From a candidate division WOR-3 bacterium (GTDB lineage Bacteria; Hydrothermota; Hydrothermia; Hydrothermales; JAJRUZ01), in contig JAJRUZ010000008.1 in NCBI GenBank assembly GCA_024277525.1, positions 20,091 through 84,090 of the forward strand: a DNA stretch of 64,000 nt, read 5' to 3'. This document shows, piece after piece, positions 1 to 64,000 of this stretch. The position numbers were made by a program, and so were the translations under genes. Position 1 is the stretch's first letter; each line of letters begins with the position of its first letter. The notes below the pieces were generated by a model, which was given only the letters and a program-made list of their open reading frames with translations, was not told where the DNA came from and made no database searches.

Positions 1-1076
1 CCTGTTTAAGAATATCTTCAATATTTTTCATATAAGAACCCATGAATTTTTCAACAATTTGTTCGGAAGGGAAAGCTTCCTTTCGCGGGGCACCCCATGG
101 CTTCTGCTCTATGACTCTCCCCTCTTTTACCTTTACCTTTTCAACTTCAGTTCTTTTAAAAATATTAATATAGGAATAAGCAGGTCTCTTAACTGCCTTC
201 TTTCTTCTCACATATTTCCTCTTAGGCGGGGGATTGTATTTTTTCAATAAATCAAGAGCGGTTAAGGGCGGCTCTATCAAAGTATCCTCACCCGGTACTT
301 TTATTTCCCTTACGGACCTCAATGCAAGACGAATATCCGCAATTTTATCAAGTAATGCTATTTCTTTTGCAATATCCTTGGGTACAGCAAGTGTAACAGA
401 GGAAACTTGTTCCGTTCCCGTTATTTCCGGCAGTTTTTCAAGAAATCCCTTTTTCTTAGCCTGAAAGGTAGGAGGAAGGGCAAGCATAGACTTTCCCACC
501 GCCAAAACCCTTAATCCCTTATATGTAATTGTGGTGAAAGAAGAAAATTTCCCTGCTGTTCTGTAAAGACCAGGACTCCTCAAATATTTTTTTATTTCAC
601 TTTCGGGAATAAATCTCCTTATCTCCTCGGTAGAGAAGGTAGCAATTACATCCACTTCATCACCGGGTAATATCAGTCCTCCTACACCCGAAACTTCATC
701 AACATGAATTGTAATTGCTCTGTATCCTTCCGGAATAAAGGATGAAAGAACGGTCCATGTTGTAAGCGGAATCAGAAGGTTTTTTGTAATCTGCTCTCCC
801 TTTTTTATATCAGTGATTGCAACAAGTCCTATCACATCTTCAATTCTTGTCACTGCAAGAGGCTCAATGTAAGGCTTCGGTATTTTCTGATACTCAAGCA
901 AATCCTCTGTTATAATTGTTCTTGCAGGAATGTCTTTTCTTGCTACCAAAACACTCTCAGGAGCAGCTTTCATCAATACCTTTCTTTCAACATCCTGAAG
1001 ATAGCTTATGAGTAAAAGGGAAGCAATGCCCGCAAGGGCAAAAGCAATTAAAAGCCTTCTTACATTTGGTCTCATT
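1..1076 (-). CDS. cpaB: Flp pilus assembly protein CpaB/RcpC (SAF domain), partial. ATG at 1076-1074; the ORF runs off the window start.
   Basis: Hand translation of the reverse complement gives a continuous ORF of more than 358 aa (MRPNVRRLLIAFALAGIASLLL...) with an N-terminal TM helix and the SAF-like motif VLVARKDIPARTIITEDLLE. It lies at the distal end of the tad locus. Confidence 0.6.
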
Positions 1077-1078
1077 TT

Positions 1079-3652
1079 TTAACCTCCTTTATAAATCTCA
1101 AGACCATAAGTATCCGAAATTAAATAATAGTCTCCCATTTTATTAACATCCTGAGCATTACCCGGGGTATCAATATGATTCAAATATGAAACATCCCCGT
1201 TTTCTTTTATCTCATATTCAATAACTCCGTATGCACCGCATATTGCAAACAACCTGTCTCCGAGGACTTTAAGTCTGTAAACAGGAAAACCCGGGTTAAT
1301 TCTCTTTCTTATCCTCGGAAAATGAGGAATACTCATATCAATCACTGCTAAACCTTCGTCTCCGAGGGCAAGGTAAGCGATTTTATTAAATGTCTCAATA
1401 TCAAGAATAGGCACATCAAATTCCGTAAGCTGGGAAATCTGCGAAAATACACCTCCCCTTAGGTCAAATACCCTAAGGGCTCCTGTTCTATCTCCTGCAA
1501 GAAGAAAGGAATTTTCAAGGACATCTATGGTAAGCACATCTCCTTTTATTCTTGTAAAAAATTTGGGATTTTTCTCTGAGATAAGTTCAAAAACTTCTAT
1601 TCCTCCCTCAAGATTTGCTGTAATTAAAAATCTTCCGACCCTTAATATATCGTATGTAGAGCCCTCCTGAGGTCTGTGTTCAAAAAACATCTTCGGTGAG
1701 TAAATATTTGAAACATCTATTCCCAATATTCCCGATGAACCCCCTGCAATATACAATATTTTAGCATCTCTTATGGGTAAAGCCCTGTATAATTCTCCGT
1801 ATGTCAGATAATAAGAAATCTCGGTAGGAGTTTCAAATCTGTAAAATCTGAAAGTCTCTATATAACCCTTCTCACCTACAAATATTCCGTCTTCGGAAAA
1901 GTCTAAGGATCTTATAATTTTCTTCGTTCTGATACTGTTTGTAAACTCGGGAACATCTTTCCCAACAAAGTATATAAAAATTCTGTCCCTTTTACCGTAT
2001 AAAAATATATAAGGATATTTGATATCAACAAAATATATGGATTCGGGTAAATCAATCTCATGTTTAAGAGCACCGGTTGTAATAGAATATACTTTTAATT
2101 TATTGCTTCCATCCGTTACATAGAAATTATTCTTTCCCACAACAAAATCACTCACAGGCGGTTTGAGTGATGCTATTCTATTCAAGTTTGCAAGTGTCTT
2201 TTCAAATTTATAAATCTTGCCCCTTATATCACAGATAAAGATTTCAGAGCCCCTTATTGAATAAAGTATCGGAGTAATATTTATTTTGTGTTCAATAATT
2301 TTTCCATCCAGGTCATAGATAAAGATACCGTTTTCCTGAAGTGCTCCGAACTTCTCTCCTAAGTTGAAAAGTTTAAAAACTTTTGCTTCTGTATTGATAT
2401 CAAAGTAAAAATTAAATGCACCGTTTTCGTATTTCAAACCTATAATCCCTTTATCCGTTGCCACAAAAATTTTATCTTTTACACTGATTATATCATTCAG
2501 TTTTCCTTCAATGGGATAAAAACCTTTTATAACCCCGACATCTTTTTGTGAAAGAATCCAGAAACCTCCTTCCCTTATTGCAGCCAAAACATTATCTTTA
2601 AATTTTAATATCCTGATAAATGTTCCTGAGAGGGGAACCTCTTTTTCTTTTTCCGGATTAAAAGGGGAGAAGAAGGAAATGAATCTGACACCCAATAATG
2701 GGTCGAGAAGATAAAGAACTTCTTTACTCATCACACCCGCGGAAACCAAGGAACCGAAACCTCCTATTGTTTTAATTTCTTCAAGGGAAGGAGTTTTGAG
2801 AACCGATATACCTGCTCTCCCGACAGACACTATAAGGATATTTCCGATTGCATTAAAATCATTTATCTGACCGATAAGCTGGGCACTTGAAACAACCTTA
2901 AAATCAGGATATCTCAGAAGATATAACCTTCCGTCCTCTGTTCCTGCATACACCTGAGACCCGTAAACCTGAAGACCCGTTATTATATCCTCGGGTATAA
3001 TTTCTTTTAAAACTTGTATAAAGGGCTGGGAAAATTTGCCGAGGTAAAGACCACCATCCCTTTTTCCGAATATTATGAGTGTATCAATAGCAAAGTATTT
3101 GGTTATCTTTTCGGGAAAGAAAAATTGATTTGTAAGTTTAATCTCTCCGCCTTTGAAAAATTTAATCTGAGCGAGAACAGAATCAGAAAGGAGAGCATAC
3201 AACCCTTGAGGTGCAATCTGAACAGAAGAAATGGGAAGGTCTAATTTAAGCTCCCCTTTTGACTTCACATTTTCTCCTTTAACCTCAAATATAGAAATAT
3301 ACCCATCTGATCTTCCCACATATATATAGGGTGGGATTGAAATAATTGATGTAGCATTTTTAACCTTTATTGTTTTCTTTTTTTCTTCGTCTTTTAAAGA
3401 GTAAACAATGACTCCTTCCTGTGAATCCAGAATATAAAGATAGTCACCTATAACCGTTAAGTCAAGGGAAATACCATCCGTAGGTATTTCAAGTTCTGTA
3501 AAAGGCTCAAGTGCATTTTCAACATTTATAACAGTAACTCCCCTTTGGGACACTTCAAATATATAATTACCGGACTGAACTGCTTTTATATAATCGCCCC
3601 CGGTTAAAGTTGATATGGTCTGTGCTATGAAAAACATCAAGAGCATATTCAT
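1079..3652 (-). CDS. Secreted repeat protein (signal peptide plus beta-propeller-like blades) at the tad locus.
   Basis: 857-aa ORF with an N-terminal hydrophobic signal (MNMLLMFFIAQTISTLTGG) and recurring blade-like segments (GYISIFEV, GRLYLLRY, YVTDGSNKLKVY). Confidence 0.45.
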   Translation of the reverse strand: MNMLLMFFIAQTISTLTGGDYIKAVQSGNYIFEVSQRGVTVINVENALEPFTELEIPTDGISLDLTVIGDYLYILDSQEGVIVYSLKDEEKKKTIKVKNATSIISIPPYIYVGRSDGYISIFEVKGENVKSKGELKLDLPISSVQIAPQGLYALLSDSVLAQIKFFKGGEIKLTNQFFFPEKITKYFAIDTLIIFGKRDGGLYLGKFSQPFIQVLKEIIPEDIITGLQVYGSQVYAGTEDGRLYLLRYPDFKVVSSAQLIGQINDFNAIGNILIVSVGRAGISVLKTPSLEEIKTIGGFGSLVSAGVMSKEVLYLLDPLLGVRFISFFSPFNPEKEKEVPLSGTFIRILKFKDNVLAAIREGGFWILSQKDVGVIKGFYPIEGKLNDIISVKDKIFVATDKGIIGLKYENGAFNFYFDINTEAKVFKLFNLGEKFGALQENGIFIYDLDGKIIEHKINITPILYSIRGSEIFICDIRGKIYKFEKTLANLNRIASLKPPVSDFVVGKNNFYVTDGSNKLKVYSITTGALKHEIDLPESIYFVDIKYPYIFLYGKRDRIFIYFVGKDVPEFTNSIRTKKIIRSLDFSEDGIFVGEKGYIETFRFYRFETPTEISYYLTYGELYRALPIRDAKILYIAGGSSGILGIDVSNIYSPKMFFEHRPQEGSTYDILRVGRFLITANLEGGIEVFELISEKNPKFFTRIKGDVLTIDVLENSFLLAGDRTGALRVFDLRGGVFSQISQLTEFDVPILDIETFNKIAYLALGDEGLAVIDMSIPHFPRIRKRINPGFPVYRLKVLGDRLFAICGAYGVIEYEIKENGDVSYLNHIDTPGNAQDVNKMGDYYLISDTYGLEIYKGG

Positions 3653-3653
3653 T

Positions 3654-4934
3654 TTACACCTCCTTTTTTTGTCTTAAATAAAGGGCAAGTATGCCTTCGT
3701 TTAATTTTGCCTTTTCACAGATGAATCTAAAATCTTCCCTAACTTTTTTTATTTCTTCACGGGTTTTTGAATTTACTATCTCTTTACTTATTTCTTCGAA
3801 TTTTTCCCATCTAAAGAAATTACCTGTAACTAATAAGAATTTGTCTTCAAAATCAACCTCAAAGTATTTAAGACCGAAATTTTTTGTTCTGAAATCGTAA
3901 AAATTACCCGGTTCAAATACATTGATAAGTTCTCCGTTTCTTATTCTGAATAATATATGGTCTCCGAATGAAGCACCTTTTACTTTATTCTCACCCTGAT
4001 CAAAGAATAAGATTGAGCCCTCTACAACACCTTCTCCTATATTTATTTTGGAAAACTCCCGGGTCAAACCCTGAAGAATCACATAAGGGTCTTCTTCGGT
4101 AAAAAGGTTTCTATCCAGATAAGAGTTTATAAAAGGGAATAAGATTGACCAATTGTATCCACCGCTTATAACCTGAAAACTCATTATACCCCATTTTTCG
4201 GGTGAAATTCTGAAAATTTTATAAAATAGGTTCGGTATTTTACCTTTTTCATAAAACTCATATATTTCCCAACTTTCGGGTTTATATCCTCCGGATTCCG
4301 GTATAAGAGAAGAAACATAATCCGAAAAATGAGGAGGTGAATAACTCACTTTTCTTTCTTCCGGGGTTGACAGAAACACAACTATTGCAGAAAGAAAAAG
4401 AAAGAGAGCAGATAAAGCAATTACAAAAAGAAAAAGAATTCTCCTTAAAGCATCCTTTCCTTCAAGTAAAGAGCCGGGTATCATGGACATGTAAACATAT
4501 CCCAATGTATCACCCAGGGTTGATAGGGCGGATTTAAAAACATATACTTTGTTCCCTTTTATTTTGAATTCATAACTTTTTAAATCAAAAGGGGCATCTT
4601 CCGGTAATTTGAATTTGGTCAAAATATTTTCGGTATTCGTATGAGCAATTATGGTTTTATCTTTTTGTATCAATGCTATTTCTTCTATTTCCCTATTTTC
4701 TTTTTTAATTCTGTAAATTATAGAATTCATTGTCATATCATCGCCTGTTTCCCAAGGAACTTTTATACTCTCTATTAAGCTGTTTGTAATGGCTCTTGCA
4801 AAATTTTCGGCATCCTTTGAAAGCCAACTGTATGTCTCATTCAAAATCCATCTTCCGAAAAAGTAAAGAAGAATAATCAGAAAAACCACGGAAATACTTA
4901 TACCGGTGATAATGAACCTTCTCCTGTTCATCAC
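3654..4934 (-). CDS. Membrane protein of the tad locus, unknown function (N-terminal TM, second TM mid-protein).
   Basis: 426-aa ORF in operon context; hydrophobic segments at about aa 8-28 and 165-190. Confidence 0.4.
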   Translation of the reverse strand: MMNRRRFIITGISISVVFLIILLYFFGRWILNETYSWLSKDAENFARAITNSLIESIKVPWETGDDMTMNSIIYRIKKENREIEEIALIQKDKTIIAHTNTENILTKFKLPEDAPFDLKSYEFKIKGNKVYVFKSALSTLGDTLGYVYMSMIPGSLLEGKDALRRILFLFVIALSALFLFLSAIVVFLSTPEERKVSYSPPHFSDYVSSLIPESGGYKPESWEIYEFYEKGKIPNLFYKIFRISPEKWGIMSFQVISGGYNWSILFPFINSYLDRNLFTEEDPYVILQGLTREFSKINIGEGVVEGSILFFDQGENKVKGASFGDHILFRIRNGELINVFEPGNFYDFRTKNFGLKYFEVDFEDKFLLVTGNFFRWEKFEEISKEIVNSKTREEIKKVREDFRFICEKAKLNEGILALYLRQKKEV

Positions 4935-5692
4935 CTTCTCCTCCTGAGTCTTTCTTCAACAACCGCAAGATTTCTTCTTACTTTTGTATTTTGGGGGTCA
5001 AGCCGCAGTATTTCACGAAAGACACTTCTGGCTTCTTCCAATTTCCCCTCGCTGTAAAGGGTTATACCTCTTTTGTAAAGTTCCTGAATTTTCGCTTTTA
5101 CATCTTCAACCTTTACTTCTTTTTTCTCCTTTTTGACTACTTTCGGAACCTTCTTTATCACCACCTTCTTTTTAACTTTTTCTTTCTTTACCACTTTCGG
5201 AATTTTTTTGTAATAATAATTTATCTTTTGATCTATTTCAGGATAAGCGGGATATACCTCCTTAATATCCAGACAAATCTTATAAGCAAGGGAGTAATTC
5301 CTTGTTCTCTCTGCTTTATTTAAAGAAAAATACAATTTTCTCAGAGTGTCAATGGTCCACATGCATTTCTGATAAAAATTCATTACATCGGGTTCATAAT
5401 AGAATTTCTCATACAGGAGTTTAATAAAATAAAGGGCGGAATCAAGTTCTCCGGATGTATAATTGGAAACAGCCTTTTCAAATAATTTTTTATCCAGATT
5501 TTCCCTGTTTAATTCTATATATCTATCCGCACTGAAAAGCAATTTTTCCCTTACCGGATTGTTTTCAGGATTTTCCTGCAGAAGTTCCGAATAAGTGGTA
5601 AGGGCATTTTTATAATCAGCGAGTTCCATATATAACTCGCCTTTTCTTTCCAGTCCCTGAGATATAATTATTAAAAAAATTAAGTATTTCAT
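4931..5692 (-). CDS. tadD: TPR-repeat protein, TadD-like, with a lysine-rich KKEK tract. Likely start MKYLIFLII, internal to the listed ORF.
   Basis: TPR-like helices (YSELLQENPENNPVREKLLF, ARSVFREILRLDPQN), a signal-peptide-like N-terminus, and position after tadC. Confidence 0.45.
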   Translation of the reverse strand: MKYLIFLIIISQGLERKGELYMELADYKNALTTYSELLQENPENNPVREKLLFSADRYIELNRENLDKKLFEKAVSNYTSGELDSALYFIKLLYEKFYYEPDVMNFYQKCMWTIDTLRKLYFSLNKAERTRNYSLAYKICLDIKEVYPAYPEIDQKINYYYKKIPKVVKKEKVKKKVVIKKVPKVVKKEKKEVKVEDVKAKIQELYKRGITLYSEGKLEEARSVFREILRLDPQNTKVRRNLAVVEERLRRRR

Positions 5693-5693
5693 T

Positions 5694-6599
5694 TTACATC
5701 CCTCCTCCGTAAAGTAAATATAAAACAAAAGGACCGAATAAAATTATAAAGATCGTCGGCAAAATTAAAAGAATTGTCGGGATAACAATCAAAACAGGTG
5801 TTTTTGCTGCCTTTTCCTCCGCTTGGTCCCATCTTTTCAGTCTTACCTCTTCCGCCAATGTTGCAAGTGTCTGGGTTATGGGGGCACCCAGTTCTTCTCC
5901 GTGTGCAATTGTTATTGCCACAAGTGTTAAATCCGGGTGTTGCGTTCTTTCCGCCAGGTCCCTGAGTGCCTGAGATCTTTTTTTACCGAGTCTTAACTCG
6001 GAAAGCATAAGTGAAAATTCTTCCTTTAAGGGACAGGGATGCATTGATTCGGTCACATATTGAAGGGCTGCATTAAATCCCAAGTCAGCCTGAACAGCAG
6101 TATTTAATTGATCAAGAGCATCCCCTAAATCTTTTTGAATTAAATAATGTCTTTTTTTGATCTCTCCGGATAAATTTATGTCTTTAAAAAAGAAACCGAT
6201 AAAAAGAAATACAAGGGAAAGAACAAGAGAAAAAGAGAAAGGAGCAGAGAATATTATAGTAAGAATTAAAAAGCTTATCATAAATAACACAAATCCGGAG
6301 ACAACCTTTTCTGTTAAAACCGCATCTATGCTCTTTCCCCTTTCACCCGCCATTTCCATTTTCATTTCCAGTGTTTTTAAATAATCCTCCGGAATAAACC
6401 TTTTTATACCCTTAACCACAAACTCAAAAAGAGGAGCAAGGGCAGAGACTATTTTGGATGCGAATTCAATCCTTGCTCTCCTCCTTCTTAACCTCTCAAG
6501 ACGGGATGAAATTGCGACTTCTTCGGGTGAGGGCAAAAAGGCAAGAACCAAATAATACACTGCAACAAAAGACAATATAAATACAAGTAATATTATCAT
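5694..6599 (-). CDS. tadC: Tight-adherence protein TadC (T2SS-F domain).
   Basis: 301-aa polytopic membrane protein, paralogous to the upstream TadB-like ORF, with a GspF-like cytoplasmic domain. Confidence 0.6.
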   Translation of the reverse strand: MIILLVFILSFVAVYYLVLAFLPSPEEVAISSRLERLRRRRARIEFASKIVSALAPLFEFVVKGIKRFIPEDYLKTLEMKMEMAGERGKSIDAVLTEKVVSGFVLFMISFLILTIIFSAPFSFSLVLSLVFLFIGFFFKDINLSGEIKKRHYLIQKDLGDALDQLNTAVQADLGFNAALQYVTESMHPCPLKEEFSLMLSELRLGKKRSQALRDLAERTQHPDLTLVAITIAHGEELGAPITQTLATLAEEVRLKRWDQAEEKAAKTPVLIVIPTILLILPTIFIILFGPFVLYLLYGGGM

Positions 6600-7432
6600 A
6601 TCTCTATTGTAATTATTTTTTTAATCCACAATGCAGCAATTAAGTCAAGTAAAAAAGCAACAAAGAGCATTATTATCCCCACTATGGTTTCCAGCATGGG
6701 GGCAAAAAGTTCGGGTTGCATGAGCCTCAAAAGAATTAAAAGAAAAAGGGGAAGAAGTGTTAAAACGATTGCTGATAATTTACCTTCAGCGGTAAGTGTA
6801 TCTATTCTTCTTTTAAGTCTTCTTCTTGCTTTTATCGTATCAGCAATACCTGATAAAACATCAACAAGTGAACCGCCCGTTTTTCTCTGCAAAAGAACTG
6901 CACTTGTAAAAATTTTAAGCTCCCTTGAGGGAATTCTATCTTGTAAATGTGAAAGTGCTTCATCAAGCGGGACACCGAGGGAAACCTCATCAAGCACCCT
7001 CTTGAATTCCGTAGAAATCGGATTAGGCATCTGTTGTGTTACAATTTTCAAACAGTGACTGAAACCGAGTCCTGCCTTTAATCCACTCACAATCAACCTT
7101 AAAGCCTCCTCAAGCTGGTCATTAAACTTTTCTATCCATTTATTCCTTATTGTATAAGCATATTGAGGGAAAAATGCTATTATAACTATTGCTCCGAGAG
7201 CTATAATAAATATTTTCATTCCCAAACCCTTTCCGAGAAACAAATAAGTCAAAATCGCAAATCCGAATAAAGCACGCAATTCAAGTAAAATAAAATTTTT
7301 AACGGGGTAATCCGATGGTTCAAGTTTTTTAGCAATACTTTTTATATAATAAATGAAAAAGTCCTCCAAGAAAATTATTATCATGTATATAGCAAATATT
7401 ATTGAAAGAATTATTAATACAATCTTCACCAT
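6596..7432 (-). CDS. tadB: Tight-adherence protein TadB (T2SS-F domain).
   Basis: 278-aa membrane protein with a T2SSF-like domain, directly downstream of the CpaF ATPase. Confidence 0.6.
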   Translation of the reverse strand: MVKIVLIILSIIFAIYMIIIFLEDFFIYYIKSIAKKLEPSDYPVKNFILLELRALFGFAILTYLFLGKGLGMKIFIIALGAIVIIAFFPQYAYTIRNKWIEKFNDQLEEALRLIVSGLKAGLGFSHCLKIVTQQMPNPISTEFKRVLDEVSLGVPLDEALSHLQDRIPSRELKIFTSAVLLQRKTGGSLVDVLSGIADTIKARRRLKRRIDTLTAEGKLSAIVLTLLPLFLLILLRLMQPELFAPMLETIVGIIMLFVAFLLDLIAALWIKKIITIEI

Positions 7433-9618
7433 ACCTTTTCCTCCACTCCCTTATAATATATATCCTGCGGGATTTTAAGACCTTTAATCTCAAACTCTTC
7501 ATGAACTTTCGGTCTTATCCCTGCTCCGACAAATTTCCCTATTATCTCACCCTTTTCACTCACCCCCTCCTGTTTGAAATAGAATATGTCTTGCATTGTA
7601 ATAATATTTCCTTCCATTCCCGTAATTTCGGAAATTTTTGTTACCCTTCTTTTTCCATCCCTCATTCTTTGAGTAAATACTATAAAGTCAATTGCTGATG
7701 CAATATAATTCCTTATTGCTGAGACAGGTAATTCGGTTCCTGCCATCAAAACCATTGTCTCCAGTCTTGAAAGTGTATCACGTGGAGAATTAGCGTGAAC
7801 CGTGGTTAATGAACCTTCGTGACCGGTATTCATTGCCTGAAGCATGTCAAGTGCCTCACCTCCTCTACACTCACCCACAATTATTCTATCCGGTCTCATC
7901 CTCAAACAGTTTTTTACAAGGTCCCTTATCGTAATCTCACCTTTGCCTTCAATATTAGGGGGCCTTGCTTCGAGTCTTACAACATGAGGTTGCTGTAATC
8001 TTAATTCTGCGGTATCTTCAACCGTCACAATTCTTTCATCTTCCGGTATAAAAGAGGATAAAACATTTAAAAGGGTTGTTTTACCGGAGCCTGTTCCACC
8101 TGCCACAATTATATTCTTCTTTGCTATAACACATGCCTTTAAAAACTCAACCATAAAATCGGCAATAGAGCCAAAATTTATAAGATCCTGATAGGAAAAA
8201 GGCTCTTTTCTGAATTTTCTTATGGTTATTGTAGGACCATCGATTGATACAGGGGGCAAAGTGATATTTACCCTTGAGCCATCAGGCAATCTTGCATCAC
8301 ATAAGGGATTTGCCTCATCAACCCTTCTTCCTATCGGTGATACAATTCTTTCTATCACAAGGCGCAACTGTGTCTCATTAAAGAATTTTCTATCGGTTAA
8401 ATAAATCTTCCCTCTTTTCTCTACATAAATTTTGTCCACCGCATTAACCATTATTTCGGTAATTTCAGGGTCTGCAAGCAGGTCTTCAAGCGGTCCGAGC
8501 CCCAGTATCTCCTTTATCATATCCTCTACAAATTTTTTCCTCACTTCCTGTGTAGGAAAAGGAATATCAAATTCGTCAAGTTTCTCTATAATGAGCCGTT
8601 CAACCTTTTTTCTTATTTCCTCTTTTTGAGCAGGAGAATCTACGGTTGCGGACAATTCGCCTGAAAGGGTCATCTCCTTTATTATATGAGCATGAATGAG
8701 TCCTTTAATCTCATGCGGAACTTCCTCCAGCTTTTCTTCAATCTCTATTTTGGCTTTTTCCATTAATTTTTCTTTTCTCTCATCAATAATTTCCTCCTTC
8801 TTTTCTTCTTCTTTTACCTCTTTTTCCTCTTTTTTCTTTCTCCTGAAAATTGAGAAGAAGTCTTTTTTGGTTTCTTTCCTTTTTCTTAAAATATCCTCCC
8901 TTTTTATTTCTCCTTCAATAAACTTGCAGATCTCTTTTATTTTTTCTTTAAAAACAGAGGAGAGTTTATCCTTACCTGCATCAAAGCCCAGGTCCACAAT
9001 CTGATTCACACTCTCGTCTTCGGGTAAAATAAAAAGTGCTTCTTTCTCAATAATTTCTTCAATTTCATTTAAAGGAATCCCTTCTTCTTTGTAAGAATTT
9101 ATGATAAATTCAATCTTCTGAGGGGGGTAATACCTCAATTTAAATACTTCTCTCAAATTTTTGGATTGTGCTATGGATAAAAAGTCATTTTTTAAAACAA
9201 CAAAAATGGTATCGGTAATATCAAGGAAATTCAAAACTTTTTCATCAACAATATGACCGCAGTCAAAGATTACATATTCATAATCATTTTCAACTTTTTT
9301 CAAAAAAGGGGGAACCATTTCATATTCCTTATCCCAGTTTTCTCCTGTTTTTGAAAATATAAGATGAAGTTTTGATGGATAAGAAGAATAAGGATAAATA
9401 TATTCTCCTCTGAATTTCTTATCTTTTTTAAAGGATGAAAGGGCTTCCCTTAAAGTTTTCCTTATTTCTGCTCCGAAAATGTAAGATAAATCTCCGTGAT
9501 TCTCTGCTTCAATTAAAAGGACATTTTTTTTATTCTGAGCCAATTCATACGACACAAGTGAGGCTAAGATTGATGTTCCGACACCTCCTTTTGTGCCAAT
9601 AAATGCAAATCTTTTCAT
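7426..9618 (-). CDS. cpaEF: Fused CpaE/TadZ-like ParA-type ATPase (N-terminal) and CpaF/TadA secretion ATPase (C-terminal).
   Basis: The N-terminus has the deviant Walker A of MinD/ParA/CpaE (FIGTKGGVGTS). A K/E-rich linker follows. The C-terminus has the VirB11/CpaF core: Walker A GGTGSGKTT, RLEARPPNIEGKGEITIRDLVKNCLRMRPDRIIVGECRG, and TGHEGSLTTVHANS. Confidence 0.8.
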   Translation of the reverse strand: MKRFAFIGTKGGVGTSILASLVSYELAQNKKNVLLIEAENHGDLSYIFGAEIRKTLREALSSFKKDKKFRGEYIYPYSSYPSKLHLIFSKTGENWDKEYEMVPPFLKKVENDYEYVIFDCGHIVDEKVLNFLDITDTIFVVLKNDFLSIAQSKNLREVFKLRYYPPQKIEFIINSYKEEGIPLNEIEEIIEKEALFILPEDESVNQIVDLGFDAGKDKLSSVFKEKIKEICKFIEGEIKREDILRKRKETKKDFFSIFRRKKKEEKEVKEEEKKEEIIDERKEKLMEKAKIEIEEKLEEVPHEIKGLIHAHIIKEMTLSGELSATVDSPAQKEEIRKKVERLIIEKLDEFDIPFPTQEVRKKFVEDMIKEILGLGPLEDLLADPEITEIMVNAVDKIYVEKRGKIYLTDRKFFNETQLRLVIERIVSPIGRRVDEANPLCDARLPDGSRVNITLPPVSIDGPTITIRKFRKEPFSYQDLINFGSIADFMVEFLKACVIAKKNIIVAGGTGSGKTTLLNVLSSFIPEDERIVTVEDTAELRLQQPHVVRLEARPPNIEGKGEITIRDLVKNCLRMRPDRIIVGECRGGEALDMLQAMNTGHEGSLTTVHANSPRDTLSRLETMVLMAGTELPVSAIRNYIASAIDFIVFTQRMRDGKRRVTKISEITGMEGNIITMQDIFYFKQEGVSEKGEIIGKFVGAGIRPKVHEEFEIKGLKIPQDIYYKGVEEKVW

Positions 9619-9622
9619 TGCT

Positions 9623-10921
9623 TCATTGTGTTTCTTTTAAGGTTTCAAGTACATAAAAATCATTTGTATAAGGATCCCAGAAGGCTTCAAGTCCTATACT
9701 TTCAAAAAAGGAGAAAGGAACATAGATTACCCCGTTTTCAACCTTTACTTCTGGTCTTATAGGATAAGCAACTCCGTCTCTTTCTATGGTAGAAGTTTCA
9801 ACGGAAAGATAAGTTTTCTTTTTCCCGAATTTAACCTCTGCCAGCTTTCCTTCCTCAACCCATTCATAGTCAATATTCAGTCTTTCTTTAAAGACCTTTG
9901 AGAGCTCAAAGTAAATTGTTCCATCAAAGGATTTGGTAGGAATATAGAAATCTTCCCTCTTCTCACCCCTGAAAATATGAATCTCTGCCGCCCCCCTTTC
10001 ATAAGGGATTACATAAGGTGTAACTATAAATACTAAGTCTTTTATCACATCGTCGTGTTTTATTCTCGTAAAAAACAACTTTCCGAGTATAGGAATTTTA
10101 CCCAGAATAGGAATTGAGGAGCGAAACTCTTGTTTTGTTTTTTTAATGAGCCCGCCTATTAATATGCTTTCTCCCGGAAAAACCTTTACCTCAACTTTTG
10201 CGTTATTTTTTCTTATTGCAGGAACAATGTATCCCCCGAAATTGACAGCATTTGTCCAATCAAGGTCAGAAACTTCTGGTTCAAGGTCCAACACAATGTG
10301 CCCCTCATCATCAAGCTTAGCCTTCAATTTCAACTTCACACCGTACTCCTTCCATTCTATACTTGCGGTTCCCATTGCTTGAGCTGTAATAATCGGTATT
10401 TCTCCGCCACTCAAAAATTCGGATGTTTTATCTTCAAGGACTACCAATGTAGGGTGTGATAAAATCTTAAGAAACCCTTTCTCTTCAAGAAAATGTAAGG
10501 TGCTTGAAAGATTGGTAATTCTTTTAATAGGACCTATATCAAGGGGATAAGTTTGAGGAATATTACCTTCTTCAAACCCTAATTCTTTCATCCAGTCCCA
10601 TCCATAGTCGCTATTATATGTCCTTTCCACCTCCAGGACCCACACATCCGCTCTTATTGTTTTAGGCTGGTAGAATTGGAGAGGGTCCCTTTTTTTAATT
10701 ACACATTCAATTTCCTGTTCTCCTTTATCCGTGAAAATAATTATATTTGTAACACCTTCCTTCATCGCATTAAGTAATACTTCCCTATCTGAAAGAAGAC
10801 GCATTCCCAGAATATCAGGATTACCTACTGCTACACTCTTTACAGGTCTTACAAATTTCAAAAGTTTGGAATATCCCTCATGTAAAAGGAGATAAGAGAA
10901 TAAGAAAATTTTAAGTATCAT
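9623..10921 (-). CDS. cpaC: Secretin (CpaC/RcpA family) with a C-terminal extension.
   Basis: Conserved secretin C-domain motif (SSIPILGKIPILGKLF...DLVFIVTPYVI) and an N-terminal signal. Confidence 0.75.
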   Translation of the reverse strand: MILKIFLFSYLLLHEGYSKLLKFVRPVKSVAVGNPDILGMRLLSDREVLLNAMKEGVTNIIIFTDKGEQEIECVIKKRDPLQFYQPKTIRADVWVLEVERTYNSDYGWDWMKELGFEEGNIPQTYPLDIGPIKRITNLSSTLHFLEEKGFLKILSHPTLVVLEDKTSEFLSGGEIPIITAQAMGTASIEWKEYGVKLKLKAKLDDEGHIVLDLEPEVSDLDWTNAVNFGGYIVPAIRKNNAKVEVKVFPGESILIGGLIKKTKQEFRSSIPILGKIPILGKLFFTRIKHDDVIKDLVFIVTPYVIPYERGAAEIHIFRGEKREDFYIPTKSFDGTIYFELSKVFKERLNIDYEWVEEGKLAEVKFGKKKTYLSVETSTIERDGVAYPIRPEVKVENGVIYVPFSFFESIGLEAFWDPYTNDFYVLETLKETQ

Positions 10922-11304
10922 TTTTCCTTAGCTTTTTCAAGATAGAAGCTGACAGAAACATTCTGCACCGCATTCACTTCTTTTGTGGTCTCTTTATATC
11001 CAGGAGCTATAAATTTTAATCGATACCTTCCGGGAGACAAAGTAATTTTACCCTTCCCGTTTTTAAAGGTATAAGGAGGTAAAGGGGAACCCACAATTAT
11101 TACTTTTACATCTTTCACAGGGTCAAAAGTTTTGGCATCCAGTAATTCAATTTCAAGAGAAACTCTTTTTACTTCGGGTTTTGCAGTTTCTGTGATTGTT
11201 TCTGTTGCTTCATATGTTCTGTATGGATCCTCCTCGGGGTTGTAATAGAAACAACCCCAGGATAATAGGATTATTAAAGGTAATAATTTTAAAGTTTTCA
11301 TCAT
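10918..11304 (-). CDS. Lipoprotein, first gene of the tad operon; Ig/carboxypeptidase-regulatory-like fold.
   Basis: Signal peptide plus lipobox-like LLSWGC; a GGAGG RBS immediately upstream. Confidence 0.4.
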   Translation of the reverse strand: MMKTLKLLPLIILLSWGCFYYNPEEDPYRTYEATETITETAKPEVKRVSLEIELLDAKTFDPVKDVKVIIVGSPLPPYTFKNGKGKITLSPGRYRLKFIAPGYKETTKEVNAVQNVSVSFYLEKAKEK

Positions 11305-11383
11305 TCCTCCCTCTTTTTAATAAGTCTTAAATTTTAAAAAAAATTTCCAAAAAAGTCAAATAAAAAAATTTTTTTTCTTAAAC

Positions 11384-11412
11384 TTGAAATTTTGAAAAAA
11401 AAATATTATAAT
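11384..11412 (+). promoter_or_regulatory. Near-consensus sigma70 promoter, TTGAAA-N17-TATAAT, for the ribosomal-protein operon.
   Basis: TTGAAA at 11384-11389 and TATAAT at 11407-11412 with a 17-bp spacer; the ATG of rpsQ is at 11445. The surrounding 140 bp is very AT-rich (UP-element-like). Confidence 0.45.
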
Positions 11413-11444
11413 AAAACTCCTTTAAAAAAAATTTAAAAAATCCC

Positions 11445-11720
11445 ATGCGCGGAAAAAGGAAGGAACTTATCGGTGCGGTTGTTTCAAACAAGATGGATAA
11501 AACCGTCGTTGTGCTTGTTGAACGACGGGTTCGTCATCCATTGTATAAAAAGGAAATAAAAAAGAGGAAAAAATTTTATGCCCATGATGAAAATAATGAA
11601 TGCAGAATAGGTGATATTGTGCGAATAATGGAAACACGCCCCCTTTCAAAGCTCAAAAGATGGAGAGTTGTGGAAATATTAAAAAGGGCTCCGGGTTTTA
11701 GTGAGGAAAAAGAGAAATGA
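11445..11720 (+). CDS. rpsQ: 30S ribosomal protein S17.
   Basis: 91-aa protein with the conserved S17 core ([24 protein letters not shown]); first gene of the cluster. Confidence 0.9.
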
Positions 11721-12085
11721 TACAGCAGCAATCAAGACTTAAAATTGCTGATAATACCGGTGCACTTGAAGTTATGGTGATAAGGGTTTTGGGAGGAAGT
11801 GCAAGAAAATACGGTTCGGTAGGAGATATTTGCAGAGCAACTGTCAAAAAAATCGGAACAGGTTCACAGGTGAAGGAAGGAGAAAAGGTATGGGTCGTAA
11901 TTGTAAGAACAAAAAAGGAAATAAAAAGAAAAGACGGGTCCACAATAAGGTTTGATGACAATGCAGGGGTTATAATAGACCCTGCGGGTGAACCCAAGGG
12001 TACAAGGGTTTTCGGTCCTGTGGCAAGAGAATTAAGGGAAAAAAGATTTATGAAAATTGTTTCACTTGCTCCGGAGGTTTGGTGA
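11717..12085 (+). CDS. rplN: 50S ribosomal protein L14.
   Basis: [16 protein letters not shown]...IRFDDNA; overlaps the rpsQ stop by 4 nt. Confidence 0.95.
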
Positions 12086-12405
12086 TGGCTGCTAAGATTA
12101 AAAAAGGAGACCAGGTAATGGTGATTTCGGGTGATGATAAAGGGAAAATAGGAAAAGTTATAAAGGTCTTTCCGAAGAACCAAAGGGCTATTGTTGAAGG
12201 AGTCAATATTGTGAAAAGGCACAGAAGATTTGTAAGTGCTGACAGACCTCACGGAATAATTGAAATGCCTGCTCCTGTTCACATTTCAAACCTTGCTCTT
12301 GTTTGTCCGTCTTGTGGGAAAAGGACAAGGGTCGGGTTCAGATTCGAAGGAGATAAAAAAGTGAGATATTGTAAAAAATGCAATGACACGATAGATAAGG
12401 ATTGA
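12085..12405 (+). CDS. rplX: 50S ribosomal protein L24 with a C-terminal zinc-ribbon (CPSCG...CKKC) extension.
   Basis: [11 protein letters not shown]... KOW domain; the ATG overlaps the rplN TGA. Confidence 0.9.
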   Translation: MAAKIKKGDQVMVISGDDKGKIGKVIKVFPKNQRAIVEGVNIVKRHRRFVSADRPHGIIEMPAPVHISNLALVCPSCGKRTRVGFRFEGDKKVRYCKKCNDTIDKD

Positions 12406-12406
12406 T

Positions 12407-12976
12407 ATGGCGAGATTGCTTGAACATTATAAGAAAAATGTAATTCCGAAATTAATGAAAGAATTTAAATATAAAAATCCGTTTGAGGTCCCTAAAATAG
12501 AGAAAGTGGTTGTAAATGTAGGATACGGTGAAGCGGTAAATGATCCGAAATTAATAGAACTTGTTCAAAAAGAACTTGCTCAGATTACAGGACAATGGCC
12601 TTGTATAAGAAGGGCAAGAAAGCATGTTGCTGCATATAAGGTAAGAAAAGGAATGCCCATCGGTGTGAAGGTTACATTGAGGGGAAAAAGGGCTTACGAA
12701 TTCCTTGACAGAACAATAACATTTGCACTTCCGAGGGTAAGGGACTTCAGGGGATTAAAAAGAAATTCTTTTGATGGAAGAGGGAATTATAATTTCGGAC
12801 TCGAAGAACATATTGTTTTTCCGGAGGTGGATATAGATAAAGTGAAAGTTCAGTTCGGGATGGACATAGCAGTTGTAACTACTGCAAAAACCGATTATGA
12901 AGCATTAAGGTTACTTGAAGAACTCGGATTTCCGTTTGAAAGAAAAAAGGAGGTGAAAAGTGGCAAGAAAAGGTAA
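12407..12976 (+). CDS. rplE: 50S ribosomal protein L5.
   Basis: 189-aa protein with conserved L5 motifs ([29 protein letters not shown]). Confidence 0.95.
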
Positions 12977-13148
12977 ATTTATGAGATGGTTAATGTATGA
13001 ACCGAAATTTAAGGTCAGGTACAGGAACAGATGTAAGAGATGCGGAAGACCCAGGGGTTATATAAGGAAATTCGGTTTGTGCAGGATATGTTTCAGAGAA
13101 CTCGCTGTTCAGGGTTTGATTCCCGGTGTTAAAAAGGCAAGCTGGTAA
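12960..13148 (+). CDS. rpsZ: 30S ribosomal protein S14 type Z (zinc-binding); GTG start.
   Basis: 61 aa: [25 protein letters not shown]...GVKKASW. Confidence 0.9.
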
Positions 13149-13149
13149 A

Positions 13150-13545
13150 ATGGTAAATGATCCTATAGCGGACATGCTCATAAGAATAAAAAATGCTGTA
13201 ATGAGAAGAAAAGAGGAAGTTAAAGTACCCCATTCAAAGTTAAAAGAAAGAATTGCCCAGATTTTAAAGGATGAAGGATTTATTGAGGAATATAAAATTG
13301 CGGGAGAAGGTGTGAAAAAGGAAATAGTAATTCTTCCCAAGTACGACAATGAAGGGAATCCTGTTTTAACGGATGTAAGAAGGGTTTCAAAGCCGGGAAG
13401 AAGGATATATGTCAAAAAAGATAAAATTCCTTGGGTTAAAAACGGTACGGGAATTGCAATTATTTCCACCTCAAAGGGTGTTGTTACCGACAGGGAGGCA
13501 AGAAGATTAAAAGTGGGCGGTGAAGTCTTATGTGAGGTATGGTAA
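13150..13545 (+). CDS. rpsH: 30S ribosomal protein S8.
   Basis: MVNDPIADMLIRIKNA...; the internal start at 13150 fits better than the ORF-track start at 13126. Confidence 0.9.
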   Translation: MVNDPIADMLIRIKNAVMRRKEEVKVPHSKLKERIAQILKDEGFIEEYKIAGEGVKKEIVILPKYDNEGNPVLTDVRRVSKPGRRIYVKKDKIPWVKNGTGIAIISTSKGVVTDREARRLKVGGEVLCEVW

Positions 13546-13546
13546 A

Positions 13547-14098
13547 ATGAGTAAAATCGGCAAAAAACCGGTTTTGATTCCCGAGGGTGTAAATATAAGG
13601 CTTGAAGGGAGGAAACTGATCGTAAAAGGACCGAAAGGAGAACTTTCCCTTGAAATTCATCCTGAAATAGAACTTGAAATAGATGAAAAAGAAATAAGGG
13701 TTAAGAGAAAAAGTGATGAAAAGTTTGTCAGGGCAATGCACGGCACAACCAGATCCCTTATTAACAACATGATTAAAGGAGTAAAAGAGGGTTTTTACAA
13801 AGAGCTTCTTGTGGTGGGTACGGGATATAAGGCTGATTTAAGGGGAAGGGAGCTTATTCTTGATGTAGGGTATGCCGAACCTAAGAAATATATTTTGCCG
13901 GAGGGTATAAAGGCTGAGGTGAAAAAGGAAGGAGCAAATTTCAAAATCAGAATTGAGGGAATTGATAAGCAAAAAGTTGGACAAGTTGCTGCTGAGATAA
14001 GAAAAATCAGGGAGCCTGATTTATATAAAGGAAAAGGTATAAGATATGCTGATGAAGTGATTAAATTAAAACCGGGTAAAGCAGGAGTGGCAAAATAA
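13547..14098 (+). CDS. rplF: 50S ribosomal protein L6.
   Basis: [21 protein letters not shown]...; the start is internal to the listed ORF. Confidence 0.9.
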
Positions 14099-14475
14099 TG
14101 GAAAGGGAAGAAAAAGTATTAAGGAGAAAAAGAAGGCGTTTGAGAGTAAGAAAAAAGGTATTCGGAACACCTGACAGACCACGACTTTGTGTATATAAAT
14201 CTTTGAAGCACATATATGCACAAATTGTGATAGACCCCCCGCTCGGTCCTTGTAAGGTTCTAACAGGTGCTTCTACCCTTTCCCCTGAAATCAGAAATGA
14301 GGTCAAAAGATTAAAAGGGAAAATAGAGAAGGCAAAACTTGTAGGGAGATTAATAGCAGAAAAGGCTTTAAAATTAGGGATAAAAAAAGTGGTCTTTGAC
14401 AGAGCAGGATATAAGTATCACGGAAGAGTAAAGGCTTTGGCAGAGGGAGCAAGGGAGAAAGGACTTGAATTTTGA
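14098..14475 (+). CDS. rplR: 50S ribosomal protein L18.
   Basis: 125-aa protein with a basic N-terminus ([12 protein letters not shown]) and the conserved L18 C-terminus ([22 protein letters not shown]). Confidence 0.9.
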
Positions 14476-15620
14476 GAATATCTCTAATCTCACAGAATTT
14501 TGATAAATATTCAAATGGTGAATCGCGGACAAATTACGAAATAGCAAAATATCTCCTTTCAAAAGGGCATGAGGTGCATATTTACGCATATAAAATTGAA
14601 AAGGAACTCTTTGAAAAAGGCTCTAAAATTTACAAAGTACCTTTAATAATAGAAAGACCCGCTATTTTAAAAAGCATCATTTTTTTTCTATGGGTATCTT
14701 TGATTATAAGAATGAAAAAGAATAAATATGACATAATATATCAATCCGGACCATCGGCATTTGTATCTCATAATTTAAATGTGTGTCAGTTTTGCCATTC
14801 AGCATACAGAAAAAAAATATTGAAATTTAAATTTCCCATCCTAAGAAAAATTTATTATTACATTAATTATACAGTAGCATCTTTCATGGAAAAGATCGTT
14901 TATAAGAAAGCCAAAATAATAGTTGCTGTTTCAGAAAAAATAAAAAAAGAACTTATCAAGTACGTAAAAATAAAAAAAGATAGGATCGTAATAATACATA
15001 ACGGAGTGGATATTGAAAAGTTTACTCCCAAAAAAGCAAATGAAAAGTCGGTATTATGCAAAAAATTAAACATAAATGAGAATAAAAAAATATTTTTATT
15101 TGTAGGAGACTTGAATTCTCCGAGAAAAGGATTTTTAAATTTGATTAAGGTGTTTGAAGATTTGGAGGAAAATTGCATTTTATTAGCTCTGGGAAAATAT
15201 GAAAGGGGTATTTTTCATAAATTAGTGGAAAAAAAGAATTTAAAAAGAAAAATTATTTTTCTCGGTTTTCAAAAAGATACCCCCTTTTTTTACAGATCAG
15301 CAGATTTTATGATATTTCCTACTTTTTATGACCCTTGTCCGCTTGTTGTTATGGAATCTCTTGCAAGCGGTACCCCCTGTATTGTATCACATTCACGATA
15401 CTGCGGCAGCACCGAAATTATAGAAGACAAAAAAGAAGGCTTTATAATAAAAAATCCTCATAATATAGAAGAAATAAAAGAAAAAATTAATTATGCAATA
15501 ACTTTAAACAAGAGAGAATATTTAAAGATGTGCTTTAATGCCCGTAAAAAAGCTGAAAATTTTTCTTGGAATAAAATCATCGAAAAATATTACAAAACAT
15601 TGTTATCAAGAAAATGTTAA
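14472..15620 (+). CDS. Glycosyltransferase family 4 (GT-B). TTG start overlapping the rplR stop (TTGA).
   Basis: The N-terminus resembles GT4 ([10 protein letters not shown]...[24 protein letters not shown]). The C-terminal EX7E-type region reads [22 protein letters not shown]. Confidence 0.8.
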
Positions 15621-15621
15621 T

Positions 15622-18258
15622 TTATATCACCACCTCTTTCTTTCTGGGATAAAGTTTTCCATATACCTTCTCCACATCATCCACAATTATCAAAATAAGT
15701 GCCTCCTTGTTTTCCGCAAGTTGAAAAGCACAGAAAATTGCCTCTTCTTCATCATCCATTATAAAAATCCTATCCTCACTTACTCCCTTTTCTTTAAGCA
15801 CATTTTTCATCATAAGCGGAACTTCTTTCGGCTTTCTTCCCCTTAAATCCCAATCATCCCTTATCACAAAATAATGAACATCAGAATTACCGGCAATTTC
15901 TGCCATCTTTCTTATATCAATATTCCTCCTATCTCCCGGTGCTCCTATTACCGCAATCTTAAACTCATAAGGAAGTGAATTAATTAAACTGAATATCATC
16001 TCATAAGCCTTCGGATTATGAGCATAATCAAGAATAATCTTCCATTTACCGATGGAAATGAAATTGGCTCTTCCGGGATTTTCATGAAAAGAGGAATGAA
16101 ATGTCCTTAATCCCTCTGCTATGGTCTCCAGGGGAACGCCGAGAAGATAAGTAATAAGAGAAGCAGCAAGAGCATTTTCTATATTAAACATTGCCCTTCC
16201 TTCAAAAGCACTCGGAATTTCACTTATATTTATTACCGGTATCCTCAAATCCCCTTTACAAAGGCATATTGTATCTCCGTCAAGAAGCATTCCTATTCCC
16301 CCTATTTGAAGATGTTTCTCAAAAAACTCATTTCTTTTCAAGCAAAAATAAGCCGGTTTTGCTATTGTATTTTTATGAAGATTTCTTACAACCTCATCAC
16401 ATGCATTTAAAACAGCAAAACCTTCTTTTTTAACAGCCTCTATGACCACGGATTTAACTTCAGCCATTTCTTCAACCGTTTCAATACCCCTTAAACCGAG
16501 ATGGTCCTCCGAGACATTTAAAACACACCCTATATCAGCATAATCATATCCCAGCCCTTCCCTTAAAATTCCTCCTCTCGCTGTTTCAAAAACCGCAACT
16601 TCAACAGATGGGTCCTTTAAGACAACTTTTGCGCTCCACGGACCTGTTGTATCTCCTTTAACAATCCTTTCATTACCTATGTAAATTCCCTCTGTTGTTG
16701 TAAAACCTACCTTCTTACCCGAAATTCTCAATATATGGGAGACCATTCTCACTGTTGTCGTTTTTCCATTCGTTCCTGTTATTGAAACAATCGGAATTCT
16801 CGAAGGTACCCCCGGAGGAAATAACATATCCAGGACGAACACTGCAACATTTCTGCTTTTTCCTTTTGACGGATAAAGATGCATTCTGAATCCGGGAGCA
16901 GCATTTACTTCAACAACTTTCCCTTTTATTTCATGAAGGGGCTTTGTTATATCCTTACAGATAAAATCAATACCCGCTATATCAAGCCCTGTTATCCTTG
17001 CAACCCTTTCTGCAAGTCTTAAATTTGAAGGATGGGCTATATCGGTAACATCTTCCGCTTCTCCACCTGTTGAAAGATTGGCTGATGTCTTTAAATAAAG
17101 AATCTCACCTTTCGGAAGAACAGAATCAAGGGTGTAACCCTTTCTTTTTAATATTTCATGAGTAATTTCATCTATTTTAATTTTTGTTAAAGGTTTCTCA
17201 TGTCCTATTCCCCTTCTTTCATCGCTGTTAATTTTTTCAACAAGTTCCCTTATTGTGCTTTTTCCATCTCCTATTACATGAGCAGGGGTTCTTCTGGCAC
17301 ATGCAACCGCCTTTCCGTTTATTACCAGAATTCTGTAATCTTCTCCTTCAACATGTTCTTCAATAATAACTTTTTTTGAATAATTCTTAGCATATTTGAA
17401 GGCTTCTTTTAATTCATCAAAGCTTCTTATATTGGTTGTGACTCCCTTTCCCTGATTTCCATCAAGGGGTTTGCAAACAACCGGAAACCCTATCTTTTCC
17501 GCAATCTCTTTTGCGGATTCGTAATCATAAACAACGCCTCCTTCGGGTACAGGAATTCCTGAATCTTTCAAAATCTTTTTTGTTATATCCTTATCACAGG
17601 CTATTTCAACAGCAATGTTTGATGTATTGTTCGTGGTTGTAGCCCATATTCTTTTGGAATATTTTCCGTATCCGAGTTGCACAAGATTTCCATCTTCCCA
17701 TAATCTAATAACAGGAATATTTCTTCTTTTTGCTTCATCAATTATTGATTGAGTCGAAGGACCGTATGCCCACTTTTCTCTTATCTCAAGTAATTCATTT
17801 ATATATGGTTTAATATCGGGAATCCCCCCGTCTATAATTTTTTCAACAATTTCAACAGCAAATTCTCCTGCTTTTTTACCTGCTTCTTCAACCACATAAG
17901 AGTAAATGATCTTATAAACACCTTTTTTCTTTTCACTTCTCGCCTTTCCGTATCCTGTTTCCATTTTAGCAAGACATTGAAGTTCAAGTGCAACATGCTC
18001 AACAACATGCCCCATCCATGTACCTTCTTCAACTCTTTTTAAAAACCCGCCCTCAAAGTCATAAGAACATCTATGGGAATAAAGAGTAGGAATTGTCTTC
18101 TCTATTCTCTCTTTAAAACCTTTTATTTTATTTGTGGGTTTATCTTCAAGTTCTCCTATATCAAGTGTCATACATATACAGGGTTTTCTTAAATGATAAA
18201 TATTCGGACCCCTGAAAGCCCTGATTTCAAGAATTTTCATATATTTAAACTTTTTCAT
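15622..18258 (-). CDS. cphA: Cyanophycin synthetase (ATP-grasp plus Mur-ligase domains).
   Basis: 878 aa. The N-terminal CphA-specific domain reads MKILEIRAFRGPNIY. An ATP-grasp core and a C-terminal Mur-ligase P-loop (ITGTNGKTTT) follow. It is adjacent to a cyanophycinase gene. Confidence 0.85.
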   Translation of the reverse strand: MKKFKYMKILEIRAFRGPNIYHLRKPCICMTLDIGELEDKPTNKIKGFKERIEKTIPTLYSHRCSYDFEGGFLKRVEEGTWMGHVVEHVALELQCLAKMETGYGKARSEKKKGVYKIIYSYVVEEAGKKAGEFAVEIVEKIIDGGIPDIKPYINELLEIREKWAYGPSTQSIIDEAKRRNIPVIRLWEDGNLVQLGYGKYSKRIWATTTNNTSNIAVEIACDKDITKKILKDSGIPVPEGGVVYDYESAKEIAEKIGFPVVCKPLDGNQGKGVTTNIRSFDELKEAFKYAKNYSKKVIIEEHVEGEDYRILVINGKAVACARRTPAHVIGDGKSTIRELVEKINSDERRGIGHEKPLTKIKIDEITHEILKRKGYTLDSVLPKGEILYLKTSANLSTGGEAEDVTDIAHPSNLRLAERVARITGLDIAGIDFICKDITKPLHEIKGKVVEVNAAPGFRMHLYPSKGKSRNVAVFVLDMLFPPGVPSRIPIVSITGTNGKTTTVRMVSHILRISGKKVGFTTTEGIYIGNERIVKGDTTGPWSAKVVLKDPSVEVAVFETARGGILREGLGYDYADIGCVLNVSEDHLGLRGIETVEEMAEVKSVVIEAVKKEGFAVLNACDEVVRNLHKNTIAKPAYFCLKRNEFFEKHLQIGGIGMLLDGDTICLCKGDLRIPVINISEIPSAFEGRAMFNIENALAASLITYLLGVPLETIAEGLRTFHSSFHENPGRANFISIGKWKIILDYAHNPKAYEMIFSLINSLPYEFKIAVIGAPGDRRNIDIRKMAEIAGNSDVHYFVIRDDWDLRGRKPKEVPLMMKNVLKEKGVSEDRIFIMDDEEEAIFCAFQLAENKEALILIIVDDVEKVYGKLYPRKKEVVI

Positions 18259-19034
18259 ACTTTTATTACTTTCCTATTTTTTAAATCATATTCTCCTTCT
18301 GGAGAGAGAATATGAATTTTAACATTTTCCACCCCGAAGGGTCTTCCTGGTCTTAACCCGGAAATATTTGTCTTTTTTATGTCTCTTCCGTCAATAACCG
18401 TAACAACGCCTCTGCCCACAACTTCAAAAAAATCTCCTTTCACAAAAATTGCAGTATCTTCTGAAAGTCCTATACCTAAAACAGAGGGATTTGACACAAC
18501 AACCTGAATCAACCTCAAAAGCCTTCTTCTCCTGTGAAAATGAGTATCAATCACTATATCTTTTAAAAGACCAAGACCTTTTGTAAGTTCTACTTTCCCT
18601 TTAAACGCACCTTTATCAGCAGAGCCTTCATAAATCATCAAATCACCCATAAATGCAGCGCCCGCACTTGTTCCTATTATCATAACATCTCTTTTTTTCA
18701 AATTTTTAAGCACATCAAAAATCTTTGTTCCACCCAGCATTGTGGTTAATTTAAGTTGATTCCCCCCTGTAAAAAATATAATCTCCGCTTTTTCTATATG
18801 TCTTTCCAATTTTTTAACATTCAACCTATCCCTTTCAGAAGGAGCAAGGAAACTTATAAGATTTTTAATTCCGTATTTTTTAAATATCTCCGCATAATGA
18901 AAATATGTATCAAAGGGAACACTTGAAGCATAAGGAATTATAAGAACTTCCCCTCCTTTATAATTTTCTGCAATTTTTTTCAGTATGGGGGAATCTTTTT
19001 TTAAATTTCCGCCAATTAAAATAAGATTTTTCAT
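18255..19034 (-). CDS. cphB: Cyanophycinase (peptidase S51).
   Basis: 259-aa S51 fold with Ser-nucleophile context (GTSAGAAFMG); overlaps the cphA start by 4 nt. Confidence 0.8.
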   Translation of the reverse strand: MKNLILIGGNLKKDSPILKKIAENYKGGEVLIIPYASSVPFDTYFHYAEIFKKYGIKNLISFLAPSERDRLNVKKLERHIEKAEIIFFTGGNQLKLTTMLGGTKIFDVLKNLKKRDVMIIGTSAGAAFMGDLMIYEGSADKGAFKGKVELTKGLGLLKDIVIDTHFHRRRRLLRLIQVVVSNPSVLGIGLSEDTAIFVKGDFFEVVGRGVVTVIDGRDIKKTNISGLRPGRPFGVENVKIHILSPEGEYDLKNRKVIKV

Positions 19035-19047
19035 AAAATTAAATTAT

Positions 19048-19539
19048 ATGAGAAAAAAAATTGAATTTAAAATTTTATTCTTCGGTTATGTTATTTTTTT
19101 ATTTCTATCACTCCCCTTTGCCGGTCCTTTTGCAAGGTATTTAAGAAAAGAAGTTTTCGGACCCGATTTAATGGGAAAGATAGTTATAATATTTCTTTTC
19201 ATCGTTTTTTTGATAACCCTTTTTTTTATATTTAAAAACAAAGGATTTAAAAAATTTTTAATAAGTTTTTTAATTCTTTTATTTCTTTTTATCTTCAGTT
19301 TTTATGTAAAAACTCCAGAAGAGAAGTTACATCTTTTTGAGTATTTTTTACTGGGTATATTGTGTTATAAAAGTTTCAAAAATCCTTTTTTAATTATTTT
19401 TTTAATATTTACAATTGCATTAGCAGATGAATTTGTTCAATATTTGCTTCCGATGAGATACGGAGATTTAAAAGATGTCTTAAGTAATATAATAGGAGGA
19501 GGGGCAGGATTTTTAATATGTATTGTATTTAAAAAATAA
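19048..19539 (+). CDS. VanZ-like family membrane protein.
   Basis: Four TM helices and the C-terminal VanZ signature (LADEFVQYLLPMRYGDLKDVLSNIIGGGAG). The ATG at 19048 (MRKKIEF) is more plausible than the upstream start. Confidence 0.6.
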   Translation: MRKKIEFKILFFGYVIFLFLSLPFAGPFARYLRKEVFGPDLMGKIVIIFLFIVFLITLFFIFKNKGFKKFLISFLILLFLFIFSFYVKTPEEKLHLFEYFLLGILCYKSFKNPFLIIFLIFTIALADEFVQYLLPMRYGDLKDVLSNIIGGGAGFLICIVFKK

Positions 19540-19611
19540 AATTTGATATGAAAATCAGACAACCGTTATTTATTCATCTCATAGTTTCATGATTTCAACC
19601 TCCTGATTTCA

Positions 19612-20448
19612 TTAATAGACAAATATTCTCGTTTTCCTTATATGATCAAGCCCGAGAAGGTACTTTACCATTCTTTCAATTCCCAGTCCGAATCCTGCTG
19701 AAGGTTTTAATTTCCTTTCCTTTGCATATTCAAGATATTCTTTAAAGAGGGAGAGGGGAAGTCCTTTCCTTTTTATTCTATCCACAATACGTTCATATTC
19801 GTACTCTCTTTCACCACCTGAAAGTCCTTCCCCGAATCCGAAAGGATAAATCAGATCATAATCAAGAAGAATTCCGTATCTTTGAGGGTCTTCCCTATCA
19901 TAGAACTCTCTTTCTTCCTCCAAGAAATCAACCAAAAAATAAGGTTCCTTTATACTTTGGGATAAATTTAGCATGTTTCCGTATTTTTCCTTCATTTCTT
20001 TCACACTTATTCTTTTAAAAGGCTTTTCAGGCACAGGTACTTTTATGAGTTGCGGATATTTTTCTTTAAGATTTCTTATGATATATATTACAAGGTCTTC
20101 TATAAATTCCATTACCTTTTCTTTTGTTACATTTCGCATCTCTACATCCAATTGAACAAACTCAACAAGATGATGAGGGGACTCTTTTTCTATTCTTATA
20201 TTTGGAGAAACTATGAATATTTTTTCAAAATAGTTCATCAGTATCTGTTTTTGAAAGATCATGCTTGTTGTGAGGAAGTACTCTTTATCATAAATTTTAG
20301 TTTTAGCATATTTTGTTTCAAGCAATGGATCAGAGAGTCTTGTGAGAATGAGGGGGAGGATTTCAACAAAACCTCTTTCCAGCAAGAAATCCCTTGCCTC
20401 TTTTAATACCCCTGAACAAATAAGGGTACTTTTTAATTTTTCATCCAT
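19612..20448 (-). CDS. Class-II aaRS-like catalytic-core protein (archaeal-type asparagine synthetase A / AsnRS-like paralog).
   Basis: 278 aa with class II motif-2/3-like segments (FQKQILMNYFEKIFIVSPNIRIEKE; SAGFGLGIERMVKYLLG). There is no anticodon-binding domain. Confidence 0.55.
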   Translation of the reverse strand: MDEKLKSTLICSGVLKEARDFLLERGFVEILPLILTRLSDPLLETKYAKTKIYDKEYFLTTSMIFQKQILMNYFEKIFIVSPNIRIEKESPHHLVEFVQLDVEMRNVTKEKVMEFIEDLVIYIIRNLKEKYPQLIKVPVPEKPFKRISVKEMKEKYGNMLNLSQSIKEPYFLVDFLEEEREFYDREDPQRYGILLDYDLIYPFGFGEGLSGGEREYEYERIVDRIKRKGLPLSLFKEYLEYAKERKLKPSAGFGLGIERMVKYLLGLDHIRKTRIFVY

Positions 20449-20478
20449 GGGGGACCTCCTTTTTGATTTTCGAACGAT

Positions 20479-20498
20479 CCCCCCTTTATTTCAGGGGG
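20479..20498. other. GC hairpin CCCCCC-tttatttca-GGGGG, a member of the recurrent C-run/G-run hairpin family.
   Basis: Seen directly in the sequence. Related hairpins are at 28630, 47774, 49332 and 53235. Confidence 0.4.
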
Positions 20499-20667
20499 TT
20501 ATTATTGGAAGAATTAAAAGAAGAATTTATAAAAAGAGAATCATATTTAATTCTTATAAGGACAGAAGAACAAAATTTTATTTTCATATGTTAAATTATA
20601 ACATAATCCACACTCACTTTCAAGTTTTAAATATAAACAAATTGTTATTACAAATAATTAAAAAGTC

Positions 20668-21372
20668 CTATTCTGCTTCTTCCCCCGGTTTTAGCACAAT
20701 TACATCAATGTTAAGGGATGGGTCAATCAGTTTTTTGAATTCCTCAGGAGTTCCTGTTAAAACAGGAAATGTGCCGTAATGCATGGGTATCACAAACTTG
20801 GGCTTTAAAAGTTTACACGCATATGCAGCTTCTTCAGGTCCCATCGTGTAATGTGAACCTATTGGAAGAAGCACAAGATCAGGTTTGTAAAGTTCACCTA
20901 TCATCTGCATTCCCACAAAAACACCGGTATCACCCGTATGATATATCTTGAATCCATTCTCCATTTTTATCACAAATCCCGCAGGATCACCTCCCGGAAT
21001 CAAGTTATCGCCTTCCTGAATACTAGAGGAATGCGTTGCCTCTGTCTGTATGATTTCAATATTCCCATCCTTAACATGTCCTCCGATGTTCATTCCTATT
21101 GCATTTTGAATCCCCTTTGATTGCAAATATACGGAAATTTCATGAATTGCATATACTCTTGCACTTGTATTTCTGGCAATTTCCAGAGTGTCTCCGAGAT
21201 GGTCTCCGTGAGCATGTGTGAGTAGGATTATGTCTGCTTTATCATACTCTTTACCCGGTGAAGAAGGATTTGAGAGCCAAGGGTCAATGAATATTACTTT
21301 TCCTTCAGGGGAGGTAATTTTAAAAGCAGAATGTCCGTAATATTTTACTTTTATTCCATTAAATTTTGCCAT
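20668..21372 (-). CDS. MBL-fold metallo-hydrolase.
   Basis: HAHGDH motif (LTHAHGDHLGD) and a beta-lactamase-fold layout. Confidence 0.75.
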   Translation of the reverse strand: MAKFNGIKVKYYGHSAFKITSPEGKVIFIDPWLSNPSSPGKEYDKADIILLTHAHGDHLGDTLEIARNTSARVYAIHEISVYLQSKGIQNAIGMNIGGHVKDGNIEIIQTEATHSSSIQEGDNLIPGGDPAGFVIKMENGFKIYHTGDTGVFVGMQMIGELYKPDLVLLPIGSHYTMGPEEAAYACKLLKPKFVIPMHYGTFPVLTGTPEEFKKLIDPSLNIDVIVLKPGEEAE

Positions 21373-21432
21373 CTCCGTTCCTCCTTTTTAAACAATAAAT
21401 TTTACACAAAATATGTGTTAAAATAAAATGTA

Positions 21433-22794
21433 ATGGAACTTTTTATTTTTATATTTATAAATTTCCTTCTTTATTTCTCCTGCGTAAAAGTAATCAATTT
21501 TATCAAAAAAGACATAAGTTTTGCAGATAATTTAATTTCCGCATTTTTATTTCATCTTTTCTCCTTATTTTTCATTTTTTCAATTTTCGGATACTTGCAT
21601 CTTATAGATTTTAAATTTCTTCTGCTTTTTTATTTTATGTTCATTGTGATTTACTCCCTCATAGGGGGAAATGTAAAAAAGGGATACAGGGAAATATTTT
21701 TAAGATTTGTAGAAAAATTTAAAGAATTTATTAAAATTTTAAAAGAAAACCCCTACTTAAATTTAATCTTTATTCTTTTTCTTATTCAATTAATTTTTAT
21801 TTTAAGGTTTATTTTTCTATATCCTCCTCAGGGCTGGGACAGTTATGCTTATCATCTTCCTGTTGCTTCAAGGATAGTTATAGAAAAAGGGATGCCTTCT
21901 TTTGATAATTTTTTAAAAGCACACACCTTTTTCATGTTTCCTAAGAATATAGAATACATTTTTTCTCTTTATTATATTTTCATAGGTTCTGACAAAGGAA
22001 TGATGATAATTCACATTCCTTTTTTAATTTTTGGGATAATCGCATGTTATTCAATATTAAGAAAATTAGGAGCAAGTAAAGAGAGGTCCCTTTTTGTTTT
22101 TTGTCTTTTATTTACACCTATTATCCCTCAACAATTAGGGGTTGCATATGTAGACATAGAAGTTAACATGATGTTTATAATATTTATGAATTTTGCTTTA
22201 ATTGAAAACCCGTACTTTACTCTTTTTTCTCTTATTGCCCTTTCCATAGGTGCTGGGATAAAATTAAGTATCTTTCCTTTTTTTATAATTTATTTATTTG
22301 TTTCAATTATAAAATTTATAAGAAGAAGAAAAATAATTTTTTTAATCCTTTCTTTTATAATAATATATATAACCTCAACTCATTATTATTTGTTTAATTA
22401 TATAAAAACCGGGAATCCTTTTTATCCCCTAAAGATTAACATTTTCGGATTTGAGATATTTGAAGGAAAAATAAATCCTTTTACAATAGACCCTCGTTTC
22501 TGGATTTTTAATCCTTTTTTTATTATTAAAAAATGGCTGGAGTTTCCTTACGGTAACGTGAGCATTTATAAACATGATAATTTATCTGCTGGGTTTGGGC
22601 ATCTTTTTATTTCTTTTTCCTTTCTTTCATTATTTTTAAATTTGATCTCTTTGAAAAAAAATAAAAATTGGAAAAAATTTTATTTTTTTTTTAATATACT
22701 TTTTAACAATGCCTTACAAATGGTATTCAAGATTTATCATATATATTCCATTTTTATCTTTCATATGTTTTATATATCTATGGGAAATACTTAA
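21433..22794 (+). CDS. Polytopic membrane protein, likely a GT-C-type (ArnT/PMT-like) glycosyltransferase, N-terminal portion. The reading frame appears to shift at a poly-T tract near 22683-22692.
   Basis: More than 10 TM helices with a loop motif (YPPQGWDSYAYHLP). The ORF continues in the +1 frame as 22709..23209 after a T(~10) run. Confidence 0.5.
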   Translation: MELFIFIFINFLLYFSCVKVINFIKKDISFADNLISAFLFHLFSLFFIFSIFGYLHLIDFKFLLLFYFMFIVIYSLIGGNVKKGYREIFLRFVEKFKEFIKILKENPYLNLIFILFLIQLIFILRFIFLYPPQGWDSYAYHLPVASRIVIEKGMPSFDNFLKAHTFFMFPKNIEYIFSLYYIFIGSDKGMMIIHIPFLIFGIIACYSILRKLGASKERSLFVFCLLFTPIIPQQLGVAYVDIEVNMMFIIFMNFALIENPYFTLFSLIALSIGAGIKLSIFPFFIIYLFVSIIKFIRRRKIIFLILSFIIIYITSTHYYLFNYIKTGNPFYPLKINIFGFEIFEGKINPFTIDPRFWIFNPFFIIKKWLEFPYGNVSIYKHDNLSAGFGHLFISFSFLSLFLNLISLKKNKNWKKFYFFFNILFNNALQMVFKIYHIYSIFIFHMFYISMGNT

Positions 22795-23209
22795 ACAGAA
22801 AAATATTGCTCCTTTAATTCTGTTTTTATCTCTTCTTTCACTTTTTGAAGGTCTAAACAATCGTTTTTCACCTTATCCTTTTTCTGATTTTTTTACTTAC
22901 AAAGAAAATACCTTCTCTGTAACCCTGCCTAAGAGGTCCCTTTATTCATTCTCCCAACTCTCTTTTTATTTAAAAGAAAACGATACTTTATGTATTTACT
23001 TCACAGATTGGAAGAAAAAGAAAAATTTTGATTATATCGTTGTATTAAACGGAGGACTCTTGAGAAGAAGTTTCAGAATCAGATATGACTTTATTGATGA
23101 TTCAAGATATAAACTCTACAAAAAAATTATCTCCTCTGTTTACGATACTTTTCCGGGTTACAGAGTAGTTTATTCTGATAAAAACTGCATTTTATGGATT
23201 AAAAAATGA
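22709..23209 (+). CDS. Probable C-terminal (periplasmic) portion of the same GT-C-like protein after a frameshift.
   Basis: This frame is open from about 22655. It encodes a further TM segment and then a soluble domain. It overlaps the previous ORF by 85 nt. Confidence 0.4.
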   Translation: MPYKWYSRFIIYIPFLSFICFIYLWEILKQKNIAPLILFLSLLSLFEGLNNRFSPYPFSDFFTYKENTFSVTLPKRSLYSFSQLSFYLKENDTLCIYFTDWKKKKNFDYIVVLNGGLLRRSFRIRYDFIDDSRYKLYKKIISSVYDTFPGYRVVYSDKNCILWIKK

Positions 23210-23805
23210 AAAATTATATATTTTTTATAATCGGTCTCATCCTTTTTATCCTGCATATCCTTTACTCACCCTATCCTATTGAAAGCCTTAGAGTATTTCA
23301 AAAAGAAATTCATTTATACTTTGCATCAAGAAAAATCATAAAAGATTCGGTGATATCACAGAGAAGAGGTATTAAATTTTACATATTGTCTTGCGGTTTG
23401 AGGGGATTAAAAAACCATTACTTTCTTTTTCAAATCGGAGATTATATAAGAATAATAAAGAAAAAAAGAGGACTATGGGCTGTAATTGTTCCTTCAAGAA
23501 ATTATATTGATTTTGAAATCCAAAACTTTGATACATTTAAATCCGAAGAGGAAGTTAATAAATTGTTAAATTTTTTAAACAATCTCCCTGATTCCTGTTT
23601 GATATTCTTTGCAGTTGAAGACGAAGCATCAAGAAAATGGAATGAAAACATTGAGAGAAAATTCAAACAAATGGGAGCAAAGATAAGTTTAAAAGGGAAA
23701 TACAGATGGAGTTATATATTTGTGGTTAAGAAATTAGGAAATAATTTTATACCTTTATATGAAAAAGCCTTGAAAAATAATCCCTTGCTTCTTCTTTTGA
23801 AATAA
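23206..23805 (+). CDS. Hypothetical secreted or membrane-anchored protein.
   Basis: 199 aa with an N-terminal TM/signal segment; overlaps the upstream gene by 4 nt (operon). Confidence 0.4.
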   Translation: MKNYIFFIIGLILFILHILYSPYPIESLRVFQKEIHLYFASRKIIKDSVISQRRGIKFYILSCGLRGLKNHYFLFQIGDYIRIIKKKRGLWAVIVPSRNYIDFEIQNFDTFKSEEEVNKLLNFLNNLPDSCLIFFAVEDEASRKWNENIERKFKQMGAKISLKGKYRWSYIFVVKKLGNNFIPLYEKALKNNPLLLLLK

Positions 23806-23846
23806 TTTGATTTTATATTATTATCATAACTTAAAATTTTTGATTA

Positions 23847-24818
23847 ATGAGATTTTTTATAATTTTTACCGCACTTATCCTTTATATTTTATTCGGAACA
23901 TTTTTTTATATGTATATTGAGGGGTGGAGAGATTTTGTTGAATCTTTTTATATGTCCATTATTACATTAACAACTGTCGGATACAGGGAAGTTCGCGAAT
24001 TGTCCACTAAAGGAAGAATATTCACCTCTTTTTATATTTTATTCGGACTCGGTTTTTTCTATTATGCATTTTTTACATTATTCGAAGTTGTATTCAAAAG
24101 GACTTCTTTCGTATGGTATAAAAGTAAAATGGAAAACAAAATTAAAAAATTAAAAAATCATTACATAGTTTGCGGTTTCGGAAGGATGGGGAGTTATACC
24201 GTTAACAGATTATTGCTCGAAAAAAAAGACTTTGTGGTAATAGAAAACAATCCCGAAGCAATATCAGAACTTAAAGAAAGGGAAATACTCTTTATAGAAG
24301 GTGATGCAAGGGAAGAGGAAATTTTGATAAAGGCAAATATTAAAAATGCTAAGGCTATTGCTTCGCTCTTACCCGATGATGCGGATAATCTCTATGTTAT
24401 TATCACTGCAAAAGAACTTAATCCGGATATATTTATAGTAACAAAGGCATCTGATAAAGATGGTGAAAGAAGACTGACAAAAGCAGGTGCTCACAGGGTT
24501 ATTTTGCCGTATGAAGAAGCAGGGTCAAAAATTGCTCTTTCCCTTTTAAGGCCGAATCTGAGGGAATTTATAGAACTTGCCCACAGGGGAACACATCTTG
24601 AATATCAGGTTGAAGAAGTTTATATTGATGAAAAATCTCCCTTTAACAATAAATCTCTTAAGGATTCCGGTTTAAGAAAAGATTACGGAATGATTGCTCT
24701 CGGGATAGTTAAAAAGGGCAAACTCATTTTCAATCCCGAGCCTGAAATTAAAATTGAAAAAGGAGATGTATTAATTCTTCTTGGTGAAAGGGAAAAATTT
24801 GAAAAACTGATAGCATAG
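23847..24818 (+). CDS. MthK-like 2TM potassium-channel homolog (pore plus TrkA-N/RCK plus TrkA-C) with a non-canonical filter, TVGYRE.
   Basis: Two TM helices, a pore-helix signature (ITLTTVGYREV), an RCK Rossmann motif (IVCGFGRMG) and a C-terminal TrkA-C domain. Confidence 0.7.
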   Translation: MRFFIIFTALILYILFGTFFYMYIEGWRDFVESFYMSIITLTTVGYREVRELSTKGRIFTSFYILFGLGFFYYAFFTLFEVVFKRTSFVWYKSKMENKIKKLKNHYIVCGFGRMGSYTVNRLLLEKKDFVVIENNPEAISELKEREILFIEGDAREEEILIKANIKNAKAIASLLPDDADNLYVIITAKELNPDIFIVTKASDKDGERRLTKAGAHRVILPYEEAGSKIALSLLRPNLREFIELAHRGTHLEYQVEEVYIDEKSPFNNKSLKDSGLRKDYGMIALGIVKKGKLIFNPEPEIKIEKGDVLILLGEREKFEKLIA

Positions 24819-24819
24819 A

Positions 24820-25881
24820 TTGAGAATCCTTGTCTCTCCTTTATACGGAATAGGTGATACCCTTATGATGACTCCTGCAATTGAAATCCTTAAAAAAAAT
24901 TTGAAAAATTCAGATATAACTGTTTTTACAATGTTTGAATCAACAAGGGATGTGTTACTGAACAACCCTTATATAGATAATTTACTTTATTTCCCTCTAC
25001 TTAAAAATAAAATAAGAAGTTTTTTTTACATATTAACTCAAATTCGTAAAAAAAAATTTGATATTACGATAAATTTTTATCCTACAAACAGAAAAGATTA
25101 CAACATTTTTTCTATTTTAACCGGCTCTAAAATCAGAATAGGACATTCTTATTCTGTGAGAAATATAAGAGAACTCAATTTTTTAAAAAATAGAAAAATA
25201 AAGGAAAAAGAAAAATTGCATAATGTGCTTGAGAATATGAGGCTTTTAAGGAAATTTTTCGGAATAAAGGAGAAAAAAATTCCGCCTTTAAGAATTTATC
25301 TTAAAGAATATGAAATTGAAAAGACAGAAGAATTTATCAGAGAAAAAAATTTGATGGATAAATTTTTAATAGGCGTGCATGCGGGTTCAAGTATTTTTAA
25401 AGGACACAGAGGTAAAAGATGGGCTTTGGATAAATTTGAAGAGCTTTTTAAAAAAATTAAAAATAATTTCAAAGATGCCTTTTTTCTATTTTTCGGTGCA
25501 AAAGATGATAAGGATGCAAATGAATATCTTGAAAACAAAATAAATTTCGGGATTAAAATTGAAGGTAAAAATATCAGAGAAGTTGCGGGAATAATAAAAA
25601 AATGTAAAATTTTTATAACAAACGATTCGGGTATCATGCATCTTTCTGCTGCGTGCGGTGTTCCTACCCTTGCACTTTTCGGACCCACATCTCCTTATAA
25701 ACTTCATCCATGGGGTGTGAAACATAAAATTTGTTTCTTGGGGCTTGATTGTTCACCCTGTTTTAAGTATTCTCCAAAACCTTTAAATTGTGTAAAAAAC
25801 ATCAACTTCAAATGCATGATGGATATGAGTGTTGACTTTGTTTATGAAAAATTTATTGAACTTCTTAGAGAAGTTAAATAA
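24820..25881 (+). CDS. Glycosyltransferase family 9 (ADP-heptose:LPS heptosyltransferase-like).
   Basis: N-terminus MRILVSPLYGIGDTLMMTPAIEILKKN and a C-terminal GT9 region (NDSGIMHLSAACGVPTLALFGPTSP). Confidence 0.7.
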   Translation: MRILVSPLYGIGDTLMMTPAIEILKKNLKNSDITVFTMFESTRDVLLNNPYIDNLLYFPLLKNKIRSFFYILTQIRKKKFDITINFYPTNRKDYNIFSILTGSKIRIGHSYSVRNIRELNFLKNRKIKEKEKLHNVLENMRLLRKFFGIKEKKIPPLRIYLKEYEIEKTEEFIREKNLMDKFLIGVHAGSSIFKGHRGKRWALDKFEELFKKIKNNFKDAFFLFFGAKDDKDANEYLENKINFGIKIEGKNIREVAGIIKKCKIFITNDSGIMHLSAACGVPTLALFGPTSPYKLHPWGVKHKICFLGLDCSPCFKYSPKPLNCVKNINFKCMMDMSVDFVYEKFIELLREVK

Positions 25882-25890
25882 AATTTTAAA

Positions 25891-26592
25891 ATGAAATGGG
25901 AAGATTTGAATGAAATTGAATTTAAAGAAAAAAAATTTAAAAGGGCTTTTCTACCTGTCGGAACCATTGAATCTCACGGAATAGGACCCCTTGGAACAGA
26001 CTGCATTGTGCCGTATAACTTGTGTATTGACCTTGCTCCATTGTTTGACGGGGTTGTTCTTCCTCTCCTTCCCTATGGAATAACTTCCGGATTATACGGA
26101 AGACCTGGTTCAATTTCTTTGAGTTCTGATACTTTTGAAAGGTTAATTTTTGAGATAATCACCTCTGTTTATAAGAACGGAATAAAGGAACTTTTCATAA
26201 TGAACGGACACGGAGGGCAGATAACAGAATTAAAAAATGCATCAAAAAGAGCACATTTTGAAACAGGTATAAAAATTTGTGTGCTCAACTGGTGGATATG
26301 TGCAGAGGAAATTTCTGATAAATATTTCGGGAATATGACAGGGCACGGTGGAGCGGATGAAATTGCAATGGTTTATGCAAAAAAATCTTTTAAAATTGAT
26401 TTTAAAAATGCAAAAAGTTTTTCAAAATTAAAAGGTATAGACATTTTTCCATATCCTTACGGAATGTTATTATATAAAAAAGGAAAAATTAAAAAAGGAT
26501 TTGAAAAGTTAAGCAAGAAATATTACAGGGAGGTGCTGGAGTATCTCAAAAAATTAATAAAAGAGATAATAGAGGGCTGGGAGAGTATGTAA
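25891..26592 (+). CDS. Creatininase-family amidohydrolase.
   Basis: LPVGTIESHG...NGHGGQ metal-binding motifs typical of the creatininase/ArfB/MftE family. Confidence 0.65.
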   Translation: MKWEDLNEIEFKEKKFKRAFLPVGTIESHGIGPLGTDCIVPYNLCIDLAPLFDGVVLPLLPYGITSGLYGRPGSISLSSDTFERLIFEIITSVYKNGIKELFIMNGHGGQITELKNASKRAHFETGIKICVLNWWICAEEISDKYFGNMTGHGGADEIAMVYAKKSFKIDFKNAKSFSKLKGIDIFPYPYGMLLYKKGKIKKGFEKLSKKYYREVLEYLKKLIKEIIEGWESM

Positions 26593-26674
26593 TCCTTTAT
26601 TGTTTTTTTCAATTTCTCATTGTATAATAAATTCACGGGTTGGAGCCCCTTTTAATTCTATTTAAAAAATAAAA

Positions 26675-27997
26675 ATGACACAACTTGAATATGCAAAAAA
26701 CGGTAAAATTACGGATGAAATGATTTTTATTGCAAAGGAGGAGGGTAAGAAACCCGAGGAGATAATGGAACTTGTTGCTTGTGGAAGGGTCGTTATTCCG
26801 CGAAATATAAATCACACGAATCTTGAAAAATTTTGCGGAATAGGTGAAGGTTTAAGAGTTAAGATAAATACGAATATCGGAACTTCTTATGAATATGTAA
26901 ATATTGAGGAAGAAATTGAAAAAGCAAAAACTGCGATAAAATACGGAACAGACACTTTGATGGACTTATCCACGGGCGGAGACCTGAAGTTAATAAGGCA
27001 GAAGATTCTCGAAATCTGCACCGTTCCCTTGGGCACGGTTCCGATTTATGAGGTTGAATTTAAAGTTGCAAAAGAGAAGGGTTCTATTTATGAAATGACT
27101 GCTGATGATTTATTTAAAGTAATTGAAGAACACGGAAGACAGGGAGTTGATTACATAACGGTTCACTGTGGAATCACATGGGAAACTTTAAAGAGATATC
27201 AGAATTCAAAGAGATTAACAGGTATCGTTTCAAGGGGAGGAGGTTTAATTGCTGCCTGGATGCTTGAAAACAGGGAAGAGAATCCGCTTTATAGGTATTA
27301 CGACAGATTGCTTGAAATTGCAAGGGAATATGATATGACACTTTCACTCGGAGACGGTTTAAGACCGGGGTCACTTCATGATTCAACCGATAGGGCTCAG
27401 ATTGCAGAGCTTATGATAATCGGGGAACTTGTTGAAAAGGCAAGAAAAGCAGGGGTTCAGACAATGGTAGAAGGTCCCGGGCACATTCCTTTGAATGAAA
27501 TTGAGATGAATGTTCAGATTCAGAAAAAATTGACAAATTATGCTCCTTTTTATATTCTCGGAATGGTTCCTGCGGATGTTGCGGCGGGTTTTGACCACAT
27601 TGCAGGGGCAATAGGCGGAGCGGTTGCAGGATGGCATGGTGCTGATATGTTATGTTATGTTACACCTGCTGAGCACCTCGGACTCCCTACGATTGAGCAC
27701 GTAAAACAGGGGGTTATTGCCTTTAAAATTGCTGCTCATATTGCAGATATCGCAAGAGGAAACAAGGAAGCAATTGAGAGAAACAAAAAAATGAGTGAAG
27801 CGAGGTATAAATTGGATTGGGAGAGACAATTTGAACTTGTTTTATTCCCTAAGGAAGCGAGGGAGATTTACAATCAGAGAAAAAGCGGGACAGAAGCATG
27901 TTCAATGTGTGGTCCCTTTTGTCCGATGAATCTTGTCGAAAAGACCTTAAAGAAACACAAAATAGAAAAATTTGAAGAAAAAAAAGTGAAAATTTAA
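26675..27997 (+). CDS. thiC: Phosphomethylpyrimidine synthase ThiC.
   Basis: 440 aa with ThiC hallmarks, including the C-terminal CxxC-X4-C radical-SAM-like cluster (CSMCGPFCPM). Confidence 0.9.
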   Translation: MTQLEYAKNGKITDEMIFIAKEEGKKPEEIMELVACGRVVIPRNINHTNLEKFCGIGEGLRVKINTNIGTSYEYVNIEEEIEKAKTAIKYGTDTLMDLSTGGDLKLIRQKILEICTVPLGTVPIYEVEFKVAKEKGSIYEMTADDLFKVIEEHGRQGVDYITVHCGITWETLKRYQNSKRLTGIVSRGGGLIAAWMLENREENPLYRYYDRLLEIAREYDMTLSLGDGLRPGSLHDSTDRAQIAELMIIGELVEKARKAGVQTMVEGPGHIPLNEIEMNVQIQKKLTNYAPFYILGMVPADVAAGFDHIAGAIGGAVAGWHGADMLCYVTPAEHLGLPTIEHVKQGVIAFKIAAHIADIARGNKEAIERNKKMSEARYKLDWERQFELVLFPKEAREIYNQRKSGTEACSMCGPFCPMNLVEKTLKKHKIEKFEEKKVKI

Positions 27998-28134
27998 GTT
28001 TGACAGCCATTTATTCTAAATACTGAGAGGGTGTTTGAATAAGAGAAGTTGACATAAGATTCTTTAAAATCGAGATAAAAACCTCTATCGGATTTAAAAG
28101 AAGCAGGATGGGCAAAAAGACAGCAGGGTTATTA

Positions 28135-28250
28135 TGTTTATTGAGTTTACCAGTGTCCTTGTGTTAATCGTGTTTATTGGGTTTGTCGGGTTTATTGTGT
28201 TCTTCGCGTTTGTTGGGATTAATTGCGTTCATTGAGTTTAAAAATTTATT
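28135..28250 (+). repeat. Tandem array of degenerate 9-bp units (TTTATTGGG, TTTGTCGGG, TTTATTGTG, TTCTTCGCG, TTTGTTGGG, ...), about 12 units.
   Basis: Direct reading shows a strict 9-nt period with G at unit positions 7 and 9. Confidence 0.8.
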
Positions 28251-28261
28251 TTACGCGATGA

Positions 28262-28548
28262 ATCATCGCTACAAATCAGATAGGAGGGAAAATAAATCTT
28301 TGATGATATAAACTCCAGATAATCAGAGAATCTATCATTCATTTTTATCCTGTCAAGGAAACTCTTTAAAACATACATTCCCTTTTTCAATCTTATAACC
28401 TTTCCACTTTTCTCCAGCCTTGATAAAGCAATTTTAAGATAATAATTTCTTATCCCAGTATCTCCAGATTTTTCTTTGAAAAATAGGGCAAATCTTTAAC
28501 ACAATCAATTATTTCATCCACAATACTTTTAAAATCTTCATTTCTCAT
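28262..28548 (-). pseudogene. Decayed AbiEi-like (type IV TA antitoxin, wHTH) gene remnant with multiple frame breaks.
   Basis: Hand translation gives MRNEDFKSIVDEIIDCVKDLPYFSKKNLEILG, a stop, IRNYYLKIALSRLEKSGKVIRLKKGMYVL, and further breaks. This resembles the AbiEi N-terminal domain (...L..LG.s...lsrL.kkGkl.rl.rGvY..). No intact ORF exists. Confidence 0.35.
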
Positions 28549-28600
28549 GGTATACAAATATTGTATACTATTGGAAATCAATTTTCAAGTTTCCTTTTAA

Positions 28601-28632
28601 TTGGGTTTTTTGCGTTCATTGTGCTTGTTGGG
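28601..28632 (+). repeat. Short copy of the 9-bp repeat family (TTTTTTGCG TTCATTGTG CTTGTTGGG).
   Basis: Direct reading. Confidence 0.6.
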
Positions 28633-28648
28633 TAGAAACTCCCCTTTC
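28630..28648. other. Hairpin CCCCTTT-cttta-AAAGGGG, followed by GGGGCAGGGGA.
   Basis: Perfect 7-bp stem. Confidence 0.5.
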
Positions 28649-28753
28649 TTTAAAAGGGGGCAGGGGATGTTTAAATTCTCTTGAACTAAAGTCATTTTTT
28701 ATTACACTCTAAGGGTGTAATTAGAGTTAGGGGTCTTCAGAAATTACAACAGT

Positions 28754-28963
28754 TTATTTACTTGTGGTGGGTATAATTATATTAAGTTCTCCTGTGGGAA
28801 TGAGATTATGTAAAGAAGCATTTAAAAACTCTATACTTACTGGCTCACCTTTTTCATTATAACTAACAATTACACCTCCAGGTTCTTCAATAGCATCTAC
28901 GGGTGGATCATCTTTAAATACAATCATTAAAACATCTGACTCGGGATCATACTTTATTTTCAT
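28754..28963 (-). CDS. DUF2283-family protein (predicted antitoxin partner of DUF4258).
   Basis: MKIKYDPESDVLMIVFKDD...GVIVSYNEKGEPVSIEFLNAS matches the DUF2283 pattern (MKI.YD.e.D.lyI...). Confidence 0.7.
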   Translation of the reverse strand: MKIKYDPESDVLMIVFKDDPPVDAIEEPGGVIVSYNEKGEPVSIEFLNASLHNLIPTGELNIIIPTTSK

Positions 28964-28964
28964 A

Positions 28965-29222
28965 TCATTCCTCCTTAAAGTATTTTTTAATTTTGGTAGT
29001 ATAATAAAAAGTTATTATTTTTTTCTCATTTCCTGAAGATGTGAATATTACCCTTAATAGCCCTTTAGTCCACTTTTTCTGAGCTATTACAGTATTCATA
29101 TCACCTGCCACTACTTGAGCAGGATTTTTAAGCACATTTTCTACAATTTCTTTTGTAATTCCCATTTTTTTCTCCCATTCTTTTTGGCGTTCTTTCGCAT
29201 GTTTGGCCCATATAATTTTCAC
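28965..29222 (-). CDS. DUF4258-family protein (predicted toxin of the DUF4258/DUF2283 pair).
   Basis: 85 aa, MKIIWAKHAKERQKEW...; separated from the DUF2283 gene by 1 nt. Confidence 0.6.
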   Translation of the reverse strand: MKIIWAKHAKERQKEWEKKMGITKEIVENVLKNPAQVVAGDMNTVIAQKKWTKGLLRVIFTSSGNEKKIITFYYTTKIKKYFKEE

Positions 29223-29291
29223 TCAAAATATTATATTCCTTCAAGTCAAATTTTTCAAATATATTCAAATTGCAATTTTTATACTTCTGAG

Positions 29292-29450
29292 GTGTTTATC
29301 GCGTTTTTTTGCGTTTGTCGCGTTTGTTGGGTTTATAAATATGCGGGACGAGCGGGACGGGCGGGAAAAGCGAGAGGGGTTTGTTGCGCTTTTCGGGCTT
29401 ATCGTGTTCATTGGGTTTTTCGTGTTTATTGGGTTTTTTGCGTTGATTAT
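29292..29450 (+). repeat. Composite repeat element. A left arm of 9-mers (TTTATCGCG, TTTTTTTGCG, TTTGTCGCG, TTTGTTGGG) is followed by a TTTATAAATAT core. Then come four GCGRGANNN units (GCGGGACGA, GCGGGACGG, GCGGGAAAA, GCGAGAGGG), a right arm of 7 units (GTTTGTTGCG...TTTTTTGCG) and a TTGATTAT terminus.
   Basis: Direct reading. The layout is the same as the copies at 29587, 47062 and 49372. Confidence 0.85.
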
Positions 29451-29586
29451 ATTCTGTTTAAGCTCCATTTACAGTTTATCTTCCTTTAAATAATAAAAGC
29501 TGGCATAGAGCTCTTAAAAAGATTTTGAAATCTAAATAAAGGCTTCTGTTTTTAACATAATAAAGGTCATATTCCTGTCTATATAT

Positions 29587-29664
29587 GTCTATTGCGTTTA
29601 TAAATAGGCGAGAAAAGCGAGAAAGGCGGGAAACGCGAGACGCGTCTATTGCGTTTTTCATTTG
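29587..29664 (+). repeat. Compact copy of the same element: GTCTATTGCG, TTTATAAATAG, GCGAGAAAA, GCGAGAAAG, GCGGGAAAC, GCGAGACGC, GTCTATTGCG.
   Basis: Direct reading; it abuts the 3' end of the wecA-like gene. Confidence 0.85.
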
Positions 29665-30710
29665 AGATTTTTTAACTCTTCCTGTTTCTGGTAAGGGAAT
29701 TTTTCGAATATTCTTATGAGAATTAAGCCTGTTATGATTATTAAGGCAAAAATTGTATAGGAAATCCAGAATTCCACCCTGTAAATAAATACTGAAAACA
29801 TTCCACCCAAAAATCCCAGAAAATACATTAAAAGAACCGTTGTTTTCTGGCTTAAGGAAAGATTGTATAATCTGTGATGCACATGGTCTTTTCCGGGATG
29901 TAAAAAGGGAATTAGTCCTCTTTTTGCTCTTGAAATTGTTATTAAACTTGTGTCAAATATCGGAACAATAAGTATTAAAATCGGTATCATCCATCGTGTC
30001 AAAACAGGTAAAGTTTCCGAATTTGCAACTCTTAATCCAAGGGCAGCAAGTAAAAATCCCAGAAATATTGCTCCTGAATCTCCGAGAAAGATTTTTGCAG
30101 GATGAAAATTATAAATAAGGAATCCAAGGGAGGCTCCCATGAGTGCAAGGGAAAGGGTTATAAGAATAATATCTCCTGTTTTTAATCCGAAAACAAAATA
30201 AAAGGTTGAAGCAATCACTGCAATACCTGAAGAAAGTCCATCCATTCCGTCAAGAAGGTTATATGCAGCGGTTATTCCAACAACCCAGAAAATTGTGAAT
30301 AAGTAATTTAAAATTGAAACATTAAAAATTTTTAAATGAAGGTTAAAAAATATCAAAATTAATCCTGCAATGGGCATACCCACCATCAATTTTATCTGGG
30401 GATGAATTTTCCCCATATCATCAAAAAGTCCTATCACAAGAAGCATAACAGCACATCCGAAAATAACAAAGAGTTCTTTATTGAAAGGATTATGAAAAAA
30501 CAAAGGAAAAATACCCGCAATAACACCAAAAAATACAGCAACACTGCCGAGGAGGGGAATGGGAGTTTTGTGGATTTTTCGGGGATTGTCAGGATGGTCA
30601 TAGATTTTGAAATGGATGGCAATACTTTTTACCACAGGAACAAGAATTAAACTTGTCAGAAAAGACAGAATAAGAGAAATCATATTCATATTCATATTTA
30701 TATTATTCAA
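29658..30710 (-). CDS. wecA: UDP-HexNAc:undecaprenyl-phosphate HexNAc-1-P transferase (WecA/MraY-type polyprenyl-phosphate glycosyl-1-P transferase).
   Basis: 350 aa with 10-11 TM helices and MraY/WecA loop motifs (DDMGKIHP, NLLDGMDGL). Confidence 0.7.
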   Translation of the reverse strand: MNNINMNMNMISLILSFLTSLILVPVVKSIAIHFKIYDHPDNPRKIHKTPIPLLGSVAVFFGVIAGIFPLFFHNPFNKELFVIFGCAVMLLVIGLFDDMGKIHPQIKLMVGMPIAGLILIFFNLHLKIFNVSILNYLFTIFWVVGITAAYNLLDGMDGLSSGIAVIASTFYFVFGLKTGDIILITLSLALMGASLGFLIYNFHPAKIFLGDSGAIFLGFLLAALGLRVANSETLPVLTRWMIPILILIVPIFDTSLITISRAKRGLIPFLHPGKDHVHHRLYNLSLSQKTTVLLMYFLGFLGGMFSVFIYRVEFWISYTIFALIIITGLILIRIFEKFPYQKQEELKNLK

Positions 30711-31813
30711 TTCTTGGTAAAAAGTTTAAAAATTTTTTCATATTTTGAAATTACCTTTTCCCAACTATAAACCTTTTTCACTCTTTCAATTACCTTTTTT
30801 TCTATATCTTCTAAAAACTTCCCATTTTTTTCTAAATGTTCGATTTTTGATAATAAATCTTTTTCTTTCTTTGTAAAACTAAATCCACAATTTTCTATAA
30901 CTTCAAGATTATAAGGCACCTTCAGAACTATGGGACATTTCCCAGCAGCCATTGCCTCTAATAAGGCGGGATTTGTTCCCCCTGCTTCATGACCGTGTAT
31001 ATAACAATATGCATTTCTTAGGATTACTTTATAATCTTCTCCATACACAGCTCCCAGAAATTTAATTTTATGATTTGCCATTCTTTTAAGTTTGTTTTTA
31101 TATTCAATACTATGAGGTGTGTCCCCAATAATCACGAGTTTTTTCTCACCCTTATACTTAATGAATTCTCTAACCGTAATATGAGGGTTATTTTCAGGTT
31201 CAATACGACATACCTGAAGAAAATATTCTCTCGGCTTTAAACCATATTTTTTTAAAACTTCCAGATCTTTACCACTGGAATTATTATTTATATCTGCTCC
31301 ATAGGGAATATATACAGGTTCTTTTTTATATTTTCTTTTAAAATATTTTTTTACGGCTTTTGAATCAGCGATTATTATATGACAAAAAACGCTGGCTAAA
31401 GCCTCAGAAAGTCTCAAAAAGAAAGAGGCAATTTTTGACCACTTCGGTCTCTTCCATTCTATTCCGTCAACATTTATTATTATTTTTTTACCCAGCAATC
31501 GCGGAAGCCAGCATAAAAGAACAGGAGAAACACCCAGTAAAAGGAGCACTTTATTTTTAGAAAATGATGCATGGATAACTGATAAAAATGAAGTAGAAAC
31601 CTTTTCCAGAAATTTCACATTAATTGAAGGAAGCCATATTCTTTTGACTTCAGGGAAATATTTATCTTTTTCAGGATTTCGATACTTCTTAAGACCATAC
31701 ACTGTAAACTCATATCCTTTATCTTTTAAACCCAGAACAAGTTTATTTACAAATGTTTCAAACCCTCCGTAACTTACAAGAAACCCTCTTGAACCAATAA
31801 TGGCTATCTTCAT
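30707..31813 (-). CDS. Glycosyltransferase, GT-B fold (DUF1972-type N-terminus: IAIIGSRG...YGGFETFV).
   Basis: N-terminal motif characteristic of the DUF1972/GT1-like family; a GT-B C-terminal domain. Confidence 0.6.
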   Translation of the reverse strand: MKIAIIGSRGFLVSYGGFETFVNKLVLGLKDKGYEFTVYGLKKYRNPEKDKYFPEVKRIWLPSINVKFLEKVSTSFLSVIHASFSKNKVLLLLGVSPVLLCWLPRLLGKKIIINVDGIEWKRPKWSKIASFFLRLSEALASVFCHIIIADSKAVKKYFKRKYKKEPVYIPYGADINNNSSGKDLEVLKKYGLKPREYFLQVCRIEPENNPHITVREFIKYKGEKKLVIIGDTPHSIEYKNKLKRMANHKIKFLGAVYGEDYKVILRNAYCYIHGHEAGGTNPALLEAMAAGKCPIVLKVPYNLEVIENCGFSFTKKEKDLLSKIEHLEKNGKFLEDIEKKVIERVKKVYSWEKVISKYEKIFKLFTKN

Positions 31814-32991
31814 TTATTTCTCCTCTTATGCAATTTTATTGCTTTTTCATAAATTTCCATAAGCATTTTATAATTTTTTTCAGGAGTATACTTTTCTTCA
31901 TATTCTTTTCTCGCATTCCTCGCCATCCTTTCCCTTTCCTCAGGGTGATTCCATAACCACAAAACTTTTTCAGCAAGGTCTTTAGGATTTCCGGGTTCAA
32001 AAAGTAAACCTGTTTCACCATGTTTTACAAGGTATTTAAGTGAGCCAATTCTTGAGGCTATAACTGGTGTACCACATTGAAAAGCTTCAATTAAAGTCAG
32101 AGGGAATCCCTCATACCAAATAGAGGGCATAATTAGAACTTTTGCTTTTTTAATGATTTTTAATAAATTTACTTTTGATTTAAAACCCAAATATGATACA
32201 TTATGTGGTAAATAAGTTTTTATTTCTTCTGACAACGGACCACTTCCTACAATTTTTAAAGTGATGTTATTAATAAAAGAAAAAGCTTTTAATAACACTT
32301 TAATGCCCTTTTCTTCAGATATTCTACCAGAGAATACTATATAATTATCTTTCTTAAAGGAAGGAGTTATAGAATCATCTAAAAAATTAGGTTTTACAGT
32401 AATTTTAGAAGAAGGTATCCCAAATTCTATGAATTTTTCCTTAGCAAATTTTGATAGAACAATATAATAAGAGGGCAAAGCAAAATAATTATTTAATTTA
32501 ATCTTTCGTAGCATAGCATAAACAGGCAGCGATTTTAAATAGGAATTTTGAAAACATTTATGCAATAATGAAAAGTATTCATTTTTTTGTGGGCATAATT
32601 CACATACATGACCTTTTCTAAATAGAAAAGCACTGGAACAGAACAATCTGAAATCATGTAAAGTATGAACAAAAGGAACTTTTTTTTCTTTTAAAGCCTT
32701 ATAGATAGAGATAGAAAAAAATGGAAATAGATTATGAATATGAACTATATCAAATTTTTCTTTTTCAAGCAATTTTTTCAATTCTTGGTAGCTGTTTCTT
32801 GACCACGGAATATTTAACGCGAATCTAATTTTTTGTTTTAAATTCATATTCTCAATAAGGTCATTTTCTTTGTAAAACAGCTTTACATAATGTCCTTTGC
32901 TTGAAAGTAACCTCACTTCATTTTTCACCACAGTATCATCACCGCTTGGAGCACCTCTCCTGTGAAAGTTATGTATTACAAGAATTTTCAT
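31810..32991 (-). CDS. Glycosyltransferase family 4.
   Basis: GT-B C-terminus (EGFPLTLIEAFQCGTPVIAS). Confidence 0.7.
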   Translation of the reverse strand: MKILVIHNFHRRGAPSGDDTVVKNEVRLLSSKGHYVKLFYKENDLIENMNLKQKIRFALNIPWSRNSYQELKKLLEKEKFDIVHIHNLFPFFSISIYKALKEKKVPFVHTLHDFRLFCSSAFLFRKGHVCELCPQKNEYFSLLHKCFQNSYLKSLPVYAMLRKIKLNNYFALPSYYIVLSKFAKEKFIEFGIPSSKITVKPNFLDDSITPSFKKDNYIVFSGRISEEKGIKVLLKAFSFINNITLKIVGSGPLSEEIKTYLPHNVSYLGFKSKVNLLKIIKKAKVLIMPSIWYEGFPLTLIEAFQCGTPVIASRIGSLKYLVKHGETGLLFEPGNPKDLAEKVLWLWNHPEERERMARNARKEYEEKYTPEKNYKMLMEIYEKAIKLHKRRNK

Positions 32992-34088
32992 TTATCAATC
33001 AAAGTCTTTAAAAATCTCAATAAGGAAAGTTTAGAAATTCTACTTTTTTCATCTCTTTCTCTTCTATTCCAAAGGCTATCATCTAATAAAAGTTCCATTA
33101 AATATAATTTTAAGATGAATAAAATAATTTCATCAGAAATATTAAGACGGACCATTCCTAGGTAAATATTTATAAAGAAATAAAATTTCTTTAACTTACC
33201 CAAAAGGGTCTCAGGAGATACTTTATTAAAGAGACTCACATAAGTAAAAATTATATAAGCAAAAATATCCCATAAGGGCAATCCTTCTAACCTCGCATCT
33301 TCCCAATCAAATAAGAAGAGTTTAGATGTTTTTAAGTTTCTCACGAAATTCCAGGGTTTAAAATCATAATGCACAATCCCTAAAGGGATTAATATATTTT
33401 TATTTTCTTCCATTTCTTTTAAAAGTTTCTCTCTTTCCTTTTCATTCAAAAATTTTACTTTCTGAAGATTCTTTTCTATTTTCTTATATAAATAAGATTC
33501 ACCTAATTCCTTCATATCTGTCTTACTCAGAAAAAGCTCGGCTGAAATTTTCACAATTTCTTCATTAAGCTCATAATTTCTGAGTAATGAATACTTCTCA
33601 GGAGAAGTAAGAAAGATAAAGAAAAGTTTGTTGTTATATTCTCCATACTTTATCACTTCCGGAACCTCAAAGGAATTAAAATTCATTTTTTTTAATAAAT
33701 TTAAAATTTTTATTTCGGACTTAAGCAATTCACTCCCCTTTTTATCAAACGAAATTTTCATAAAACCAAAAACCTTATTATGGTTAATTATTTGAACTAC
33801 AGCTTTTTTTTCCGAAGGAAAATAAAGATTTATGTCATAAGAATTGTTTTTTATTTCTTTTTTAATAATTTCATCAATTAAAAAAACTTTCTCCTGTATT
33901 TCTTTTCTTAGATTAGATTTCAGATATCTTAACAGAGGCATAGAAATATAAAGGAACATTTTCTTTACTTTACTTTTCCAAGTAAAATCTCCATATAGTT
34001 TTAATCCCATTTTAAAAACATTAAAATTGCTAATGCTAAATAAATAGCAGGGATACGAATTGGAAGGCAAAGCAATTCTTTTTTTCAT
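32988..34088 (-). CDS. Protein-kinase-fold phosphotransferase (APH/choline-kinase-like).
   Basis: Catalytic-loop HYDFKPWN (HxDxxxxN) and metal-binding DWEDA. Confidence 0.5.
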   Translation of the reverse strand: MKKRIALPSNSYPCYLFSISNFNVFKMGLKLYGDFTWKSKVKKMFLYISMPLLRYLKSNLRKEIQEKVFLIDEIIKKEIKNNSYDINLYFPSEKKAVVQIINHNKVFGFMKISFDKKGSELLKSEIKILNLLKKMNFNSFEVPEVIKYGEYNNKLFFIFLTSPEKYSLLRNYELNEEIVKISAELFLSKTDMKELGESYLYKKIEKNLQKVKFLNEKEREKLLKEMEENKNILIPLGIVHYDFKPWNFVRNLKTSKLFLFDWEDARLEGLPLWDIFAYIIFTYVSLFNKVSPETLLGKLKKFYFFINIYLGMVRLNISDEIILFILKLYLMELLLDDSLWNRRERDEKSRISKLSLLRFLKTLIDK

Positions 34089-35317
34089 ATTAATCCAAGT
34101 TTTACATATATTTCTTTAATTTGTTTTCCTTTTACATCCCAGGTGTAATATTTTTTTATCCTCTCTATAGCACCCTTACTCAATTTCATCCTGAGGTTTT
34201 CATTCTCTACAAGACTTAAAATTGCTTTAGCAAGGTTCTTAACAGTATCTTCATAAGAAGTTATATCAACTTTAATACCACAGGTTTCATCTACCATTTC
34301 TCCTGGCCCTCCATAATTCAAGCATATCACAGGTAATCCACAACTCATGGCTTCCAAAATTACCATTCCTGCTCCTTCAAAACTGGGATACAAAAAAATA
34401 TGTGAAGAAGAATAAATTGACCAAAGAGACCTTCTATCCATCCATTTCAAAATGGTAACTTTTTCTTTTAATTTATTTTTTTCGATATATCTCAGAATAT
34501 TATTCTTTTCTTTCCCTTCTCCTACCAAAATAAATCTTAAATTTTTATCGCTCTCTTTTAAAGCAAGTCTGAATGCATCTAAAGCAACAAATATTCCTTT
34601 CCATTTTAAAAATCTTCCCACAAAAAGAAGTTTAATATTTTCTGAATCTCTTCTACTCTTATAGTCTATAGATTCTACAGCAATTGCAGGTATTATTTCA
34701 ATATATTTTTTTTTCACATATATTTTTCTGTAGCTCTCCTTATTAATAACTATAACCGCATCCGCTAATTTTTTAGTTATAATAAAAAAAGGATTTAAAC
34801 GAGAAAAATCACGAAATTTTATTTTTATTTTTTCAATGACCTTATCTAAATAATTCAGTAAGAATCGAGAAGGAACTTCTGGATGACTTCCAATAGGTCC
34901 CCATATAAATCTCAAATGTTTATATTTAAGTTTAAGAAGAGAGAGGTAACAAGGTGTATAGTCATTTACAAAAGTTACGTGATGTATTGCGGTTATATTT
35001 TCCAGATTTATTATTTTGGGTATTTTAAAAAGAGCATAGATCTGCCACAGGTGATAGTATAATCTTACCCCTTTTTGTTTTTTCTTCCAAAATCTTATAT
35101 ATTGGGGAAGATCTATATAAATAAAATTTATTCTTTTATTTGGGTAATTTTTTAAATAACTCTCAATTACAGTTCTGTTATTATCTCTTGTTATAACCCA
35201 AATTTCAGCAAATTCAGACATTTTCTTTGTCCAATTCCATCCCACCCCCGGTTCTGAGCCTTTGTTAGGTTCACAAGCATAAGCTACAACTAAAATTTTA
35301 TTTTTTTTGATTTTCAT
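34085..35317 (-). CDS. Glycosyltransferase family 4.
   Basis: GT-B with the C-terminal EGAGMVILEAMSCGLPVIC motif. Confidence 0.7.
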   Translation of the reverse strand: MKIKKNKILVVAYACEPNKGSEPGVGWNWTKKMSEFAEIWVITRDNNRTVIESYLKNYPNKRINFIYIDLPQYIRFWKKKQKGVRLYYHLWQIYALFKIPKIINLENITAIHHVTFVNDYTPCYLSLLKLKYKHLRFIWGPIGSHPEVPSRFLLNYLDKVIEKIKIKFRDFSRLNPFFIITKKLADAVIVINKESYRKIYVKKKYIEIIPAIAVESIDYKSRRDSENIKLLFVGRFLKWKGIFVALDAFRLALKESDKNLRFILVGEGKEKNNILRYIEKNKLKEKVTILKWMDRRSLWSIYSSSHIFLYPSFEGAGMVILEAMSCGLPVICLNYGGPGEMVDETCGIKVDITSYEDTVKNLAKAILSLVENENLRMKLSKGAIERIKKYYTWDVKGKQIKEIYVKLGLI

Positions 35318-36485
35318 TTATATAAAGTATTGAAAACACTAACGCTAATATAAACCAAAATATTCTCATTGTGAATAAACTCAACGTCACACCTCCAAGG
35401 AGAAGATTATAATAAGCTAATCTCACAGAATCCAAATTTTTTTTCTCTCTGGTAACAAGTTCCTTTAAAGGATAAAAGAAAAAAAATAATATTGCAAAAC
35501 CAAGAGGTAATCCCATAAAAGTTATAACCTCTAAATATAAATTATGCGGGATATAAAGCCCTTTTACTCAAATTTCTTCTCCACCTATCCCTATTCCTAA
35601 AGGGAACTGAAAAATTAATGTAAGATAGTATCTCCACAATATTGCTCGTGAATCCGCAAATATTTGTGCCTTTGATAATCGTTCCAAAATTAAATTAATT
35701 TGTTCTTTTGTAAAAGGAATGAACATTAATATCAAAATACCAGATAATAAAAACAGATTAATTAAAAAATATATATTTTTTTTTCTTAATTTCATTTTAA
35801 CATTAAAAAAAGACCTTGCACCAAAATAAATTATACTAAAAAATAAAATAATCAACCCTGTCCTGGAATATGTAAAAATAATAATCCCCGTGGTGAATGA
35901 TAACAGTATCAATCTCAAAATAAAAGACAATTCTTCAATATACAAAACCATAGAAAAAATTAATACCATATATAGAGCCAAATAGTTAGGATCAGAAAAA
36001 GATAAAATCAGTCTTTTTTTCCAGGGATTCCATTCGAATATTTCTAACTTAAAAAGAAAAGGTATAGCTAAAGTAGAGAAAAAACTATAAAGAAACCATT
36101 TTTGTATCTTGATAGGTGTAAGCATTCTCATTTTAACTAAAAATAAAATTTCAAAAAAAAGAAGCAATGAAATAAAAAATCTACCTGAATGAACCATAAG
36201 GCGGAAAAAAGAGTTGATATTGGAATAGAAATTCGAATGCATTAATAAAAGAAACATATTATAAATTACAAGAAAAGTAAAAAAAATAATAATTTTAAAT
36301 ATAATACCCCCAACGGGTATATACTTATACTTTTTATAATACACTAAAATAAAAACAAATATCAAGAAAAAAAGAGAAACAATGAAAACATCGCTAATTT
36401 TAAATATTAAAATATTAAATTCATCTCTTCTAAGGGGTAAAGTTAAAATAATAAAAAAAAGAGCAAAATTAATAATCTTTTTCAT
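35298..36485 (-). pseudogene. wzy: O-antigen polymerase/ligase-family (Wzy-like) membrane protein interrupted by a single in-frame TGA at 35568-35570.
   Basis: ORFs 35568..36485 and 35298..35516 are in the same frame, with 17 sense codons between them. Multiple TM helices; the IGIGGEE region is typical of Wzy_C. Confidence 0.5.
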
Positions 36486-37843
36486 GTAATTTTCTTTTTA
36501 ATATAGTGTAACAAAAAATTAAGTATTTTTTGTCTGGATTCACAGACAGAGTTCTTAAAAGTAGGCACTATTTTAAGTCCTTTTTCTTTATACAAATAAA
36601 TTTTATATAAATTTTGTAGTAAAACAATTCTATTTAGGGACAATTCTGGTTTTCTACTTATTATTATACTACTATCGCAATCTAAATAAAATGAAATGTC
36701 AGGTTTAGGAATGAATAGCAAATAAATATAATAAAGAAATTTTCTGGGAAGAGATATACGTACTCTTTCTCTATCAATTACTATATCTAAATAGTATCTA
36801 TCAAATACTACTAAACTTTCCCTTGAAAGAAGTGGTCGTATTTTAAAAATATACCCGATAGTGTATTCTAAAATATAATACAAAACCTTTATTAAACTCA
36901 TCACTTTACTATAAGGTTCTACCACATATGGATTACCACTATCTACAATTCTACTTTTGGGTAAAAAGAAATCTATTAAAAAAGTTAAAGCATCTGGTTT
37001 AAAATGGAAAACCTTTATATCTGAAAAATAAAAAAGTTTATTAGTTTTTATAAGTTCACTTATTAAAGTACTCTTACCCGAGCCATCTGGTCCATAAAGC
37101 GCTATAAAAATACCGTCTTTTTTTAGATAAAAAAACAACATCTGTAGATAATACATCACAAAATTAATAGCAAAAACAATTGGCTCTTCTAGTATTCTTT
37201 TCAAAAAAACAGAAAATATAATTTTTTTCCTTACCTTGTATAATCTTTCCAGCGTTGCTTTTTCTGTAGTTAGTTTGGGATTTAAAAATATTGCAATAAT
37301 AGTATTACTTAAATTTAAAGTAAATAATTTTGCAAGAGATTTTTTCAAAATGCTTTTATAAGGACTTTTCAATATAGAATTAAGTTTTCTTCCATATTTA
37401 TTTAATATTCTCTTCCCTTTACCCTTTATAAGTTCTTTTATAATTATAATAAGAAACTCGAGATCAGGAGGAGCTACACATACTCCATCTTTATTCACAA
37501 TTGCTTTAGTTAAATATTTTTCTGATTCAAAAAATTTTATTCCTTTAAAATCTAATGAATATATAAAATCAAATTTTAAAAAAACAAAACTATCATTCTT
37601 ATTTACAAAAAAGCCTACTCTTCTAACACCCGGGAGACTTTTGTACCTTATTAATTCCACTTTTCCGACTCTTTTAAGGGTTTTTATCAAAATCTCAATT
37701 GCTTTGTTTATATAAGCTCTTTTTATCAATAAATCAATATCTTTAGATTCTTCTAACTGTAAATACTCTTTGGTAACAATATAAGGTATTCCTTTATTTC
37801 TTAAAGTTACTAAACATTTTTTTATCAGGCAAAATTTATTCAT
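36482..37843 (-). CDS. Hypothetical two-domain protein with a C-terminal P-loop (ALYGPDGSGKST), kinase-like.
   Basis: Walker A motif; embedded in the glycan cluster. Confidence 0.35.
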   Translation of the reverse strand: MNKFCLIKKCLVTLRNKGIPYIVTKEYLQLEESKDIDLLIKRAYINKAIEILIKTLKRVGKVELIRYKSLPGVRRVGFFVNKNDSFVFLKFDFIYSLDFKGIKFFESEKYLTKAIVNKDGVCVAPPDLEFLIIIIKELIKGKGKRILNKYGRKLNSILKSPYKSILKKSLAKLFTLNLSNTIIAIFLNPKLTTEKATLERLYKVRKKIIFSVFLKRILEEPIVFAINFVMYYLQMLFFYLKKDGIFIALYGPDGSGKSTLISELIKTNKLFYFSDIKVFHFKPDALTFLIDFFLPKSRIVDSGNPYVVEPYSKVMSLIKVLYYILEYTIGYIFKIRPLLSRESLVVFDRYYLDIVIDRERVRISLPRKFLYYIYLLFIPKPDISFYLDCDSSIIISRKPELSLNRIVLLQNLYKIYLYKEKGLKIVPTFKNSVCESRQKILNFLLHYIKKKIT

Positions 37844-37853
37844 AAGGTTTAAA

Positions 37854-38981
37854 TCAAATTAAATCTTGCCCTATTTTCTCATATTCTTTATTCATTTTTT
37901 CGGCGATTTTATTCCATAAAAAATTCTTTTCTGCTAATCTCCAAGCAGCATCTCTCATTTTCAACCATTCCTTAAAATTAAGGGTCAATATTTGTCTTAA
38001 AGTATCCCTTAATGAATGTACATCTGTGGTAGTAACAAAACCTGCGTTATGATGCTGTATAACTCTCTTTGGGTCCAAGAAATCGGATACAATTACAGGG
38101 ATTCCAAAAGAAAGCGCCTCAAGGACACTTAAAGGAAGACCCTCAAATCTAGATGTATAAATAAAAAAGAAACTTCTTTTAAGAAATTCAATTTTTTCTG
38201 AACCATACATTTCTCCCATGATAAATATTTTTTCTTTTAAATTTAGATTATTAATCAAACATTTAATTATTTTTTCGTCATTTTTAGTAAAAAATGGACC
38301 AATAAGATATAAAGATATTAAAGGAACTTCCGCCATAGCTTTGATAAGTATGTCTAATCCCTTGTTAAATACATCTAATCTCCCTATAAAAGTTAAAATT
38401 TTAGATTCAAATATTTTCTTTTGCATCAGAATAGGTGAATTTTCAAAATAAATTGATTCTACTCCGTTAGGAATTATTGTTACTTTACTTTTTTTAATCC
38501 CAAATTTACAAATGTCAATAGCTTCTGCTAATGAAAGCGCACGTATTTTTATGGCTCTTTGGGTATAAAATTTGACAATAGGAATAACAATTTTCTTTTT
38601 ATATTTACTTTGTGCCAAAGCCTTAGCCCGAAGGGAACCATGTGGTGATATTAAATATTTGATTTTATATCTGTTTAATTTTAAAGCCAAAATCAAATTA
38701 TAAATGCTAAATATGCCATGAAGATGAAATATTACATTATTTTTAGTCTTTTTTAACTCCGAATCTATATTTTTTTTGAAATTTAAAATATGTGACGGGA
38801 ATATTTTACATTTTATACCCGTATCCAGTGTATATTCTCCGGGATTTTTACGCGAGGAAATACACCATACTTCTACATCAGAATATTGTAACTCATGTTT
38901 ACTTAGATAATAGACAGACTTCACCACTCCATTAGAACTTTCAGGTTTCGGCCTCCCAACGAGAAAATGTATAATTTTCAT
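37854..38981 (-). CDS. Glycosyltransferase family 4.
   Basis: GT-B C-terminus (FEGLPLSVLEALSFGIPVIVSD). Confidence 0.7.
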   Translation of the reverse strand: MKIIHFLVGRPKPESSNGVVKSVYYLSKHELQYSDVEVWCISSRKNPGEYTLDTGIKCKIFPSHILNFKKNIDSELKKTKNNVIFHLHGIFSIYNLILALKLNRYKIKYLISPHGSLRAKALAQSKYKKKIVIPIVKFYTQRAIKIRALSLAEAIDICKFGIKKSKVTIIPNGVESIYFENSPILMQKKIFESKILTFIGRLDVFNKGLDILIKAMAEVPLISLYLIGPFFTKNDEKIIKCLINNLNLKEKIFIMGEMYGSEKIEFLKRSFFFIYTSRFEGLPLSVLEALSFGIPVIVSDFLDPKRVIQHHNAGFVTTTDVHSLRDTLRQILTLNFKEWLKMRDAAWRLAEKNFLWNKIAEKMNKEYEKIGQDLI

Positions 38982-39979
38982 GCCTTTTTCTTAAATTTTT
39001 CCTTAATCTTAATACCAAAAAAAATCAAACGATACAAAAAAGTCAAAATATTTATTTTCCAATCACTATAATTTTTATAATTTCGTAAATAATATTTTCT
39101 ACTTTTTATAAAATATTTATATAAATTTTTTGAGGGTGGGGTATGTAGATGTAAAACCTCTACGGTAGGCAAGAAAATTATTCTTTTTCTTTTTCTCTTT
39201 ATCATTGATGAAATAATTGCTTCTTCACCATATAAAAACACATTTTCATCTAACAAACCAATTTCTTTAAAAAATCTTGTATCAAAAAACATACAACATC
39301 CTGCTATTCTTTCTACCTCTACTGGATTGTTCTTATCTGTTTTGATAACAAAATTAATCTTTTTAAAAGGAGATATTAAAAGTCTAATAATTTCTTCCCC
39401 AAAATTTGGCTGTCTCAAAGGGGATTGGTCTTTACCGTATTTATCAATCACTCTAGGTCCAATACAATAAGCCTCATCAAAAATTTCTTTCGTTTTAAAC
39501 ATTTCATAAATTAAATTTTTAGAAACGATTATCACATCAGGATTGAGTAATAATACACCTTGAGCATTAATAAGTACTGCATATCTTATTCCCACATTGT
39601 TCCCTCCAGAAAAACCCAAATTTTTACTTGTTTGAATTATAACCAATCTTCTATTAGAAGGATATTTTTTTAGAACCTTCTCAAGTTTACTTATACCCCC
39701 TTTCTCTGCAGTTTCTTTATCATATTCTACATAAAAAACTGGTTTTAAGTCTTTTCTGTATTCAACATATTCAGAATCAACTTTAATTTTCCCTTCAGCC
39801 CATTCTTTAATTTTTTCTACTGACTCATTGTTTGAACCATTGTCAACTACAATCATTTGGTAATTAGGATAATCAATTTGCTGAATTGACTCCAAACATC
39901 TAATACTATCTTGCCATTTTTTGTAATTTAGAACTATTATTGCAATTTTTGGATAATTATTCATTTCACATATAACCAA
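38978..39979 (-). CDS. Glycosyltransferase family 2.
   Basis: GT-A N-terminus (IAIIVLNYKKWQDSIRCLESI...MIVVDNGS). Confidence 0.75.
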   Translation of the reverse strand: MVICEMNNYPKIAIIVLNYKKWQDSIRCLESIQQIDYPNYQMIVVDNGSNNESVEKIKEWAEGKIKVDSEYVEYRKDLKPVFYVEYDKETAEKGGISKLEKVLKKYPSNRRLVIIQTSKNLGFSGGNNVGIRYAVLINAQGVLLLNPDVIIVSKNLIYEMFKTKEIFDEAYCIGPRVIDKYGKDQSPLRQPNFGEEIIRLLISPFKKINFVIKTDKNNPVEVERIAGCCMFFDTRFFKEIGLLDENVFLYGEEAIISSMIKRKRKRIIFLPTVEVLHLHTPPSKNLYKYFIKSRKYYLRNYKNYSDWKINILTFLYRLIFFGIKIKEKFKKKA

Positions 39980-41576
39980 GCCCTTCTAACTGTCTTTTTA
40001 TTTTTTCATCTTCTGATAAAGATAACTCTGAATCTTTTTTATACTCAACAATATTTCCCTTTCTAAAACTTATAGGATGAGATTTTAAATAATTTTCTAT
40101 AAATATTTCCTTTAAAACTCTGCCTTCAATATTCGATGGTATAGGAACATCCAAGGTATAAAGTACAGTAGGTAAAATATCCATAAGTTTCACTTCTTTA
40201 AGTTTATTCCTCTTGATTTTCTTACCCTTTGCAATAAAAATACCTTCCAGTCTATGACAACCTGTGTGTCTATCTGAATAAGGTGTATTCTCGTATACTC
40301 TGCCTTCAAATTGATTTTTAGGTAAGACACATCCCCAGTCATTTATACTTATTAAAATATCTGGTATATCTGAACTATCAGAAAAAGATTTAAAAATTTC
40401 TAATTTAAAATTTTGCTCTTTAGCAATTACTCTGAGGTCTCTTATAATAGAATTAATCATTCCCTCTCTGTTAATACCAGAATTTTCCAAATATTTTTTG
40501 TTAAGGTATATTCCACCAAAAGGAATTGTGTGCCCTGGGTCAAATGCAATTGTATTTTGCCAATCAATCTCATCCAAAATACGAGGTTTAAATGAATTTA
40601 CTGTTTTTTTACCCCATTTATAAACCTTTGGAAAATATTTGTAGAATTTTAATTTATTTGAAATTTGGGTTAAAAAATAAAGAAAAGTTTCTTTTATAAT
40701 TTTGATATTACAGTATTTTTTCTTTCTTTTTAAATAACGTTGTTGTTCTAGCCAGTAATTAAGTCTAAAAACAGAAGTATTTGGACCAAATCCGTGATCA
40801 GAAATAATAAAAAATTCCCCTCCTTCATCAACTATATCATCAAGAAATCCTATAATTTCGTCTATTTTTGCCCAAAATTTCTTAATTTTAGAATTATACT
40901 TATTAGTTTTTCTTTCATTAGTTGTATCAATATATTTCCACATACGATGTTGAAACCAATCAGTTTCAGAAAGTACTATAAATGCTATTCTCCATTTCTT
41001 ATTCATAAGAAGATATTTAATAATTTTATACTTATTCTCTAAAGTTTTAAAGAGATCATTTAAAAATAAAGTCACATCATCGTATTTAGGATGATGGTAA
41101 TTTACTATAAAATCAAACCCATTGCTTACTATTCTTAATATTTCTTTTTTTAAATACGAAGGAAAAGTGAACTCATCTTTTATTGTAGCAGGAAAACCTG
41201 AGATTATAATACCATCAATCTCATAAGGAGGATAAAGAAAAGGATAATTCACAATAATTGGACGCATACCATATTCTTCAACATAATCCCATAAAGATCT
41301 ATTTTTAAAGAAAGAAGAATCAATAGGTTTCATCTTGTTATTCTTTTCATCAAAATACATAAAATCAAAGATACGGAGAGAAAAGGGAGATAATCCAGTA
41401 GCAATAGACAACCAAGCAGGTGCAGTTACAGGAGGAATAACACTTTTTAAAATTCCCAAAGCACCCTTTCCCATTATCCTTTTTAAATTGGGCATTACTC
41501 CTTCTTTAATTAAAGGAGAAATTACATCAAAAGTTGCTCCATCTAAACCTAGAACAATTATTTTATTTGTTTTCAT
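39966..41576 (-). CDS. Alkaline-phosphatase-superfamily protein (type I phosphodiesterase / nucleotide pyrophosphatase family).
   Basis: N-terminal LGLDGATFD...PAWLSIATG metal-site motif. Confidence 0.55.
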   Translation of the reverse strand: MKTNKIIVLGLDGATFDVISPLIKEGVMPNLKRIMGKGALGILKSVIPPVTAPAWLSIATGLSPFSLRIFDFMYFDEKNNKMKPIDSSFFKNRSLWDYVEEYGMRPIIVNYPFLYPPYEIDGIIISGFPATIKDEFTFPSYLKKEILRIVSNGFDFIVNYHHPKYDDVTLFLNDLFKTLENKYKIIKYLLMNKKWRIAFIVLSETDWFQHRMWKYIDTTNERKTNKYNSKIKKFWAKIDEIIGFLDDIVDEGGEFFIISDHGFGPNTSVFRLNYWLEQQRYLKRKKKYCNIKIIKETFLYFLTQISNKLKFYKYFPKVYKWGKKTVNSFKPRILDEIDWQNTIAFDPGHTIPFGGIYLNKKYLENSGINREGMINSIIRDLRVIAKEQNFKLEIFKSFSDSSDIPDILISINDWGCVLPKNQFEGRVYENTPYSDRHTGCHRLEGIFIAKGKKIKRNKLKEVKLMDILPTVLYTLDVPIPSNIEGRVLKEIFIENYLKSHPISFRKGNIVEYKKDSELSLSEDEKIKRQLEGLGYM

Positions 41577-43075
41577 TAAAAACCAATTTTATACTTTATA
41601 TATTTTATAAACTCGTGATCCTTTTTATCAAATATTTTAAATTTATACAAATAACCTATATAAAGAAAAGTAAGTATAAATGTACCTACAATAATTAGAA
41701 TCAAGGGTGGAAAAATCTTATTACAAAAATTTACAAAAAGATACATACCCCAGCCGATACTAAGCATACCCAAAATATATTTGAAATATTCCGGCCTAAA
41801 AGGATTAAGACGATATAACCACAATATTTCAATAAAACCACATAATCCACCTATTATGGGAGAAATAGAGGCTACTATGGATGCTCCAATAAGCCCATAA
41901 CGAGGTATTAACATGTAACTTAATATAAAATTAATCCATAAAATTATAAGAGAATTCAACATACTTAATTTGGTATTACCAAAGGCTTCCAAAGTCATCC
42001 CTTCAGGCCCAAAACATGAATTTATAAATTTGCCTCCGGCAAGTATAAAAAGTGCAAGAGGAGCAAGAAGATATTTATCAGTAAATAAAATTTTTACTAT
42101 CTCCACACCAAAAAGTAAAATTATCATAAAGCCTAAAGCGTTTATAAGAAATATCCATTTAGAAATCCGTTTATATATATTTCGGACCTCATTAAGTTCT
42201 TTTTGTGCTATCAATTCTGAAATAACAGGTTTGTAAATCTGGGCAAAAGATGACATAACAAGACTTATAAAAAATGTTAAATACATATAAATCCTGAAGA
42301 CTCCTACTTCAGCAGAGTTACGAAAATAACCTAAAAATAGAATAGAAATCTGCCCTGTTAAAAGTATAAGGATACTATTAACACTCAAAGGCCAAGAGTA
42401 AGATATAATTTCTTTAAAATTAATCTTTTCTGATGATACATTTGATAAAGAATTTAATATATGCTTTTTCAAAAAAATAAACGCAAAAAAGGAAGTTAAA
42501 GCTAAGGAAATAATATAAGCCCATACCCATCCTAAAAGTTTAAATCCAAGTATAAAAACAATAATTGCAAAAATAATTTGAAATAGTGGAAAAATAAATT
42601 TTTGAATATAAACTTGATATCGTAACTCTTTAAATCCTATAAAAGAAAAGACAATAATTTGTATAAGCGCAAGCATCGGGATACTAAGAATCATGATTTT
42701 AAATACTGGAATTAACATCTGTTTTTTAAATATAGAAATAGAAATATATTCAGAACTTAATAAAAAAATACTTCCAATAATAATACTCAAAAATAAAGAC
42801 CACTTTACTATAGAATAAATCAATGTTTTTATTTTACCTCTATTTCCAGAACTATTATAAAAAGGTATAAACCTATCCAAGGCTTTATGCATCCCTAAAA
42901 GAACAAAAATCAATGAAACATTAATTACCGTTTGAGCTAAAACAAATGTTCCAAATTCTTCTGGGCTTAAAAACCGAGTCAATATCATCAACAAAATATA
43001 ATTCAATACCATCCCAATAATTGAACCGAAGAAGTTTATCCCAGATTCTTTTAAAATTTTCAGCAAATAATTCAT
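41576..43075 (-). CDS. wzx: Polysaccharide flippase (Wzx, MOP superfamily).
   Basis: 499 aa with about 12-14 TM helices and a Wzx-like N-terminus. Confidence 0.7.
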   Translation of the reverse strand: MNYLLKILKESGINFFGSIIGMVLNYILLMILTRFLSPEEFGTFVLAQTVINVSLIFVLLGMHKALDRFIPFYNSSGNRGKIKTLIYSIVKWSLFLSIIIGSIFLLSSEYISISIFKKQMLIPVFKIMILSIPMLALIQIIVFSFIGFKELRYQVYIQKFIFPLFQIIFAIIVFILGFKLLGWVWAYIISLALTSFFAFIFLKKHILNSLSNVSSEKINFKEIISYSWPLSVNSILILLTGQISILFLGYFRNSAEVGVFRIYMYLTFFISLVMSSFAQIYKPVISELIAQKELNEVRNIYKRISKWIFLINALGFMIILLFGVEIVKILFTDKYLLAPLALFILAGGKFINSCFGPEGMTLEAFGNTKLSMLNSLIILWINFILSYMLIPRYGLIGASIVASISPIIGGLCGFIEILWLYRLNPFRPEYFKYILGMLSIGWGMYLFVNFCNKIFPPLILIIVGTFILTFLYIGYLYKFKIFDKKDHEFIKYIKYKIGF

Positions 43076-43077
43076 TT

Positions 43078-44316
43078 TTATCTCTTACAGTACCATTTTT
43101 TTACAAACTCCTTATATTCCCTATCACTCTCCCTCACCTTCCTCCACCACCATTCATTCTCCACATACCATTTAACCGTCCTCTCAATTCTATCCTCCAA
43201 CCCCCAACCCCTAACCCCTAATTCCGAATCCCCAACCCCTAACCCCAATTCCCTAATTTTACTATCATCAATACTATATCTCCTATCATGCCCCGGTCTA
43301 TCTTTTACAAATTTTATCAAAGATTCGGGTTTTCCTAAAATTTTTAAAATCATTTTTACAATTTCTATATTTTCTCTTTCATTTCTTCCTGAAATATTAT
43401 AAACTTCACCTATTTCTCCTTTTTCTATAACTAAATCAACTCCTCTGGCACAGTCTTCAACATATAACCAATCTCTTTTTTGTCTGCCGTCTCCGTATAC
43501 GGGTAATGGTTTATTATTTAAGGCATTTATGGTCATCAAAGGAATTAATTTTTCGGGATATTGATAGGGACCAAAATTGTTGGATGGTCTGATGATTATG
43601 ACAGGAACTTTATAAGTATTGTAATATGCAGAACACAACCTGTCTGCTGCTGCTTTACTTGCTGAATACGGATTTTTAGGATTTATAGGGTCTGTTTCTT
43701 TAAAACTTACACCTTCAGGAGCAGGTCCGTAAACTTCATCGGTTGAAATATGGATGAATTTCCACACATTTTTATTTTTTCTTAAAGATTCAAGAAGAAC
43801 ATAAATTCCGTATACATCGGTTTTTATAAATGCATCAGCCTTTATTATTGACCTGTCAACATGAGTTTCAGCAGCATAATGAACAATTACATCTGATAAA
43901 CTGAAAAGAATATCCGTAACCTCTCGGTCCATAATATTTCCTATTACAAAAATTAACCTTTCTTCCTGAAGTAAATCCTGAACAACATCTTTTAAATCGG
44001 ATAATTTAACAAAATTTACTTTATAACCTTCTGTTTTTAATTTTATTCTTTCAAAATCTTCATTTAAGTTTTCTATTTTTACTTTTGTCTCTTTATCCTC
44101 AAAAATTCTTTTAACATTTAAAATAGTTTCCTGTTCGAGGGGAAATATTATGTTATCTTCATTTAAATAATCTTTTAAATTATCCAGATTTCCGGCATAG
44201 GTTAAAATATCAAGAACTATTATTTTATCGTTTGAATTTTTTAATTTATACCTTACAAATTCGCTACCCATAAAACCGGCACCACCGGTGACTAACAGGG
44301 TATAAGATGTGTTCAT
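43078..44316 (-). CDS. rfbB: dTDP-glucose 4,6-dehydratase with a ~60-aa insertion and a repeat-derived C-terminal insert.
   Basis: TGGAGFMGS Rossmann motif, catalytic YxxxK (YSASKAA), and the C-terminal WY..N.WW motif. Confidence 0.85.
   Translation of the reverse strand: MNTSYTLLVTGGAGFMGSEFVRYKLKNSNDKIIVLDILTYAGNLDNLKDYLNEDNIIFPLEQETILNVKRIFEDKETKVKIENLNEDFERIKLKTEGYKVNFVKLSDLKDVVQDLLQEERLIFVIGNIMDREVTDILFSLSDVIVHYAAETHVDRSIIKADAFIKTDVYGIYVLLESLRKNKNVWKFIHISTDEVYGPAPEGVSFKETDPINPKNPYSASKAAADRLCSAYYNTYKVPVIIIRPSNNFGPYQYPEKLIPLMTINALNNKPLPVYGDGRQKRDWLYVEDCARGVDLVIEKGEIGEVYNISGRNERENIEIVKMILKILGKPESLIKFVKDRPGHDRRYSIDDSKIRELGLGVGDSELGVRGWGLEDRIERTVKWYVENEWWWRKVRESDREYKEFVKKWYCKR
43186..43262. 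repeat. G-rich (sense strand) in-frame tandem duplication GAATT(G/A)GGGTTAGGGGTTGGGG inside rfbB; G-quadruplex-prone.
   Basis: Direct reading; it encodes ELGLGVGDS-ELGVRGWGL in place of the usual ELGW. Confidence 0.7.
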
Positions 44317-44318
44317 TT

Positions 44319-45383
44319 CTAAAGTTCTATTTCTGAATAATCACCGATTGAAACCCTGTAAGCTCTGTGAGAATTTTCTTTTCTGTGTAATTTTGCATAT
44401 TTACCTATCAAACTGTCTTCAAGCCTATCAATTTTTGTTATTTCAGCAGAATCAAGAACCACAGAGTTCTGAATTACAGAATCTATAATTTTAACATTAT
44501 TCCCTATGCTTGTATAGGGTCCTATGAAGGAGTTTTCAATTATTGTATTTTCTCCGATTATCACCGGACCTTTAATTGTAGAGTTTTTGATAACGGCGGT
44601 TTCTTCAATTTTCACTCTTCCTGAGATTTTAGTTTCTCCGTCTATTTTACCTTTTATATCTTTTTTTAAAAATTCATCAAGAACTATTGTATTTGCTTCA
44701 AGTAAATCATCTTTTTTTCCTGTATCAAGCCACCAGCCTTTTAGAACATGAGGAAGTACATTTCCTCCGTTGTCTAACAGACCCTGAATAGCATCTGTAA
44801 TTTCATATTCCCCTCGCCATGATGGTTTAAGGGATTCTATTATTTCATGGATTTGAGGAGTAAAGATATAAACACCTACAAGAGCAAGGTTTGAAGGTGG
44901 TCTTTTAGGTTTTTCAATTAATTTTTTAACTTTTCCGTTCGAGTTCACAACAGCAACTCCAAAAGAAGAAGGATTTGAAACTTCTTTTAACAAAATTAAG
45001 GCATCAGGATTTTCAGCTTCAAAAGTTTTTACAAAAGAACAAATGGATTCTCCTATAAGATTGTCTCCCAGATACATTATAAAAGAATCGTTTCCTAGAT
45101 AGTCTCTCGCAACTTTAACCGCATGGGCAAGTCCAAGGGGTTCATCCTGTAATATAAAAGTAAAATTATGATTCCATGGATTTTTAGAAAGTGAATCTTT
45201 TATTAAATCACCTGTCTCAGGTGCAATGATTACTCCCACATCTTTAATTCCTGCATCTTTTAATTGGTCCATAACATAGTGAAGTATTGGCTTATTTGCA
45301 ACAGGAACAAGTTGTTTGGGTATTGTATGAGTAATAGGACGCAGGCGCGTCCCTTTACCCCCAGCCAAGACAAGCGCTTTCAT
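44319..45383 (-). CDS. rfbA: Glucose-1-phosphate thymidylyltransferase (long form with a C-terminal left-handed beta-helix).
   Basis: MKALVLAGGKGTRLRPITHTIPKQL. Confidence 0.85.
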   Translation of the reverse strand: MKALVLAGGKGTRLRPITHTIPKQLVPVANKPILHYVMDQLKDAGIKDVGVIIAPETGDLIKDSLSKNPWNHNFTFILQDEPLGLAHAVKVARDYLGNDSFIMYLGDNLIGESICSFVKTFEAENPDALILLKEVSNPSSFGVAVVNSNGKVKKLIEKPKRPPSNLALVGVYIFTPQIHEIIESLKPSWRGEYEITDAIQGLLDNGGNVLPHVLKGWWLDTGKKDDLLEANTIVLDEFLKKDIKGKIDGETKISGRVKIEETAVIKNSTIKGPVIIGENTIIENSFIGPYTSIGNNVKIIDSVIQNSVVLDSAEITKIDRLEDSLIGKYAKLHRKENSHRAYRVSIGDYSEIEL

Positions 45384-45564
45384 TTTGTTTTCTCCTTAAA
45401 TAAAATACTACATCAAATATATTTATATTTTTATCCTAACACTTCCTTTCTCCTCTCCAAAAACTCCTCCCTATCATACAATATCCTAAATCCTGCTCCC
45501 TTAAGCCATAATGTATATTTTAAATTCTCAAGGGTTTTCTCTATTACATAAATATTATTTTTTC

Positions 45565-45747
45565 TTGATTTTATTTTAAAATTCTTCTTCTTTTTGTCAC
45601 TATTACAAGATAAAGTTCACCGTTTCTGGTGTCATTATATTTTTATAAATGTTCCGAAGGCTGCAAGGGAAATGAGATTTTTTCCATAGGTTGAAACAAC
45701 CTTCTTTTTTATTTGATTGAGTATGTTAGTTTTTTTCTTGGTTTTTA
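45565..45747 (-). pseudogene. Frameshifted paralog of the MNT-like mini-protein encoded at 49497..49793.
   Basis: Hand translation gives MKNLKTKKKTNILNQIKKKVVSTYGKNLISLAAFGTFIKI, a stop, then NDTRNGELYLVIVTKRRR in another frame. Compare IKKKIVSIYGDDLVSLVAFGPSIRTNFEEKEVYLVIVTK in the intact copy. Confidence 0.4.
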
Positions 45748-45998
45748 AGTTTTTCATGGGTTTTAATTAATTTGTTTTGATCTTATTATTAAATATAAAA
45801 TTTCCCATTTCGCATTCCGAATTCCGAATTTTCCTTTTCACCATTTTATCAATCCCCCTTTATCCCCCTTTTCTAAGCTGAGATCACCCATGATTTTTCC
45901 TAATAAATCACTGTATTACTTGTATAAAATTAAAAATGAAGTTATAATTCAGTCTTTAAAAAGATATTGTTAAATTGTCACATAAATGCGACCGCTAC

Positions 45999-46057
45999 AA
46001 TAATCAATCTTTTCTCGCTTTTCTTGCCCGTCGCGCCTTACCACACATCTCGCGGTG
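45999..46057 (-). repeat. Repeat-element copy in reverse orientation: GCGAGATGT..GCGCGACGG GCAAGAAAA GCGAGAAAA GATTGATTATTG.
   Basis: The reverse complement of 45999-46057 matches the GCGAGA-array plus GATTGATTAT terminus of the family. It lies immediately 3' of the HEPN gene. Confidence 0.7.
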
Positions 46058-46489
46058 TTATCCAATCTCCAAAATCTCCTTCACTTTTACAGAGAATTTT
46101 TCGGCGGACTTGAGCAGTTCTTCTGCTCCTGTTTCTGACCATTCATCATAATAATCTGCATTTTCCCTTAAAGTTTTTGCACGCTGAAAACTCTCCACCA
46201 AGTTTAAGTCCAGCTTACCTTTTTCCACATATAAAGCCCTTAATGCCACCATTAAACAATAATGGCTTTTTTCTCTATAATTCTCAGCATAAATAAGTGC
46301 TCTTGCAAAATGAAACATGGCATAATAAGCCTGAATTGTTGCCCATTTGAATTTTTTTCTTTTAAAAGAATCCTTCGCATCTTCAAGGTCTTTTAATCCT
46401 ATGTTGTATTCTTTTTCCACAAGATATTTTCCTCTTGAAAATTCTCTTAATTTTCTTTTCTTTAAACATTTTTCAAATTCAGGATTCAT
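46058..46489 (-). CDS. HEPN-domain protein (toxin of the HEPN/MNT pair).
   Basis: 143-aa all-helical protein overlapping the 3' end of the nucleotidyltransferase gene by 11 nt. Confidence 0.6.
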   Translation of the reverse strand: MNPEFEKCLKKRKLREFSRGKYLVEKEYNIGLKDLEDAKDSFKRKKFKWATIQAYYAMFHFARALIYAENYREKSHYCLMVALRALYVEKGKLDLNLVESFQRAKTLRENADYYDEWSETGAEELLKSAEKFSVKVKEILEIG

Positions 46490-47033
46490 GAGAGTTCCAC
46501 AGGGTGATACCGTTTTCTATTTCCCTGTAAAAAACAGGGTCTTTTTTCTTTATTTCCATAAATCCAATCTCGGTAACTAATATGGGCTTGATTTTTTTAC
46601 TTGAATTTATAGTTTTTTTAATTTTCGGAATCACATCCTTATTTCTTGCAATTATCACAAGGTCAATATCACTGTCTTTCCAGTTTTCTCCTCTGGATGC
46701 ACTTCCGAAAAGCGTTATTCTTATGGAATATTTTTTTATTTTTTGAACCAGGGGAAGAATATTAATTATGTTCTTTAAAACTTTTATCTGCTTAATTATA
46801 ATGTGATTGTAACTCAATGAGTATAAAAAAATACCTCCTTTTTTTCTCCTGGTGATTAACCCGTATTTACACAATTTTCTGAGAGCATAATTAATCGCTG
46901 ATTTTGAGAGTTTGATTTTTTTTCTTATTTCCTTTTCCGTAAATTCTGTTTCCGGATAATCTATAACATACTCAAGGACTCTTTGAACCGAAGTGGCAAA
47001 TACTATATTCTTCATTTCCAAAAAATTGGACAT
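46479..47033 (-). CDS. Minimal nucleotidyltransferase (MNT) with an N-terminal wHTH; antitoxin partner of the HEPN protein.
   Basis: Pol-beta NTase motif LFGSASRGENWKDSDIDLVII. Confidence 0.75.
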   Translation of the reverse strand: MSNFLEMKNIVFATSVQRVLEYVIDYPETEFTEKEIRKKIKLSKSAINYALRKLCKYGLITRRKKGGIFLYSLSYNHIIIKQIKVLKNIINILPLVQKIKKYSIRITLFGSASRGENWKDSDIDLVIIARNKDVIPKIKKTINSSKKIKPILVTEIGFMEIKKKDPVFYREIENGITLWNSHES

Positions 47034-47061
47034 CTATCCATTATAATGGAAAGTCATAAAA

Positions 47062-47180
47062 ATAATCAATGATTGAGTTTATAAATATGCGAGGCGGGCG
47101 AGACGAGTTTATTGGGTTTATCGGGTTTATAGAGTTTATTGGGTTTGTTGCGTTAATTGCGTTTGCTGTGTTCATTGAGA
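47062..47180 (+). repeat. Repeat element: AATCAATGATTGAG, TTTATAAATAT, GCGAGGCGG, GCGAGACGA, then 9-mers GTTTATTGG, GTTTATCGG, GTTTATAGA, GTTTATTGG, GTTTGTTGCG, TTAATTGCG, TTTGCTGTG, TTCATTGAG.
   Basis: Direct reading. Its AATCAA end (reverse complement TTGATT) together with the palindrome CCATTATAATGG (47038-47049) forms a -35/-10-like pair for the MNT-HEPN operon on the minus strand. Confidence 0.8.
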
Positions 47181-47221
47181 ACATATACGATGGGTTGTAT
47201 GAATGCATTTTGTTTCTTTAA

Positions 47222-47426
47222 ATATATTTATTGAATTCTTCAGGTGATATCTGTGCCTGTTTTAAAATGCCTCTTAAAGTTCCTGTTTTTAATTCTTTAT
47301 GAAGTGGAACAACACAACCCCTTTTCTCATTACCACATGACTGCCTCTTTGTCTTACTTTTTTAAATCCCATTCTCTGTAAAATTTTTATTACTTCTTCT
47401 CCTGAAAGTTCCCTAAGTTTTGACAT
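47222..47426 (-). pseudogene. hicA: hicA-like toxin gene with a frameshift in an A/G homopolymer region.
   Basis: Hand translation gives MSKLRELSGEEVIKILQRMGFKKVRQRGSHVVMRKG, then out-of-frame VVPLHKELKTGTLRGILKQAQISPEEFNKYI. Both halves match HicA, but no intact ORF of 60 aa or more is present. Confidence 0.45.
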
Positions 47427-47625
47427 CTATTTCAAAGGTGGTAATAAGGGGACGTCCTACTTCAGGATGTCCGAATTCTTCCAGATAAAGTTCTGTTGCT
47501 TCTTTTAAATTATTGATTGTTTCCTCTATGGTATAACCCTGACTCACTGTTCCAACTTCCGGACACTCGGCAACCCACATGTCTTCTTCTTTATAAACTA
47601 CTGCTGTAAATGTTTTTGTTTTCAT
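47413..47625 (-). CDS. hicB: HicB-family antitoxin (UPF0150).
   Basis: 70 aa, MKTKTFTAVVYKEEDMWVAECPEVGTVSQGYTIEETINNLKEATELYLEE. Confidence 0.65.
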   Translation of the reverse strand: MKTKTFTAVVYKEEDMWVAECPEVGTVSQGYTIEETINNLKEATELYLEEFGHPEVGRPLITTFEIDVKT

Positions 47626-47652
47626 AATTTTTATATTACACTCCCTTTAATT

Positions 47653-47669
47653 GTGAATGCAATATTCAC
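47653..47669. promoter_or_regulatory. Palindrome GTGAAT-gcaat-ATTCAC about 28 nt upstream of hicB; candidate operator.
   Basis: Perfect 6-bp inverted repeat read directly. Confidence 0.35.
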
Positions 47670-47757
47670 GCTTTACCACACATCTCACAATTTTATCAAT
47701 CAACGCAATAATCCCGACAAACACAACAAACGCGATAAACACGACTCGCATTTTTAA
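47660..47757 (-). repeat. Repeat-element copy in reverse orientation. The reverse complement reads TTGATTAAAAATGCGAGTCGTGTTTATCGCGTTTGTTGTGTTTGTCGGGATTATTGCGTTGATTGA.
   Basis: Direct reading; it shares TTACCACACATCTC with the copy at 46036. Confidence 0.7.
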
Positions 47758-47773
47758 TCAATCCCCCTTAATC

Positions 47774-47801
47774 CCCCTTCGCCAAAGGGGAGAATTTTTT
47801 T
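47774..47801 (+). terminator. Hairpin CCCCTT-cgcca-AAGGGG followed by AGAATTTTTTT (intrinsic-terminator-like, plus strand). It is part of a 34-nt exact duplicate of 49318-49351.
   Basis: Stem, loop and T-tract read directly. Confidence 0.45.
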
Positions 47802-47846
47802 ATTTCCTTTTTCACCGTAAACCCATCCACTCACCGTTTTGCTTTC

Positions 47847-47890
47847 CTCCTTTCTCGCCTTTCTCGCATTACCACCCGTCTCGCATTTTA
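47847..47890 (-). repeat. GCGAGA-array module in reverse orientation (reverse complement: AAAATGCGAGACGGGTGGTAATGCGAGAAAGGCGAGAAAGG); it supplies the last codons (MRDGW, stop) of the DUF4143 ORF.
   Basis: Direct reading. Confidence 0.7.
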
Positions 47891-49153
47891 ACCCATTTCC
47901 AGAAAGGTAATACTCTGCAGGTTATACCTTCTTTTTTTTCTTCATATTCCTGATCACGGGTTATTATTATTCCTGATTTTAGGTTTAAAAATTTACAGGC
48001 TTTTATAAGCCCTTCTATCTCCCTTTTTTTATTTTCTGAATTTATCTCCCATGTGACCTGGATTGCCTGCAATTTGCCATTATTTTTAACCACAAAATCG
48101 CATTCGCCATCTTTATTAAAATAGTATATCTCATATCCTTTTCTTTTCAGTTCAAGAAAAACCACATTTTCCAGCAACCTGCCGTAATCTTCGGATTTGA
48201 CTCTTTTTGCAAGACCTGTATCAACAAGATAAATTTTTGGGTGGATTCCTCATTCTTTTATAGGAAGATTCGGAAAAAATCCTGCTTTCGTATACGAGCA
48301 TGCTTTCAAGAAAATATCTGTAGTAGGAAAAAAGGGAATCTTTTGAAAAAGGGAATTTACCTTTATATTTTTTATAGAAAGAAATAAGGGAAAATCGGGA
48401 TGAAAAGGAGGAGAAAAGGTTCTCCTGCAGGGTTTTCAGCAGGGTTATATTTGTTATATTGAATCTTTCCACAAGGTCTTTGAAGAACATTGCATCAAGA
48501 TATTGGCTTAAAATCTTTTTTCTCATGAATTTTTCTTCAATAAAAGAGACCTCAGGGAAACCACCCCATTCAAGATACTCATTAATATAAGCTTTTAAAA
48601 TTGACTTTTTTCTCCCATAAATCTCTTTTGTTTCAAATTTTTTTGCTCTTAGAAATTCGGTGAAGGAAAAGGGGTAAACCTCATATGTCCATGCCCTTCC
48701 CCTTAAAGAAGCATGTATTCTGGAAGGAGTTATCTCCGAAGAGGAACCTGCAACATAAACATCTATGTTCTCCCTTTCAACCAGTCTCCTGACAAATTTT
48801 TCCCATCCCTTTATATTCTGTATTTCATCAAATAGAAAAATTACTTTTTTTTCTTTAACAAGGCGGGAATTGAGTTCAAAGAAAATATCCTTGATTTTTT
48901 CAAGGTCATCCAGGGTTATTCCCTCAAGTCTTTCATCTTCAAAATCTATATAAAGGGCTTTTTCAGGATTTTTTTTAAATACACTGTAAAGCACAAATGT
49001 TTTGCCACTCCTTCTGACTCCATAAATGACTTTAACTTTTTTGAGTTTTTGAGGGAAAACAATACCTTCCCTCTCTATTATATTTTTTATTTCATTATTT
49101 ATAAATTCTCTGCCCGTAAGTATTATTTCTTTTATTGTATCAGAACTGACCAT
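47869..49153 (-). pseudogene. COG1373-type AAA ATPase (AAA_14 plus DUF4143) split by a frameshift into 48221..49153 and 47869..48177.
   Basis: The N-terminal ORF has a Walker A (GVRRSGKT) and Walker B (VIFLFDEIQ). The C-terminal ORF is a DUF4143-like domain. The two are in different frames. Confidence 0.6.
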
Positions 49154-49217
49154 TTTATTTTGTCCTTTTCAGAAGTATATTTTAAAGAATTTTTGTCCTT
49201 TTTTCAAGGAAAATTTT

Positions 49218-49462
49218 GGTTTATAAAAAGGCGAGACTGGCGAGAAAAGTTATTTTCATATCTTTTATTTTTTCCTTTCTTGCGTTTCTCGCATTACAAC
49301 CCGTCTCGCAGTTTATTCAATCCCCCTTAATCCCCCTTCGCCAAAGGGGAATTTGTGCGATAAATCGCACCGCAACATAATCAATCTTTTCTCGCTTTTC
49401 GCGCACGTCTCGCCTTTCTCGCATACTTGTAACACGATAAACACGATAAATACGTTAACATG
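49218..49462. repeat. Cluster of repeat modules in mixed orientation. Forward GGTTTATAAAAAG, GCGAGACTG, GCGAGAAAAG (49218-49249). Reverse GCGAGA module (49276-49312). Hairpin duplicate (49318-49351). Palindrome GTGCGAT-aa-ATCGCAC (49354-49369). Reverse full element (49372-49462).
   Basis: Direct reading. The reverse complement of 49372-49462 reads ...TTTATCGTG TTTATCGTG TTACAAGTAT GCGAGAAAG GCGAGACGT GCGCGAAAA GCGAGAAAA GATTGATTATGTT. Confidence 0.8.
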
Positions 49463-49496
49463 TTTCACGGTTTTTGCTCTCACACTCTTCCGGTTT

Positions 49497-49793
49497 TCAC
49501 CATTTTTTTATTATGTCCTCAAAAAATTTGTCCTTGTCATAAAGAATTTTTAACTCCGCACCTTTGAGCCACAAATTTTTTATTTTAATGGATTCCGGCT
49601 CTTTATGGATGGTAAATATTTTATAAGGAGAAAAATTCAACTCCGCCTTTTTTTCACTGTTCTTTGTCACAATAACTAAGTAAACTTCTTTTTCTTCAAA
49701 ATTTGTCCTTATGGAAGGACCGAATGCAACAAGAGATACTAAGTCATCTCCGTATATAGAGACAATCTTCTTTTTTATTTTATCCAGCACCAA
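49497..49793 (-). CDS. Small MNT-like protein with a degenerate, probably inactive nucleotidyltransferase motif.
   Basis: LVSLVAFGPSIRTNFEEKEVYLVIV aligns to the hGSxxRG...DhDhhV NTase motif but lacks the catalytic residues. A decayed paralog lies at 45565-45747. Confidence 0.4.
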   Translation of the reverse strand: MVLDKIKKKIVSIYGDDLVSLVAFGPSIRTNFEEKEVYLVIVTKNSEKKAELNFSPYKIFTIHKEPESIKIKNLWLKGAELKILYDKDKFFEDIIKKW

Positions 49794-49860
49794 ACCCTTA
49801 TTACCTTTTTTTTCTTATAAAAACCGACATTTTTCATCAATTTACCTCCGATTTAATATT

Positions 49861-52338
49861 TCATTCTTTTCCATAATATTTTGAATAATATTTGTAATAA
49901 TAGTAATAATAATGGCTCCCCCTTTTCTTAGGAACCGCATTTATAACAACTCCTATGATATCGGATTTTGAAGACAATAAAATATCCCTTGCTTCCTCCA
50001 CTTCTTTAAAGTTTGTTTTTCCGTATCTTATTGTGAGAATTACACCATCCGCATAATTTGCAATATAAGCAGAATCCGCAAATAAAAGAACAGGAGTCCC
50101 GTCAATTATTACATAATCATATTCCTCTTTTAAATCCTTAATTAATTTTTTCATTTTTTCTGATTCAAGGAAAATTAAAGGATTTGCAGGAATTTTCCCA
50201 ACAGGTATCACATCTATTTTTATATCAAGCTTATCATTATGATGAGAAACATCCGTTATTGCATTTTCAATTTTTTCCTCCCCTGTTAATATGTCAAAAA
50301 GACCGGCTTCCTTTTTTATTTCAAAAATATCGGTTATATGTCCTTTTTTCTTTCTGAAATCACTGTCAATAACAATTACTTTATTTCCTTTTGAGGCATA
50401 AACAAATCCGAGATTTAACGCTACAAAGGTTTTTCCTTCTTCAGGACTCGGTGAAGTGACATAAATTACTTTGTATTTTTTATCAGGATGTGCAAATTCA
50501 AGATTTATTGAAAGCTTTCTGAAAGCCTCAAACTCCGCTGAAGAAAGGTCAGGTTCGATTATTTTTAATTCGGAACTCAAACTGTTCTTTTTAAAAATTT
50601 TACTAAAAAATCCATTCCGGTTATTTTCAATTAAAGGTATTGAGGTGTAAACAGGAAGCCCTGTTTTTAATTTTAAGATTTCAGGGTCTTTAACTGTATT
50701 ATCAATATATTCTACAATAAAAACCGTAAATCCACCTATCAATATGCTGATTATAAAAGAAAGAATAAGAATCAAAAGGGGCTTTCTTGCATTCACAGGT
50801 CTGTATGAAACAAGGGGAGGGTTTATAATTTTTAAGTCCGAAGTAACACCTGCCTCCTGTACCCTTGTCTCTTCAAGCTTCTAGGCAAAAAAGGTGTATA
50901 ATTTTTCCGTTGTCTCTCTATCCCTTTCAAGTCTTGCAAGCTGTAACTCATCCTCGGGAACATTTTCCAATTTAAGCTTTAAAGCGCTTATTTGACTTTT
51001 AACACTCTGGATTTCTGTTTTTATTGTTGATATTCTTTTTGTTATTTCTTCTTTCATCTGTTCTCTTAAGCCTTCAAGTTTTGCCTTTACCTCATAAACT
51101 TTCGGATGATTAGGAGAATAGGATTTTAATCTGCCTTTAAGTTCTGCCTCTGTTTGTAATAATTGAGAGTAAAAATTCTGAAGAACCGGATCCGAAAGAA
51201 GCGCAGGAGCAAAGTTAACGGTTGTGTCAAGTTCCTTTCCCTTTGCAAGATACTCTCCCAAATTTTTTAAAATACTCTGCTCAATCTCGAGTTGACTTTT
51301 TTTTGTTTCAAGACTCGAAATTTGGGAAATTAATGCCTGAGTAGAAGCTTTTAAATCCGCTATTTTTTTCTGCTCTTTAAAAGTCTTTATTTTTTCTTCC
51401 AGTTCAGAAAGTTTATTTTTATAAAATTCGAGTTGGGACTCGATGAATTTTCTGGACTGAATGTATTGAAGGGATTTTTCTTTTATATCTTCTTTGATTA
51501 TTAAGTCGGAAAGCACCTTTGCTATCTCATAAGCATCCTGAGGATTTCCCCAGAAAACATCTATTCTTAAAATCCCGAGAAGATTAACCCCCGGAAAGAT
51601 TGTTTTTGCAGTTACAAGCTTTTTTGAGGCTCCTTCTCCTGAAAAAGGAACACCTCCGAGTGCAGGCTCTTTTTCTATTTTATCAGCCTCCAAAACCTTT
51701 ATTGAGAGAGAATTTCTCAAAGCAAGGGCTATTCTGTCTCTGGGATAAAATGTTATGGTATAAGTTCTCTCTTTAAACTCTTTCTTTAAAGGAATTACCT
51801 TGAACTTCAAAAAGCCGATATCAAGAGATTCACCAATTTTGCCATCCAGAACCTTCTTACCATCACTTGTAAAAAGCTCCACACTATTATTTGATATTTT
51901 TAATTTAAAAGGACCGACGGGGTTCTCAAAATCCCTTATAATTTTTGTTTTTATCTTTATATCAGGCAATCCATCTTTTATATGGGTATAAAGTGAAAGG
52001 GAATCCGCAATTTTTTGAGCAAGCCTGACACTCAGGAGGTTTGATATAACTCTTTGTGTCACAGAACCGATTTGAAGGGTGGGAGTCTCCTGAACCGGTG
52101 AAAAAACACCTTCAATGGGTTTTTCATTTGAAACCCCTATGTCAAAGGTTGCCTTATAAATGGGAGTATAAGGTTTTAGAAATTGATAGAGGAGTATTAT
52201 AAAAAATGTAACCACTGCGGTTGTAATAAAAAGCCCCAGCCTTCTCAGGAATATGTTTATTATATCGTTTAAACTCAAAGTTTCTTCTTCATATGAATTT
52301 TGAAAATAAATATGATTTTTGATTTTACCTTCTTTCAT
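49861..52338 (-). pseudogene. wzc: Wzc/GumC-type polysaccharide co-polymerase fused to a BY-kinase. It has a single in-frame TAG (50881-50883) between the periplasmic/coiled-coil domain (50881..52338) and the TM2 plus kinase part (49861..50796).
   Basis: The same reading frame holds across the stop. The 28 codons between the ORFs encode the conserved pre-TM2 motif (DLKIINPPLVSYRPV). The kinase has Walker A (SPSPEEGKT) and a C-terminal Tyr cluster, YYYYYYKYYSKYY. Confidence 0.6.
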
Positions 52339-52339
52339 T

Positions 52340-52969
52340 TTATTTAAGTCTCTGAAGTGTTATGTAAAAATTTAAGACCGAGGCTGTTAAGGCAAGGGCA
52401 TTCAGCACAAGCCCCCAATTAATGGTGAACTTCTCCGGTACGTACACTACATCACCGGGCTTTAATTCTATGTTTTTGACAAAATCTCCTTTTTTAAGTA
52501 TCTCTTCAACATTCACCTCAAATGAGACCGGGTTTTCTTTTCTGAATATAACAACTTTTACCTTTTTAAGGTTAGCCTTCTGTGTGGGTCCACCTGCAAG
52601 TGCAATGTAATCGGTGAGCTTCAATCCCCTCTGGTACTCCACAGCACCGGGTCTTAAAACCGCTCCGAATACCGAAACATAAGGCAAAGAAGGACTTTTT
52701 AATATTACGGAAACAAGGGGATGAGTGAAATATTTTGAGAGCTTTTCCGAAATAAGCCTTGATGCTTCCTCGGTTGTTAAACCAACAACCTTTACTTCAC
52801 CTATAAGGGGAAAGGATATTGTTCCGTTTCTCATCACCATTACGGTCCTTGATAGATTTTCCTCACCTACAACAAGAATTTCAAGAACATCCCCTGTTTC
52901 AATTTTATATGTTGAAGATTGCGAAAACAAAGGAAAAAATATAAATAAAAATATCAAATTTTTTTTCAT
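52340..52969 (-). CDS. wza: Polysaccharide export protein (Wza-like: Poly_export plus SLBB).
   Basis: Signal peptide plus YKIETGDVLEILVVGEE...; a second beta-grasp-like domain (KPGDVVYVPE). Confidence 0.7.
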   Translation of the reverse strand: MKKNLIFLFIFFPLFSQSSTYKIETGDVLEILVVGEENLSRTVMVMRNGTISFPLIGEVKVVGLTTEEASRLISEKLSKYFTHPLVSVILKSPSLPYVSVFGAVLRPGAVEYQRGLKLTDYIALAGGPTQKANLKKVKVVIFRKENPVSFEVNVEEILKKGDFVKNIELKPGDVVYVPEKFTINWGLVLNALALTASVLNFYITLQRLK

Positions 52970-53065
52970 TTCTATAAAATTATAAGATTAAATGTATGTT
53001 ATTTAAAAAATTGTAAAAAAATACAAAAAGTGTAAATTTTTTTTGACATTTTAATTTGCACAGGC

Positions 53066-53099
53066 TCCGCCCCTCCTCCCTTTTACGGAGGCTTTTTAT
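53066..53099 (+). terminator. Hairpin (CTCCG...CGGAG, or CCTCC-cttttac-GGAGG) plus a T-tract in the long AT-rich intergenic region.
   Basis: Read directly. A second, related two-stem hairpin lies at 53221-53254 (TAGAC...CCCCT-ttttc-AGGGG-GTCTA). Confidence 0.3.
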
Positions 53100-53554
53100 A
53101 TTTGCACATATCAAAAAGTTATGCAAATTGTATTCCAATAAAATTAACACATCATTTAAATTTTACACCTTTATTTCTATGTCTAACAACTTATCAAAAT
53201 AATTTATTTTAAAAATTTGATAGACTCCGTCCTTCCCCTTTTTCAGGGGTCTATATTTGAAATTTAAAAAATTTTGCAAATTACAGTTTAACAATTATAT
53301 TTTTAATTAAAAATTATAATACTATTTTAAATCATATTACCTTATGGATGCAAAAATTTTAAACCTTATGAAATTTTATGACTCTTTAAAAAATGAAAAA
53401 TACGAGAAATTGCAAGCTGTCGAAAATTTTCCTCACTCTCAATGAGAATCGGTAAAAACGAAATTCCATGTTACAACAAAATTTCTCTCCTTCCTCAAAG
53501 GAGAATCACAATTTTTAAACAGCTCTGCCCTCAGTGTGTCCGCATATTAATTTT

Positions 53555-54721
53555 TTAAACCAAATATTTTTTTAACATCACGTTTGAAATGATATATCTC
53601 ATTATTTCGGATGTTCCCGCGCCTATGTCCATTAATTTTGCATCCCTTAAATATCTTTCAACAGGATACTCTTTTGTATAACCGTAGCCTCCGAGAATCT
53701 GAATTGCATCAAGAGAGGCTTTAACCCCGAGCTCTCCTGCAAGCAACTTCGCAGTCGCGCTCTCAACCCGATTGTCTTTGTTAACATCATAATTTTTGGC
53801 AAGAAGATATATGTAAGTCCTCACAACCTCAAGTTCTGCGGTAGTATTCGCTATTTTTTCTCCTATCATCTGAAATTCGGAAATAGGAACACCGAACTGC
53901 TTCCTTTCCCTTGAATACCTTATCTGCCATTCCAAAGCAGAAATAGCAATACCTAAGGAAATTGCTGCAATTGTAATCCTTTCAACTTCAAAACATTTCA
54001 CAAGGATGTTAAAACCCTTATCTTTTTCGCCCAGCAGATTTTCCTTCGGACAGGGGGCATTTTCAAAAAATAGAGTAGAAGTCGGAGAACCCCTCATTCC
54101 TATTTTTTCAAAATTTTTACTGACGGAAAAACCCGGAACATTTGTTTCAAAAATAAAAGCAGATATTCCATCTTTACCTTTTTCCGGCGAGGTCTTTGCA
54201 TAAAGGATAACAAGACCAGCAATTGAACCGTTGGTGATGAATATTTTGCTCCCTGTTATAATAAACTTATCATCTTCCTCCTTTGCAATTGTTGTAATAC
54301 TTGCATTGTCAGAACCTGCATCAGGTTCTGTTATAGCAAGTGCCCCTATCATTTCACCTTTTGCAAGTTTGGGAAGATATTTTTTCTTTTGCTCAGGATT
54401 CCCGAATCTTGTAATTGGATGGGCACCAAGCACAGAATGAGCAAGCAATGAAAGAGCCAATGAAGCACTTTCTCTTGCAATTTCTTCAAGAACAATCACC
54501 GCAGACAACACATCGTCACCAAAACCTCCGTATTCTTCCGGAATAAGAATACCCGTTATTCCGATTTCAGCCATCTCTTTGAATATATCTTCGGGAAATT
54601 CATCCTTTTCATCAATTTCAGAAGCCCGGGGAGCAACTTTATCCTTCACGAATTTCCTCACGGTCTCCCTTAAAAGTCTGTGTTCATCGGTTTCAATTAA
54701 ATTTATGAGATTTCCAAACAT
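53555..54721 (-). CDS. Acyl-CoA dehydrogenase.
   Basis: 388-aa ACAD fold with conserved C-terminal segments (ILGGYGYTKEYPVERYLRDAKL). Confidence 0.85.
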   Translation of the reverse strand: MFGNLINLIETDEHRLLRETVRKFVKDKVAPRASEIDEKDEFPEDIFKEMAEIGITGILIPEEYGGFGDDVLSAVIVLEEIARESASLALSLLAHSVLGAHPITRFGNPEQKKKYLPKLAKGEMIGALAITEPDAGSDNASITTIAKEEDDKFIITGSKIFITNGSIAGLVILYAKTSPEKGKDGISAFIFETNVPGFSVSKNFEKIGMRGSPTSTLFFENAPCPKENLLGEKDKGFNILVKCFEVERITIAAISLGIAISALEWQIRYSRERKQFGVPISEFQMIGEKIANTTAELEVVRTYIYLLAKNYDVNKDNRVESATAKLLAGELGVKASLDAIQILGGYGYTKEYPVERYLRDAKLMDIGAGTSEIMRYIISNVMLKKYLV

Positions 54722-54782
54722 AATAGAAATTATATTTTATTTAATTTTGTTTTTGAAAATACATTGTCTTAAAATTTTAAAT

Positions 54783-55574
54783 ATGAGAATCTTATCAGCA
54801 TTATTAATATTCATTTCAAACTGTGTATTTTTCGGATTAAAAACACATAATCTGTTAACACTCTCATTTAACAAACCCGTTGAATTTAACGGATTGAAAT
54901 TTATCCTTGCTGATGTACTGAGCGACACAAGATGTCCTGAAAATGTTGTATGCAAATGGGAGGGAAGGGTTGATTTTATTATAAAAGTGATTAAAGATAA
55001 AGATACAACCGAACTGCTGGTAGCCAAGCCGAAAAACAAAAGGGTAAAACTTTACTTTTATGATTTTTGTATTGAGATTATCGATGTCTTGCCCCATCGC
55101 CGAAGCACCTTAGAAAACATTAAAAGAGAAAAATATAAAGTTATATTTGAATTAAAAAATGTTGAAAAAGAAAACAACAGGGGAAAAGAAATTAAATTTG
55201 AAAACTTTAAAAAAGGTATTTATTGCAATTTCACAGAAAAGAAAGATTTTGTGATAGACAATAAGGAGGATTTTTTAAATTTATTAAGTAAAGTATCAGG
55301 CAAAATATCTTCATTACCTTCTCAAATTGACTTTGATAAATATATACTCATTGCAACTTTTATGGGTCAAAAATCTTCAGGAGGTTATGAAATAAAAATT
55401 GAAAAAATAGTTGAATTTGAAAAAGAAATAAAAGTTTTTGTAAAAGAAATAATTCCTGGCAAAAATTGCATAGTCACAATGGCATTAACTCAACCCTATC
55501 ATATAGTAAAGATAAAAAAGAGTTATAAAAGGATAAAATTTTATCACGAAACATATACCCGAAACTGTAAGTAA
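54783..55574 (+). CDS. Lipoprotein with a PrcB_C-like C-terminal domain.
   Basis: Signal plus lipobox (LIFISNC); C-terminal MGQKSSGGYEIKIEKI resembles the PrcB_C signature. Confidence 0.45.
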   Translation: MRILSALLIFISNCVFFGLKTHNLLTLSFNKPVEFNGLKFILADVLSDTRCPENVVCKWEGRVDFIIKVIKDKDTTELLVAKPKNKRVKLYFYDFCIEIIDVLPHRRSTLENIKREKYKVIFELKNVEKENNRGKEIKFENFKKGIYCNFTEKKDFVIDNKEDFLNLLSKVSGKISSLPSQIDFDKYILIATFMGQKSSGGYEIKIEKIVEFEKEIKVFVKEIIPGKNCIVTMALTQPYHIVKIKKSYKRIKFYHETYTRNCK

Positions 55575-55650
55575 ACCTTTAAAAGTAGAAATTCTTCATA
55601 ACTACATAAAGAATTTGAAAATTCTGATAGAAAAATAATAAATTTTATAT

Positions 55651-56049
55651 ATGAAAAAACTAAAAGATTTTTTTTATTTTGTTTTCTATCCATCGGAAAC
55701 CGAAAGAAAAGCAATCTATTTATTTATTTTCATGATTTTGATCGGTGATGTTTATATGAGATTTTTTACCGGGAAAAACAAAGAAAGGGAAAAGATAGAA
55801 AAAATCGATATAAATCTTGCAGATTTTGAAGACTTTGTAAATGTTCCGGGTATCGGTTCAAGAATTGCTGCAAAAATTCTGGATTACAGGGATAAAAAAG
55901 GAGAAATAATGTATCCGGAAGAACTGAAAGAAATAAAAGGAATAGGTGATAAAAAAATAAATATTTTAAAAAAATATTTTAAATTCCCTTATGATTATGA
56001 GACTGATAGTAAAAGTAAAAAAAATTTTACAAAACAAAATAACAGTTAA
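55651..56049 (+). CDS. comEA: ComEA-like helix-hairpin-helix DNA-binding protein.
   Basis: N-terminal TM, then tandem HhH (INLADFEDFVNVPGIGSRIAAKILDYR...ELKEIKGIGDKK). Confidence 0.65.
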   Translation: MKKLKDFFYFVFYPSETERKAIYLFIFMILIGDVYMRFFTGKNKEREKIEKIDINLADFEDFVNVPGIGSRIAAKILDYRDKKGEIMYPEELKEIKGIGDKKINILKKYFKFPYDYETDSKSKKNFTKQNNS

Positions 56050-56083
56050 ACCGGTCGGTATATTCCCGGAGGATACGGGATTT

Positions 56084-56893
56084 ATGAAAAGATTGAAAAA
56101 TAAAGAAATTGAAATTAAGGAATATGAAAAAGATATAAAAAAAGACGATTTGTTAATACTTGATGAAAGTAAAACTCAGGAAATAATTTTTAAGAATTTA
56201 AAAAAGAAAAAAGGGATTCATTTCTCTCCCAAAAGGGGCAAATTCTACGCTTGTATTGAAAATGAATATATGAAGATTTTAATTGATCCTTTAAAATCAG
56301 GCAGAATAGACTATCTTTTTCATAAAGAGAATAACTTTGAGTGGTTTTTTGACGATTATATATTTTTTAAGGGAAAAGTTTCACATTGCGGAATAACTCA
56401 AGGTATTAAAGGCGAAGAATTTTATGAAAAAAAGATGAACTTTAATACAAATAAAAATAAATTTGTTGCAAAAAGAAAGGATAGAAAATTTATATTTGAA
56501 AAAATTATAAGTTTGGAAGGTAAGAAAATAAATGTTTATTTCAAAATATCCGCAATAAAGGATATTGAAATAAATCCGTTTTTTGATTTAAAGGTTTTCT
56601 GTGGCAATGAAAAATTATTTTATGAAATTTATGTATATAGGGGTAACAAAATAACTTTACCGAACCCTTATTATCCTTTCTCAAGATGGCATCATAATTT
56701 CAATTTCGGTAAGGTCAATTGTTTTTTAATTTCAAAAGAAAAAAATAAGATGAAGATAATCCCGGGTAAAAAAGACCTTCTTAATTCTTCTGTTGTACAT
56801 GCGATTGACTATATTCTGTTCAGGTTCCGATATAAAAAATTGAAATTGAATAAAAATAAAAAAAGAGAGTATAAAATGGAGATTTTGTTATGA
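56084..56893 (+). CDS. Hypothetical protein (ATG at 56084 preceded by GGAGGA), co-operonic with the downstream ligase.
   Basis: ORF with a 4-nt overlap (ATGA) to the next gene; no recognisable motifs. Confidence 0.4.
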   Translation: MKRLKNKEIEIKEYEKDIKKDDLLILDESKTQEIIFKNLKKKKGIHFSPKRGKFYACIENEYMKILIDPLKSGRIDYLFHKENNFEWFFDDYIFFKGKVSHCGITQGIKGEEFYEKKMNFNTNKNKFVAKRKDRKFIFEKIISLEGKKINVYFKISAIKDIEINPFFDLKVFCGNEKLFYEIYVYRGNKITLPNPYYPFSRWHHNFNFGKVNCFLISKEKNKMKIIPGKKDLLNSSVVHAIDYILFRFRYKKLKLNKNKKREYKMEILL

Positions 56894-58089
56894 AAATAAC
56901 CTTTTCATACGAATGGGAGATTCCTTTGCTTTCGGAAAAATTTGTTCCGCTCAAGATGGAAGAAATAAAAGAGATAGCATATGAAATAAATAATTCAATA
57001 AAAGGAGTAAATGCAGGTGCAGATTTCCTCCATTATTTTGAAACGGGAATGCTTGAATTCAGAACAGGTATTCGGGATAACTTGAAAGAAATCGGTGAAT
57101 TAACGGAAATTTTTTTTGAAAAATTAAAAAAATTAAAAAAGAAAAACATAATTATCTTTTCCTCGGGAACATTTCCCCTTTCGGGTGATACTGTCGGTTT
57201 TCATGTTCATTTGGGTAGTTTTTTCTCTTTTGAGGAATCTTATAAATATGATTTAAATTTTTTGGTTCATGTTCCCTTTTTTGTCGCTCTTTCTTCAAAC
57301 AGTCCGGTATACACTCAATATATTTACGGAAAATTTAAAAGCTACAGGGTATTTTTCAGGGCATGGGGAGCATCTTCCCCTTCCTTATATATGAGAAATA
57401 ATTTCAGGTTTTTTAACTGGGGAAGGGATGTGTGTAATAAGGTAAATATGAAACCTACGGTTGAGATAAGGGTCATGGATGCTCCTGTATGTTACGAGTT
57501 TATTACCGAATGTGTCGGGCTTTTGATTTATTTATTTTTTAATAATAAGGAAAAAATAAATGAAATGAGATACAGGGAATATCTCACAAACAGGTTAACT
57601 GCAAGTAAATTCGGTCTTCAGGCGGTATTTCTTTGGAACGGTAAAGAAAGAGAAATTAAGGAAATTTATCTTGATGTTATTGATAAAGCGGAGAGATATT
57701 TAAAGAAAAAATACGGTTTCAGATTCAAATTAATTCCGGAAATGGTTGAAAAAAGAATTTCACAGGCTGATTTTTCAAGGAAAATTTTTGAAGAATCAAA
57801 AAAGGATATTTTGAATTACATATTAAAGACCGAAAGATATTTTTTTAAAAACAGATTTCCCGAATTTTTGAGAGAATCAGAGCCTTTAAATACCTGCAAT
57901 TTTCCGGACATCCCGAGTATCATTCTTGAGTTCATAGGTAAAAGGACAGATATCGGTTCTCTTGTAAATATAGTAAATTTTCCTTTTGCCGAAGTTGAAA
58001 AAATATTAAAAAAATTACAAACCGAAGGGAAGATTAAATCGGAAAGGAATTTTGAATACGGAACACTTGTTTCAAGAAAGGGAAAATAA
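56890..58089 (+). CDS. GCS2-family carboxylate-amine ligase (YbdK-like) with a C-terminal extension.
   Basis: SGTFPLSG...GFHVHLG motifs resembling the gtHPf / HvHvG signatures of gamma-glutamyl-cysteine-ligase family 2. Confidence 0.5.
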   Translation: MKITFSYEWEIPLLSEKFVPLKMEEIKEIAYEINNSIKGVNAGADFLHYFETGMLEFRTGIRDNLKEIGELTEIFFEKLKKLKKKNIIIFSSGTFPLSGDTVGFHVHLGSFFSFEESYKYDLNFLVHVPFFVALSSNSPVYTQYIYGKFKSYRVFFRAWGASSPSLYMRNNFRFFNWGRDVCNKVNMKPTVEIRVMDAPVCYEFITECVGLLIYLFFNNKEKINEMRYREYLTNRLTASKFGLQAVFLWNGKEREIKEIYLDVIDKAERYLKKKYGFRFKLIPEMVEKRISQADFSRKIFEESKKDILNYILKTERYFFKNRFPEFLRESEPLNTCNFPDIPSIILEFIGKRTDIGSLVNIVNFPFAEVEKILKKLQTEGKIKSERNFEYGTLVSRKGK

Positions 58090-58204
58090 AACAGGTTGTC
58101 TGAAAAGTCTCCTTGATGGAGAAGGTGAAATGGAAGTTTATGTGTCACAACAAGATTTTCACCTCGTAGCAGGGTCCCCGGTTTGCTCTCAAGATTGATC
58201 TAAA

Positions 58205-58807
58205 TCATATTTTTATTTTTCTCCAGAATTCTGTTGCGGATGGTCCTTCTTTTAAAACTATATATTTTGAATAAAGATGTTTTATTACAATTCCTTCATA
58301 TCCCTTTTTATTTGCCTCAATTAAATATTTTCTAAGGTCTTCTTTATTTTTTATTCTTTTATATTCTATTTTTGTAAATGGCTTTATGAAATTAATTTCA
58401 TCAAGAATTTGCTTTCTCTCTATTAAAGGAATTTTTCCGACATATTTTCCCTTATAAATTATTACATCAAAGACATACACAACAGGGTTTCCTCCCTTTT
58501 TTGTAAATAATGAAGGAATAAATCTTCTTCCCCTTTTGTCATAGAGTTCTGAATCAAGTATTGTTCCCTGTGGTAAAAATTTTTCTGCAATTTTAACAAG
58601 ATAGGAGAGTTTTTGTGTCCAGTTGGGATTTTTTTCAAGGCGCCTTCCCCAGAATTCTATTCTTCCGTCAAAATATCTTATTATCTGCATTCTCCATCCA
58701 TCGATTTTCGGTTCACATATCCAGTTTTCAAAATCAAGGTCTTCACCTAAGTAAGGTATCGGTTGCATAAGATAAACGGGTTTTATTTCCATTTGATAAA
58801 AAATCAA
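58205..58807 (-). CDS. Minimal ATP-dependent ligase-like nucleotidyltransferase domain protein (200 aa; KxDG motif).
   Basis: Motif I EPKIDGWRMQI (KxDGxR), a motif IV/V-like EGIVIK, and no OB or other accessory domains. Confidence 0.5.
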   Translation of the reverse strand: MIFYQMEIKPVYLMQPIPYLGEDLDFENWICEPKIDGWRMQIIRYFDGRIEFWGRRLEKNPNWTQKLSYLVKIAEKFLPQGTILDSELYDKRGRRFIPSLFTKKGGNPVVYVFDVIIYKGKYVGKIPLIERKQILDEINFIKPFTKIEYKRIKNKEDLRKYLIEANKKGYEGIVIKHLYSKYIVLKEGPSATEFWRKIKI

Positions 58808-58810
58808 AGA

Positions 58811-60019
58811 TTATTTTTTATTACTGAACTTAGGTTTTTTTGTATAAAATACACTTTCATCAACGATACAATATTTATACTTACCTTTCACCGAAGGTAA
58901 TCTGTATATTGCATCAAATAAAAGGTTCTCTATAAATACCTTTAAACCCCTTGCTCCCATTCCGAGTTTTTTGGCTTTTCTTGCTATTTCTTTTTTTACT
59001 CCATCTTTAAAAATAAGTCTTATTCCCTCACTCTCAAAAATCTTTTCATATTGCTTTAATATGGCATTTTCCGGCTCTTCAAGAATTTTCAAGAGCTCAT
59101 CCTCGGTTAATTCCCTTAAATGCACAATAACGGGTAATCTACCCACAAATTCTGGAATGAATCCGTACTCAATTATATCCTCGGGCAAGATTTCAAAATC
59201 ACTTTCTTCTTTTTCCTCTTCTTTTAAAAAACCTAATTTGGTTTTCCTTCTTCTTTTTTCAATCACTTTATCAAGCCCGATGAAGGTGCCTCCGCATATA
59301 AAGAGAATATTTGTGGTATCCACGGGAATGAAAGACTGTTCAGGATGTTTTCTTCCACCTTGAGGAGGTACATTTGCTATCGTTCCCTCAAGGATTCTCA
59401 GAAGAGCCTGCTGAACACCCTCTCCCCCAACATCCCTTGTAATTGAAGGTGAATCTCCTTTTCTTGCAAGTTTATCTATTTCATCTATATATATTATCCC
59501 TTTCTCCGCTTTTTTTATATCATAGTCTGCTGCTTGAAGCAATCTTAAAATTATGTTCTCCACATCCTCTCCTACATAACCCGCCTCTGTTAAAGGGGTT
59601 GCATCCACATGAGCAAAAGGTACATTTAAGATATTAGCAAGTGTTCTGGCAAGAAGCGTTTTGCCCGTTCCTGTAGGTCCTACAATTAAAACGTTACTCT
59701 TTTCAATACTTTTATCATTTAAATGAATCCTCTTATAATGCTGATAAACTGATACCGATAAAATCTTCTTTGCTTCTTCGTGTCCGACTACAAATTTATC
59801 AAGCTCTTTCTTTATCTCCTGAGGAGTGGGAACTACATAAAAGGAATCGGTTTTAACCCCTGTTCCCTCTTCATCAAAAAGTAAATCATAACAGAATTTG
59901 ACACAATCATCACATATAAAAGCTCCTGCACCTGCAAACATTCTCTTTACCTGAGCCTGTGCTCTTCCGCAAAAGGAACACCTGTCTTTTTTCTCCGGAT
60001 ACAATTTCTTTTCTTTCAT
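58811..60019 (-). CDS. clpX: ATP-dependent Clp protease ATP-binding subunit ClpX.
   Basis: N-terminal C4 zinc finger (CSFCGR...CDDC), Walker A GPTGTGKT, and sensor motifs. Confidence 0.95.
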
Positions 60020-60615
60020 TTTATCTCTTTTCTTGAAGAAATTATTTCATCAATTAATCCGTAAGTAAGAGCCTCATTGGGAGACATGAAATAGTTCCTG
60101 TCCGTATCTTTTTCAATCTTTTCCTTGGGTTGTCCTGTATGTTTTGAAAGTATTTCATTTATTATATCTCTCATTTTCATGATTTCCTCTGCATGAATTT
60201 TGATATCAATTGCCTGACCCTGAACACCACCCATCGGCTGATGAATCATGATTCTTGAATGAGGCAAAGCATACCTTTTACCTTTTGTTCCCGCTGCTAA
60301 AAGTACAGCAGCCATACTTGCTGCCATTCCTATGCATATTGTATTAACATCCGGTCTTATATATTGGATGGTATCGTATATCGCAAGTCCTGAGGTTATA
60401 TAACCACCGGGACAGTTTATATAAAGGTAAATATCCTTTTTCGGATTCTCTGCTTCAAGATATAAAAGCTGTGCTATAACAAGATTTGCAACCTGATCAT
60501 CTATCGGCATTCCCAGAAACACAATTCTGTCCTTTAGAAGTCTGGAATATATATCATACGCCCTTTCGTATCTTCCTGTTTGTTCTATCACAAAAGGAAT
60601 GGTCTGACCCTTCAT
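60016..60615 (-). CDS. clpP: ATP-dependent Clp protease proteolytic subunit ClpP.
   Basis: Catalytic Ser context GMAASMAA, plus His and Asp motifs. Confidence 0.95.
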
Positions 60616-61802
60616 TCTATAATCACCTCCATTTTTACCTGAGATTTCAAAAACTCCATTGCTTTTCTTCTTTTAATACTTCTTTCAACCTCCTTAATTG
60701 CGCCCCTTTCTTCTAAACTCCTTCTTAAATTTTGGGGGTTCATTCTGTAAATAGAAGCAAGACTCTCAATTTCCCTGTCAACTTCCTCCTTTTTTACCTC
60801 AACTTTTAGCTGTTCTGCTAACCTGTCAAGCAATAGACGCCTTCTGATTTTCTCTTCCGCAACCTTTATAAGTTCCTCACCCATCTCCTTAACCTCTTCT
60901 TCCCTCAATCCGTACCTTGCAATAATATTCCGTACTTCTTCTTCAATATAACTCCTGGGAACAGGAACAGGATTTAATTTTGACAGTTCTTCAAGAATTC
61001 TGTTTTCAAGCTCCTCCTCGGATTCCCTCTGTAAGTCTTCGTTTATTTCTTCTGAAATCTTTTTTCTGAATTCCTCCATGTTTTCCATCTCAAACATCTT
61101 TGCAAATTCATCATCAAGAGGGGGAAGAATAACCTCTTTAACAGACAGAACCTTACCTTCATAAATTAATGTTCCCTGTTCTTCGTTTCTTGCAATTTTA
61201 AAACTCTCTCCCCTTTTTTTACCCTCAAGCTCATTATAAAAATCAGGAGGAACATTTTCCTTTGTAAATTTAAAGGACTCGGTTTTATCTTTTACCAATT
61301 GCCTTCCGCTTATATCCGAGACATTATATTTAAGAACAAGAAAATCACCCTCCTTTGCTCCCCCTTCTTTATCTTTCAATTCCGCAACCGATTCCTGATA
61401 TTTTTTTATTCTTTTCTCAACCTCATCGGGTGAAGCCCTTTTTATTCTCTTTTCAACCTTTATACTTTCATAACCTTTAACTTCGAAGGGAGGGAGGACT
61501 TCATACAAAACAACAATTTCAAACCCATCATCTTTTTCTTTTTTTTCTTTAAGATAAATAGGCGAGGCAAGTTTTGAATTTTCCTTTTCAACTTCCTTTA
61601 AAACTTTTTCCCTTACATATTCTTCAATAGCATCTTCCTCTATTTCCTTTGCAAATTTTGTTTTTACAATTTCAAGCGGAGCTTTACCCGGTCTGAAACC
61701 CTGGATTTTCACATTTTTCTGATAATCTTTGGCAATCTTTAAAAGAAGATCTTTTAAATCTTCTTTTTTTATTTCAAGTTTTAAAGTTCTTTCAGTGTCC
61801 AT
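60612..61802 (-). CDS. tig: Trigger factor.
   Basis: Ribosome-binding signature GFRPGKAP in the N-terminal domain; canonical tig-clpP-clpX order. Confidence 0.9.
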
Positions 61803-61808
61803 TTAAAA

Positions 61809-62903
61809 TTATTTACCAAAATTGTTCCTTTTTTCAAACCACTCTTTAAATTTTAAGATACCTTCCGCAATCGCCTTTGCTATTTTCTTCTGAAAAGATT
61901 TACTTCTTAACAGTTTTTCTTCCTTAGGAGTTGTTATAAATCCCATTTCAATCAAAACAGCAGGAGAATAACATCCGTTTAAGACATAAAAACCAGCCTG
62001 TTTCATTCCCCTGTCCGCAAGTCCGGTATTTTTTGAGACCGTTTTTTGTAATATTTCCGCAAGTTTTTGTGATTCGTATAAAAATTCCGCCTGTGCCATA
62101 TCCATCAAAATTGCCTCAATTACACCATCAGGCACTTTTTGCTCCGGGAATTCATATTTTAATGAAGCATTCTCAAGAGCAGCAACAGCCCTTTCCCAAT
62201 CGGTCTTTGCCTCTGAAAGGAAATAAACCTCAACACCGTTTGATGTCTTTGTTATCCTCCTTGAAGCATTACAATGCAAAGACAGAAAAAGGTCCGCACC
62301 GACTCTATTCGCAAATCTTGTCCTGGCTCCGAGTGTAATAAAAGTATCTTTTTCTCTTGTTAGATAAACCTCTAACCCTCTTTTTTCAAGCTCCTTTTTT
62401 AAATATTTTGCAACTGCTAAATTAACATCCTTCTCCTTTGTTCCCTTTCTTCCGATAGCCCCCGCATCCCTGCCACCGTGTCCGGGATCAATCACAATCT
62501 TTTTTATTTTCCTTATAACCCTCTTTGTCTCAATCTCCTGAGGAATATTTATTTTCTTTTCTTTATTCAAAGTATCAGGAATACTGCCTGTCAAAAAAAT
62601 GGCAAAATATTTCTTTTTATTCTCTATTCTGTATTTATTGCAAAAAACCCCCAGATTTAACTCCAAAATCCCGTAATTTCCTTGTTTTTTTATTGAAATC
62701 CCGTCCAAAATCGGATGAGAAAGTTTTGACGAAAAACTCAAAACAGAGTCAACTCCGTAAAATCTGATTAAAATCTTATAATTTTCAACTTGTTTTTCAT
62801 ATTTTAAAGGACCGTTTACAAAAAATGTAACCTTTACGGTATCCCTTAATTTATAAATTTCAGGAGGATTCAAAACAAAAGAAGTCAAAATTAACCCAAT
62901 CAT
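61809..62903 (-). CDS. N-acetylmuramoyl-L-alanine amidase (Amidase_3) with an N-terminal AMIN-like domain.
   Basis: IVIDPGHGGRDAGAIG...LSLHCNA zinc-site motifs. Confidence 0.8.
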   Translation of the reverse strand: MIGLILTSFVLNPPEIYKLRDTVKVTFFVNGPLKYEKQVENYKILIRFYGVDSVLSFSSKLSHPILDGISIKKQGNYGILELNLGVFCNKYRIENKKKYFAIFLTGSIPDTLNKEKKINIPQEIETKRVIRKIKKIVIDPGHGGRDAGAIGRKGTKEKDVNLAVAKYLKKELEKRGLEVYLTREKDTFITLGARTRFANRVGADLFLSLHCNASRRITKTSNGVEVYFLSEAKTDWERAVAALENASLKYEFPEQKVPDGVIEAILMDMAQAEFLYESQKLAEILQKTVSKNTGLADRGMKQAGFYVLNGCYSPAVLIEMGFITTPKEEKLLRSKSFQKKIAKAIAEGILKFKEWFEKRNNFGK

Positions 62904-63355
62904 TTCAAAATATATTTCTTCAATTCCCTTTCCATTTCCCTTCTTTTAATTGCTTCTTTTTTTTCATATTTTTTCTTCTTTTTTGCAAGGGCAATTTTTA
63001 TCTTTACCCATGGTCCTTTGAAATAAACTTTTAAAGGAATTAACACAAATCCCTTTTCCTTCCATTTACCGATCAATCTTTTAAGTTCTCTTTTTGTGAG
63101 TAAGAGTTTCTTTTTTCTTTCCGGATCAGGAAAAAATTTTCCCGCAGGAGGATAAGGTGCAATATAAAATCCATAAATAAATGCCTCTCCGTTTTCAATC
63201 TTAACATAGGCTTCTTTAATGGATGCGGTTCCCTCCCTTATTGACTTTACCTCTGCTCCTTTGAGAACAATGCCACAATCGTAAGTTTCAAAAATTTCAT
63301 AATCACTCTTTGCTCTTTTATTCTCAATTACCGGTGCTTTTCTTTTTATTTTCAT
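62900..63355 (-). CDS. smpB: SsrA-binding protein SmpB.
   Basis: NKRAKSDYEIFETYDCGIVLKGAEVKSIR... Confidence 0.9.
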   Translation of the reverse strand: MKIKRKAPVIENKRAKSDYEIFETYDCGIVLKGAEVKSIREGTASIKEAYVKIENGEAFIYGFYIAPYPPAGKFFPDPERKKKLLLTKRELKRLIGKWKEKGFVLIPLKVYFKGPWVKIKIALAKKKKKYEKKEAIKRREMERELKKYILK

Positions 63356-63361
63356 CTTTAA

Positions 63362-63751
63362 TTATACAAGAATTTTGAGAAAATAACCAAAAAATTCATC
63401 GGGTGTATCACCCGGCAAAACAAAATTTAACTCTTTTCTTATGCCGAAAACAGGAAAATCCTCTGAAAGATATTTATAAAATATTCCCCTGTCTTTTTTC
63501 CTTATATCAACGATTAAGTCCCTTTTACTTAAAATACGAAGGAATTCATCCTCATTTTCCTTATTTTCTTTTATAAGAATGAATCTTTTCTGAAATTTAA
63601 TTTTTTTCAAAACATTTTCCAGTGATTTCCTGTCTCCGTCGTATATTATAATTAATTTATCAAAGTTTTCAAGATTCAAAGGAAAAGAAATCAGTCTTTT
63701 TTCCGGTTTTATTTTAAAAATCCTTAAAAAAAACTTTTTAATAACATTCAT
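63362..63751 (-). CDS. Hypothetical protein.
   Basis: 129-aa ORF in operon context upstream of smpB; no recognisable motifs. Confidence 0.3.
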   Translation of the reverse strand: MNVIKKFFLRIFKIKPEKRLISFPLNLENFDKLIIIYDGDRKSLENVLKKIKFQKRFILIKENKENEDEFLRILSKRDLIVDIRKKDRGIFYKYLSEDFPVFGIRKELNFVLPGDTPDEFFGYFLKILV

Positions 63752-64000
63752 TAAAAGACCAAAAATAAGCCCAGTTTAAAAAAAGTGATAAAAGTTTTGT
63801 CATCAAAAAAACTTTTTAATCCTATGGAAGGAGATATTTGATTGGGTATTCTCAGGAAAAAATTCAGTGACGAGAAGTATCCGCTTTCTTTGAATTCGTT
63901 TTTCTCTTTCACAGCATAAACAAAGCCCGGAGAAAATTGTAAAATTAAATATTTTCTTATTTTTTTTGAAAAACAGAGATTTAATTCGTAATTCTTCAGG

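Follow-up and report, generated by a model that had tools for sequence, protein, structure and literature searches.

Does the membrane polymerase gene of this polysaccharide cluster carry a true nonsense mutation, or do its two open reading frames (ORFs) and the TGA between them have another explanation? We addressed this across the 64-kb window, the whole stretch of DNA that was analyzed. The first-pass annotation had described a polymerase gene stopped in frame by one TGA, and had taken its product to be probably inactivated, or dependent on read-through.

One reading frame and the protein it specifies

The wzy-like (Wzy_C family) gene is a single frame. On the minus strand, the ancestral full-length frame 36485..35298 comprises 396 codons (395 sense-or-stop positions plus TAA), with stops at codons 306 and 396 only. 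Codon 306 is a TGA (35570-35568, minus strand) that falls within a predicted loop (model residues 294-315). The product actually encoded is the truncated 305-amino-acid ORF ending in this TGA (36485..35568, minus strand). Downstream lies the orphaned 3' part of the frame (35298..35567, minus strand), an open and family-like stretch of 89 codons plus TAA, within which the TAA-terminated 72-amino-acid ORF (35516..35298, minus strand) shares the frame of the 305-amino-acid ORF. The 17 in-frame codons between the two ORFs are all sense (VKGLYIPHNLYLEVITF). The first-pass annotation thus stands in reading a shared frame with one TGA, in finding only sense codons between the ORFs, and in calling a nonsense mutation rather than a frameshift.

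The open stretch after the TGA is not a chance occurrence. It stayed open in 5 of 20,000 mononucleotide shuffles and in none of 5,000 dinucleotide shuffles, and the other two frames over the same stretch contain 12 and 3 stops, respectively. The other 57 ORFs of the window remain open in frame for at most 28 codons past their stops, except where they run into the next gene. The frame is also joined to its neighbors at both ends: its start codon and the stop of the upstream gene share an ATGA, and 20 nt at its 3' end are shared with the start of the GT gene downstream.

The joined 395-amino-acid product is a Wzy_C/O-antigen-ligase-like membrane protein with a GT-C_B-type fold like that of WaaL. 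It matches Pfam Wzy_C (PF04932) with 36.2 bits, above the gathering cut-off of 31.7 bits, while the 305-amino-acid piece alone fails with 25.9 bits. The match (residues 195-332, profile positions 3-148 of 149) contains the stop position, and no NCBIfam model matched the joined protein. An AlphaFold2 model (pLDDT 81.2, pTM 0.84) has about 12 long helices; its best Foldseek match in the PDB is WaaL (7tpg_B, E-value 1.8e-5, probability 1.00, TM 0.52), followed by FtsW (8bh1_A). In a profile search against the PDB, the joined protein matched the oligosaccharyltransferase 9rmk_A best (3.5e-20) and also WaaL 7tpg (9.3e-12). Both the Wzy_C match and the model helices run across the stop, as expected from the earlier proposal that the transmembrane topology continues downstream. 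Wzy cannot be told apart from WaaL or PglL by sequence and fold; we infer polymerase rather than ligase activity from gene context.

The TGA sits between the P-x-G-x-G and His-Asn motifs of the family. Among 24 sequences, the columns of R280, P295, G297, G299, H314, and N315 are invariant or at least 90% conserved, with N315 invariant and H314 present in at least 90% of the aligned sequences. R280 and H314-N315 align with R265 and H313-N314 of WaaL chain 7tpg_B (alignment counted by hand), and the His-Asn pair also aligns with HN in oligosaccharyltransferase 9rmk. The 305-amino-acid product retains R158, S207, R280, P295, G297, and G299. Beyond the stop lie H314/N315, a short helix (316-324), G325, and the transmembrane helices 326-345, 349-367, and 374-390. 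The codons of the near-invariant H314-N315 motif (35541..35546, minus strand) come after the TGA and before the sole in-frame ATG (35516), so that neither ORF can supply the motif; we found no in-frame start able to rescue it. This histidine is a candidate catalytic residue. In PglS, H324A serves as an inactivating control, and the histidine concerned is equivalent to the proposed catalytic histidine of WaaL (PMC12800693). The 305-amino-acid product is accordingly expected to be inactive, judging from family conservation and published mutagenesis of relatives.

Homologs read across the stop position. All 36 detectable homologs cross residue 306 as one uninterrupted chain, and none ends at the stop with a separate gene downstream, a pattern that would have spoken against a nonsense mutation. 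The gene shares with Wzy polymerases (PF04932; GT-C_B fold as in WaaL and PglL/PglS) a Wzy_C score above cut-off, the Arg, P-x-G-x-G, and H-N residues, a multi-helix membrane architecture with WaaL as best structural match, and a wzx/GT/wza/wzc neighborhood. Unlike them, it is stop-interrupted and extremely divergent: identities over local matches do not exceed 36%, and the best non-self E-value among 1.8 billion representatives is 7.8e-10. A word-index search of 5.8 billion clusters returned only the protein itself, and peptide scans of genome and metagenome contigs yielded no close ortholog; none of the collections searched gave a sequence from the same species. In the codon comparison that had been suggested, homologs read through the site with a sense residue. 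With no close ortholog and with residues that vary in the aligned column (V, I, A, T, Y, L, or F), the ancestral codon is not assignable. One-step neighbors of TGA that are common in the genome are TTA, GGA, AGA, and TCA, while TGG and CGA would be reached by transitions.

Synteny led to no closer relative. Among 80 loci found through the neighboring thiC gene, with best matches of 78% (a Kryptoniota MAG) and 76% (a Melioribacter MAG), none carries the cluster. The cluster of a related WOR-3 MAG (L082) has an intact Wzc, a Wzx, and a 440-amino-acid Wzy_C gene. This Wzy has no detectable similarity to the one studied here, and the two clusters have only a 450-amino-acid P-loop protein in common (27% identity).

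The polysaccharide cluster and its further lesions

The gene belongs to a Wzx/Wzy-type cluster in two halves. The biosynthetic half (29658..45383, minus strand) holds a priming Glycos_transf_4 enzyme (29658-30710), four GT1/GT4 genes, an APH-like gene, wzy, a P-loop kinase-like gene, a GT2 gene, a phosphodiesterase-like gene, a Wzx flippase (41576-43075), an epimerase/dehydratase, and a sugar nucleotidyltransferase. The export and regulation half (49861..52969, minus strand) consists of wza (52969..52340, minus strand) and a wzc-like tyrosine autokinase gene (52338..49861, minus strand). Thus, wzy is located between wzx and GT genes, with wza and wzc upstream. No second Wzy_C or polytopic polymerase candidate was found among the ORFs scanned, which leaves wzy as the sole polymerase candidate in this Wzx/Wzy-dependent cluster with Wza/Wzc export. 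The cluster probably makes an EPS or capsule exported through Wza/Wzc, not an O antigen. A degraded NusG/UpxY-like gene upstream of wza, where L082 has such a gene, was not found here.

The wzc-like gene is also interrupted by a stop codon. A TAG at codon 486 (50883-50881, minus strand) lies inside the GNVR domain, which is detected in the joined protein only. The joined frame encodes 825 amino acids and resembles Wzc/Etk-type (PCP-2a) tyrosine autokinases in its Wzz, GNVR, and AAA_31 domains and its C-terminal Tyr cluster; unlike them, it is interrupted before the second membrane segment. Two-gene (PCP-2b) systems are not known to be naturally split at this site. The joined Wzc has 119 single-chain homologs at 48-78% identity, many of which are named from candidate division WOR-3; their residues in the TAG column are E (110), G (3), Q (2), K (2), or D (2). 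At this site, the homolog of highest identity (78%) reads CAG, from which TAG differs by a single C-to-T change. The exact DNA pattern around the TAG had no match in metagenomes.

The two halves of the cluster are separated by a 4.5-kb insert with a frameshifted AAA_14/DUF4143 ATPase gene (47869..49153, minus strand). The frame is broken at an A5 run (plus-strand T5, 48234-48238); once one A is removed, the 427-amino-acid product matches the whole of DUF4143 (55.7 bits, 2-159 of 160). The domain matches of the other scanned ORFs fit full-length genes, and a few of these ORFs have no Pfam match.

Probable loss of function and the competing readings

We consider it probable that the sole wzy candidate has been inactivated by a nonsense mutation and that, together with the wzc TAG, the pathway is off through the ordinary loss of a dispensable surface structure. 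A single-base change would have created the TGA at codon 306 of 395 in this Wzy_C-family gene, and translation would end in a periplasmic loop just before the His-Asn motif. This motif would be missing from the truncated product, as would G325 and the three C-terminal transmembrane helices. With translation ending 250 nt ahead of the next start, translational coupling to the GT genes downstream should be lost as well. Combined with a CAG/GAG-to-TAG change in wzc, the wzy TGA would switch off the polysaccharide pathway in the sequenced genome, as might be expected for a surface structure that is both dispensable and strongly selected. The lesion looks recent, since all invariant residues are kept, no further stop interrupts the 3' part, and the operon-style overlaps remain in place.

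Similar lesions are known from other bacteria. The wzy gene of E. coli Nissle 1917 has a premature stop, associated with semi-rough O6 LPS (Grozdanov et al. 2002, cited in PMC12678401); the title of that study attributes the stop to a single nucleotide exchange (PMC12678401). As far as that account goes, both cases involve a nonsense mutation in the polymerase gene of an otherwise intact cluster. They differ in that the Nissle 1917 phenotype, a core bearing one repeat unit together with serum sensitivity, was shown experimentally, while the present case is known from the assembled sequence alone, and in that a second pathway gene (wzc) is hit here. Phage-selected wzy mutants of Pseudomonas aeruginosa likewise carry premature stops, such as C1075T in PAO1w-1, or frameshifts, sometimes with mutations in other surface-polysaccharide genes (PMC7065532). 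By analogy, these mutants offer a plausible selective reason for multi-hit loss; they were selected in the laboratory from a known ancestor, whereas selection is only inferred here.

The main competitor is a sequence or assembly artefact, which we regard as rather unlikely. In that case 35570-35568 would be a sense codon in the organism and the gene would be whole, and the wzc TAG and the ATPase A-run would probably be errors too; the apparent lesions would stem from consensus or base-calling errors, or from damaged template DNA. In favor of this reading, the three lesions are no more than 16 kb apart on a draft-type contig (93,929 bp). The ATPase lesion fits it as well: a +1 change in an A5 homopolymer is a typical signature of sequencing error, and the C-to-T difference of wzc from its closest homolog is also typical of deaminated template. 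Both wzy and wzc are otherwise perfectly preserved. However, neither the wzy TGA nor the wzc TAG lies in a homopolymer, and no lesion was found in the housekeeping genes scanned in the window. Random errors are unlikely to be confined to the accessory polysaccharide region, a weak argument from three events (p of about 0.05 by area, as an estimate).

Read-through is improbable as an explanation. Under leaky or regulated read-through, a near-cognate tRNA would decode the UGA at low frequency, the full-length polymerase made in this way would sustain a reduced synthesis of polymer, and the gene would be attenuated rather than dead. UGA is the leakiest bacterial stop, and a trace of full-length enzyme is possible. 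The full preservation of the 3' part of wzy would fit as well, but a recent mutation accounts for it equally. There is no stimulatory structure downstream (fold z-score of 0.01 against shuffles), and the window has no Rfam match at gathering thresholds. With a UAG in wzc, no single suppression mechanism would rescue both genes. General suppression would also be costly: the stops of the 58 ORFs in the window are 29 TGA, 25 TAA, and 4 TAG, with ribosomal protein genes among those ending in TGA. Thus, the dependence on read-through raised by the first-pass annotation is possible only as low-level leakiness.

A more elaborate version, in which the UGA in wzy and the UAG in wzc form a maintained "leaky-stop gate" rather than decay, seems very unlikely to us. 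If true, it would mean very low polysaccharide output, or output revertible by single transitions; an uncultured (WOR-3-like) lineage would then be using stop codons as an ON/OFF or dimmer switch for one of its surface polymers.

An equally slim chance attaches to a naturally split gene, with the 305- and 72-amino-acid ORFs as subunits of a two-piece polymerase. The downstream ORF does begin with an ATG (35516) that has a GAGG 11 nt before it, and public collections list both pieces as separate predicted proteins. Against this, the 17 codons between the ORFs hold H314-N315 without an in-frame ATG, GTG, or TTG, all 36 homologs are unsplit at this point, and the break falls inside a single Pfam domain.

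Recoding, whether as selenocysteine or through code 4 or 25 with TGA as sense, has nothing in its favor beyond an in-frame TGA within a preserved frame, and is effectively refuted already. TGA is a normal stop here, as had been stated: it ends half of the window's ORFs, many of them in ATGA overlaps, long TGA-free genes are plentiful, and the genes for S17, L14, L24, and L18 (rpsQ, rplN, rplX, and rplR) terminate at TGA exactly where their full-length NCBIfam equivalog matches end. This effectively rules out the alternative codes. A selenoprotein gene is likewise ruled out, with no Cys in the homologs' column aligned to residue 306, no SECIS-like hairpin after the UGA, and a site that is a variable loop with no redox center. 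Nothing in the sequence suggests programmed recoding.

Implications for annotation and physiology

Inactivation of wzy by a nonsense mutation remains our preferred reading, and the surface-polysaccharide locus is most likely switched off. On this reading, each ORF pair is a single pseudogene and should not be entered as two hypothetical proteins: wzy for 35568-36485 and 35298-35516, and wzc for 50881-52338 and 49861-50796. Metabolic and phenotype reconstructions should not count the polysaccharide pathway as functional unless reads say otherwise. The finding fits a familiar pattern, the early loss of surface-polysaccharide loci when phages or a host exert pressure or when cells are kept in enrichment culture. 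The wzy lesion would thus be an ordinary and well-known kind of gene loss that raises no new question.

The wzy frame and its internal stop

The wzy gene is split between two minus-strand ORFs of 305 aa (36485..35568, ending in TGA) and 72 aa (35516..35298, ending in TAA). Both lie in one frame, parted by the TGA (35570-35568) and 17 sense codons, VKGLYIPHNLYLEVITF. The first-pass annotation had described a shared frame with a single TGA between the pair, and the 396-codon frame indeed contains stops at codons 306 and 396 only. The 89 codons past the TGA were open in 5 of 20,000 mononucleotide shuffles and in none of 5,000 dinucleotide shuffles. The other two frames of this stretch, where the DNA has 28% G+C, hold 12 and 3 stops. 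The open frame past the TGA is far from chance. TGA is also a normal terminator in the window, as had been claimed: of 58 ORFs, 29 stop with it, frequently in ATGA overlaps. These include the S17, L14, L24, and L18 genes, whose products match their NCBIfam equivalog profiles right up to the final position.

Domain and membrane topology continue past the TGA, the topology again as proposed. The joined 395-aa product, with X at residue 306, matches Pfam Wzy_C (PF04932) with 36.2 bits (cut-off 31.7) over residues 195-332 (profile positions 3-148 of 149), spanning the stop; by itself, the 305-aa ORF scores 25.9 bits, under the cut-off. A confident AlphaFold2 model of the joined protein, built on the alignment of homologs (pLDDT 81.2, pTM 0.84), places residue 306 within a loop (294-315); after this loop come one short helix (316-324) and then three helices that cross the membrane (326-345, 349-367, and 374-390). 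Its best Foldseek match in the PDB is the O-antigen ligase WaaL (7tpg_B; E 1.8e-5, probability 1.00, TM 0.52), with FtsW next.

By sequence, the wzy product is a new and divergent Wzy_C-family protein. When 1.84 billion representatives were scanned exhaustively with HMMER, the hits were the two wzy fragments and 36 other proteins (best E-value 7.8e-10, identity 23-36%), the full-length ones of ~370-510 aa. No relative exceeded 36% local identity in any collection searched. A 24-sequence alignment has R158, S207, R280, P295, G297, G299, N315, and G325 invariant and H314 conserved in at least 90% of sequences; H314, N315, and G325 lie downstream of the stop. Its profile matches the structures of an oligosaccharyltransferase (9rmk_A, 3.5e-20) and of WaaL (7tpg_B, 9.3e-12). 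In these profile alignments, the wzy His-Asn pairs with that of both structures, and R280 pairs with a WaaL arginine (R265 by our count). From the WaaL alignment and the wider WaaL/PglL literature, H314 is probably the counterpart of the proposed catalytic histidine. According to a paper on the related enzyme PglS, the proposed WaaL histidine aligns with PglS H324, and H324A serves there as an inactive control (PMC12800693).

The comparison of orthologs at the stop, which the first-pass annotation had suggested, was run at family level only. It supported an unsplit gene, all 36 homolog alignments crossing residue 306 without interruption, but pointed to no single ancestral sense codon, since the residue aligned with the stop varies among V, I, A, T, Y, L, and F. 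Common one-step neighbors of TGA in this genome are TTA, GGA, AGA, and TCA. TGG or CGA as ancestor would imply a transition.

The polysaccharide cluster

The wzy gene sits within a compact minus-strand operon; the ATG of wzy overlaps the upstream gene's stop (ATGA), and the wzy TAA falls 20 nt into the gene that follows. Listed 3' to 5', domain matches identify a Glycos_transf_4 priming enzyme (29658-30710), GT1/GT4 enzymes and an APH-like protein, wzy, a 453-aa P-loop kinase-like protein, one GT4 and one GT2 enzyme, a phosphodiesterase-family protein, a Wzx-type flippase (41576-43075), an epimerase/dehydratase and a sugar-nucleotidyltransferase, and, past a 4.5-kb insert, a Wzc-like kinase gene and wza (52340-52969), all on the minus strand. 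Judged by gene content, the locus is of the Wzx/Wzy-dependent, Wza/Wzc-exported type, and the Wzy_C protein is its sole candidate polymerase. This context makes a polymerase rather than a ligase role probable.

The cluster of a related WOR-3 MAG (L082) has the same architecture, with intact Wzc (807 aa), Wzx, and Wzy_C (440 aa) genes; we detected no similarity between its Wzy_C protein and wzy of the window. The ~450-aa P-loop protein (36482-37843, minus), whose C-terminal half is weakly dTMP-kinase-like and which matches no Pfam family above cut-off, has a counterpart at L082:20852-22204 (27% identity, E 1e-25). This protein is possibly an uncharacterized but conserved part of such clusters. 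Just upstream of the priming-enzyme end is a 73-nt direct repeat (29322-29394 and 29587-29659), and 27998-29657 (1.66 kb) is without a long ORF. Between genes, arrays that repeat every 9 nt (with units such as GGGTTTATT and GCGTTTGTT) occur at 28150-28240, 28592-28636, 29291-29464, and 47105-47158.

Further lesions and rival explanations

A read-through-length check of all window ORFs brought to light a second interrupted gene, wzc. It is one 826-codon frame (52338..49861, minus) with a single TAG at 50883-50881 (...EKLYTFFA*KLEETRVQEAGV...). In the joined protein, Wzz, GNVR, and AAA_31 domains are present, with tyrosines clustered at the C terminus; GNVR (residues 466-541) spans the TAG and is detected in the joined sequence only. 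Its 119 homologs, often named 'candidate division WOR-3', are single chains of 771-1144 aa with 48-78% identity. At the TAG column, 110 of them have E, three have G, and Q, K, and D occur in two each. In the closest, at 78% identity, the codon is CAG where the window reads TAG, a one-base C-to-T difference and, like TGG or CGA to TGA in wzy, a transition.

The insert (45384-49860) interrupts the cluster, with the sugar-nucleotide genes on one side and wzc on the other. It carries a HEPN and nucleotidyltransferase pair (46058-47033), a putative HicA/HicB-like pair recognized by eye (47289-47625), and small nucleotidyltransferase-like fragments (45635-45757 and 49497-49793). Repeated 30-150-nt elements separate its genes and fragments (about 45844-46062, 47666-47893, and 49263-49416). 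Its AAA_14/DUF4143 ATPase gene (49153..47869, minus) is frameshifted in an A5 run (T5 at 48234-48238, plus); with one A removed, the frame again reads ...NPPKIYLVDTGL... and encodes 427 aa that match DUF4143 over its full length. This frameshift may be a genuine mutation or may have arisen in sequencing.

Sequence error behind the lesions is the less likely reading: the wzy and wzc stops are substitutions outside homopolymers and the housekeeping genes scanned are unaffected, although the ATPase homopolymer indel is the kind of lesion that sequencing makes and neither reads nor same-species sequence turned up in the collections searched. Most of the ~50 other ORFs scanned, including ribosomal proteins, ClpX, ClpP, trigger factor, SmpB, ThiC, cyanophycin synthetase, and Tad pilus genes, match domains as full-length genes would; a few lack a Pfam hit to judge them by. 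Leaky read-through of the wzy UGA is very improbable. It would need no special signal, but there is no sign of programming (fold z-score 0.01, no Rfam hit), and the same route could not rescue the UAG in wzc. A natural split gene is contradicted by the 36 unsplit homologs and by the His-Asn motif, which falls in the 17 codons expressed by neither ORF. Selenocysteine or an alternative code is refuted by stop usage, with no Cys found at the homolog column and no hairpin after the UGA.

Elsewhere in the window, thiC has its nearest relatives in Kryptoniota and Melioribacter MAGs; with the WOR-3 names among the Wzc homologs, the source is probably an uncultured lineage related to the FCB group. 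The stretch 11445-15620 holds an isolated ribosomal-protein run, S17-L14-L24-L5-(S14)-(S8)-L6-L18. Upstream is a divergently oriented Tad-pilus cluster in place of the S10 operon; after L18, and overlapping it by 4 nt, comes a GT4 glycosyltransferase gene (14472-15620) in place of rpsE-rpmD-rplO-secY. Such a layout reflects an unusual break in the operon or else a join made in assembly. A Tad-type pilus cluster contains a secretin gene, two T2SSF genes, and a gene (7426-9618, minus) for a 730-aa fusion of an N-terminal AAA_31/ParA-like (TadZ-like) domain with a T2SSE (CpaF-like) ATPase.

Probable loss of the polymerase

A nonsense change in wzy is the best-supported reading; the first-pass finding is real and was correctly interpreted, with all details of the observation confirmed. 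A single-base change would truncate the polymerase ahead of the His-Asn motif and the last three helices, and the protein is probably inactive. The lesion is presumably recent, because the rest of the gene is preserved. Translational coupling to the downstream glycosyltransferase genes may also be disturbed. The cluster's co-polymerase/export kinase gene, wzc, would likewise be knocked out, and together the two lesions point to polysaccharide loss in the sequenced genome.

Loss-of-function lesions in wzy have well-documented precedents. The semi-rough LPS of E. coli Nissle 1917 is ascribed to a wzy nonsense mutation (Grozdanov 2002, as cited in PMC12678401). Under phage selection, P. aeruginosa readily gains premature stops and frameshifts in wzy, accompanied by hits in other surface-polysaccharide genes (PMC7065532). 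Selection, for example by phage or in culture, may have been at work here. The type of lesion is well known and ordinary, and the polysaccharide locus took at least two hits. The value of the finding is mainly for annotation: the fragments should be merged as pseudogenes, and the pathway should not be scored as functional.

Follow-up and report, generated by a model that had tools for sequence, protein, structure and literature searches.

The window analyzed here is a 64,000-nucleotide stretch of DNA from an uncultured hot-spring bacterium of candidate division WOR-3, with 95% identity of its ribosomal protein L14 to the L14 of a WOR-3 MAG. A 4.4-kb accessory stretch (positions 45431-49860) is located between rmlA and wzc, inside the wza-wzc...rmlA-rmlB-flippase polysaccharide locus. 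The island contains five modules, all on the minus strand: a degenerate minimal nucleotidyltransferase (MNT) gene of 98 aa, a PDC-S01/COG1373 ATPase gene, hicB with a broken hicA, a wHTH-MNT gene with a HEPN gene, and a second degenerate MNT gene. GC content stays at roughly 0.30-0.37 across the island and the adjoining DNA, without a step, and the ATPase, hicB and MNT-HEPN modules, at least, are preceded by promoter-like sequences. The genes are as follows, where L001 is the locus of a related WOR-3 population and L007/L008 are loci with a similar hicBA pair:

44319-45383, rmlA_long, flank (TIGR01208, 3.6e-145)
45431-45757, minus strand, second degenerate MNT paralog, pseudogene as sequenced (three-frame translation and DNA alignment to L001)
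46058-46489, minus strand, HEPN-T (PF05168, AF0298/UPF0332-like), putative RNase toxin, intact (HEPN, 6.3e-16)
46479-47033, minus strand, wHTH-fused MNT, putative antitoxin/regulator, intact (Pfam, NCBIfam, PADLOC)
47218-47426, minus strand, hicA toxin pseudogene, 7-nt deletion (AGACAGA) at about 47319/47320 (DNA alignment with L007/L008)
47413-47625, minus strand, hicB-like antitoxin gene, intact, 70 aa (weak DUF7387, UPF0150 and HicB_lk matches, below Pfam thresholds)
47869-49153, minus strand, PDC-S01/COG1373 ATPase (AAA_14 + DUF4143, nuclease-like C-terminus), pseudogene as sequenced (Pfam, PADLOC)
49497-49793, minus strand, 98-aa orphan degenerate MNT, intact ORF (profile, fold, alignment)
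49804-49837, minus strand, possible displaced original start of the 98-aa gene (ATG 49837 in another frame; A8 run at 49806-49813)
49861-50796, kinase half of wzc, other flank

The original prediction, an accessory island of toxin-antitoxin and candidate-defence genes within a single polysaccharide locus, is borne out by Pfam profiles (HEPN, MNT, HicA, AAA_14/DUF4143) and PADLOC matches of the ORFs, with HicB displaying only sub-threshold HicB-like matches.

The MNT-HEPN, hicBA and ATPase modules

The wHTH-MNT protein matches Polbeta (1.6e-11), NTP_transf_2 (1.4e-9), HTH_27, MarR and PADLOC PDC-M05A (3.7e-18) and, weakly and under the cut-off of the model, the NCBIfam MntA profile (2.4e-8). 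It retains the catalytic motif FGSASRGENWKDSDIDL and is 89% identical to its counterpart in another metagenomic locus (L009; dN/dS 0.14), an alignment that makes the second ATG at 47015 the probable start rather than the first in-frame ATG at 47033. The HEPN ORF overlaps the MNT ORF by 11 nt and its product matches PDC-M05B (5.1e-9) and AF0298 (PDB 2hsb, 1.2e-7), with 94% identity to the L009 protein (dN/dS 0.085). Both ORFs are open, in agreement with the intact MNT(wHTH)-HEPN pair that had been proposed.

The pair resembles type VII HepT/MntA and PDC-M05 in its gene order (MNT upstream, overlapping HEPN downstream), in the GS...DxD of the MNT and in its PDC-M05A/B matches. It differs in the N-terminal winged-helix domain of the MNT and in the HEPN protein, which belongs to the PF05168/AF0298 (UPF0332) class and not to the DUF86 HepT class with shown AMPylation, and which carries R-x4-Y instead of Rx4-6H. 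Since this motif (R-ENAD-Y, with REKSH upstream) is not the canonical one, we infer RNase activity from the alternative His proposed in the description of the PF05168/AF0298-type family (PMC3710099). The HEPN-T protein would, by family, be an RNase toxin that the upstream, co-translated MNT would neutralize by binding and/or nucleotidylylation, as in type VII HepT/MntA. Repression of the operon would fall to the wHTH domain, and the net outcome would be addiction or abortive-infection behavior. Thermophiles and archaea have many such MNT-HEPN pairs (PMC3710099, PMC12988326), and both PDC-M05 and PDC-S01 are candidate systems without experimental validation (PMC12988326). This pair is likely the only module of the island liable to work.

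The HicB protein is 91% identical (dN/dS 0.04) to the HicB that adjoins an intact 71-aa HicA in L007/L008. The window hicA is 7 nt shorter than in these loci, which confirms the suspected frameshift, and it covers positions 1-27/58 of HicA_toxin as sequenced and 1-58/58 (1.2e-18) when stitched across the deletion. The 14-nt overlap of hicB and hicA, the HicA_toxin domain and the closely similar intact pair in L007/L008 are as expected for a type II HicAB toxin-antitoxin system, whereas the deletion in the toxin gene and the short 70-aa, sub-threshold form of HicB are not. HicB may have been left as an orphan antitoxin after the loss of HicA.

The ATPase gene is split, as predicted, into two pieces (48221-49153 and 47869-48177) by one surplus A within the A run 48234-48238. 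Once repaired, the protein has 427 aa and matches AAA_14 and DUF4143 (the latter over 2-159/160) and PADLOC PDC-S01 (1.2e-98 over 9-407/412), and it aligns end to end (99-100% of the length) with intact homologs of 424-433 aa, across '...RMRNPPKIYLVDTGL...'. The repaired protein thus resembles PDC-S01 (COG1373; AAA_14 + DUF4143 fused to a PD-(D/E)xK-like domain) over the full model and aligns with homologs of ~428 aa from many phyla, but the +1 frameshift sets it apart and the ATPase-nuclease would be dead as sequenced. The closest homolog is only 65% identical and the ATPase therefore has no ortholog in the known relatives.

Degenerate MNT genes at the borders of a variable slot

The 98-aa protein has no match in Pfam or NCBIfam but is nucleotidyltransferase-like by profile, predicted fold and alignment. 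These three lines also bear out its proposed lack of catalytic GS and DxD: in the MNT-like small proteins GP (so in the 98-aa protein) or GT replaces GS and E-x-Y replaces DxD. The 98-aa protein shares with minimal nucleotidyltransferases (PF01909/PF18765; PADLOC PDC-S09; MntA antitoxins) the predicted fold, the N-terminal helix with the 'hhhFG' strand and the C-terminal 'KILYD+DGFF' motif, and its nearest relatives among them are HEPN-paired MNTs; it differs in lacking the helical insert between strands 2 and 3, GS/DxD, a HEPN partner and a Pfam match. Its original N-terminus may have been lost at the A8 run (49806-49813); a three-frame translation gives MKNVGFYKKKK in frame 0, with an uncertain resemblance to the MK.LK..KK N-termini of homologs.

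A frameshifted paralog does exist at the opposite end of the island, but the extent first reported (45565-45747) is too short: the gene spans 45431-45757 and, when compared with its intact L001 ortholog (106 aa), has gained an A at 45640-45644 (+1) and lost one at 45591-45595 (-1). The two MNT-like genes are old paralogs that share 45% amino acid identity without usable nucleotide homology. The repaired second paralog has a dN/dS of 0.22 against its L001 ortholog, and the 98-aa gene has a saturated pS (0.78) and a pN of 0.21, values that suggest proteins under purifying selection, perhaps in a binding or regulatory role. The family has one representative among 1.84 billion protein-cluster representatives, is limited to a few hot-spring contigs and is almost unique to this lineage. 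GS and DxD are present in its sole remote relatives (P0015 and P0016), whose genes each overlap a PF05168 HEPN gene downstream; the MNT-like proteins are most likely remnants of MNT antitoxins minus catalysis and the HEPN partner.

In L001 the gene order is wza - wzc (828 aa, fused) - 108 aa - ATPase (AAA_14 + DUF234) - 106 aa - epimerase. The 108-aa and 106-aa proteins are intact orthologs of the 98-aa protein and its paralog at the same positions, and window positions 45456-45877 (the paralog and its upstream region) are 85% identical to L001. The L001 ATPase is a PDC-S27 protein (4.1e-44) with no significant BLASTP similarity to the window ATPase. The bracketing genes are thus kept between the two loci and the cargo is not: a PDC-S01 ATPase, hicBA and wHTH-MNT/HEPN in the window, a PDC-S27 ATPase in L001. 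As the intact orthologs in L001 bracket a non-orthologous ATPase-nuclease, the slot is read as a hotspot of cargo exchange. The small-protein family occurs in only three genomic contexts, so that this reading rests on one full-length comparison (L001) and short contigs; the slot was not seen empty in any relative. Both hicBA and MNT-HEPN are also present in other metagenomes, beside other neighbors. Window positions 46031-47176 (MNT-HEPN) are 89% identical at the nucleotide level to L009, where the downstream neighbor differs, and positions 47208-47681 (hicBA) are 84% identical to L007/L008, where the module lies between a PemK pair and a PIN pair.

The paralogs at the two ends had been taken as a sign of a cassette array being built and eroded. 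The accessory modules and the gene disruption stand, but an array under construction does not fit the 45% identity and the intact L001 orthologs at the same positions: the MNT-like genes are conserved brackets of a variable slot, not recent cassette duplicates.

Alternatively, the catalytically dead proteins could be functional partners (sensor, regulator or antitoxin-like) of the adjoining ATPase-nucleases in a defence system of two or three genes. Each of the three known contexts has a family member adjoining an AAA_14 ATPase with a nuclease-like C-terminus (the 98-aa gene before PDC-S01 in the window; 108 aa, PDC-S27, 106 aa in L001; PDC-S01 before a 108-aa gene in L091), and 63 nt upstream of the ATPase gene are conserved between the window and L001 despite the different ATPases. 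However, the small gene does not keep to one order or one side in these three contexts, spacers of ~160-340 nt separate the genes (mosaic in the window, partly so in L001), the window ATPase has its own promoter-like site, and the partner ATPases belong to different families. PDC-S01 has 3901 homologs (E<=1e-30) against the single cluster of the small family, and we regard a partnership as improbable.

Mosaic repeat spacers

The inverted repeats noted between the cassettes are real and far above chance, but they are not simple inverted repeats: tandem arrays of 9-nt units and short hairpins are combined in mosaics. The repeat GGGGGATTAAGGGGGATTGA occurs in three copies (0 expected) and GCGAGAAAGGCGAGA-like repeats in 11 (0.03 expected), and one inverted pair (49227-49249 and 49395-49417; 23 nt) is 87% complementary. 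The intergenic features are:

45758-46057, mosaic spacer: GCGAGA-type units 46010-46036, half G5 module 45851-45867, GTAG-headed hairpin GTCGCATTTATGTGAC at ~45975-46000, conserved region upstream of the MNT paralog
47034-47217, 5' region of the MNT-HEPN module: GnGTTTATn nonamer array 47107-47178, TCTCGC...TTTATAAAC module
47069-47040, promoter-like TTGATT-18-TATAAT of MNT-HEPN, its end 6 nt short of ATG 47033, the first in frame
47626-47868, mosaic spacer: GCGAGA array 47850-47867, G5 hairpin module 47760-47790, GTTTAT-type nonamers 47714-47740; listed with it, the hicB leader 47605-47681
49154-49496, mosaic spacer: GCGAGAnnn nonamer arrays in both orientations (49387-49422 minus, 49231-49248 plus), hairpin GTGCGATTTATCGCAC at 49355-49370, G5 hairpin module 49319-49349
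49207-49179, promoter-like TTGAAA-17-TAAAAT in this spacer

Like REP/BIME mosaic repeats, the window contains short intergenic palindromic units mixed with other motifs in both orientations, with compensated stem changes in the hairpins; one unit has a GTAG-like head that may resemble REP heads. Unlike REP/BIME, the main units are 9-nt tandem arrays (GCGAGAnnn, GnGTTTATn) found in the window only around accessory small-gene modules, and no RAYT gene was seen. The repeat modules are confined to two small-gene islands within the window and are also present in L001, L007, L009 and L091. Module homology stops inside these lineage-specific mosaics.

Co-oriented, repeat-separated modules that recur elsewhere with different neighbors might suggest an integron-like cassette array (CALIN) or a discrete mobile element (transposon, prophage remnant, ICE), and toxin-antitoxin cassettes are included, as in chromosomal integrons (compare PMC13108822). 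Against these readings, a crude pattern test gave no attC-like sites (R''/R' with complementary inner arms), at least two modules have a promoter-like site in front of them, and the repeats have the array-and-hairpin structure above. They are also opposed by the lack of any integrase, transposase or recombinase Pfam match among the tested ORFs (>=90 aa) across the 64 kb, of a tRNA gene, of similarity to plasmid or phage records, of similarity of two repeat motifs to viral contigs, and of a GC step. Either origin is very improbable.

Gene disruption inside and outside the island

The predicted disruption of several island genes was confirmed for hicA, the COG1373 ATPase and the second MNT paralog. 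Two further lesions were identified in the polysaccharide locus:

50881-50883, minus strand, in-frame TAG in wzc, which splits the gene into ORFs of 485 aa and 311 aa (CAG in L001)
35568-35570, minus strand, in-frame TGA in a wzy-like polymerase gene, after which the ORF goes on in frame for ~89 codons

The GNVR domain of wzc spans the TAG, and the product of wzy matches Wzy_C over 3-104/149 (25.9 bits) as sequenced but over 3-148/149 with read-through, where the score of 35.3 bits exceeds the gathering threshold of 31.7. The stop usage of the genome is TGA 29, TAA 25 and TAG 5. Because wzc and wzy carry nonsense codons, the decay is not limited to the island.

The genes might be intact in the cells and the decay an artefact of sequencing or consensus errors in a MAG with strains mixed in accessory regions. 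The sequence comes from a 93.9-kb NCBI contig of an uncultured lineage, and A5-A8 runs are the site of the shift in the COG1373 gene, of the two in the paralog and of the possible one at the N-terminus of the 98-aa gene. The paralog shifts (+1/-1, ~49 nt apart) also compensate each other, which together with the low dN/dS of the repaired gene fits consensus errors in a strain-heterogeneous region. However, the hicA lesion is a 7-nt deletion and the wzc and wzy lesions are base substitutions, so that the resequencing objection bears on three or four single-A changes and not on these. Furthermore, none of the 866 homopolymer runs (>=5) that lie outside the island, in 54.6 kb of coding sequence, contains an apparent frameshift, compared with 3-4 shifts in 81 runs within it; the chance that 3-4 errors uniform per run all fall within the island is about 6e-4 to 5e-5. 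With lesions beyond the island and ~40 kb of core genes that appear intact, errors uniform over homopolymer runs are therefore unlikely. Consensus errors from strain mixtures that affect variable regions alone could still contribute, and artefact as a whole is an unlikely explanation, though less remote than the two above.

Overall, the joint best explanation, to which we assign a probability of about 0.7, is a variable toxin-antitoxin/defence slot in a polysaccharide locus, with exchanged cargo, a mechanism suggested by family membership and decay under relaxed selection. Every component is of an already known kind, and the accessory region is of an ordinary type except for the very rare bracketing pair of dead nucleotidyltransferase-like genes. 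The disruptions would stem from a relaxation of selection on the accessory DNA of this population; as the relaxation reaches wzc and wzy, the polysaccharide locus, too, probably varies within the population or does not function there.

Modules of the island between rmlA and wzc

The region between rmlA and wzc is confirmed as an accessory toxin–antitoxin (TA)/defence region with gene decay, in line with the original prediction, with its coordinates corrected and two further lesions (a TAG in wzc and a TGA in wzy) added. The original interpretation of the island holds in part. The island is 4.4 kb long and every plausible gene within it lies on the minus strand, the same strand as the flanking polysaccharide genes. 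The G+C content of the window is ~30% and the composition shows no step at the island borders. All island components belong to known kinds (listed below in order of transcription).

Features of the island and its flanks (window positions)
49861-50796, minus strand: kinase half of wzc, one flank of the island
49497-49793, minus strand: 98-aa ORF, first in transcription order, without a Pfam or NCBIfam match
48221-49153, minus strand: AAA_14 ATPase ORF (AAA_14, 3.2e-35)
47869-48177, minus strand: DUF4143 C-terminal piece of the ATPase, in a different frame from the AAA_14 ORF
47413-47625, minus strand: HicB-like ORF (70 aa), after the ATPase in transcription order
47289-47426, minus strand: truncated HicA (HicA_toxin profile positions 1-27/58)
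46479-47033, minus strand: winged-helix (wHTH) and nucleotidyltransferase protein
46058-46489, minus strand: HEPN protein (PF05168, 6.3e-16), overlapping the nucleotidyltransferase gene
45431-45757, minus strand: broken copy of the 98-aa gene, last in transcription order
44319-45383, minus strand: rmlA (TIGR01208 rmlA_long, 3.6e-145), the other flank of the island

Searches of the whole window revealed no tRNA or tmRNA genes and no Rfam match at the gathering threshold. With 95% identity, the best match of ribosomal protein L14 is in a "candidate division WOR-3 bacterium" MAG (next best ≤74%), and close relatives of individual genes were found in JGI, ENA, NCBI, and Logan (SRA-run) metagenome assemblies. 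Exact look-up of three proteins of the window (HEPN, rmlA, and P0001) in the contig index gave no entry, and a cluster look-up led to close relatives. Two observations concern other parts of the window: within 11445-15620 a ribosomal run (S17-L14-L24-L5...S8-L6-L18) continues directly into a GT4 glycosyltransferase (14472-15620) and not into S5/L30/L15/secY, and two same-strand ORFs of 453 and 166 aa (21433-23209), neither with a Pfam hit, overlap by 86 nt.

The pair of wHTH minimal nucleotidyltransferase (MNT) and HEPN genes is, judged from sequence, the only island module that looks functional. This assessment is based on the two intact ORFs, in which the MNT gene (46479-47033) precedes the HEPN gene (46058-46489) on the same strand with an 11-nt overlap (the type VII gene order), on low dN/dS values relative to the proteins of a related pair on contig L009 (0.14 for MNT, 0.085 for HEPN), on the retention of GS...DSDID in the MNT, and on matches of the neighboring genes to PADLOC PDC-M05A (NTase, 3.7e-18) and PDC-M05B (HEPN, 5.1e-9). 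The catalytic G[SG]...DxD pattern is read in the translation as FGSASRGENWKDSDIDL, and the protein matches both Polbeta and NTP_transf_2. PDC-M05 and PDC-S01 are unvalidated candidate systems (PMC12988326). The MNT-upstream gene pair and the catalytic MNT motif are shared with type VII HepT/MntA, whereas the HEPN protein differs: its domain is PF05168 and not PF01934, and the Rx4-6H motif of the HepT/DUF86 class is replaced by LRENADY (R-x4-Y) with an upstream REKSH (Rx3H). Its best PDB relative is AF0298 (2hsb, 1.2e-7) and it is assigned by similarity to the AF0298/UPF0332 HEPN-T class, which was described without the motif histidine and for which an alternative N-terminal histidine and an alternative active site were proposed (Anantharaman et al., PMC3710099). 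By analogy with type VII HepT/MntA, the HEPN protein would be an RNase toxin that the MNT would neutralize by binding and possibly also by nucleotidylylation of a C-terminal tyrosine, and the operon would be autoregulated by the wHTH domain.

The predicted split of the COG1373 ATPase was traced, by three-frame translation and comparison with relatives, to one extra A in the run at 48234-48238. As sequenced, the gene consists of two ORFs (310 and 102 aa) in place of the single ~425-aa polypeptide of PDC-S01, which combines AAA_14, DUF4143, and a nuclease-like C-terminus. Removal of one A yields a protein of 427 aa with matches to DUF4143 over 2-159/160 and to PDC-S01 over 9-407/412 (1.2e-98). 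Thousands of intact homologs of 424-433 aa align with 99-100% of its length, unbroken through "...RMRNPPKIYLVDTGL...". The gene is classified as a PDC-S01 member by descent and a pseudogene as sequenced, and the ATPase-nuclease is inactive in this form. Programmed frameshifting or slippage at the A5 site was considered by eye and set aside: the run is short, no known stimulatory context was seen and the next zero-frame codon (AAT) looks, in our judgment, ordinary for an AT-rich sequence.

The frameshift in hicA corresponds to a deletion of 7 nt (AGACAGA) relative to two independent contigs, L007 and L008, in which the HicB is 91% identical and the 71-aa HicA is intact. Because of this deletion HicA_toxin (PF07927) is matched only over 1-27/58, and a stitched reading covers 1-58/58. 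All profile scores of the HicB-like protein are below the gathering thresholds (DUF7387 22.2 bits, UPF0150 17.0, HicB_lk 16.4), and its assignment as a probable HicB draws support from its orthology with the protein that accompanies an intact HicA. It would represent an orphan antitoxin left after the loss of its toxin. Orphan antitoxins are a common end state of TA decay. Over ~60 nt, the upstream region of hicB including its first codons shares 92% identity with the sequence preceding another TA pair of L007, a small antitoxin and PemK (segments concerned: window 47605-47666, L007 8-69 and 856-912), which suggests a shared promoter module, and a -10-like TAATAT that ends 7 nt before the ATG possibly indicates leaderless transcripts.

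Decay within the island and the polysaccharide locus

The gene at the rmlA-proximal end of the island had been described as a frameshifted paralog of the 98-aa gene; it is indeed broken but extends further than reported (45431-45757). Compared with its intact ortholog in L001, a contig from a related WOR-3 population, it carries one additional A at 45640-45644 and lacks one A at 45591-45595. An A8 run (49806-49813) may mark the place where the 98-aa gene itself lost its original start, which is uncertain. Outside the interval first described, two in-frame stop codons affect the polysaccharide genes: wzc contains a TAG (50881-50883) inside the GNVR domain where L001 has CAG, and a wzy-like gene ends at a TGA (35568-35570) beyond which read-through extends the Wzy_C match from 3-104 to 3-148/149, above the Pfam threshold. 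Recoding does not explain these stops because TGA, TAA, and TAG all serve as ordinary stop codons in the window (29, 25, and 5 uses, respectively).

The remainder of the window looks intact, including genes for ribosomal proteins, ClpXP, trigger factor, SmpB, ThiC, cyanophycin synthetase, Tad/T2SS-type components, and glycosyltransferases. The single-A changes could stem from errors in the consensus of a strain-mixed accessory part of the MAG. Yet 3-4 shifts fall within the 81 homopolymer runs (≥5) of the island and no apparent shift within the 866 runs in coding DNA outside it, a concentration with a chance of ~6e-4 to 5e-5 under a uniform error per run, and neither the 7-nt hicA deletion nor the two nonsense substitutions are homopolymer artefacts. 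Based on this concentration, the deletion and the nonsense substitutions, we regard most of the decay as real, or at the least as a reflection of real variants. Across the population, the polysaccharide locus itself seems inactivated or variable, and the nonsense codons in wzc and wzy suggest that the polysaccharide is being lost or varies within the population. Polysaccharide loss is, we infer, often linked to phage pressure.

Small nucleotidyltransferase-like proteins at the island ends

Neither the 98-aa protein nor its paralog significantly matched the MNT profiles (PF01909/PF18765), and Pfam and NCBIfam searches of both returned nothing. Matches were limited to PDC-S09 (weak, 3.9e-4) and, in reciprocal profile searches, to two PF01909 proteins (2-3e-4); a Pol-beta-like NTase fold is predicted. 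The expected lack of catalytic residues is borne out by a joint alignment in which all family members (5/5) carry FGP/FGT in place of FGS and E-[VL]-Y in place of D-[VI]-D (E-x-Y for D-x-D). A profile search of 1.84 billion cluster representatives returned one family representative and two remote hits (P0015 and P0016, E 2-3e-4), both genuine NTP_transf_2 proteins, each with an overlapping PF05168 HEPN gene after it. Aligned with these two enzymes, the small family is without the insert between strands 2 and 3 and has the N-terminal helix and the C-terminal "KILYD.DGFF" motif in common with them. These comparisons support the small proteins as probable dead MNT derivatives, which most likely would have originated from the MNT antitoxin of an MNT-HEPN pair and lost both catalysis and partner.

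The family is rare: it forms three clusters among 5.8 billion proteins, no relatives were found in a scan of GTDB species representatives, and a scan of JGI metagenomes returned two loci only, L001 again and the short contig L091. The 98-aa gene (pN 0.21 and pS 0.78 relative to L001, the latter saturated) is under purifying selection, and the paralog (dN/dS 0.22 for the repaired gene) was so until recently.

A family member neighbors an ATPase-nuclease in all three known contexts, including L091, in which a PDC-S01-type ATPase gene is immediately followed by that of a 108-aa homolog. A functional link between the small proteins and the ATPase-nuclease is retained as a minor alternative, given a sample of only three, long spacers and ATPases of different families. 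A structured repeat of ~190 nt (translated ...LPNFLPG...PAGVG) precedes the 108-aa gene in L001 (9800-10000) and L091 (966-1139). The window lacks this repeat, and its wzc and 98-aa ORF are only 68 nt apart. The contexts of P0015 and P0016 (L092 and L095, unrelated metagenome contigs) also place catalytic MNT and PF05168 HEPN pairs among polysaccharide genes, L092 with a DUF4143 ATPase, a Polbeta/HepT pair, WecG, and an epimerase and L095 with MNT/HEPN and ParE genes flanked by two Polysacc_synt fragments; TA modules lodged in glycan loci seem to recur.

The paralogs at both ends had been read as signs of a cassette array under construction. Comparison with L001, a 129-kb contig whose wzc is 76% identical in nucleotides to that of the window, argues against this reading. 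The gene order in L001 is wza, wzc (828 aa, fused), a 108-aa gene, an ATPase, a 106-aa gene, and an epimerase, in which the 108-aa and 106-aa genes are the orthologs of the 98-aa gene and the broken paralog, respectively. The L001 ATPase (AAA_14 and DUF234, PADLOC PDC-S27, 4.1e-44) has no significant BLASTP similarity to that of the window. Within one genome the two small genes share 45-51% amino acid identity and no useful nucleotide homology; recent duplication of, or homologous recombination between, them was rejected (45% amino acid identity, best nucleotide match 25 nt). Since the orthologs are in place, the ATPase differs and paralog identity is low, the duplication is old, both positions are conserved and the cargo has been exchanged, which points to a hotspot. 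The end paralogs are therefore interpreted as conserved bracketing genes of an exchange hotspot and not as signs of an array being built; no integron-like feature was found.

Repeat mosaics and module exchange

The spacers of the island are mosaics of four kinds of unit.

Repeat units
9-nt tandem arrays: GCGAGAnnn and GnGTTTATn, island spacers
"G5" hairpin module: CCCCTTTGGCGAAGGGGGATTAAGGGGGATTGA, island spacers
GTAG-headed hairpin: GTCGCATTTATGCGAC, with the fully compensated variant GTGCGATTTATCGCAC, island spacers
TCTCGC...TTTATAAAC unit: upstream of promoter-like sequences
Copies of the GTAG-headed REP-like unit with a 6-bp hairpin: window 45975-46000 and 49355-49376, L007 763-785, L009 1-20

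The motifs are far above chance, are common to the window, L001, L007, L009, and L091, and are confined within the 64 kb to the island and a second small-gene island (28000-29650). On one side of this second island is thiC and on the other the first glycosyltransferase gene of the polysaccharide locus; its two paired genes and some ORF scraps are embedded in nonamer arrays like those of the main island (28163-28216, 29313-29378, and 29608-29643).

Paired genes of the second island
28754-28963: DUF2283 gene (3.3e-16)
28965-29222: DUF4258-like gene (weak match)

A separate repeat, a 7-nt periodic CCCCAAC-type tandem array (43199-43254), lies within the coding region of an rmlB-like gene (43078-44316) and is translated as ...GLGVGDSELGVRGWGLEDR... 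close to the dehydratase C-terminus; L004 aligns with the homologous region at 83%.

The hairpin folds form, but their energies are mostly no better than those of shuffled sequences (z -0.4 to -2.4), which speaks against significantly stable structures. The only structural argument is the compensatory stem variant: relative to the others (GTCGCATTTATGCGAC), one copy (GTGCGATTTATCGCAC) carries three changes, with compensation on both sides of the stem. The repeats most resemble a REP/BIME-type mosaic specific to the lineage. Hallmarks of such elements are a palindromic unit whose head is conserved, a high genomic copy number, and an accompanying RAYT transposase; in the 64 kb and the short related contigs, three or four copies of the hairpin with compensatory stem changes were counted, and no integrase, recombinase, or transposase gene was found among the annotated ORFs of the window.

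The MNT-HEPN module (46031-47176) is 89% identical in nucleotides to L009, where the downstream neighbor differs, and L007/L008 match the hicBA module (47208-47681) at 84% identity, with a PemK pair on one side of it and a PIN pair on the other. In both modules homology stops within the intergenic repeats, and the repeats may mediate module exchange. An integron cassette array or CALIN was rejected, as no integrase is present in any annotated ORF and no attC-like sites were found by a crude home-made pattern with which the controls also gave none. Promoter-like sites are located upstream of the ATPase and MNT modules, whereas integron cassettes are promoterless. No match was found for two repeat motifs in viral contigs or for the island in plasmid and phage collections (blastn), and a literature search on nonamer repeats or WOR-3 TA islands returned nothing relevant.

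The most far-reaching reading of these data, to which we assign a probability of roughly one in ten, is that the dead-NTase paralogs and the nonamer/hairpin mosaic form a lineage-specific, integrase-free cassette-exchange site at which modules are swapped by repeat recombination and the dead NTases are kept as pseudo-enzyme partners, regulators, or decoys. Self-promoted TA/defence modules would swap in and out between the two conserved bracketing genes, and the dead NTases would act on the ATPase-nuclease or HEPN effectors that land in the slot. Unless such an exchange mechanism or a function of the dead NTases is demonstrated, current views are unchanged. The orphan dead-MNT family, under purifying selection and seen in only a handful of hot-spring contigs and always beside ATPase-nuclease defence candidates, and the lineage-specific 9-nt arrays and hairpins that mark the borders of exchangeable modules are modest curiosities. 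The island, from WOR-3, an uncultured thermophilic phylum with almost no functional data, is a well-documented case of a common pattern, in which a variable slot within a surface-polysaccharide locus gathers TA and candidate-defence modules that erode there.

What the first reader, a model, noticed from the sequence alone, without database searches (positions are those of the whole stretch)
45999..49462. Repeat-element family I do not recognise (9-bp-periodic arrays with a TTTATAAATAT core, GCGRGANNN x3-4 and a GATTGATTAT terminus) in both orientations between every cassette of a 4.4-kb accessory island
Every intergenic spacer in this island carries one or more copies of the same modular element. 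The copies are at 45999-46057, 47062-47180, 47660-47757, 47847-47890, 49218-49249, 49276-49312 and 49372-49462, in both orientations.

The modules are as follows:
- arrays of degenerate 9-mers TTTRTYGNG (for example GTTTATTGG, GTTTATCGG, GTTTGTTGCG, TTCATTGAG);
- an AT core GTTTATAAATAT;
- 2-4 tandem 9-mers GCGAGAAAA, GCGAGAAAG, GCGGGAAAC, GCGAGACGC;
- a conserved end RTTGATTAT.

The period is exactly 9 nt, which is not the helical repeat and is not CRISPR-like. The elements sit next to TA cassettes and sometimes provide the stop codon of a neighbouring ORF (47869).

In one case the element supplies a -35/-10-like pair for the adjacent operon on the minus strand (TTGATT-N18-TATAAT, near 47040-47069). 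I do not recognise this as a described MITE, REP/BIME, integron attC or iteron family.
Basis: seen in the sequence. Interest (0 to 1): 0.8.

Follow-up and report, generated by a model that had tools for sequence, protein, structure and literature searches.

The report
Phased 9-mer mosaic repeats between toxin-antitoxin cassettes
The spacers between small toxin-antitoxin gene cassettes in this uncultivated thermophile-like bacterium are built from one family of 9-base units laid down in phased blocks of either orientation, mixed with REP-type hairpins; this mosaic intergenic repeat has relatives in other phyla, and its reader protein, if it has one, is unknown.

Summary
All seven listed copies exist and the motifs are far above chance (15 vs 0.15 and 32 vs 1.05 expected). 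A second cluster at 28127-29665 was missed.

The four "modules" reduce to one 9-nt unit family. The GTTTATCGC unit is the reverse complement of GCGATAAAC, one base from GCGAGAAAC. The "core" and "terminus" are degenerate units. The arrays are mixed with GTAG-type REP hairpins and G/C-hairpin words, as in a BIME mosaic.

The arrays occur only in two islands of mostly decayed TA cassettes, which flank a 15.7-kb polysaccharide operon. Orthologous MNT-HEPN cassettes on other metagenome contigs carry the same array families, with different unit numbers and different neighbours.

In Nitrospirota and other genomes, GCGRGA x4 arrays form convergent pseudo-palindromes next to housekeeping genes. Hexamer, 9-nt phase and polarity are kept. 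Spacers are not complementary between arms. This favours reading in duplex DNA by a protein over a hairpin or RNA.

I found no Rfam, attC, MITE, plasmid or phage match. The closest precedent is the paired tandem 7-9-mer "global regulator sites" of Geobacter metallireducens (2009).

Verdict: a new variant of REP/BIME-like mosaic repeats; mechanism inferred, not shown.

The parts
28127..28245 (+). A-type 9-mer array, about 12 units (GTTTATTGG, GTTTGTCGG ...)
28254..28272 (-). REP-like hairpin GTAG-CGATGA-T-TCATCG, directly abutting the A array
   Evidence: read from the sequence
28596..28632 (+). A-type array, 3-4 units, followed at 28637-28672 by a G/C hairpin word (CTCCCCTTTCTTTAAAAGGGGGCAGGGG)
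28754..29222 (-). DUF2283/DUF4258 two-gene cassette bounded by the arrays
29294..29452 (+). Fullest copy: A x4, 'core' GTTTATAAATAT (29331-29342), B x4 (29343-29378), A x7 (29379-29443), terminal unit GTTGATTAT (29444-29452)
29590..29661 (+). core (GTTTATAAATAG), B x4 (29608-29643), A x2. Overlaps the stop codon of the glycosyltransferase-like ORF 29658-30710
45844..45882 (+). C word (AATCCCCCTT x2), diverged copy; ATTCCGA x2.4 lies just upstream at 45814-45830
45977..45998 (-). REP-like hairpin GTAGCGGTCGCATTTATGTGAC, abutting the terminal unit
45999..46057 (-). On the gene (minus) strand: GCGAGATGT-GTGGTAAG-GCGCGACGG-GCAAGAAAA-GCGAGAAAA-GATTGATTAT. Starts 4-9 nt after the HEPN stop codon
46058..47033 (-). 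HEPN (46058-46489) / wHTH-MNT (46479-47033; public annotation starts 6 codons further in) cassette
47040..47069 (-). TTGATT-N18-TATAAT promoter-like pair at the array/cassette boundary, conserved in L269 and L270
47055..47180 (+). Palindromic terminal word ATAATCAATGATTGA, core (47077-47088), B x2 (47089-47106), A x8 (47107-47180)
47219..47625 (-). HicB (47413-47625) / HicA (frameshifted pseudogene, 47219-47426) cassette, lying between B2-A8 and the inverted A'5-B'1
47657..47752 (+). TTCACGCTTTACCACACATCTCAC word, then inverted A units x5 (47697-47745) and one inverted B unit
47753..47791 (+). C word with hairpin CCCCTTCGCCAAAGGGG; 97% identical to 49312-49350
47838..47890 (-). B x3 with the GTGGTAAT word. 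Contains the stop codon of ORF 47869-48177. 91% identical to 49273-49315
47869..49153 (-). AAA_14 + DUF4143 ATPase cassette, frameshifted near 48220
49216..49312 (+). 'Empty' convergent pseudo-palindrome: core, B x2 (49231-49249), 25-nt centre, inverted B x3 (49273-49312)
49312..49350 (+). C word with hairpin
49354..49376 (-). REP-like hairpin GTTGCGGTGCGATTTATCGCACA
49377..49462 (-). On the minus strand: A x3, core-like GTTACAAGTAT, B x4, GATTGATTAT. 24 nt identical to 46000-46023
49497..49793 (-). Small ORF with no Pfam hit; it has a decayed paralog at about 45400-45757

Best explanation
These are non-coding, BIME-like mosaic intergenic repeats.

Anatomy:
- They are built from one 9-nt unit family: a conserved hexamer GCG-R/A-G/T-A plus 3 free bases.
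- The units are deposited in phased blocks of either orientation.
- They are combined with GTAG-type REP hairpins and G/C-rich hairpin words.

In complete form the blocks make a convergent pseudo-palindrome: GCGRGA-NNN xn, a centre, then NNN-TCYCGC xn. This sits immediately 3' of a transcription unit.

Proposed behaviour:
- Unit number changes by slippage or unequal exchange.
- Blocks are reshuffled by recombination between copies.
- Hexamer, 9-nt phase and block polarity are kept across phyla, while spacers drift and the two arms are not complementary. The constraint is therefore most likely recognition of duplex DNA by a still unidentified sequence-specific protein (a nucleoid-type or transposase/recombinase-type reader), not an RNA or hairpin structure.
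- In this lineage the arrays form the spacers of small TA-cassette islands on both sides of a polysaccharide operon. They probably act as the portable homology through which cassettes are gained, lost and reordered.

Shown: the anatomy, the enrichment, the conservation pattern, the association with orthologous cassettes, and the absence from curated families.

Inferred: the protein reader, the slippage, and the role in cassette shuffling.
For: 1. Enrichment and confinement to the two islands.
2. One unit family:
   - The reverse complement of the A unit (GCGATAAAC, GCAACAAAC) differs from the B unit (GCGAGAAAC) at one position.
   - L270 has intermediate units (ACGAGATAA, ACGAGACGA) where the window has A' units.
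3. Mosaic, not unitary: shared segments between copies are only 15-44 nt, in varying combinations.
4. REP hairpins with a GTAG/GTTG tag abut the arrays. The related WOR-3 genome L266 has canonical GTAG REPs in alternating clusters.
5. Same architecture elsewhere:
   - 13 of 120 genome-contig hits have GCGRGA x4 followed within 13-90 nt by inverted arrays, never preceded by them. Nine of the 13 are Nitrospirota.
   - L014 has the A-B divergent arrangement.
   - L022, L111, L112 and L045 are homologous over about 150 nt.
6. Neighbours of those copies are housekeeping genes.
7. Spacer positions 8-9 are nearly uninformative and follow genome GC.
8. Mirror-unit spacers are no more alike than permuted ones: 29% vs 34%, P=0.91.
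9. RNA folds of window copies reach z of only about -2.
10. 18- and 27-nt higher-order periods indicate block duplication.
11. Orthologous MNT-HEPN cassettes (89% and 72% aa identity) keep the same array families and polarity. Unit number differs (8 units in the window, 15 in L269, at least 5 in L270, whose contig starts inside the array). Downstream composition and neighbouring cassettes also differ, and the contigs end inside arrays.
12. Precedent for paired opposite-strand arrays of 3-5 tandem 7-9-mers: PMC2700814.
Against: - No trans-acting protein was identified. There is no RAYT, transposase or integrase among the 30 window ORFs scanned.
- Genome-wide copy number in the source organism could not be measured. 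Only 64 kb was available, and its contig is not retrievable.
- Hexamer conservation is partly built into the way units were collected.
- About 100 kb of related WOR-3-like DNA around thiC has no 9-mer arrays. Both metagenome scans with window-specific 19-27-mers found no true copy. The AT-rich variant may therefore be narrowly distributed.
- The link between the AT-rich window arrays and the GC-rich Nitrospirota palindromes rests on shared hexamer, phase and polarity, not on alignable homology.
- In this window the arrays are strictly tied to cassette islands, which a generic REP-like model does not by itself predict.
Confidence: 0.5

Rival explanations
1. Recombination sites of an integron-like but attC- and IntI-independent cassette system. 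The phased arrays are bound by a dedicated recombinase that inserts, excises and reorders TA cassettes at the borders of the polysaccharide locus.
For: - Every cassette in both islands is bounded by arrays, and arrays occur nowhere else in 64 kb.
- All cassettes are co-oriented, each has a promoter-like pair upstream, and most are decayed, as in sedentary integron arrays.
- Orthologous MNT-HEPN cassettes elsewhere carry the same array families with conserved polarity but different neighbours. HicBA is downstream in L269 and upstream in the window.
- The same wzc-rfbA slot in a relative holds a different small cassette, flanked by other short tandem words in an X-Y-cassette-Y-X' arrangement.
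Against: - There is no R''/L''/L'/R' attC architecture.
- No recombinase was found in the 30 ORFs scanned.
- Junctions are not at a fixed point. Array composition differs on orthologous flanks.
- Homologous-looking elements in Nitrospirota lie between housekeeping genes without cassettes.
Confidence: 0.17
2. Functionless minisatellite-like filler. Short words seeded by chance or by REP insertions expand by replication slippage in dispensable AT-rich spacer DNA of decaying cassette islands. The similarity to arrays in other phyla is convergence or composition.
For: - 18- and 27-nt higher-order periods are present.
- Unit numbers differ at orthologous flanks.
- Several unrelated words of period 7, 9 and 10 coexist.
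- Arrays invade ORFs in frame or replace gene interiors: rfbB at 43197-43256, the L126 epimerase start, the L125 VapC-like ORF.
- Promoter-like sites are not above shuffles (the terminator-like count in island 2 is: 10 vs 3.2).
- Folds are weak.
Against: - The same hexamer, the same 9-nt phase and the same convergent polarity (13 of 13, never divergent) recur across genomes of 32-63% GC.
- Within arrays the differences between neighbouring units fall mainly in the 3-nt spacers.
- Polarity relative to the cassette is conserved in three genomes.
Confidence: 0.2
3. The arrays are expressed products: either a structured non-coding RNA, or small hydrophobic peptides of the type I toxin kind (the A array reads FIGFIGF...; the core+B reads MRDERDGREKRE).
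For: - ORFs 47069-47221, 29203-29493 and a 33-codon ATG ORF at 28134-28235 read as a charged N-terminus followed by a hydrophobic helix.
- A period of 9 is a multiple of 3.
- 29305-29452(+) and 49214-49322 fold with z of about -2.
Against: - No Rfam hit, even at E up to 1, apart from one 17.7-bit chance match.
- Most copies fold no better than shuffles.
- Arms do not covary.
- Start codons are present in only some copies. Arrays occur in both orientations and all contexts.
- The ATG of 'MRDE...' overlaps the TATAAAT that would have to be its promoter.
- GC-rich relatives would encode quite different peptides.
Confidence: 0.05

Closest known systems
Paired tandem-oligonucleotide 'putative global regulator (IHF/HU) binding sites', classes 1-3, of Geobacter metallireducens (Aklujkar et al. 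2009, PMC2700814), and the multicopy direct repeats of G. bemidjiensis (PMC2996986)
   Same: - Arrays of 3-5 tandem 7-9-nt units (GTTGCTYN x4; TCTCCGTS[Y] x3; MTYCTGA x5).
- The arrays come in pairs on opposite strands at variable distance.
- They are multicopy and mostly intergenic, with some families inserted in frame inside genes.
- Their function is unknown.
   Different: - The unit sequences differ.
- No association with TA cassettes was reported there.
- The IHF/HU assignment there is a conjecture.
- I could not align the Geobacter copies, because the supplementary figures for classes 1 and 2 are not held.
REP / BIME / REPIN elements (GTAG-tagged repetitive extragenic palindromes and their mosaics)
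   Same: - Non-coding and placed just 3' of genes.
- Copies occur in alternating orientation and are combined with other short motifs into mosaics.
- Three GTAG/GTTG-tagged hairpins abut the arrays here.
- A related genome has canonical GTAG REP clusters.
   Different: - The dominant component here is a phased 9-mer without self-complementarity, not a 20-40-nt hairpin.
- The pseudo-palindrome arms are not kept complementary.
- No RAYT gene was seen in the window.
Integron attC sites / CALIN cassette arrays
   Same: - Co-oriented small cassettes, many of them TA pairs each with a promoter-like pair upstream.
- The cassettes are separated by related imperfectly symmetric repeats.
- Cassette order differs between genomes.
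   Different: - No R''-L''...L'-R' boxes or GTTRRRY crossover site.
- No IntI found.
- Several spacers have no inverted symmetry at all.
- The same repeat kind occurs next to housekeeping genes in other phyla.
Centromere or operator arrays read by RHH/wHTH proteins (the omega heptads of pSM19035, ParG/parH, ParR/parC, TubR/tubC). This comparison is from my own knowledge and was not tested.
   Same: Contiguous short units (7-12 bp) in direct, convergent or divergent blocks, where only a core of each unit is conserved. Cooperative protein filaments read them in duplex DNA.
   Different: - No partition or replication genes adjacent. The ParA-like ORF 49861-50796 hits AAA_31 and CbiA and lies next to Wzz and polysaccharide-export genes, so I read it as a Wzc-type kinase (inference).
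- The location is chromosomal and dispersed.
- The binder is unknown.
Cyanobacterial STRR heptamer arrays and BOX elements of Streptococcus pneumoniae (modular repeats). This comparison is from my own knowledge.
   Same: Short tandem units dispersed in intergenic DNA; modular composition with a variable number of internal units.
   Different: Different units and periods, different taxa; no sequence relation tested.

Membership tests
REP (GTAG-tagged) | 20-40-nt imperfect palindrome with a GTAG-like tetranucleotide at one end | tested here: met
   Met only for three sub-elements: 28254-28272, 45977-45998 and 49354-49376 (tags GTAG, GTAG, GTTG; stems of 6-8 bp). The 9-mer arrays themselves are not palindromic units.
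REP (GTAG-tagged) | High genome-wide copy number and a cognate RAYT (Y1 transposase) gene | not testable with these tools
   Only 64 kb of the genome is available and the source contig is not retrievable. No Y1 transposase among the 30 ORFs scanned.
BIME | Mosaic of REPs in alternating orientation separated by a small set of conserved linker motifs | tested here: inconclusive
   The mosaic build and alternating blocks are present. However, the three REP-like hairpins are all on the minus strand, and the 'linkers' (9-mer arrays) dominate.
MITE | Copies of uniform length with terminal inverted repeats and target-site duplications | tested here: not met
   Copies share only 15-44-nt segments in different combinations. 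There are no common ends and no flanking direct duplications. ATAATCAAT occurs in the same orientation at 46000, 47060 and 49377.
Integron attC / CALIN | R''(RYYYAAC)-L''...L'-R'(GTTRRRY) with complementary boxes, 50-150 nt | tested here: not met
   A heuristic scan of both islands on both strands found 0 candidates. This is a heuristic, not the IntegronFinder covariance model.
Integron attC / CALIN | Integron integrase nearby (not required for CALIN) | tested here: not met
   No tyrosine recombinase among the ORFs scanned. The remaining window ORFs sit in long housekeeping or polysaccharide operons and were not scanned.
CRISPR | Direct repeats of 24-48 nt separated by unique spacers of similar length | tested here: not met
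   Units are 9 nt and contiguous.
Any Rfam RNA family | Covariance-model score at or above gathering, or E up to 1 | tested here: not met
   0 hits at gathering over 64 kb. 0 hits in 45300-49900. One hit at 17.7 bits against a gathering score of 100 in 27900-29800, which I take as chance.
Geobacter-type paired tandem-oligonucleotide sites (PMC2700814) | 3-5 tandem 7-9-nt units, paired on opposite strands at variable distance, multicopy, intergenic | tested here: met
   The architecture is met in the window (49216-49312; 47089-47180 with 47697-47752) and in 13 other genomes. The unit sequence differs from the published consensuses.
Type I toxin small ORF | Conserved small hydrophobic ORF with a start codon and RBS, and an overlapping antisense RNA | tested here: not met
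   A start codon is present in only some copies, and orientation and frame are not conserved (and my reading of the sequence).
Partition or iteron arrays | Tandem units adjacent to cognate par/rep genes on a replicon | tested here: not met
   The context is chromosomal (ribosomal proteins, ClpX). No match in plasmid or phage collections.

The most novel reading that the evidence does not exclude
A widely distributed but undescribed DNA-binding or recombination protein reads GCGRGA hexamers at a fixed 9-bp phase in convergent blocks. It is present in Nitrospirota, WOR-3-like bacteria, Desulfobacterota and others.

In the WOR-3-like lineage this system has been co-opted as an attC-independent gene-cassette platform. 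It captures and reorders toxin-antitoxin modules at the borders of surface-polysaccharide loci.
Probability: 0.12. Interest if true: 0.8.

Novelty: new variant of a known kind. Interest (0 to 1): 0.5.

Why it matters
If a specific protein reads these arrays, it would define a new protein-DNA recognition mode: hexamers at 9-bp phase, off the helical repeat. That mode would be shared by environmentally important, poorly studied phyla, including nitrite-oxidising Nitrospirota.

It would also explain a class of 'multicopy sequences' left unexplained since the Geobacter genome papers.

In this lineage the arrays delimit TA cassettes and break assemblies. They therefore bear on how accessory cassettes move without integrons, and on why such islands are missing or fragmented in metagenome-assembled genomes.

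If the arrays are only slippage-prone filler, the practical value is smaller. It would be limited to annotation (avoiding spurious ORFs such as 47041-47208, 47069-47221 and 29115-29489) and to strain typing by array length.

Tried and rejected
- **Genome-contig scan with four GCGRGANNN units.** Most of the 120 rows were GC-rich coding tandem repeats.
- **Metagenome scan with core+B.** No hits.
- **Metagenome scan with GCGAGAAAAGATTGATTAT.** Seven hits, all coding 'REKIDY' chance matches.
- **Viral scans.** Generic or chance hits only. The five hits are all the same apparently protein-coding stretch of related viral contigs.
- **Plasmid and phage blastn.** No match.
- **Exact look-ups of window ThiC and RfbA.** Not on record, so the source contig could not be extended.
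- **Strain comparison of the AC-335 relatives.** All copies are identical, so there is no polymorphism information.
- **thiC neighbourhoods of relatives.** Not syntenic, so there is no empty-site comparison for island 1.
- **Distant MNT homolog loci.** No arrays.
- **Geobacter supplementary alignments for classes 1 and 2.** Not held.
- **Literature searches for nonamer repeats, the hexamer strings, and Nitrospira REPs.** No description of this family found.
- **Promoter idea for the TATAAAT core.** Rejected: there is no suitably placed -35, and counts are not above shuffles.
- **31909 B-like doublet.** Rejected as coding chance.
- **DnaA-box, IHF-consensus and restriction-site (CGTCTC) resemblances.** Considered from memory. 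They fit only some units, and I dropped them.

Full report
**1. What is there**

The region is AT-rich (window 32% GC). It carries small co-oriented minus-strand cassettes:
- HEPN/MNT, 46058-47033;
- HicB plus a frameshifted HicA, 47219-47625;
- an AAA_14/DUF4143 ATPase frameshifted near 48220, 47869-49153;
- a small ORF with no Pfam hit at 49497-49793, with a decayed paralog at about 45400-45757.

The island splits a polysaccharide locus. On one side are the export, Wzz and kinase-like genes (49861-52969). On the other are rfbA, rfbB and, on my reading (these ORFs were not scanned), the glycosyltransferase and flippase genes (29658-45383).

A second island lies at the other end of that operon (27998-29657). 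It holds a DUF2283/DUF4258 pair and a frameshifted pseudogene that I read as AbiEi-like without a family scan.

The second island holds at least four more.

**2. More than chance**

- Two phased GCGRGA hexamers occur 15 times against 0.15 expected.
- Two phased GTTYRTYG units occur 32 times against 1.05 expected.
- The AATCCCCCTT doublet occurs 3 times against 0.07 expected.
- All true matches lie in the two islands. The hit at 31909 is normal coding sequence.
- No other intergenic region of the window has them.
- The AT 'core' alone is not significant.
- TRF reports period 9, with 18- and 27-nt higher-order periods.

**3. Anatomy: one unit family, two orientations**

Call the GTTTRTYGN units 'A' and the GCGRGANNN units 'B'; a prime (A', B') marks the reverse-complement orientation.

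Reading the A unit on the other strand gives GCGATAAAC, GCAACAAAC and CCAATAAAC. These are one position away from the B unit GCGAGAAAC.

The 'core' GTTTATAAA(TAT) and the 'terminus' GTTGATTAT are degenerate A-like units at block boundaries.

The copies then become simple block diagrams (+ strand unless stated):
- 29294-29452: A4, core, B4, A7, end unit.
- 29590-29661: core, B4, A2.
- 47055-47180: end unit, core, B2, A8.
- 49462->49372 (minus strand): A3, core, B4, end unit.
- 49216-49312: core, B2, 25 nt, inverted B3.

The HicBA cassette lies between B2-A8 and the inverted A5-B1.

An orthologous flank in another genome (L270) has ACGAGATAA and ACGAGACGA units exactly where the window has A-type units. 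These are intermediates, which supports the single-family view.

Copies share only 15-44-nt segments in varying combinations. This is therefore a mosaic, not a unitary element with fixed ends.

**4. Companions**

Three hairpins with a GTAG or GTTG tag abut arrays: 28254-28272, 45977-45998 and 49354-49376. They have the form of GTAG-tagged REPs.

A related genome (L266, GCA_039803845.1) has canonical copies: GTAGCCGCACCCTTCAGGGTGCG and GTAGGCGCAGGCTTTAGCCTGCG. They occur in alternating clusters.

A G/C-rich word with a hairpin occurs three times (AATCCCCCTTAATCCCCCTTCGCCAAAGGGG). It resembles the hairpins flanking a DUF559 gene in the close relative L126. It also resembles a 7-mer insert kept in frame inside rfbB (43197-43256). 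L126 has a similar insert at the same place.

**5. Who carries it**

- RfbA is 100% identical to a protein on an NCBI contig of 93,929 nt that could not be fetched.
- The nearest retrievable DNA (L126-L128) is 83-88% identical in the rfb genes. It has A-type arrays at 669-715 and 1826-1880 on either side of an epimerase gene. One of them supplies that gene's start codon.
- ThiC places the organism near 'candidate division WOR-3 / Hydrothermales'. RfbA's nearest named relative is labelled Aminicenantes.

**6. Same cassette, other genomes**

MNT homologs at 89% (L269) and 72% (L270, L271) identity sit on 1.1-1.7-kb contigs that end inside arrays.

Upstream, on the sense strand, all have A'-type arrays: 8 units in the window, 15 in L269, and at least 5 in L270. 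The arrays end at a conserved TTGAYT-N18-TATAAT.

Downstream, 4-15 nt after the HEPN stop, L269 carries GCGAGA-N4-GTGGTAAK-GCGMGA like the window; L270 and L271 have the same word with a degenerate first hexamer (GAGATGTGTGGTAATGCGAGA). After that the flanks diverge:
- window: three B units, the end unit and a REP;
- L269: B2, a centre, inverted B2, core, A'8, and then a different HicBA cassette;
- L270: G/C hairpin words.

So the family and its polarity travel with the cassette. Unit number, composition and neighbours do not.

A 37%-identical MNT cassette in a 43% GC genome has no arrays.

In a relative at 80% RfbA identity, the same wzc-rfbA slot holds a different two-gene cassette. It is flanked by other tandem words and a 72-nt direct repeat.

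In L125 an ORF that reads like VapC (not family-scanned) has its middle replaced by a CTTACGC-type 7-mer array.

**7. Other phyla**

Even so, 13 of 120 loci have the array followed 13-90 nt later by an inverted array, and never the reverse order. Nine of these are Nitrospirota. Further loci have looser versions: Syntrophorhabdus, Syntrophobacterales, other Deltaproteobacteria MAGs, and L014 at 43% GC with an A6-B4 block like the window's.

Their neighbours are housekeeping genes, judged by my reading of the ORF translations rather than a family scan: secDF, dnaK/dnaJ, hypAB, nuoI-K and pilus genes.

L022, L111, L112 and L045 are visibly homologous over about 150 nt, including outer GTGAAGC-type 7-mers.

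Spacer positions 8-9 carry almost no information. Position 7 shifts from A in the window to C in GC-rich genomes.

Mirror-image units of the two arms share 86% of hexamer positions but only 29% of spacer positions, against 34% on permutation (P=0.91). The arms are therefore not maintained as a base-paired stem.

**8. What it is not**

- **Rfam:** nothing at gathering over 64 kb, and nothing meaningful at E up to 1 in either island.
- **RNA folds of window copies:** z of -2.4 at best, and most near 0.
- **attC:** no R''/L''/L'/R' candidates.
- **MITE:** no uniform copies, terminal inverted repeats or target duplications.
- **Plasmids, phages, viral contigs:** no true match.
- **Mobility genes:** no transposase, integrase or RAYT in 30 ORFs scanned.
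- **Promoters:** promoter-like counts are not above shuffles.
- **Peptides:** the small hydrophobic ORFs that the arrays create lack conserved starts, frames or orientation.

**9. Mechanism**

The best-supported reading is a REP/BIME-like mosaic repeat whose main component is a phased 9-mer.

Shown:
- the composition, enrichment and placement right after stop codons;
- the conserved polarity;
- conservation of hexamer and phase but not of spacers or arm complementarity;
- variable unit numbers at orthologous sites, and higher-order periods.

Inferred:
- Unit number changes by slippage or unequal exchange.
- Blocks are exchanged by recombination between copies.
- The constraint on hexamer, phase and orientation reflects a protein that reads duplex DNA.
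- In this lineage the arrays serve as portable homology for gaining, losing and reordering TA cassettes.

A 9-bp phase rotates successive sites by roughly -50 degrees. This is compatible with a protein filament wrapping the DNA, as known for heptad- or iteron-binding RHH proteins. That comparison is from my own knowledge and is an analogy only.

Rivals are a dedicated cassette recombination system, neutral minisatellite filler, and expressed RNA or peptide products. They are weighed in the structured fields.

**10. Comparison with the known**

The nearest description is Aklujkar et al. 2009 (PMC2700814). It reports pairs of opposite-strand arrays of 3-5 tandem 7-9-mers in G. metallireducens. 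These were conjectured to be IHF/HU sites, and IS elements sit at fixed distances from one class. The G. bemidjiensis paper (PMC2996986) reports direct repeats of 6-42 nt, with multicopy sequences of all kinds present in 12% of intergenic regions.

The present family shares that architecture but has its own unit. It also shows cross-phylum conservation of the hexamer and phase, and an association with TA cassettes and REP hairpins.

I file it as a new variant of a known kind, not as a member of REP, BIME, MITE, attC or any Rfam family.

**11. Verdict**

- Observation: confirmed.
- Interpretation: partly supported.
- Interest: moderate (0.5). The phenomenon is real and uncurated, and it points to an unknown reader. 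Against that, it has descriptive precedent, and no mechanism could be demonstrated with the data reachable here.

Noticed in passing
window 43197-43256 (inside rfbB-like ORF 43078-44316, minus strand): An in-frame insert of about 40-60 nt made of GGGGTTR 7-mers around ATTCGGAAT. It encodes LGVGDSELGVRG within the conserved ELGW region. A similar 21-nt-period insert is at the same place in relative L126 (5109-5165).
   Followed up: partly
window 47219-47426; 47869-49153; 28250-28552; 45400-45757: Four of the island genes are pseudogenes: HicA is frameshifted; AAA_14/DUF4143 is frameshifted near 48220; a pseudogene that I read as AbiEi-like (not family-scanned) has a stop and a frameshift; and there is a decayed paralog of ORF 49497-49793. 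The antitoxin-side partners (HicB, MNT) look intact.
   Followed up: partly
L125 7620-7720: An ORF that reads like VapC (MRLLLDTNI...FDSDFDRTERG; not family-scanned) next to a DUF2281 gene has its middle replaced by a CTTACGC/TTCACGC 7-mer array. A longer array of the same words (11 units) separates the next two MNT/HEPN cassettes (8556-8627).
   Followed up: no
L126 669-715 and 160-260 / 585-650: An AAAACGCAA x5 array supplies the start codon and first residues (MNAKNAK) of an epimerase gene. The adjacent DUF559 gene is flanked by G/C hairpins (CCTCCCCCTTGATGGGGGAGGATTAAGGTGGGGG) that resemble the window's AATCCCCCTT word.
   Followed up: partly
L121 8765-8875 and 9672-9775 (same as L129): In a relative, the slot between the kinase-like gene and rfbA holds a different two-gene cassette. 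It is flanked by a ~72-nt direct repeat (~85% identical, starting AAGGAGTTAAAAATAA) and by inverted GTAAAGCGT-type words outside it (X-Y-cassette-Y-X').
   Followed up: partly
L266 14540-14790 and 17700-18100: What read as three tRNA genes (not run through the tRNA tool) are followed by canonical GTAG REPs. A cluster of five REPs in alternating orientation lies next to an intact AAA_14/DUF4143 gene in a WOR-3 genome. This shows the lineage has a REP system.
   Followed up: partly
window-wide: Taxonomic labels disagree. RfbA's nearest named relative is 'Candidatus Aminicenantes bacterium AC-335-K20'. ThiC's nearest are 'candidate division WOR-3' and 'Candidatus Hydrothermales'. Either the SAG label is off or the rfb region was transferred.
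   Followed up: no
window 26675-27997 vs L262, L264, L266: thiC is about 80% identical at the DNA level in relatives, but nothing around it is syntenic. In the relatives it is followed by housekeeping genes (folate cyclo-ligase, THUMP methylase, TrpBP, GidA-family gene), not by the island and polysaccharide operon.
   Followed up: partly
window 52970-53554: A long intergenic region upstream of the polysaccharide-export gene contains two similar G/C hairpins followed by T runs (ggctccgcccctcctcccttttacggaggcttttt and gactccgtccttcccctttttcaggggtct). They are unrelated to the 9-mer arrays.
   Followed up: no
L099 2626-2800 (Alistipes MAG); L054, ~90-150 nt 3' of the element (strand as printed); L026/L047 (Syntrophorhabdus): Other genomes show long mixed arrays of several short words side by side: GCGAGAGGR x11 followed by GGAGTTTAG-type and GACCTTACTT-type units; CCAGTAGGGGN 11-mers; GCGGGAARG x15 followed by AACACGGAT-type units. 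This suggests the mosaic-of-tandem-words habit is widespread.
   Followed up: no
one search hit table: Almost all homologs of the wHTH-MNT protein sit on contigs of 1-3 kb. This is consistent with assemblies breaking in the flanking arrays, so such islands are probably under-represented in MAGs.
   Followed up: no
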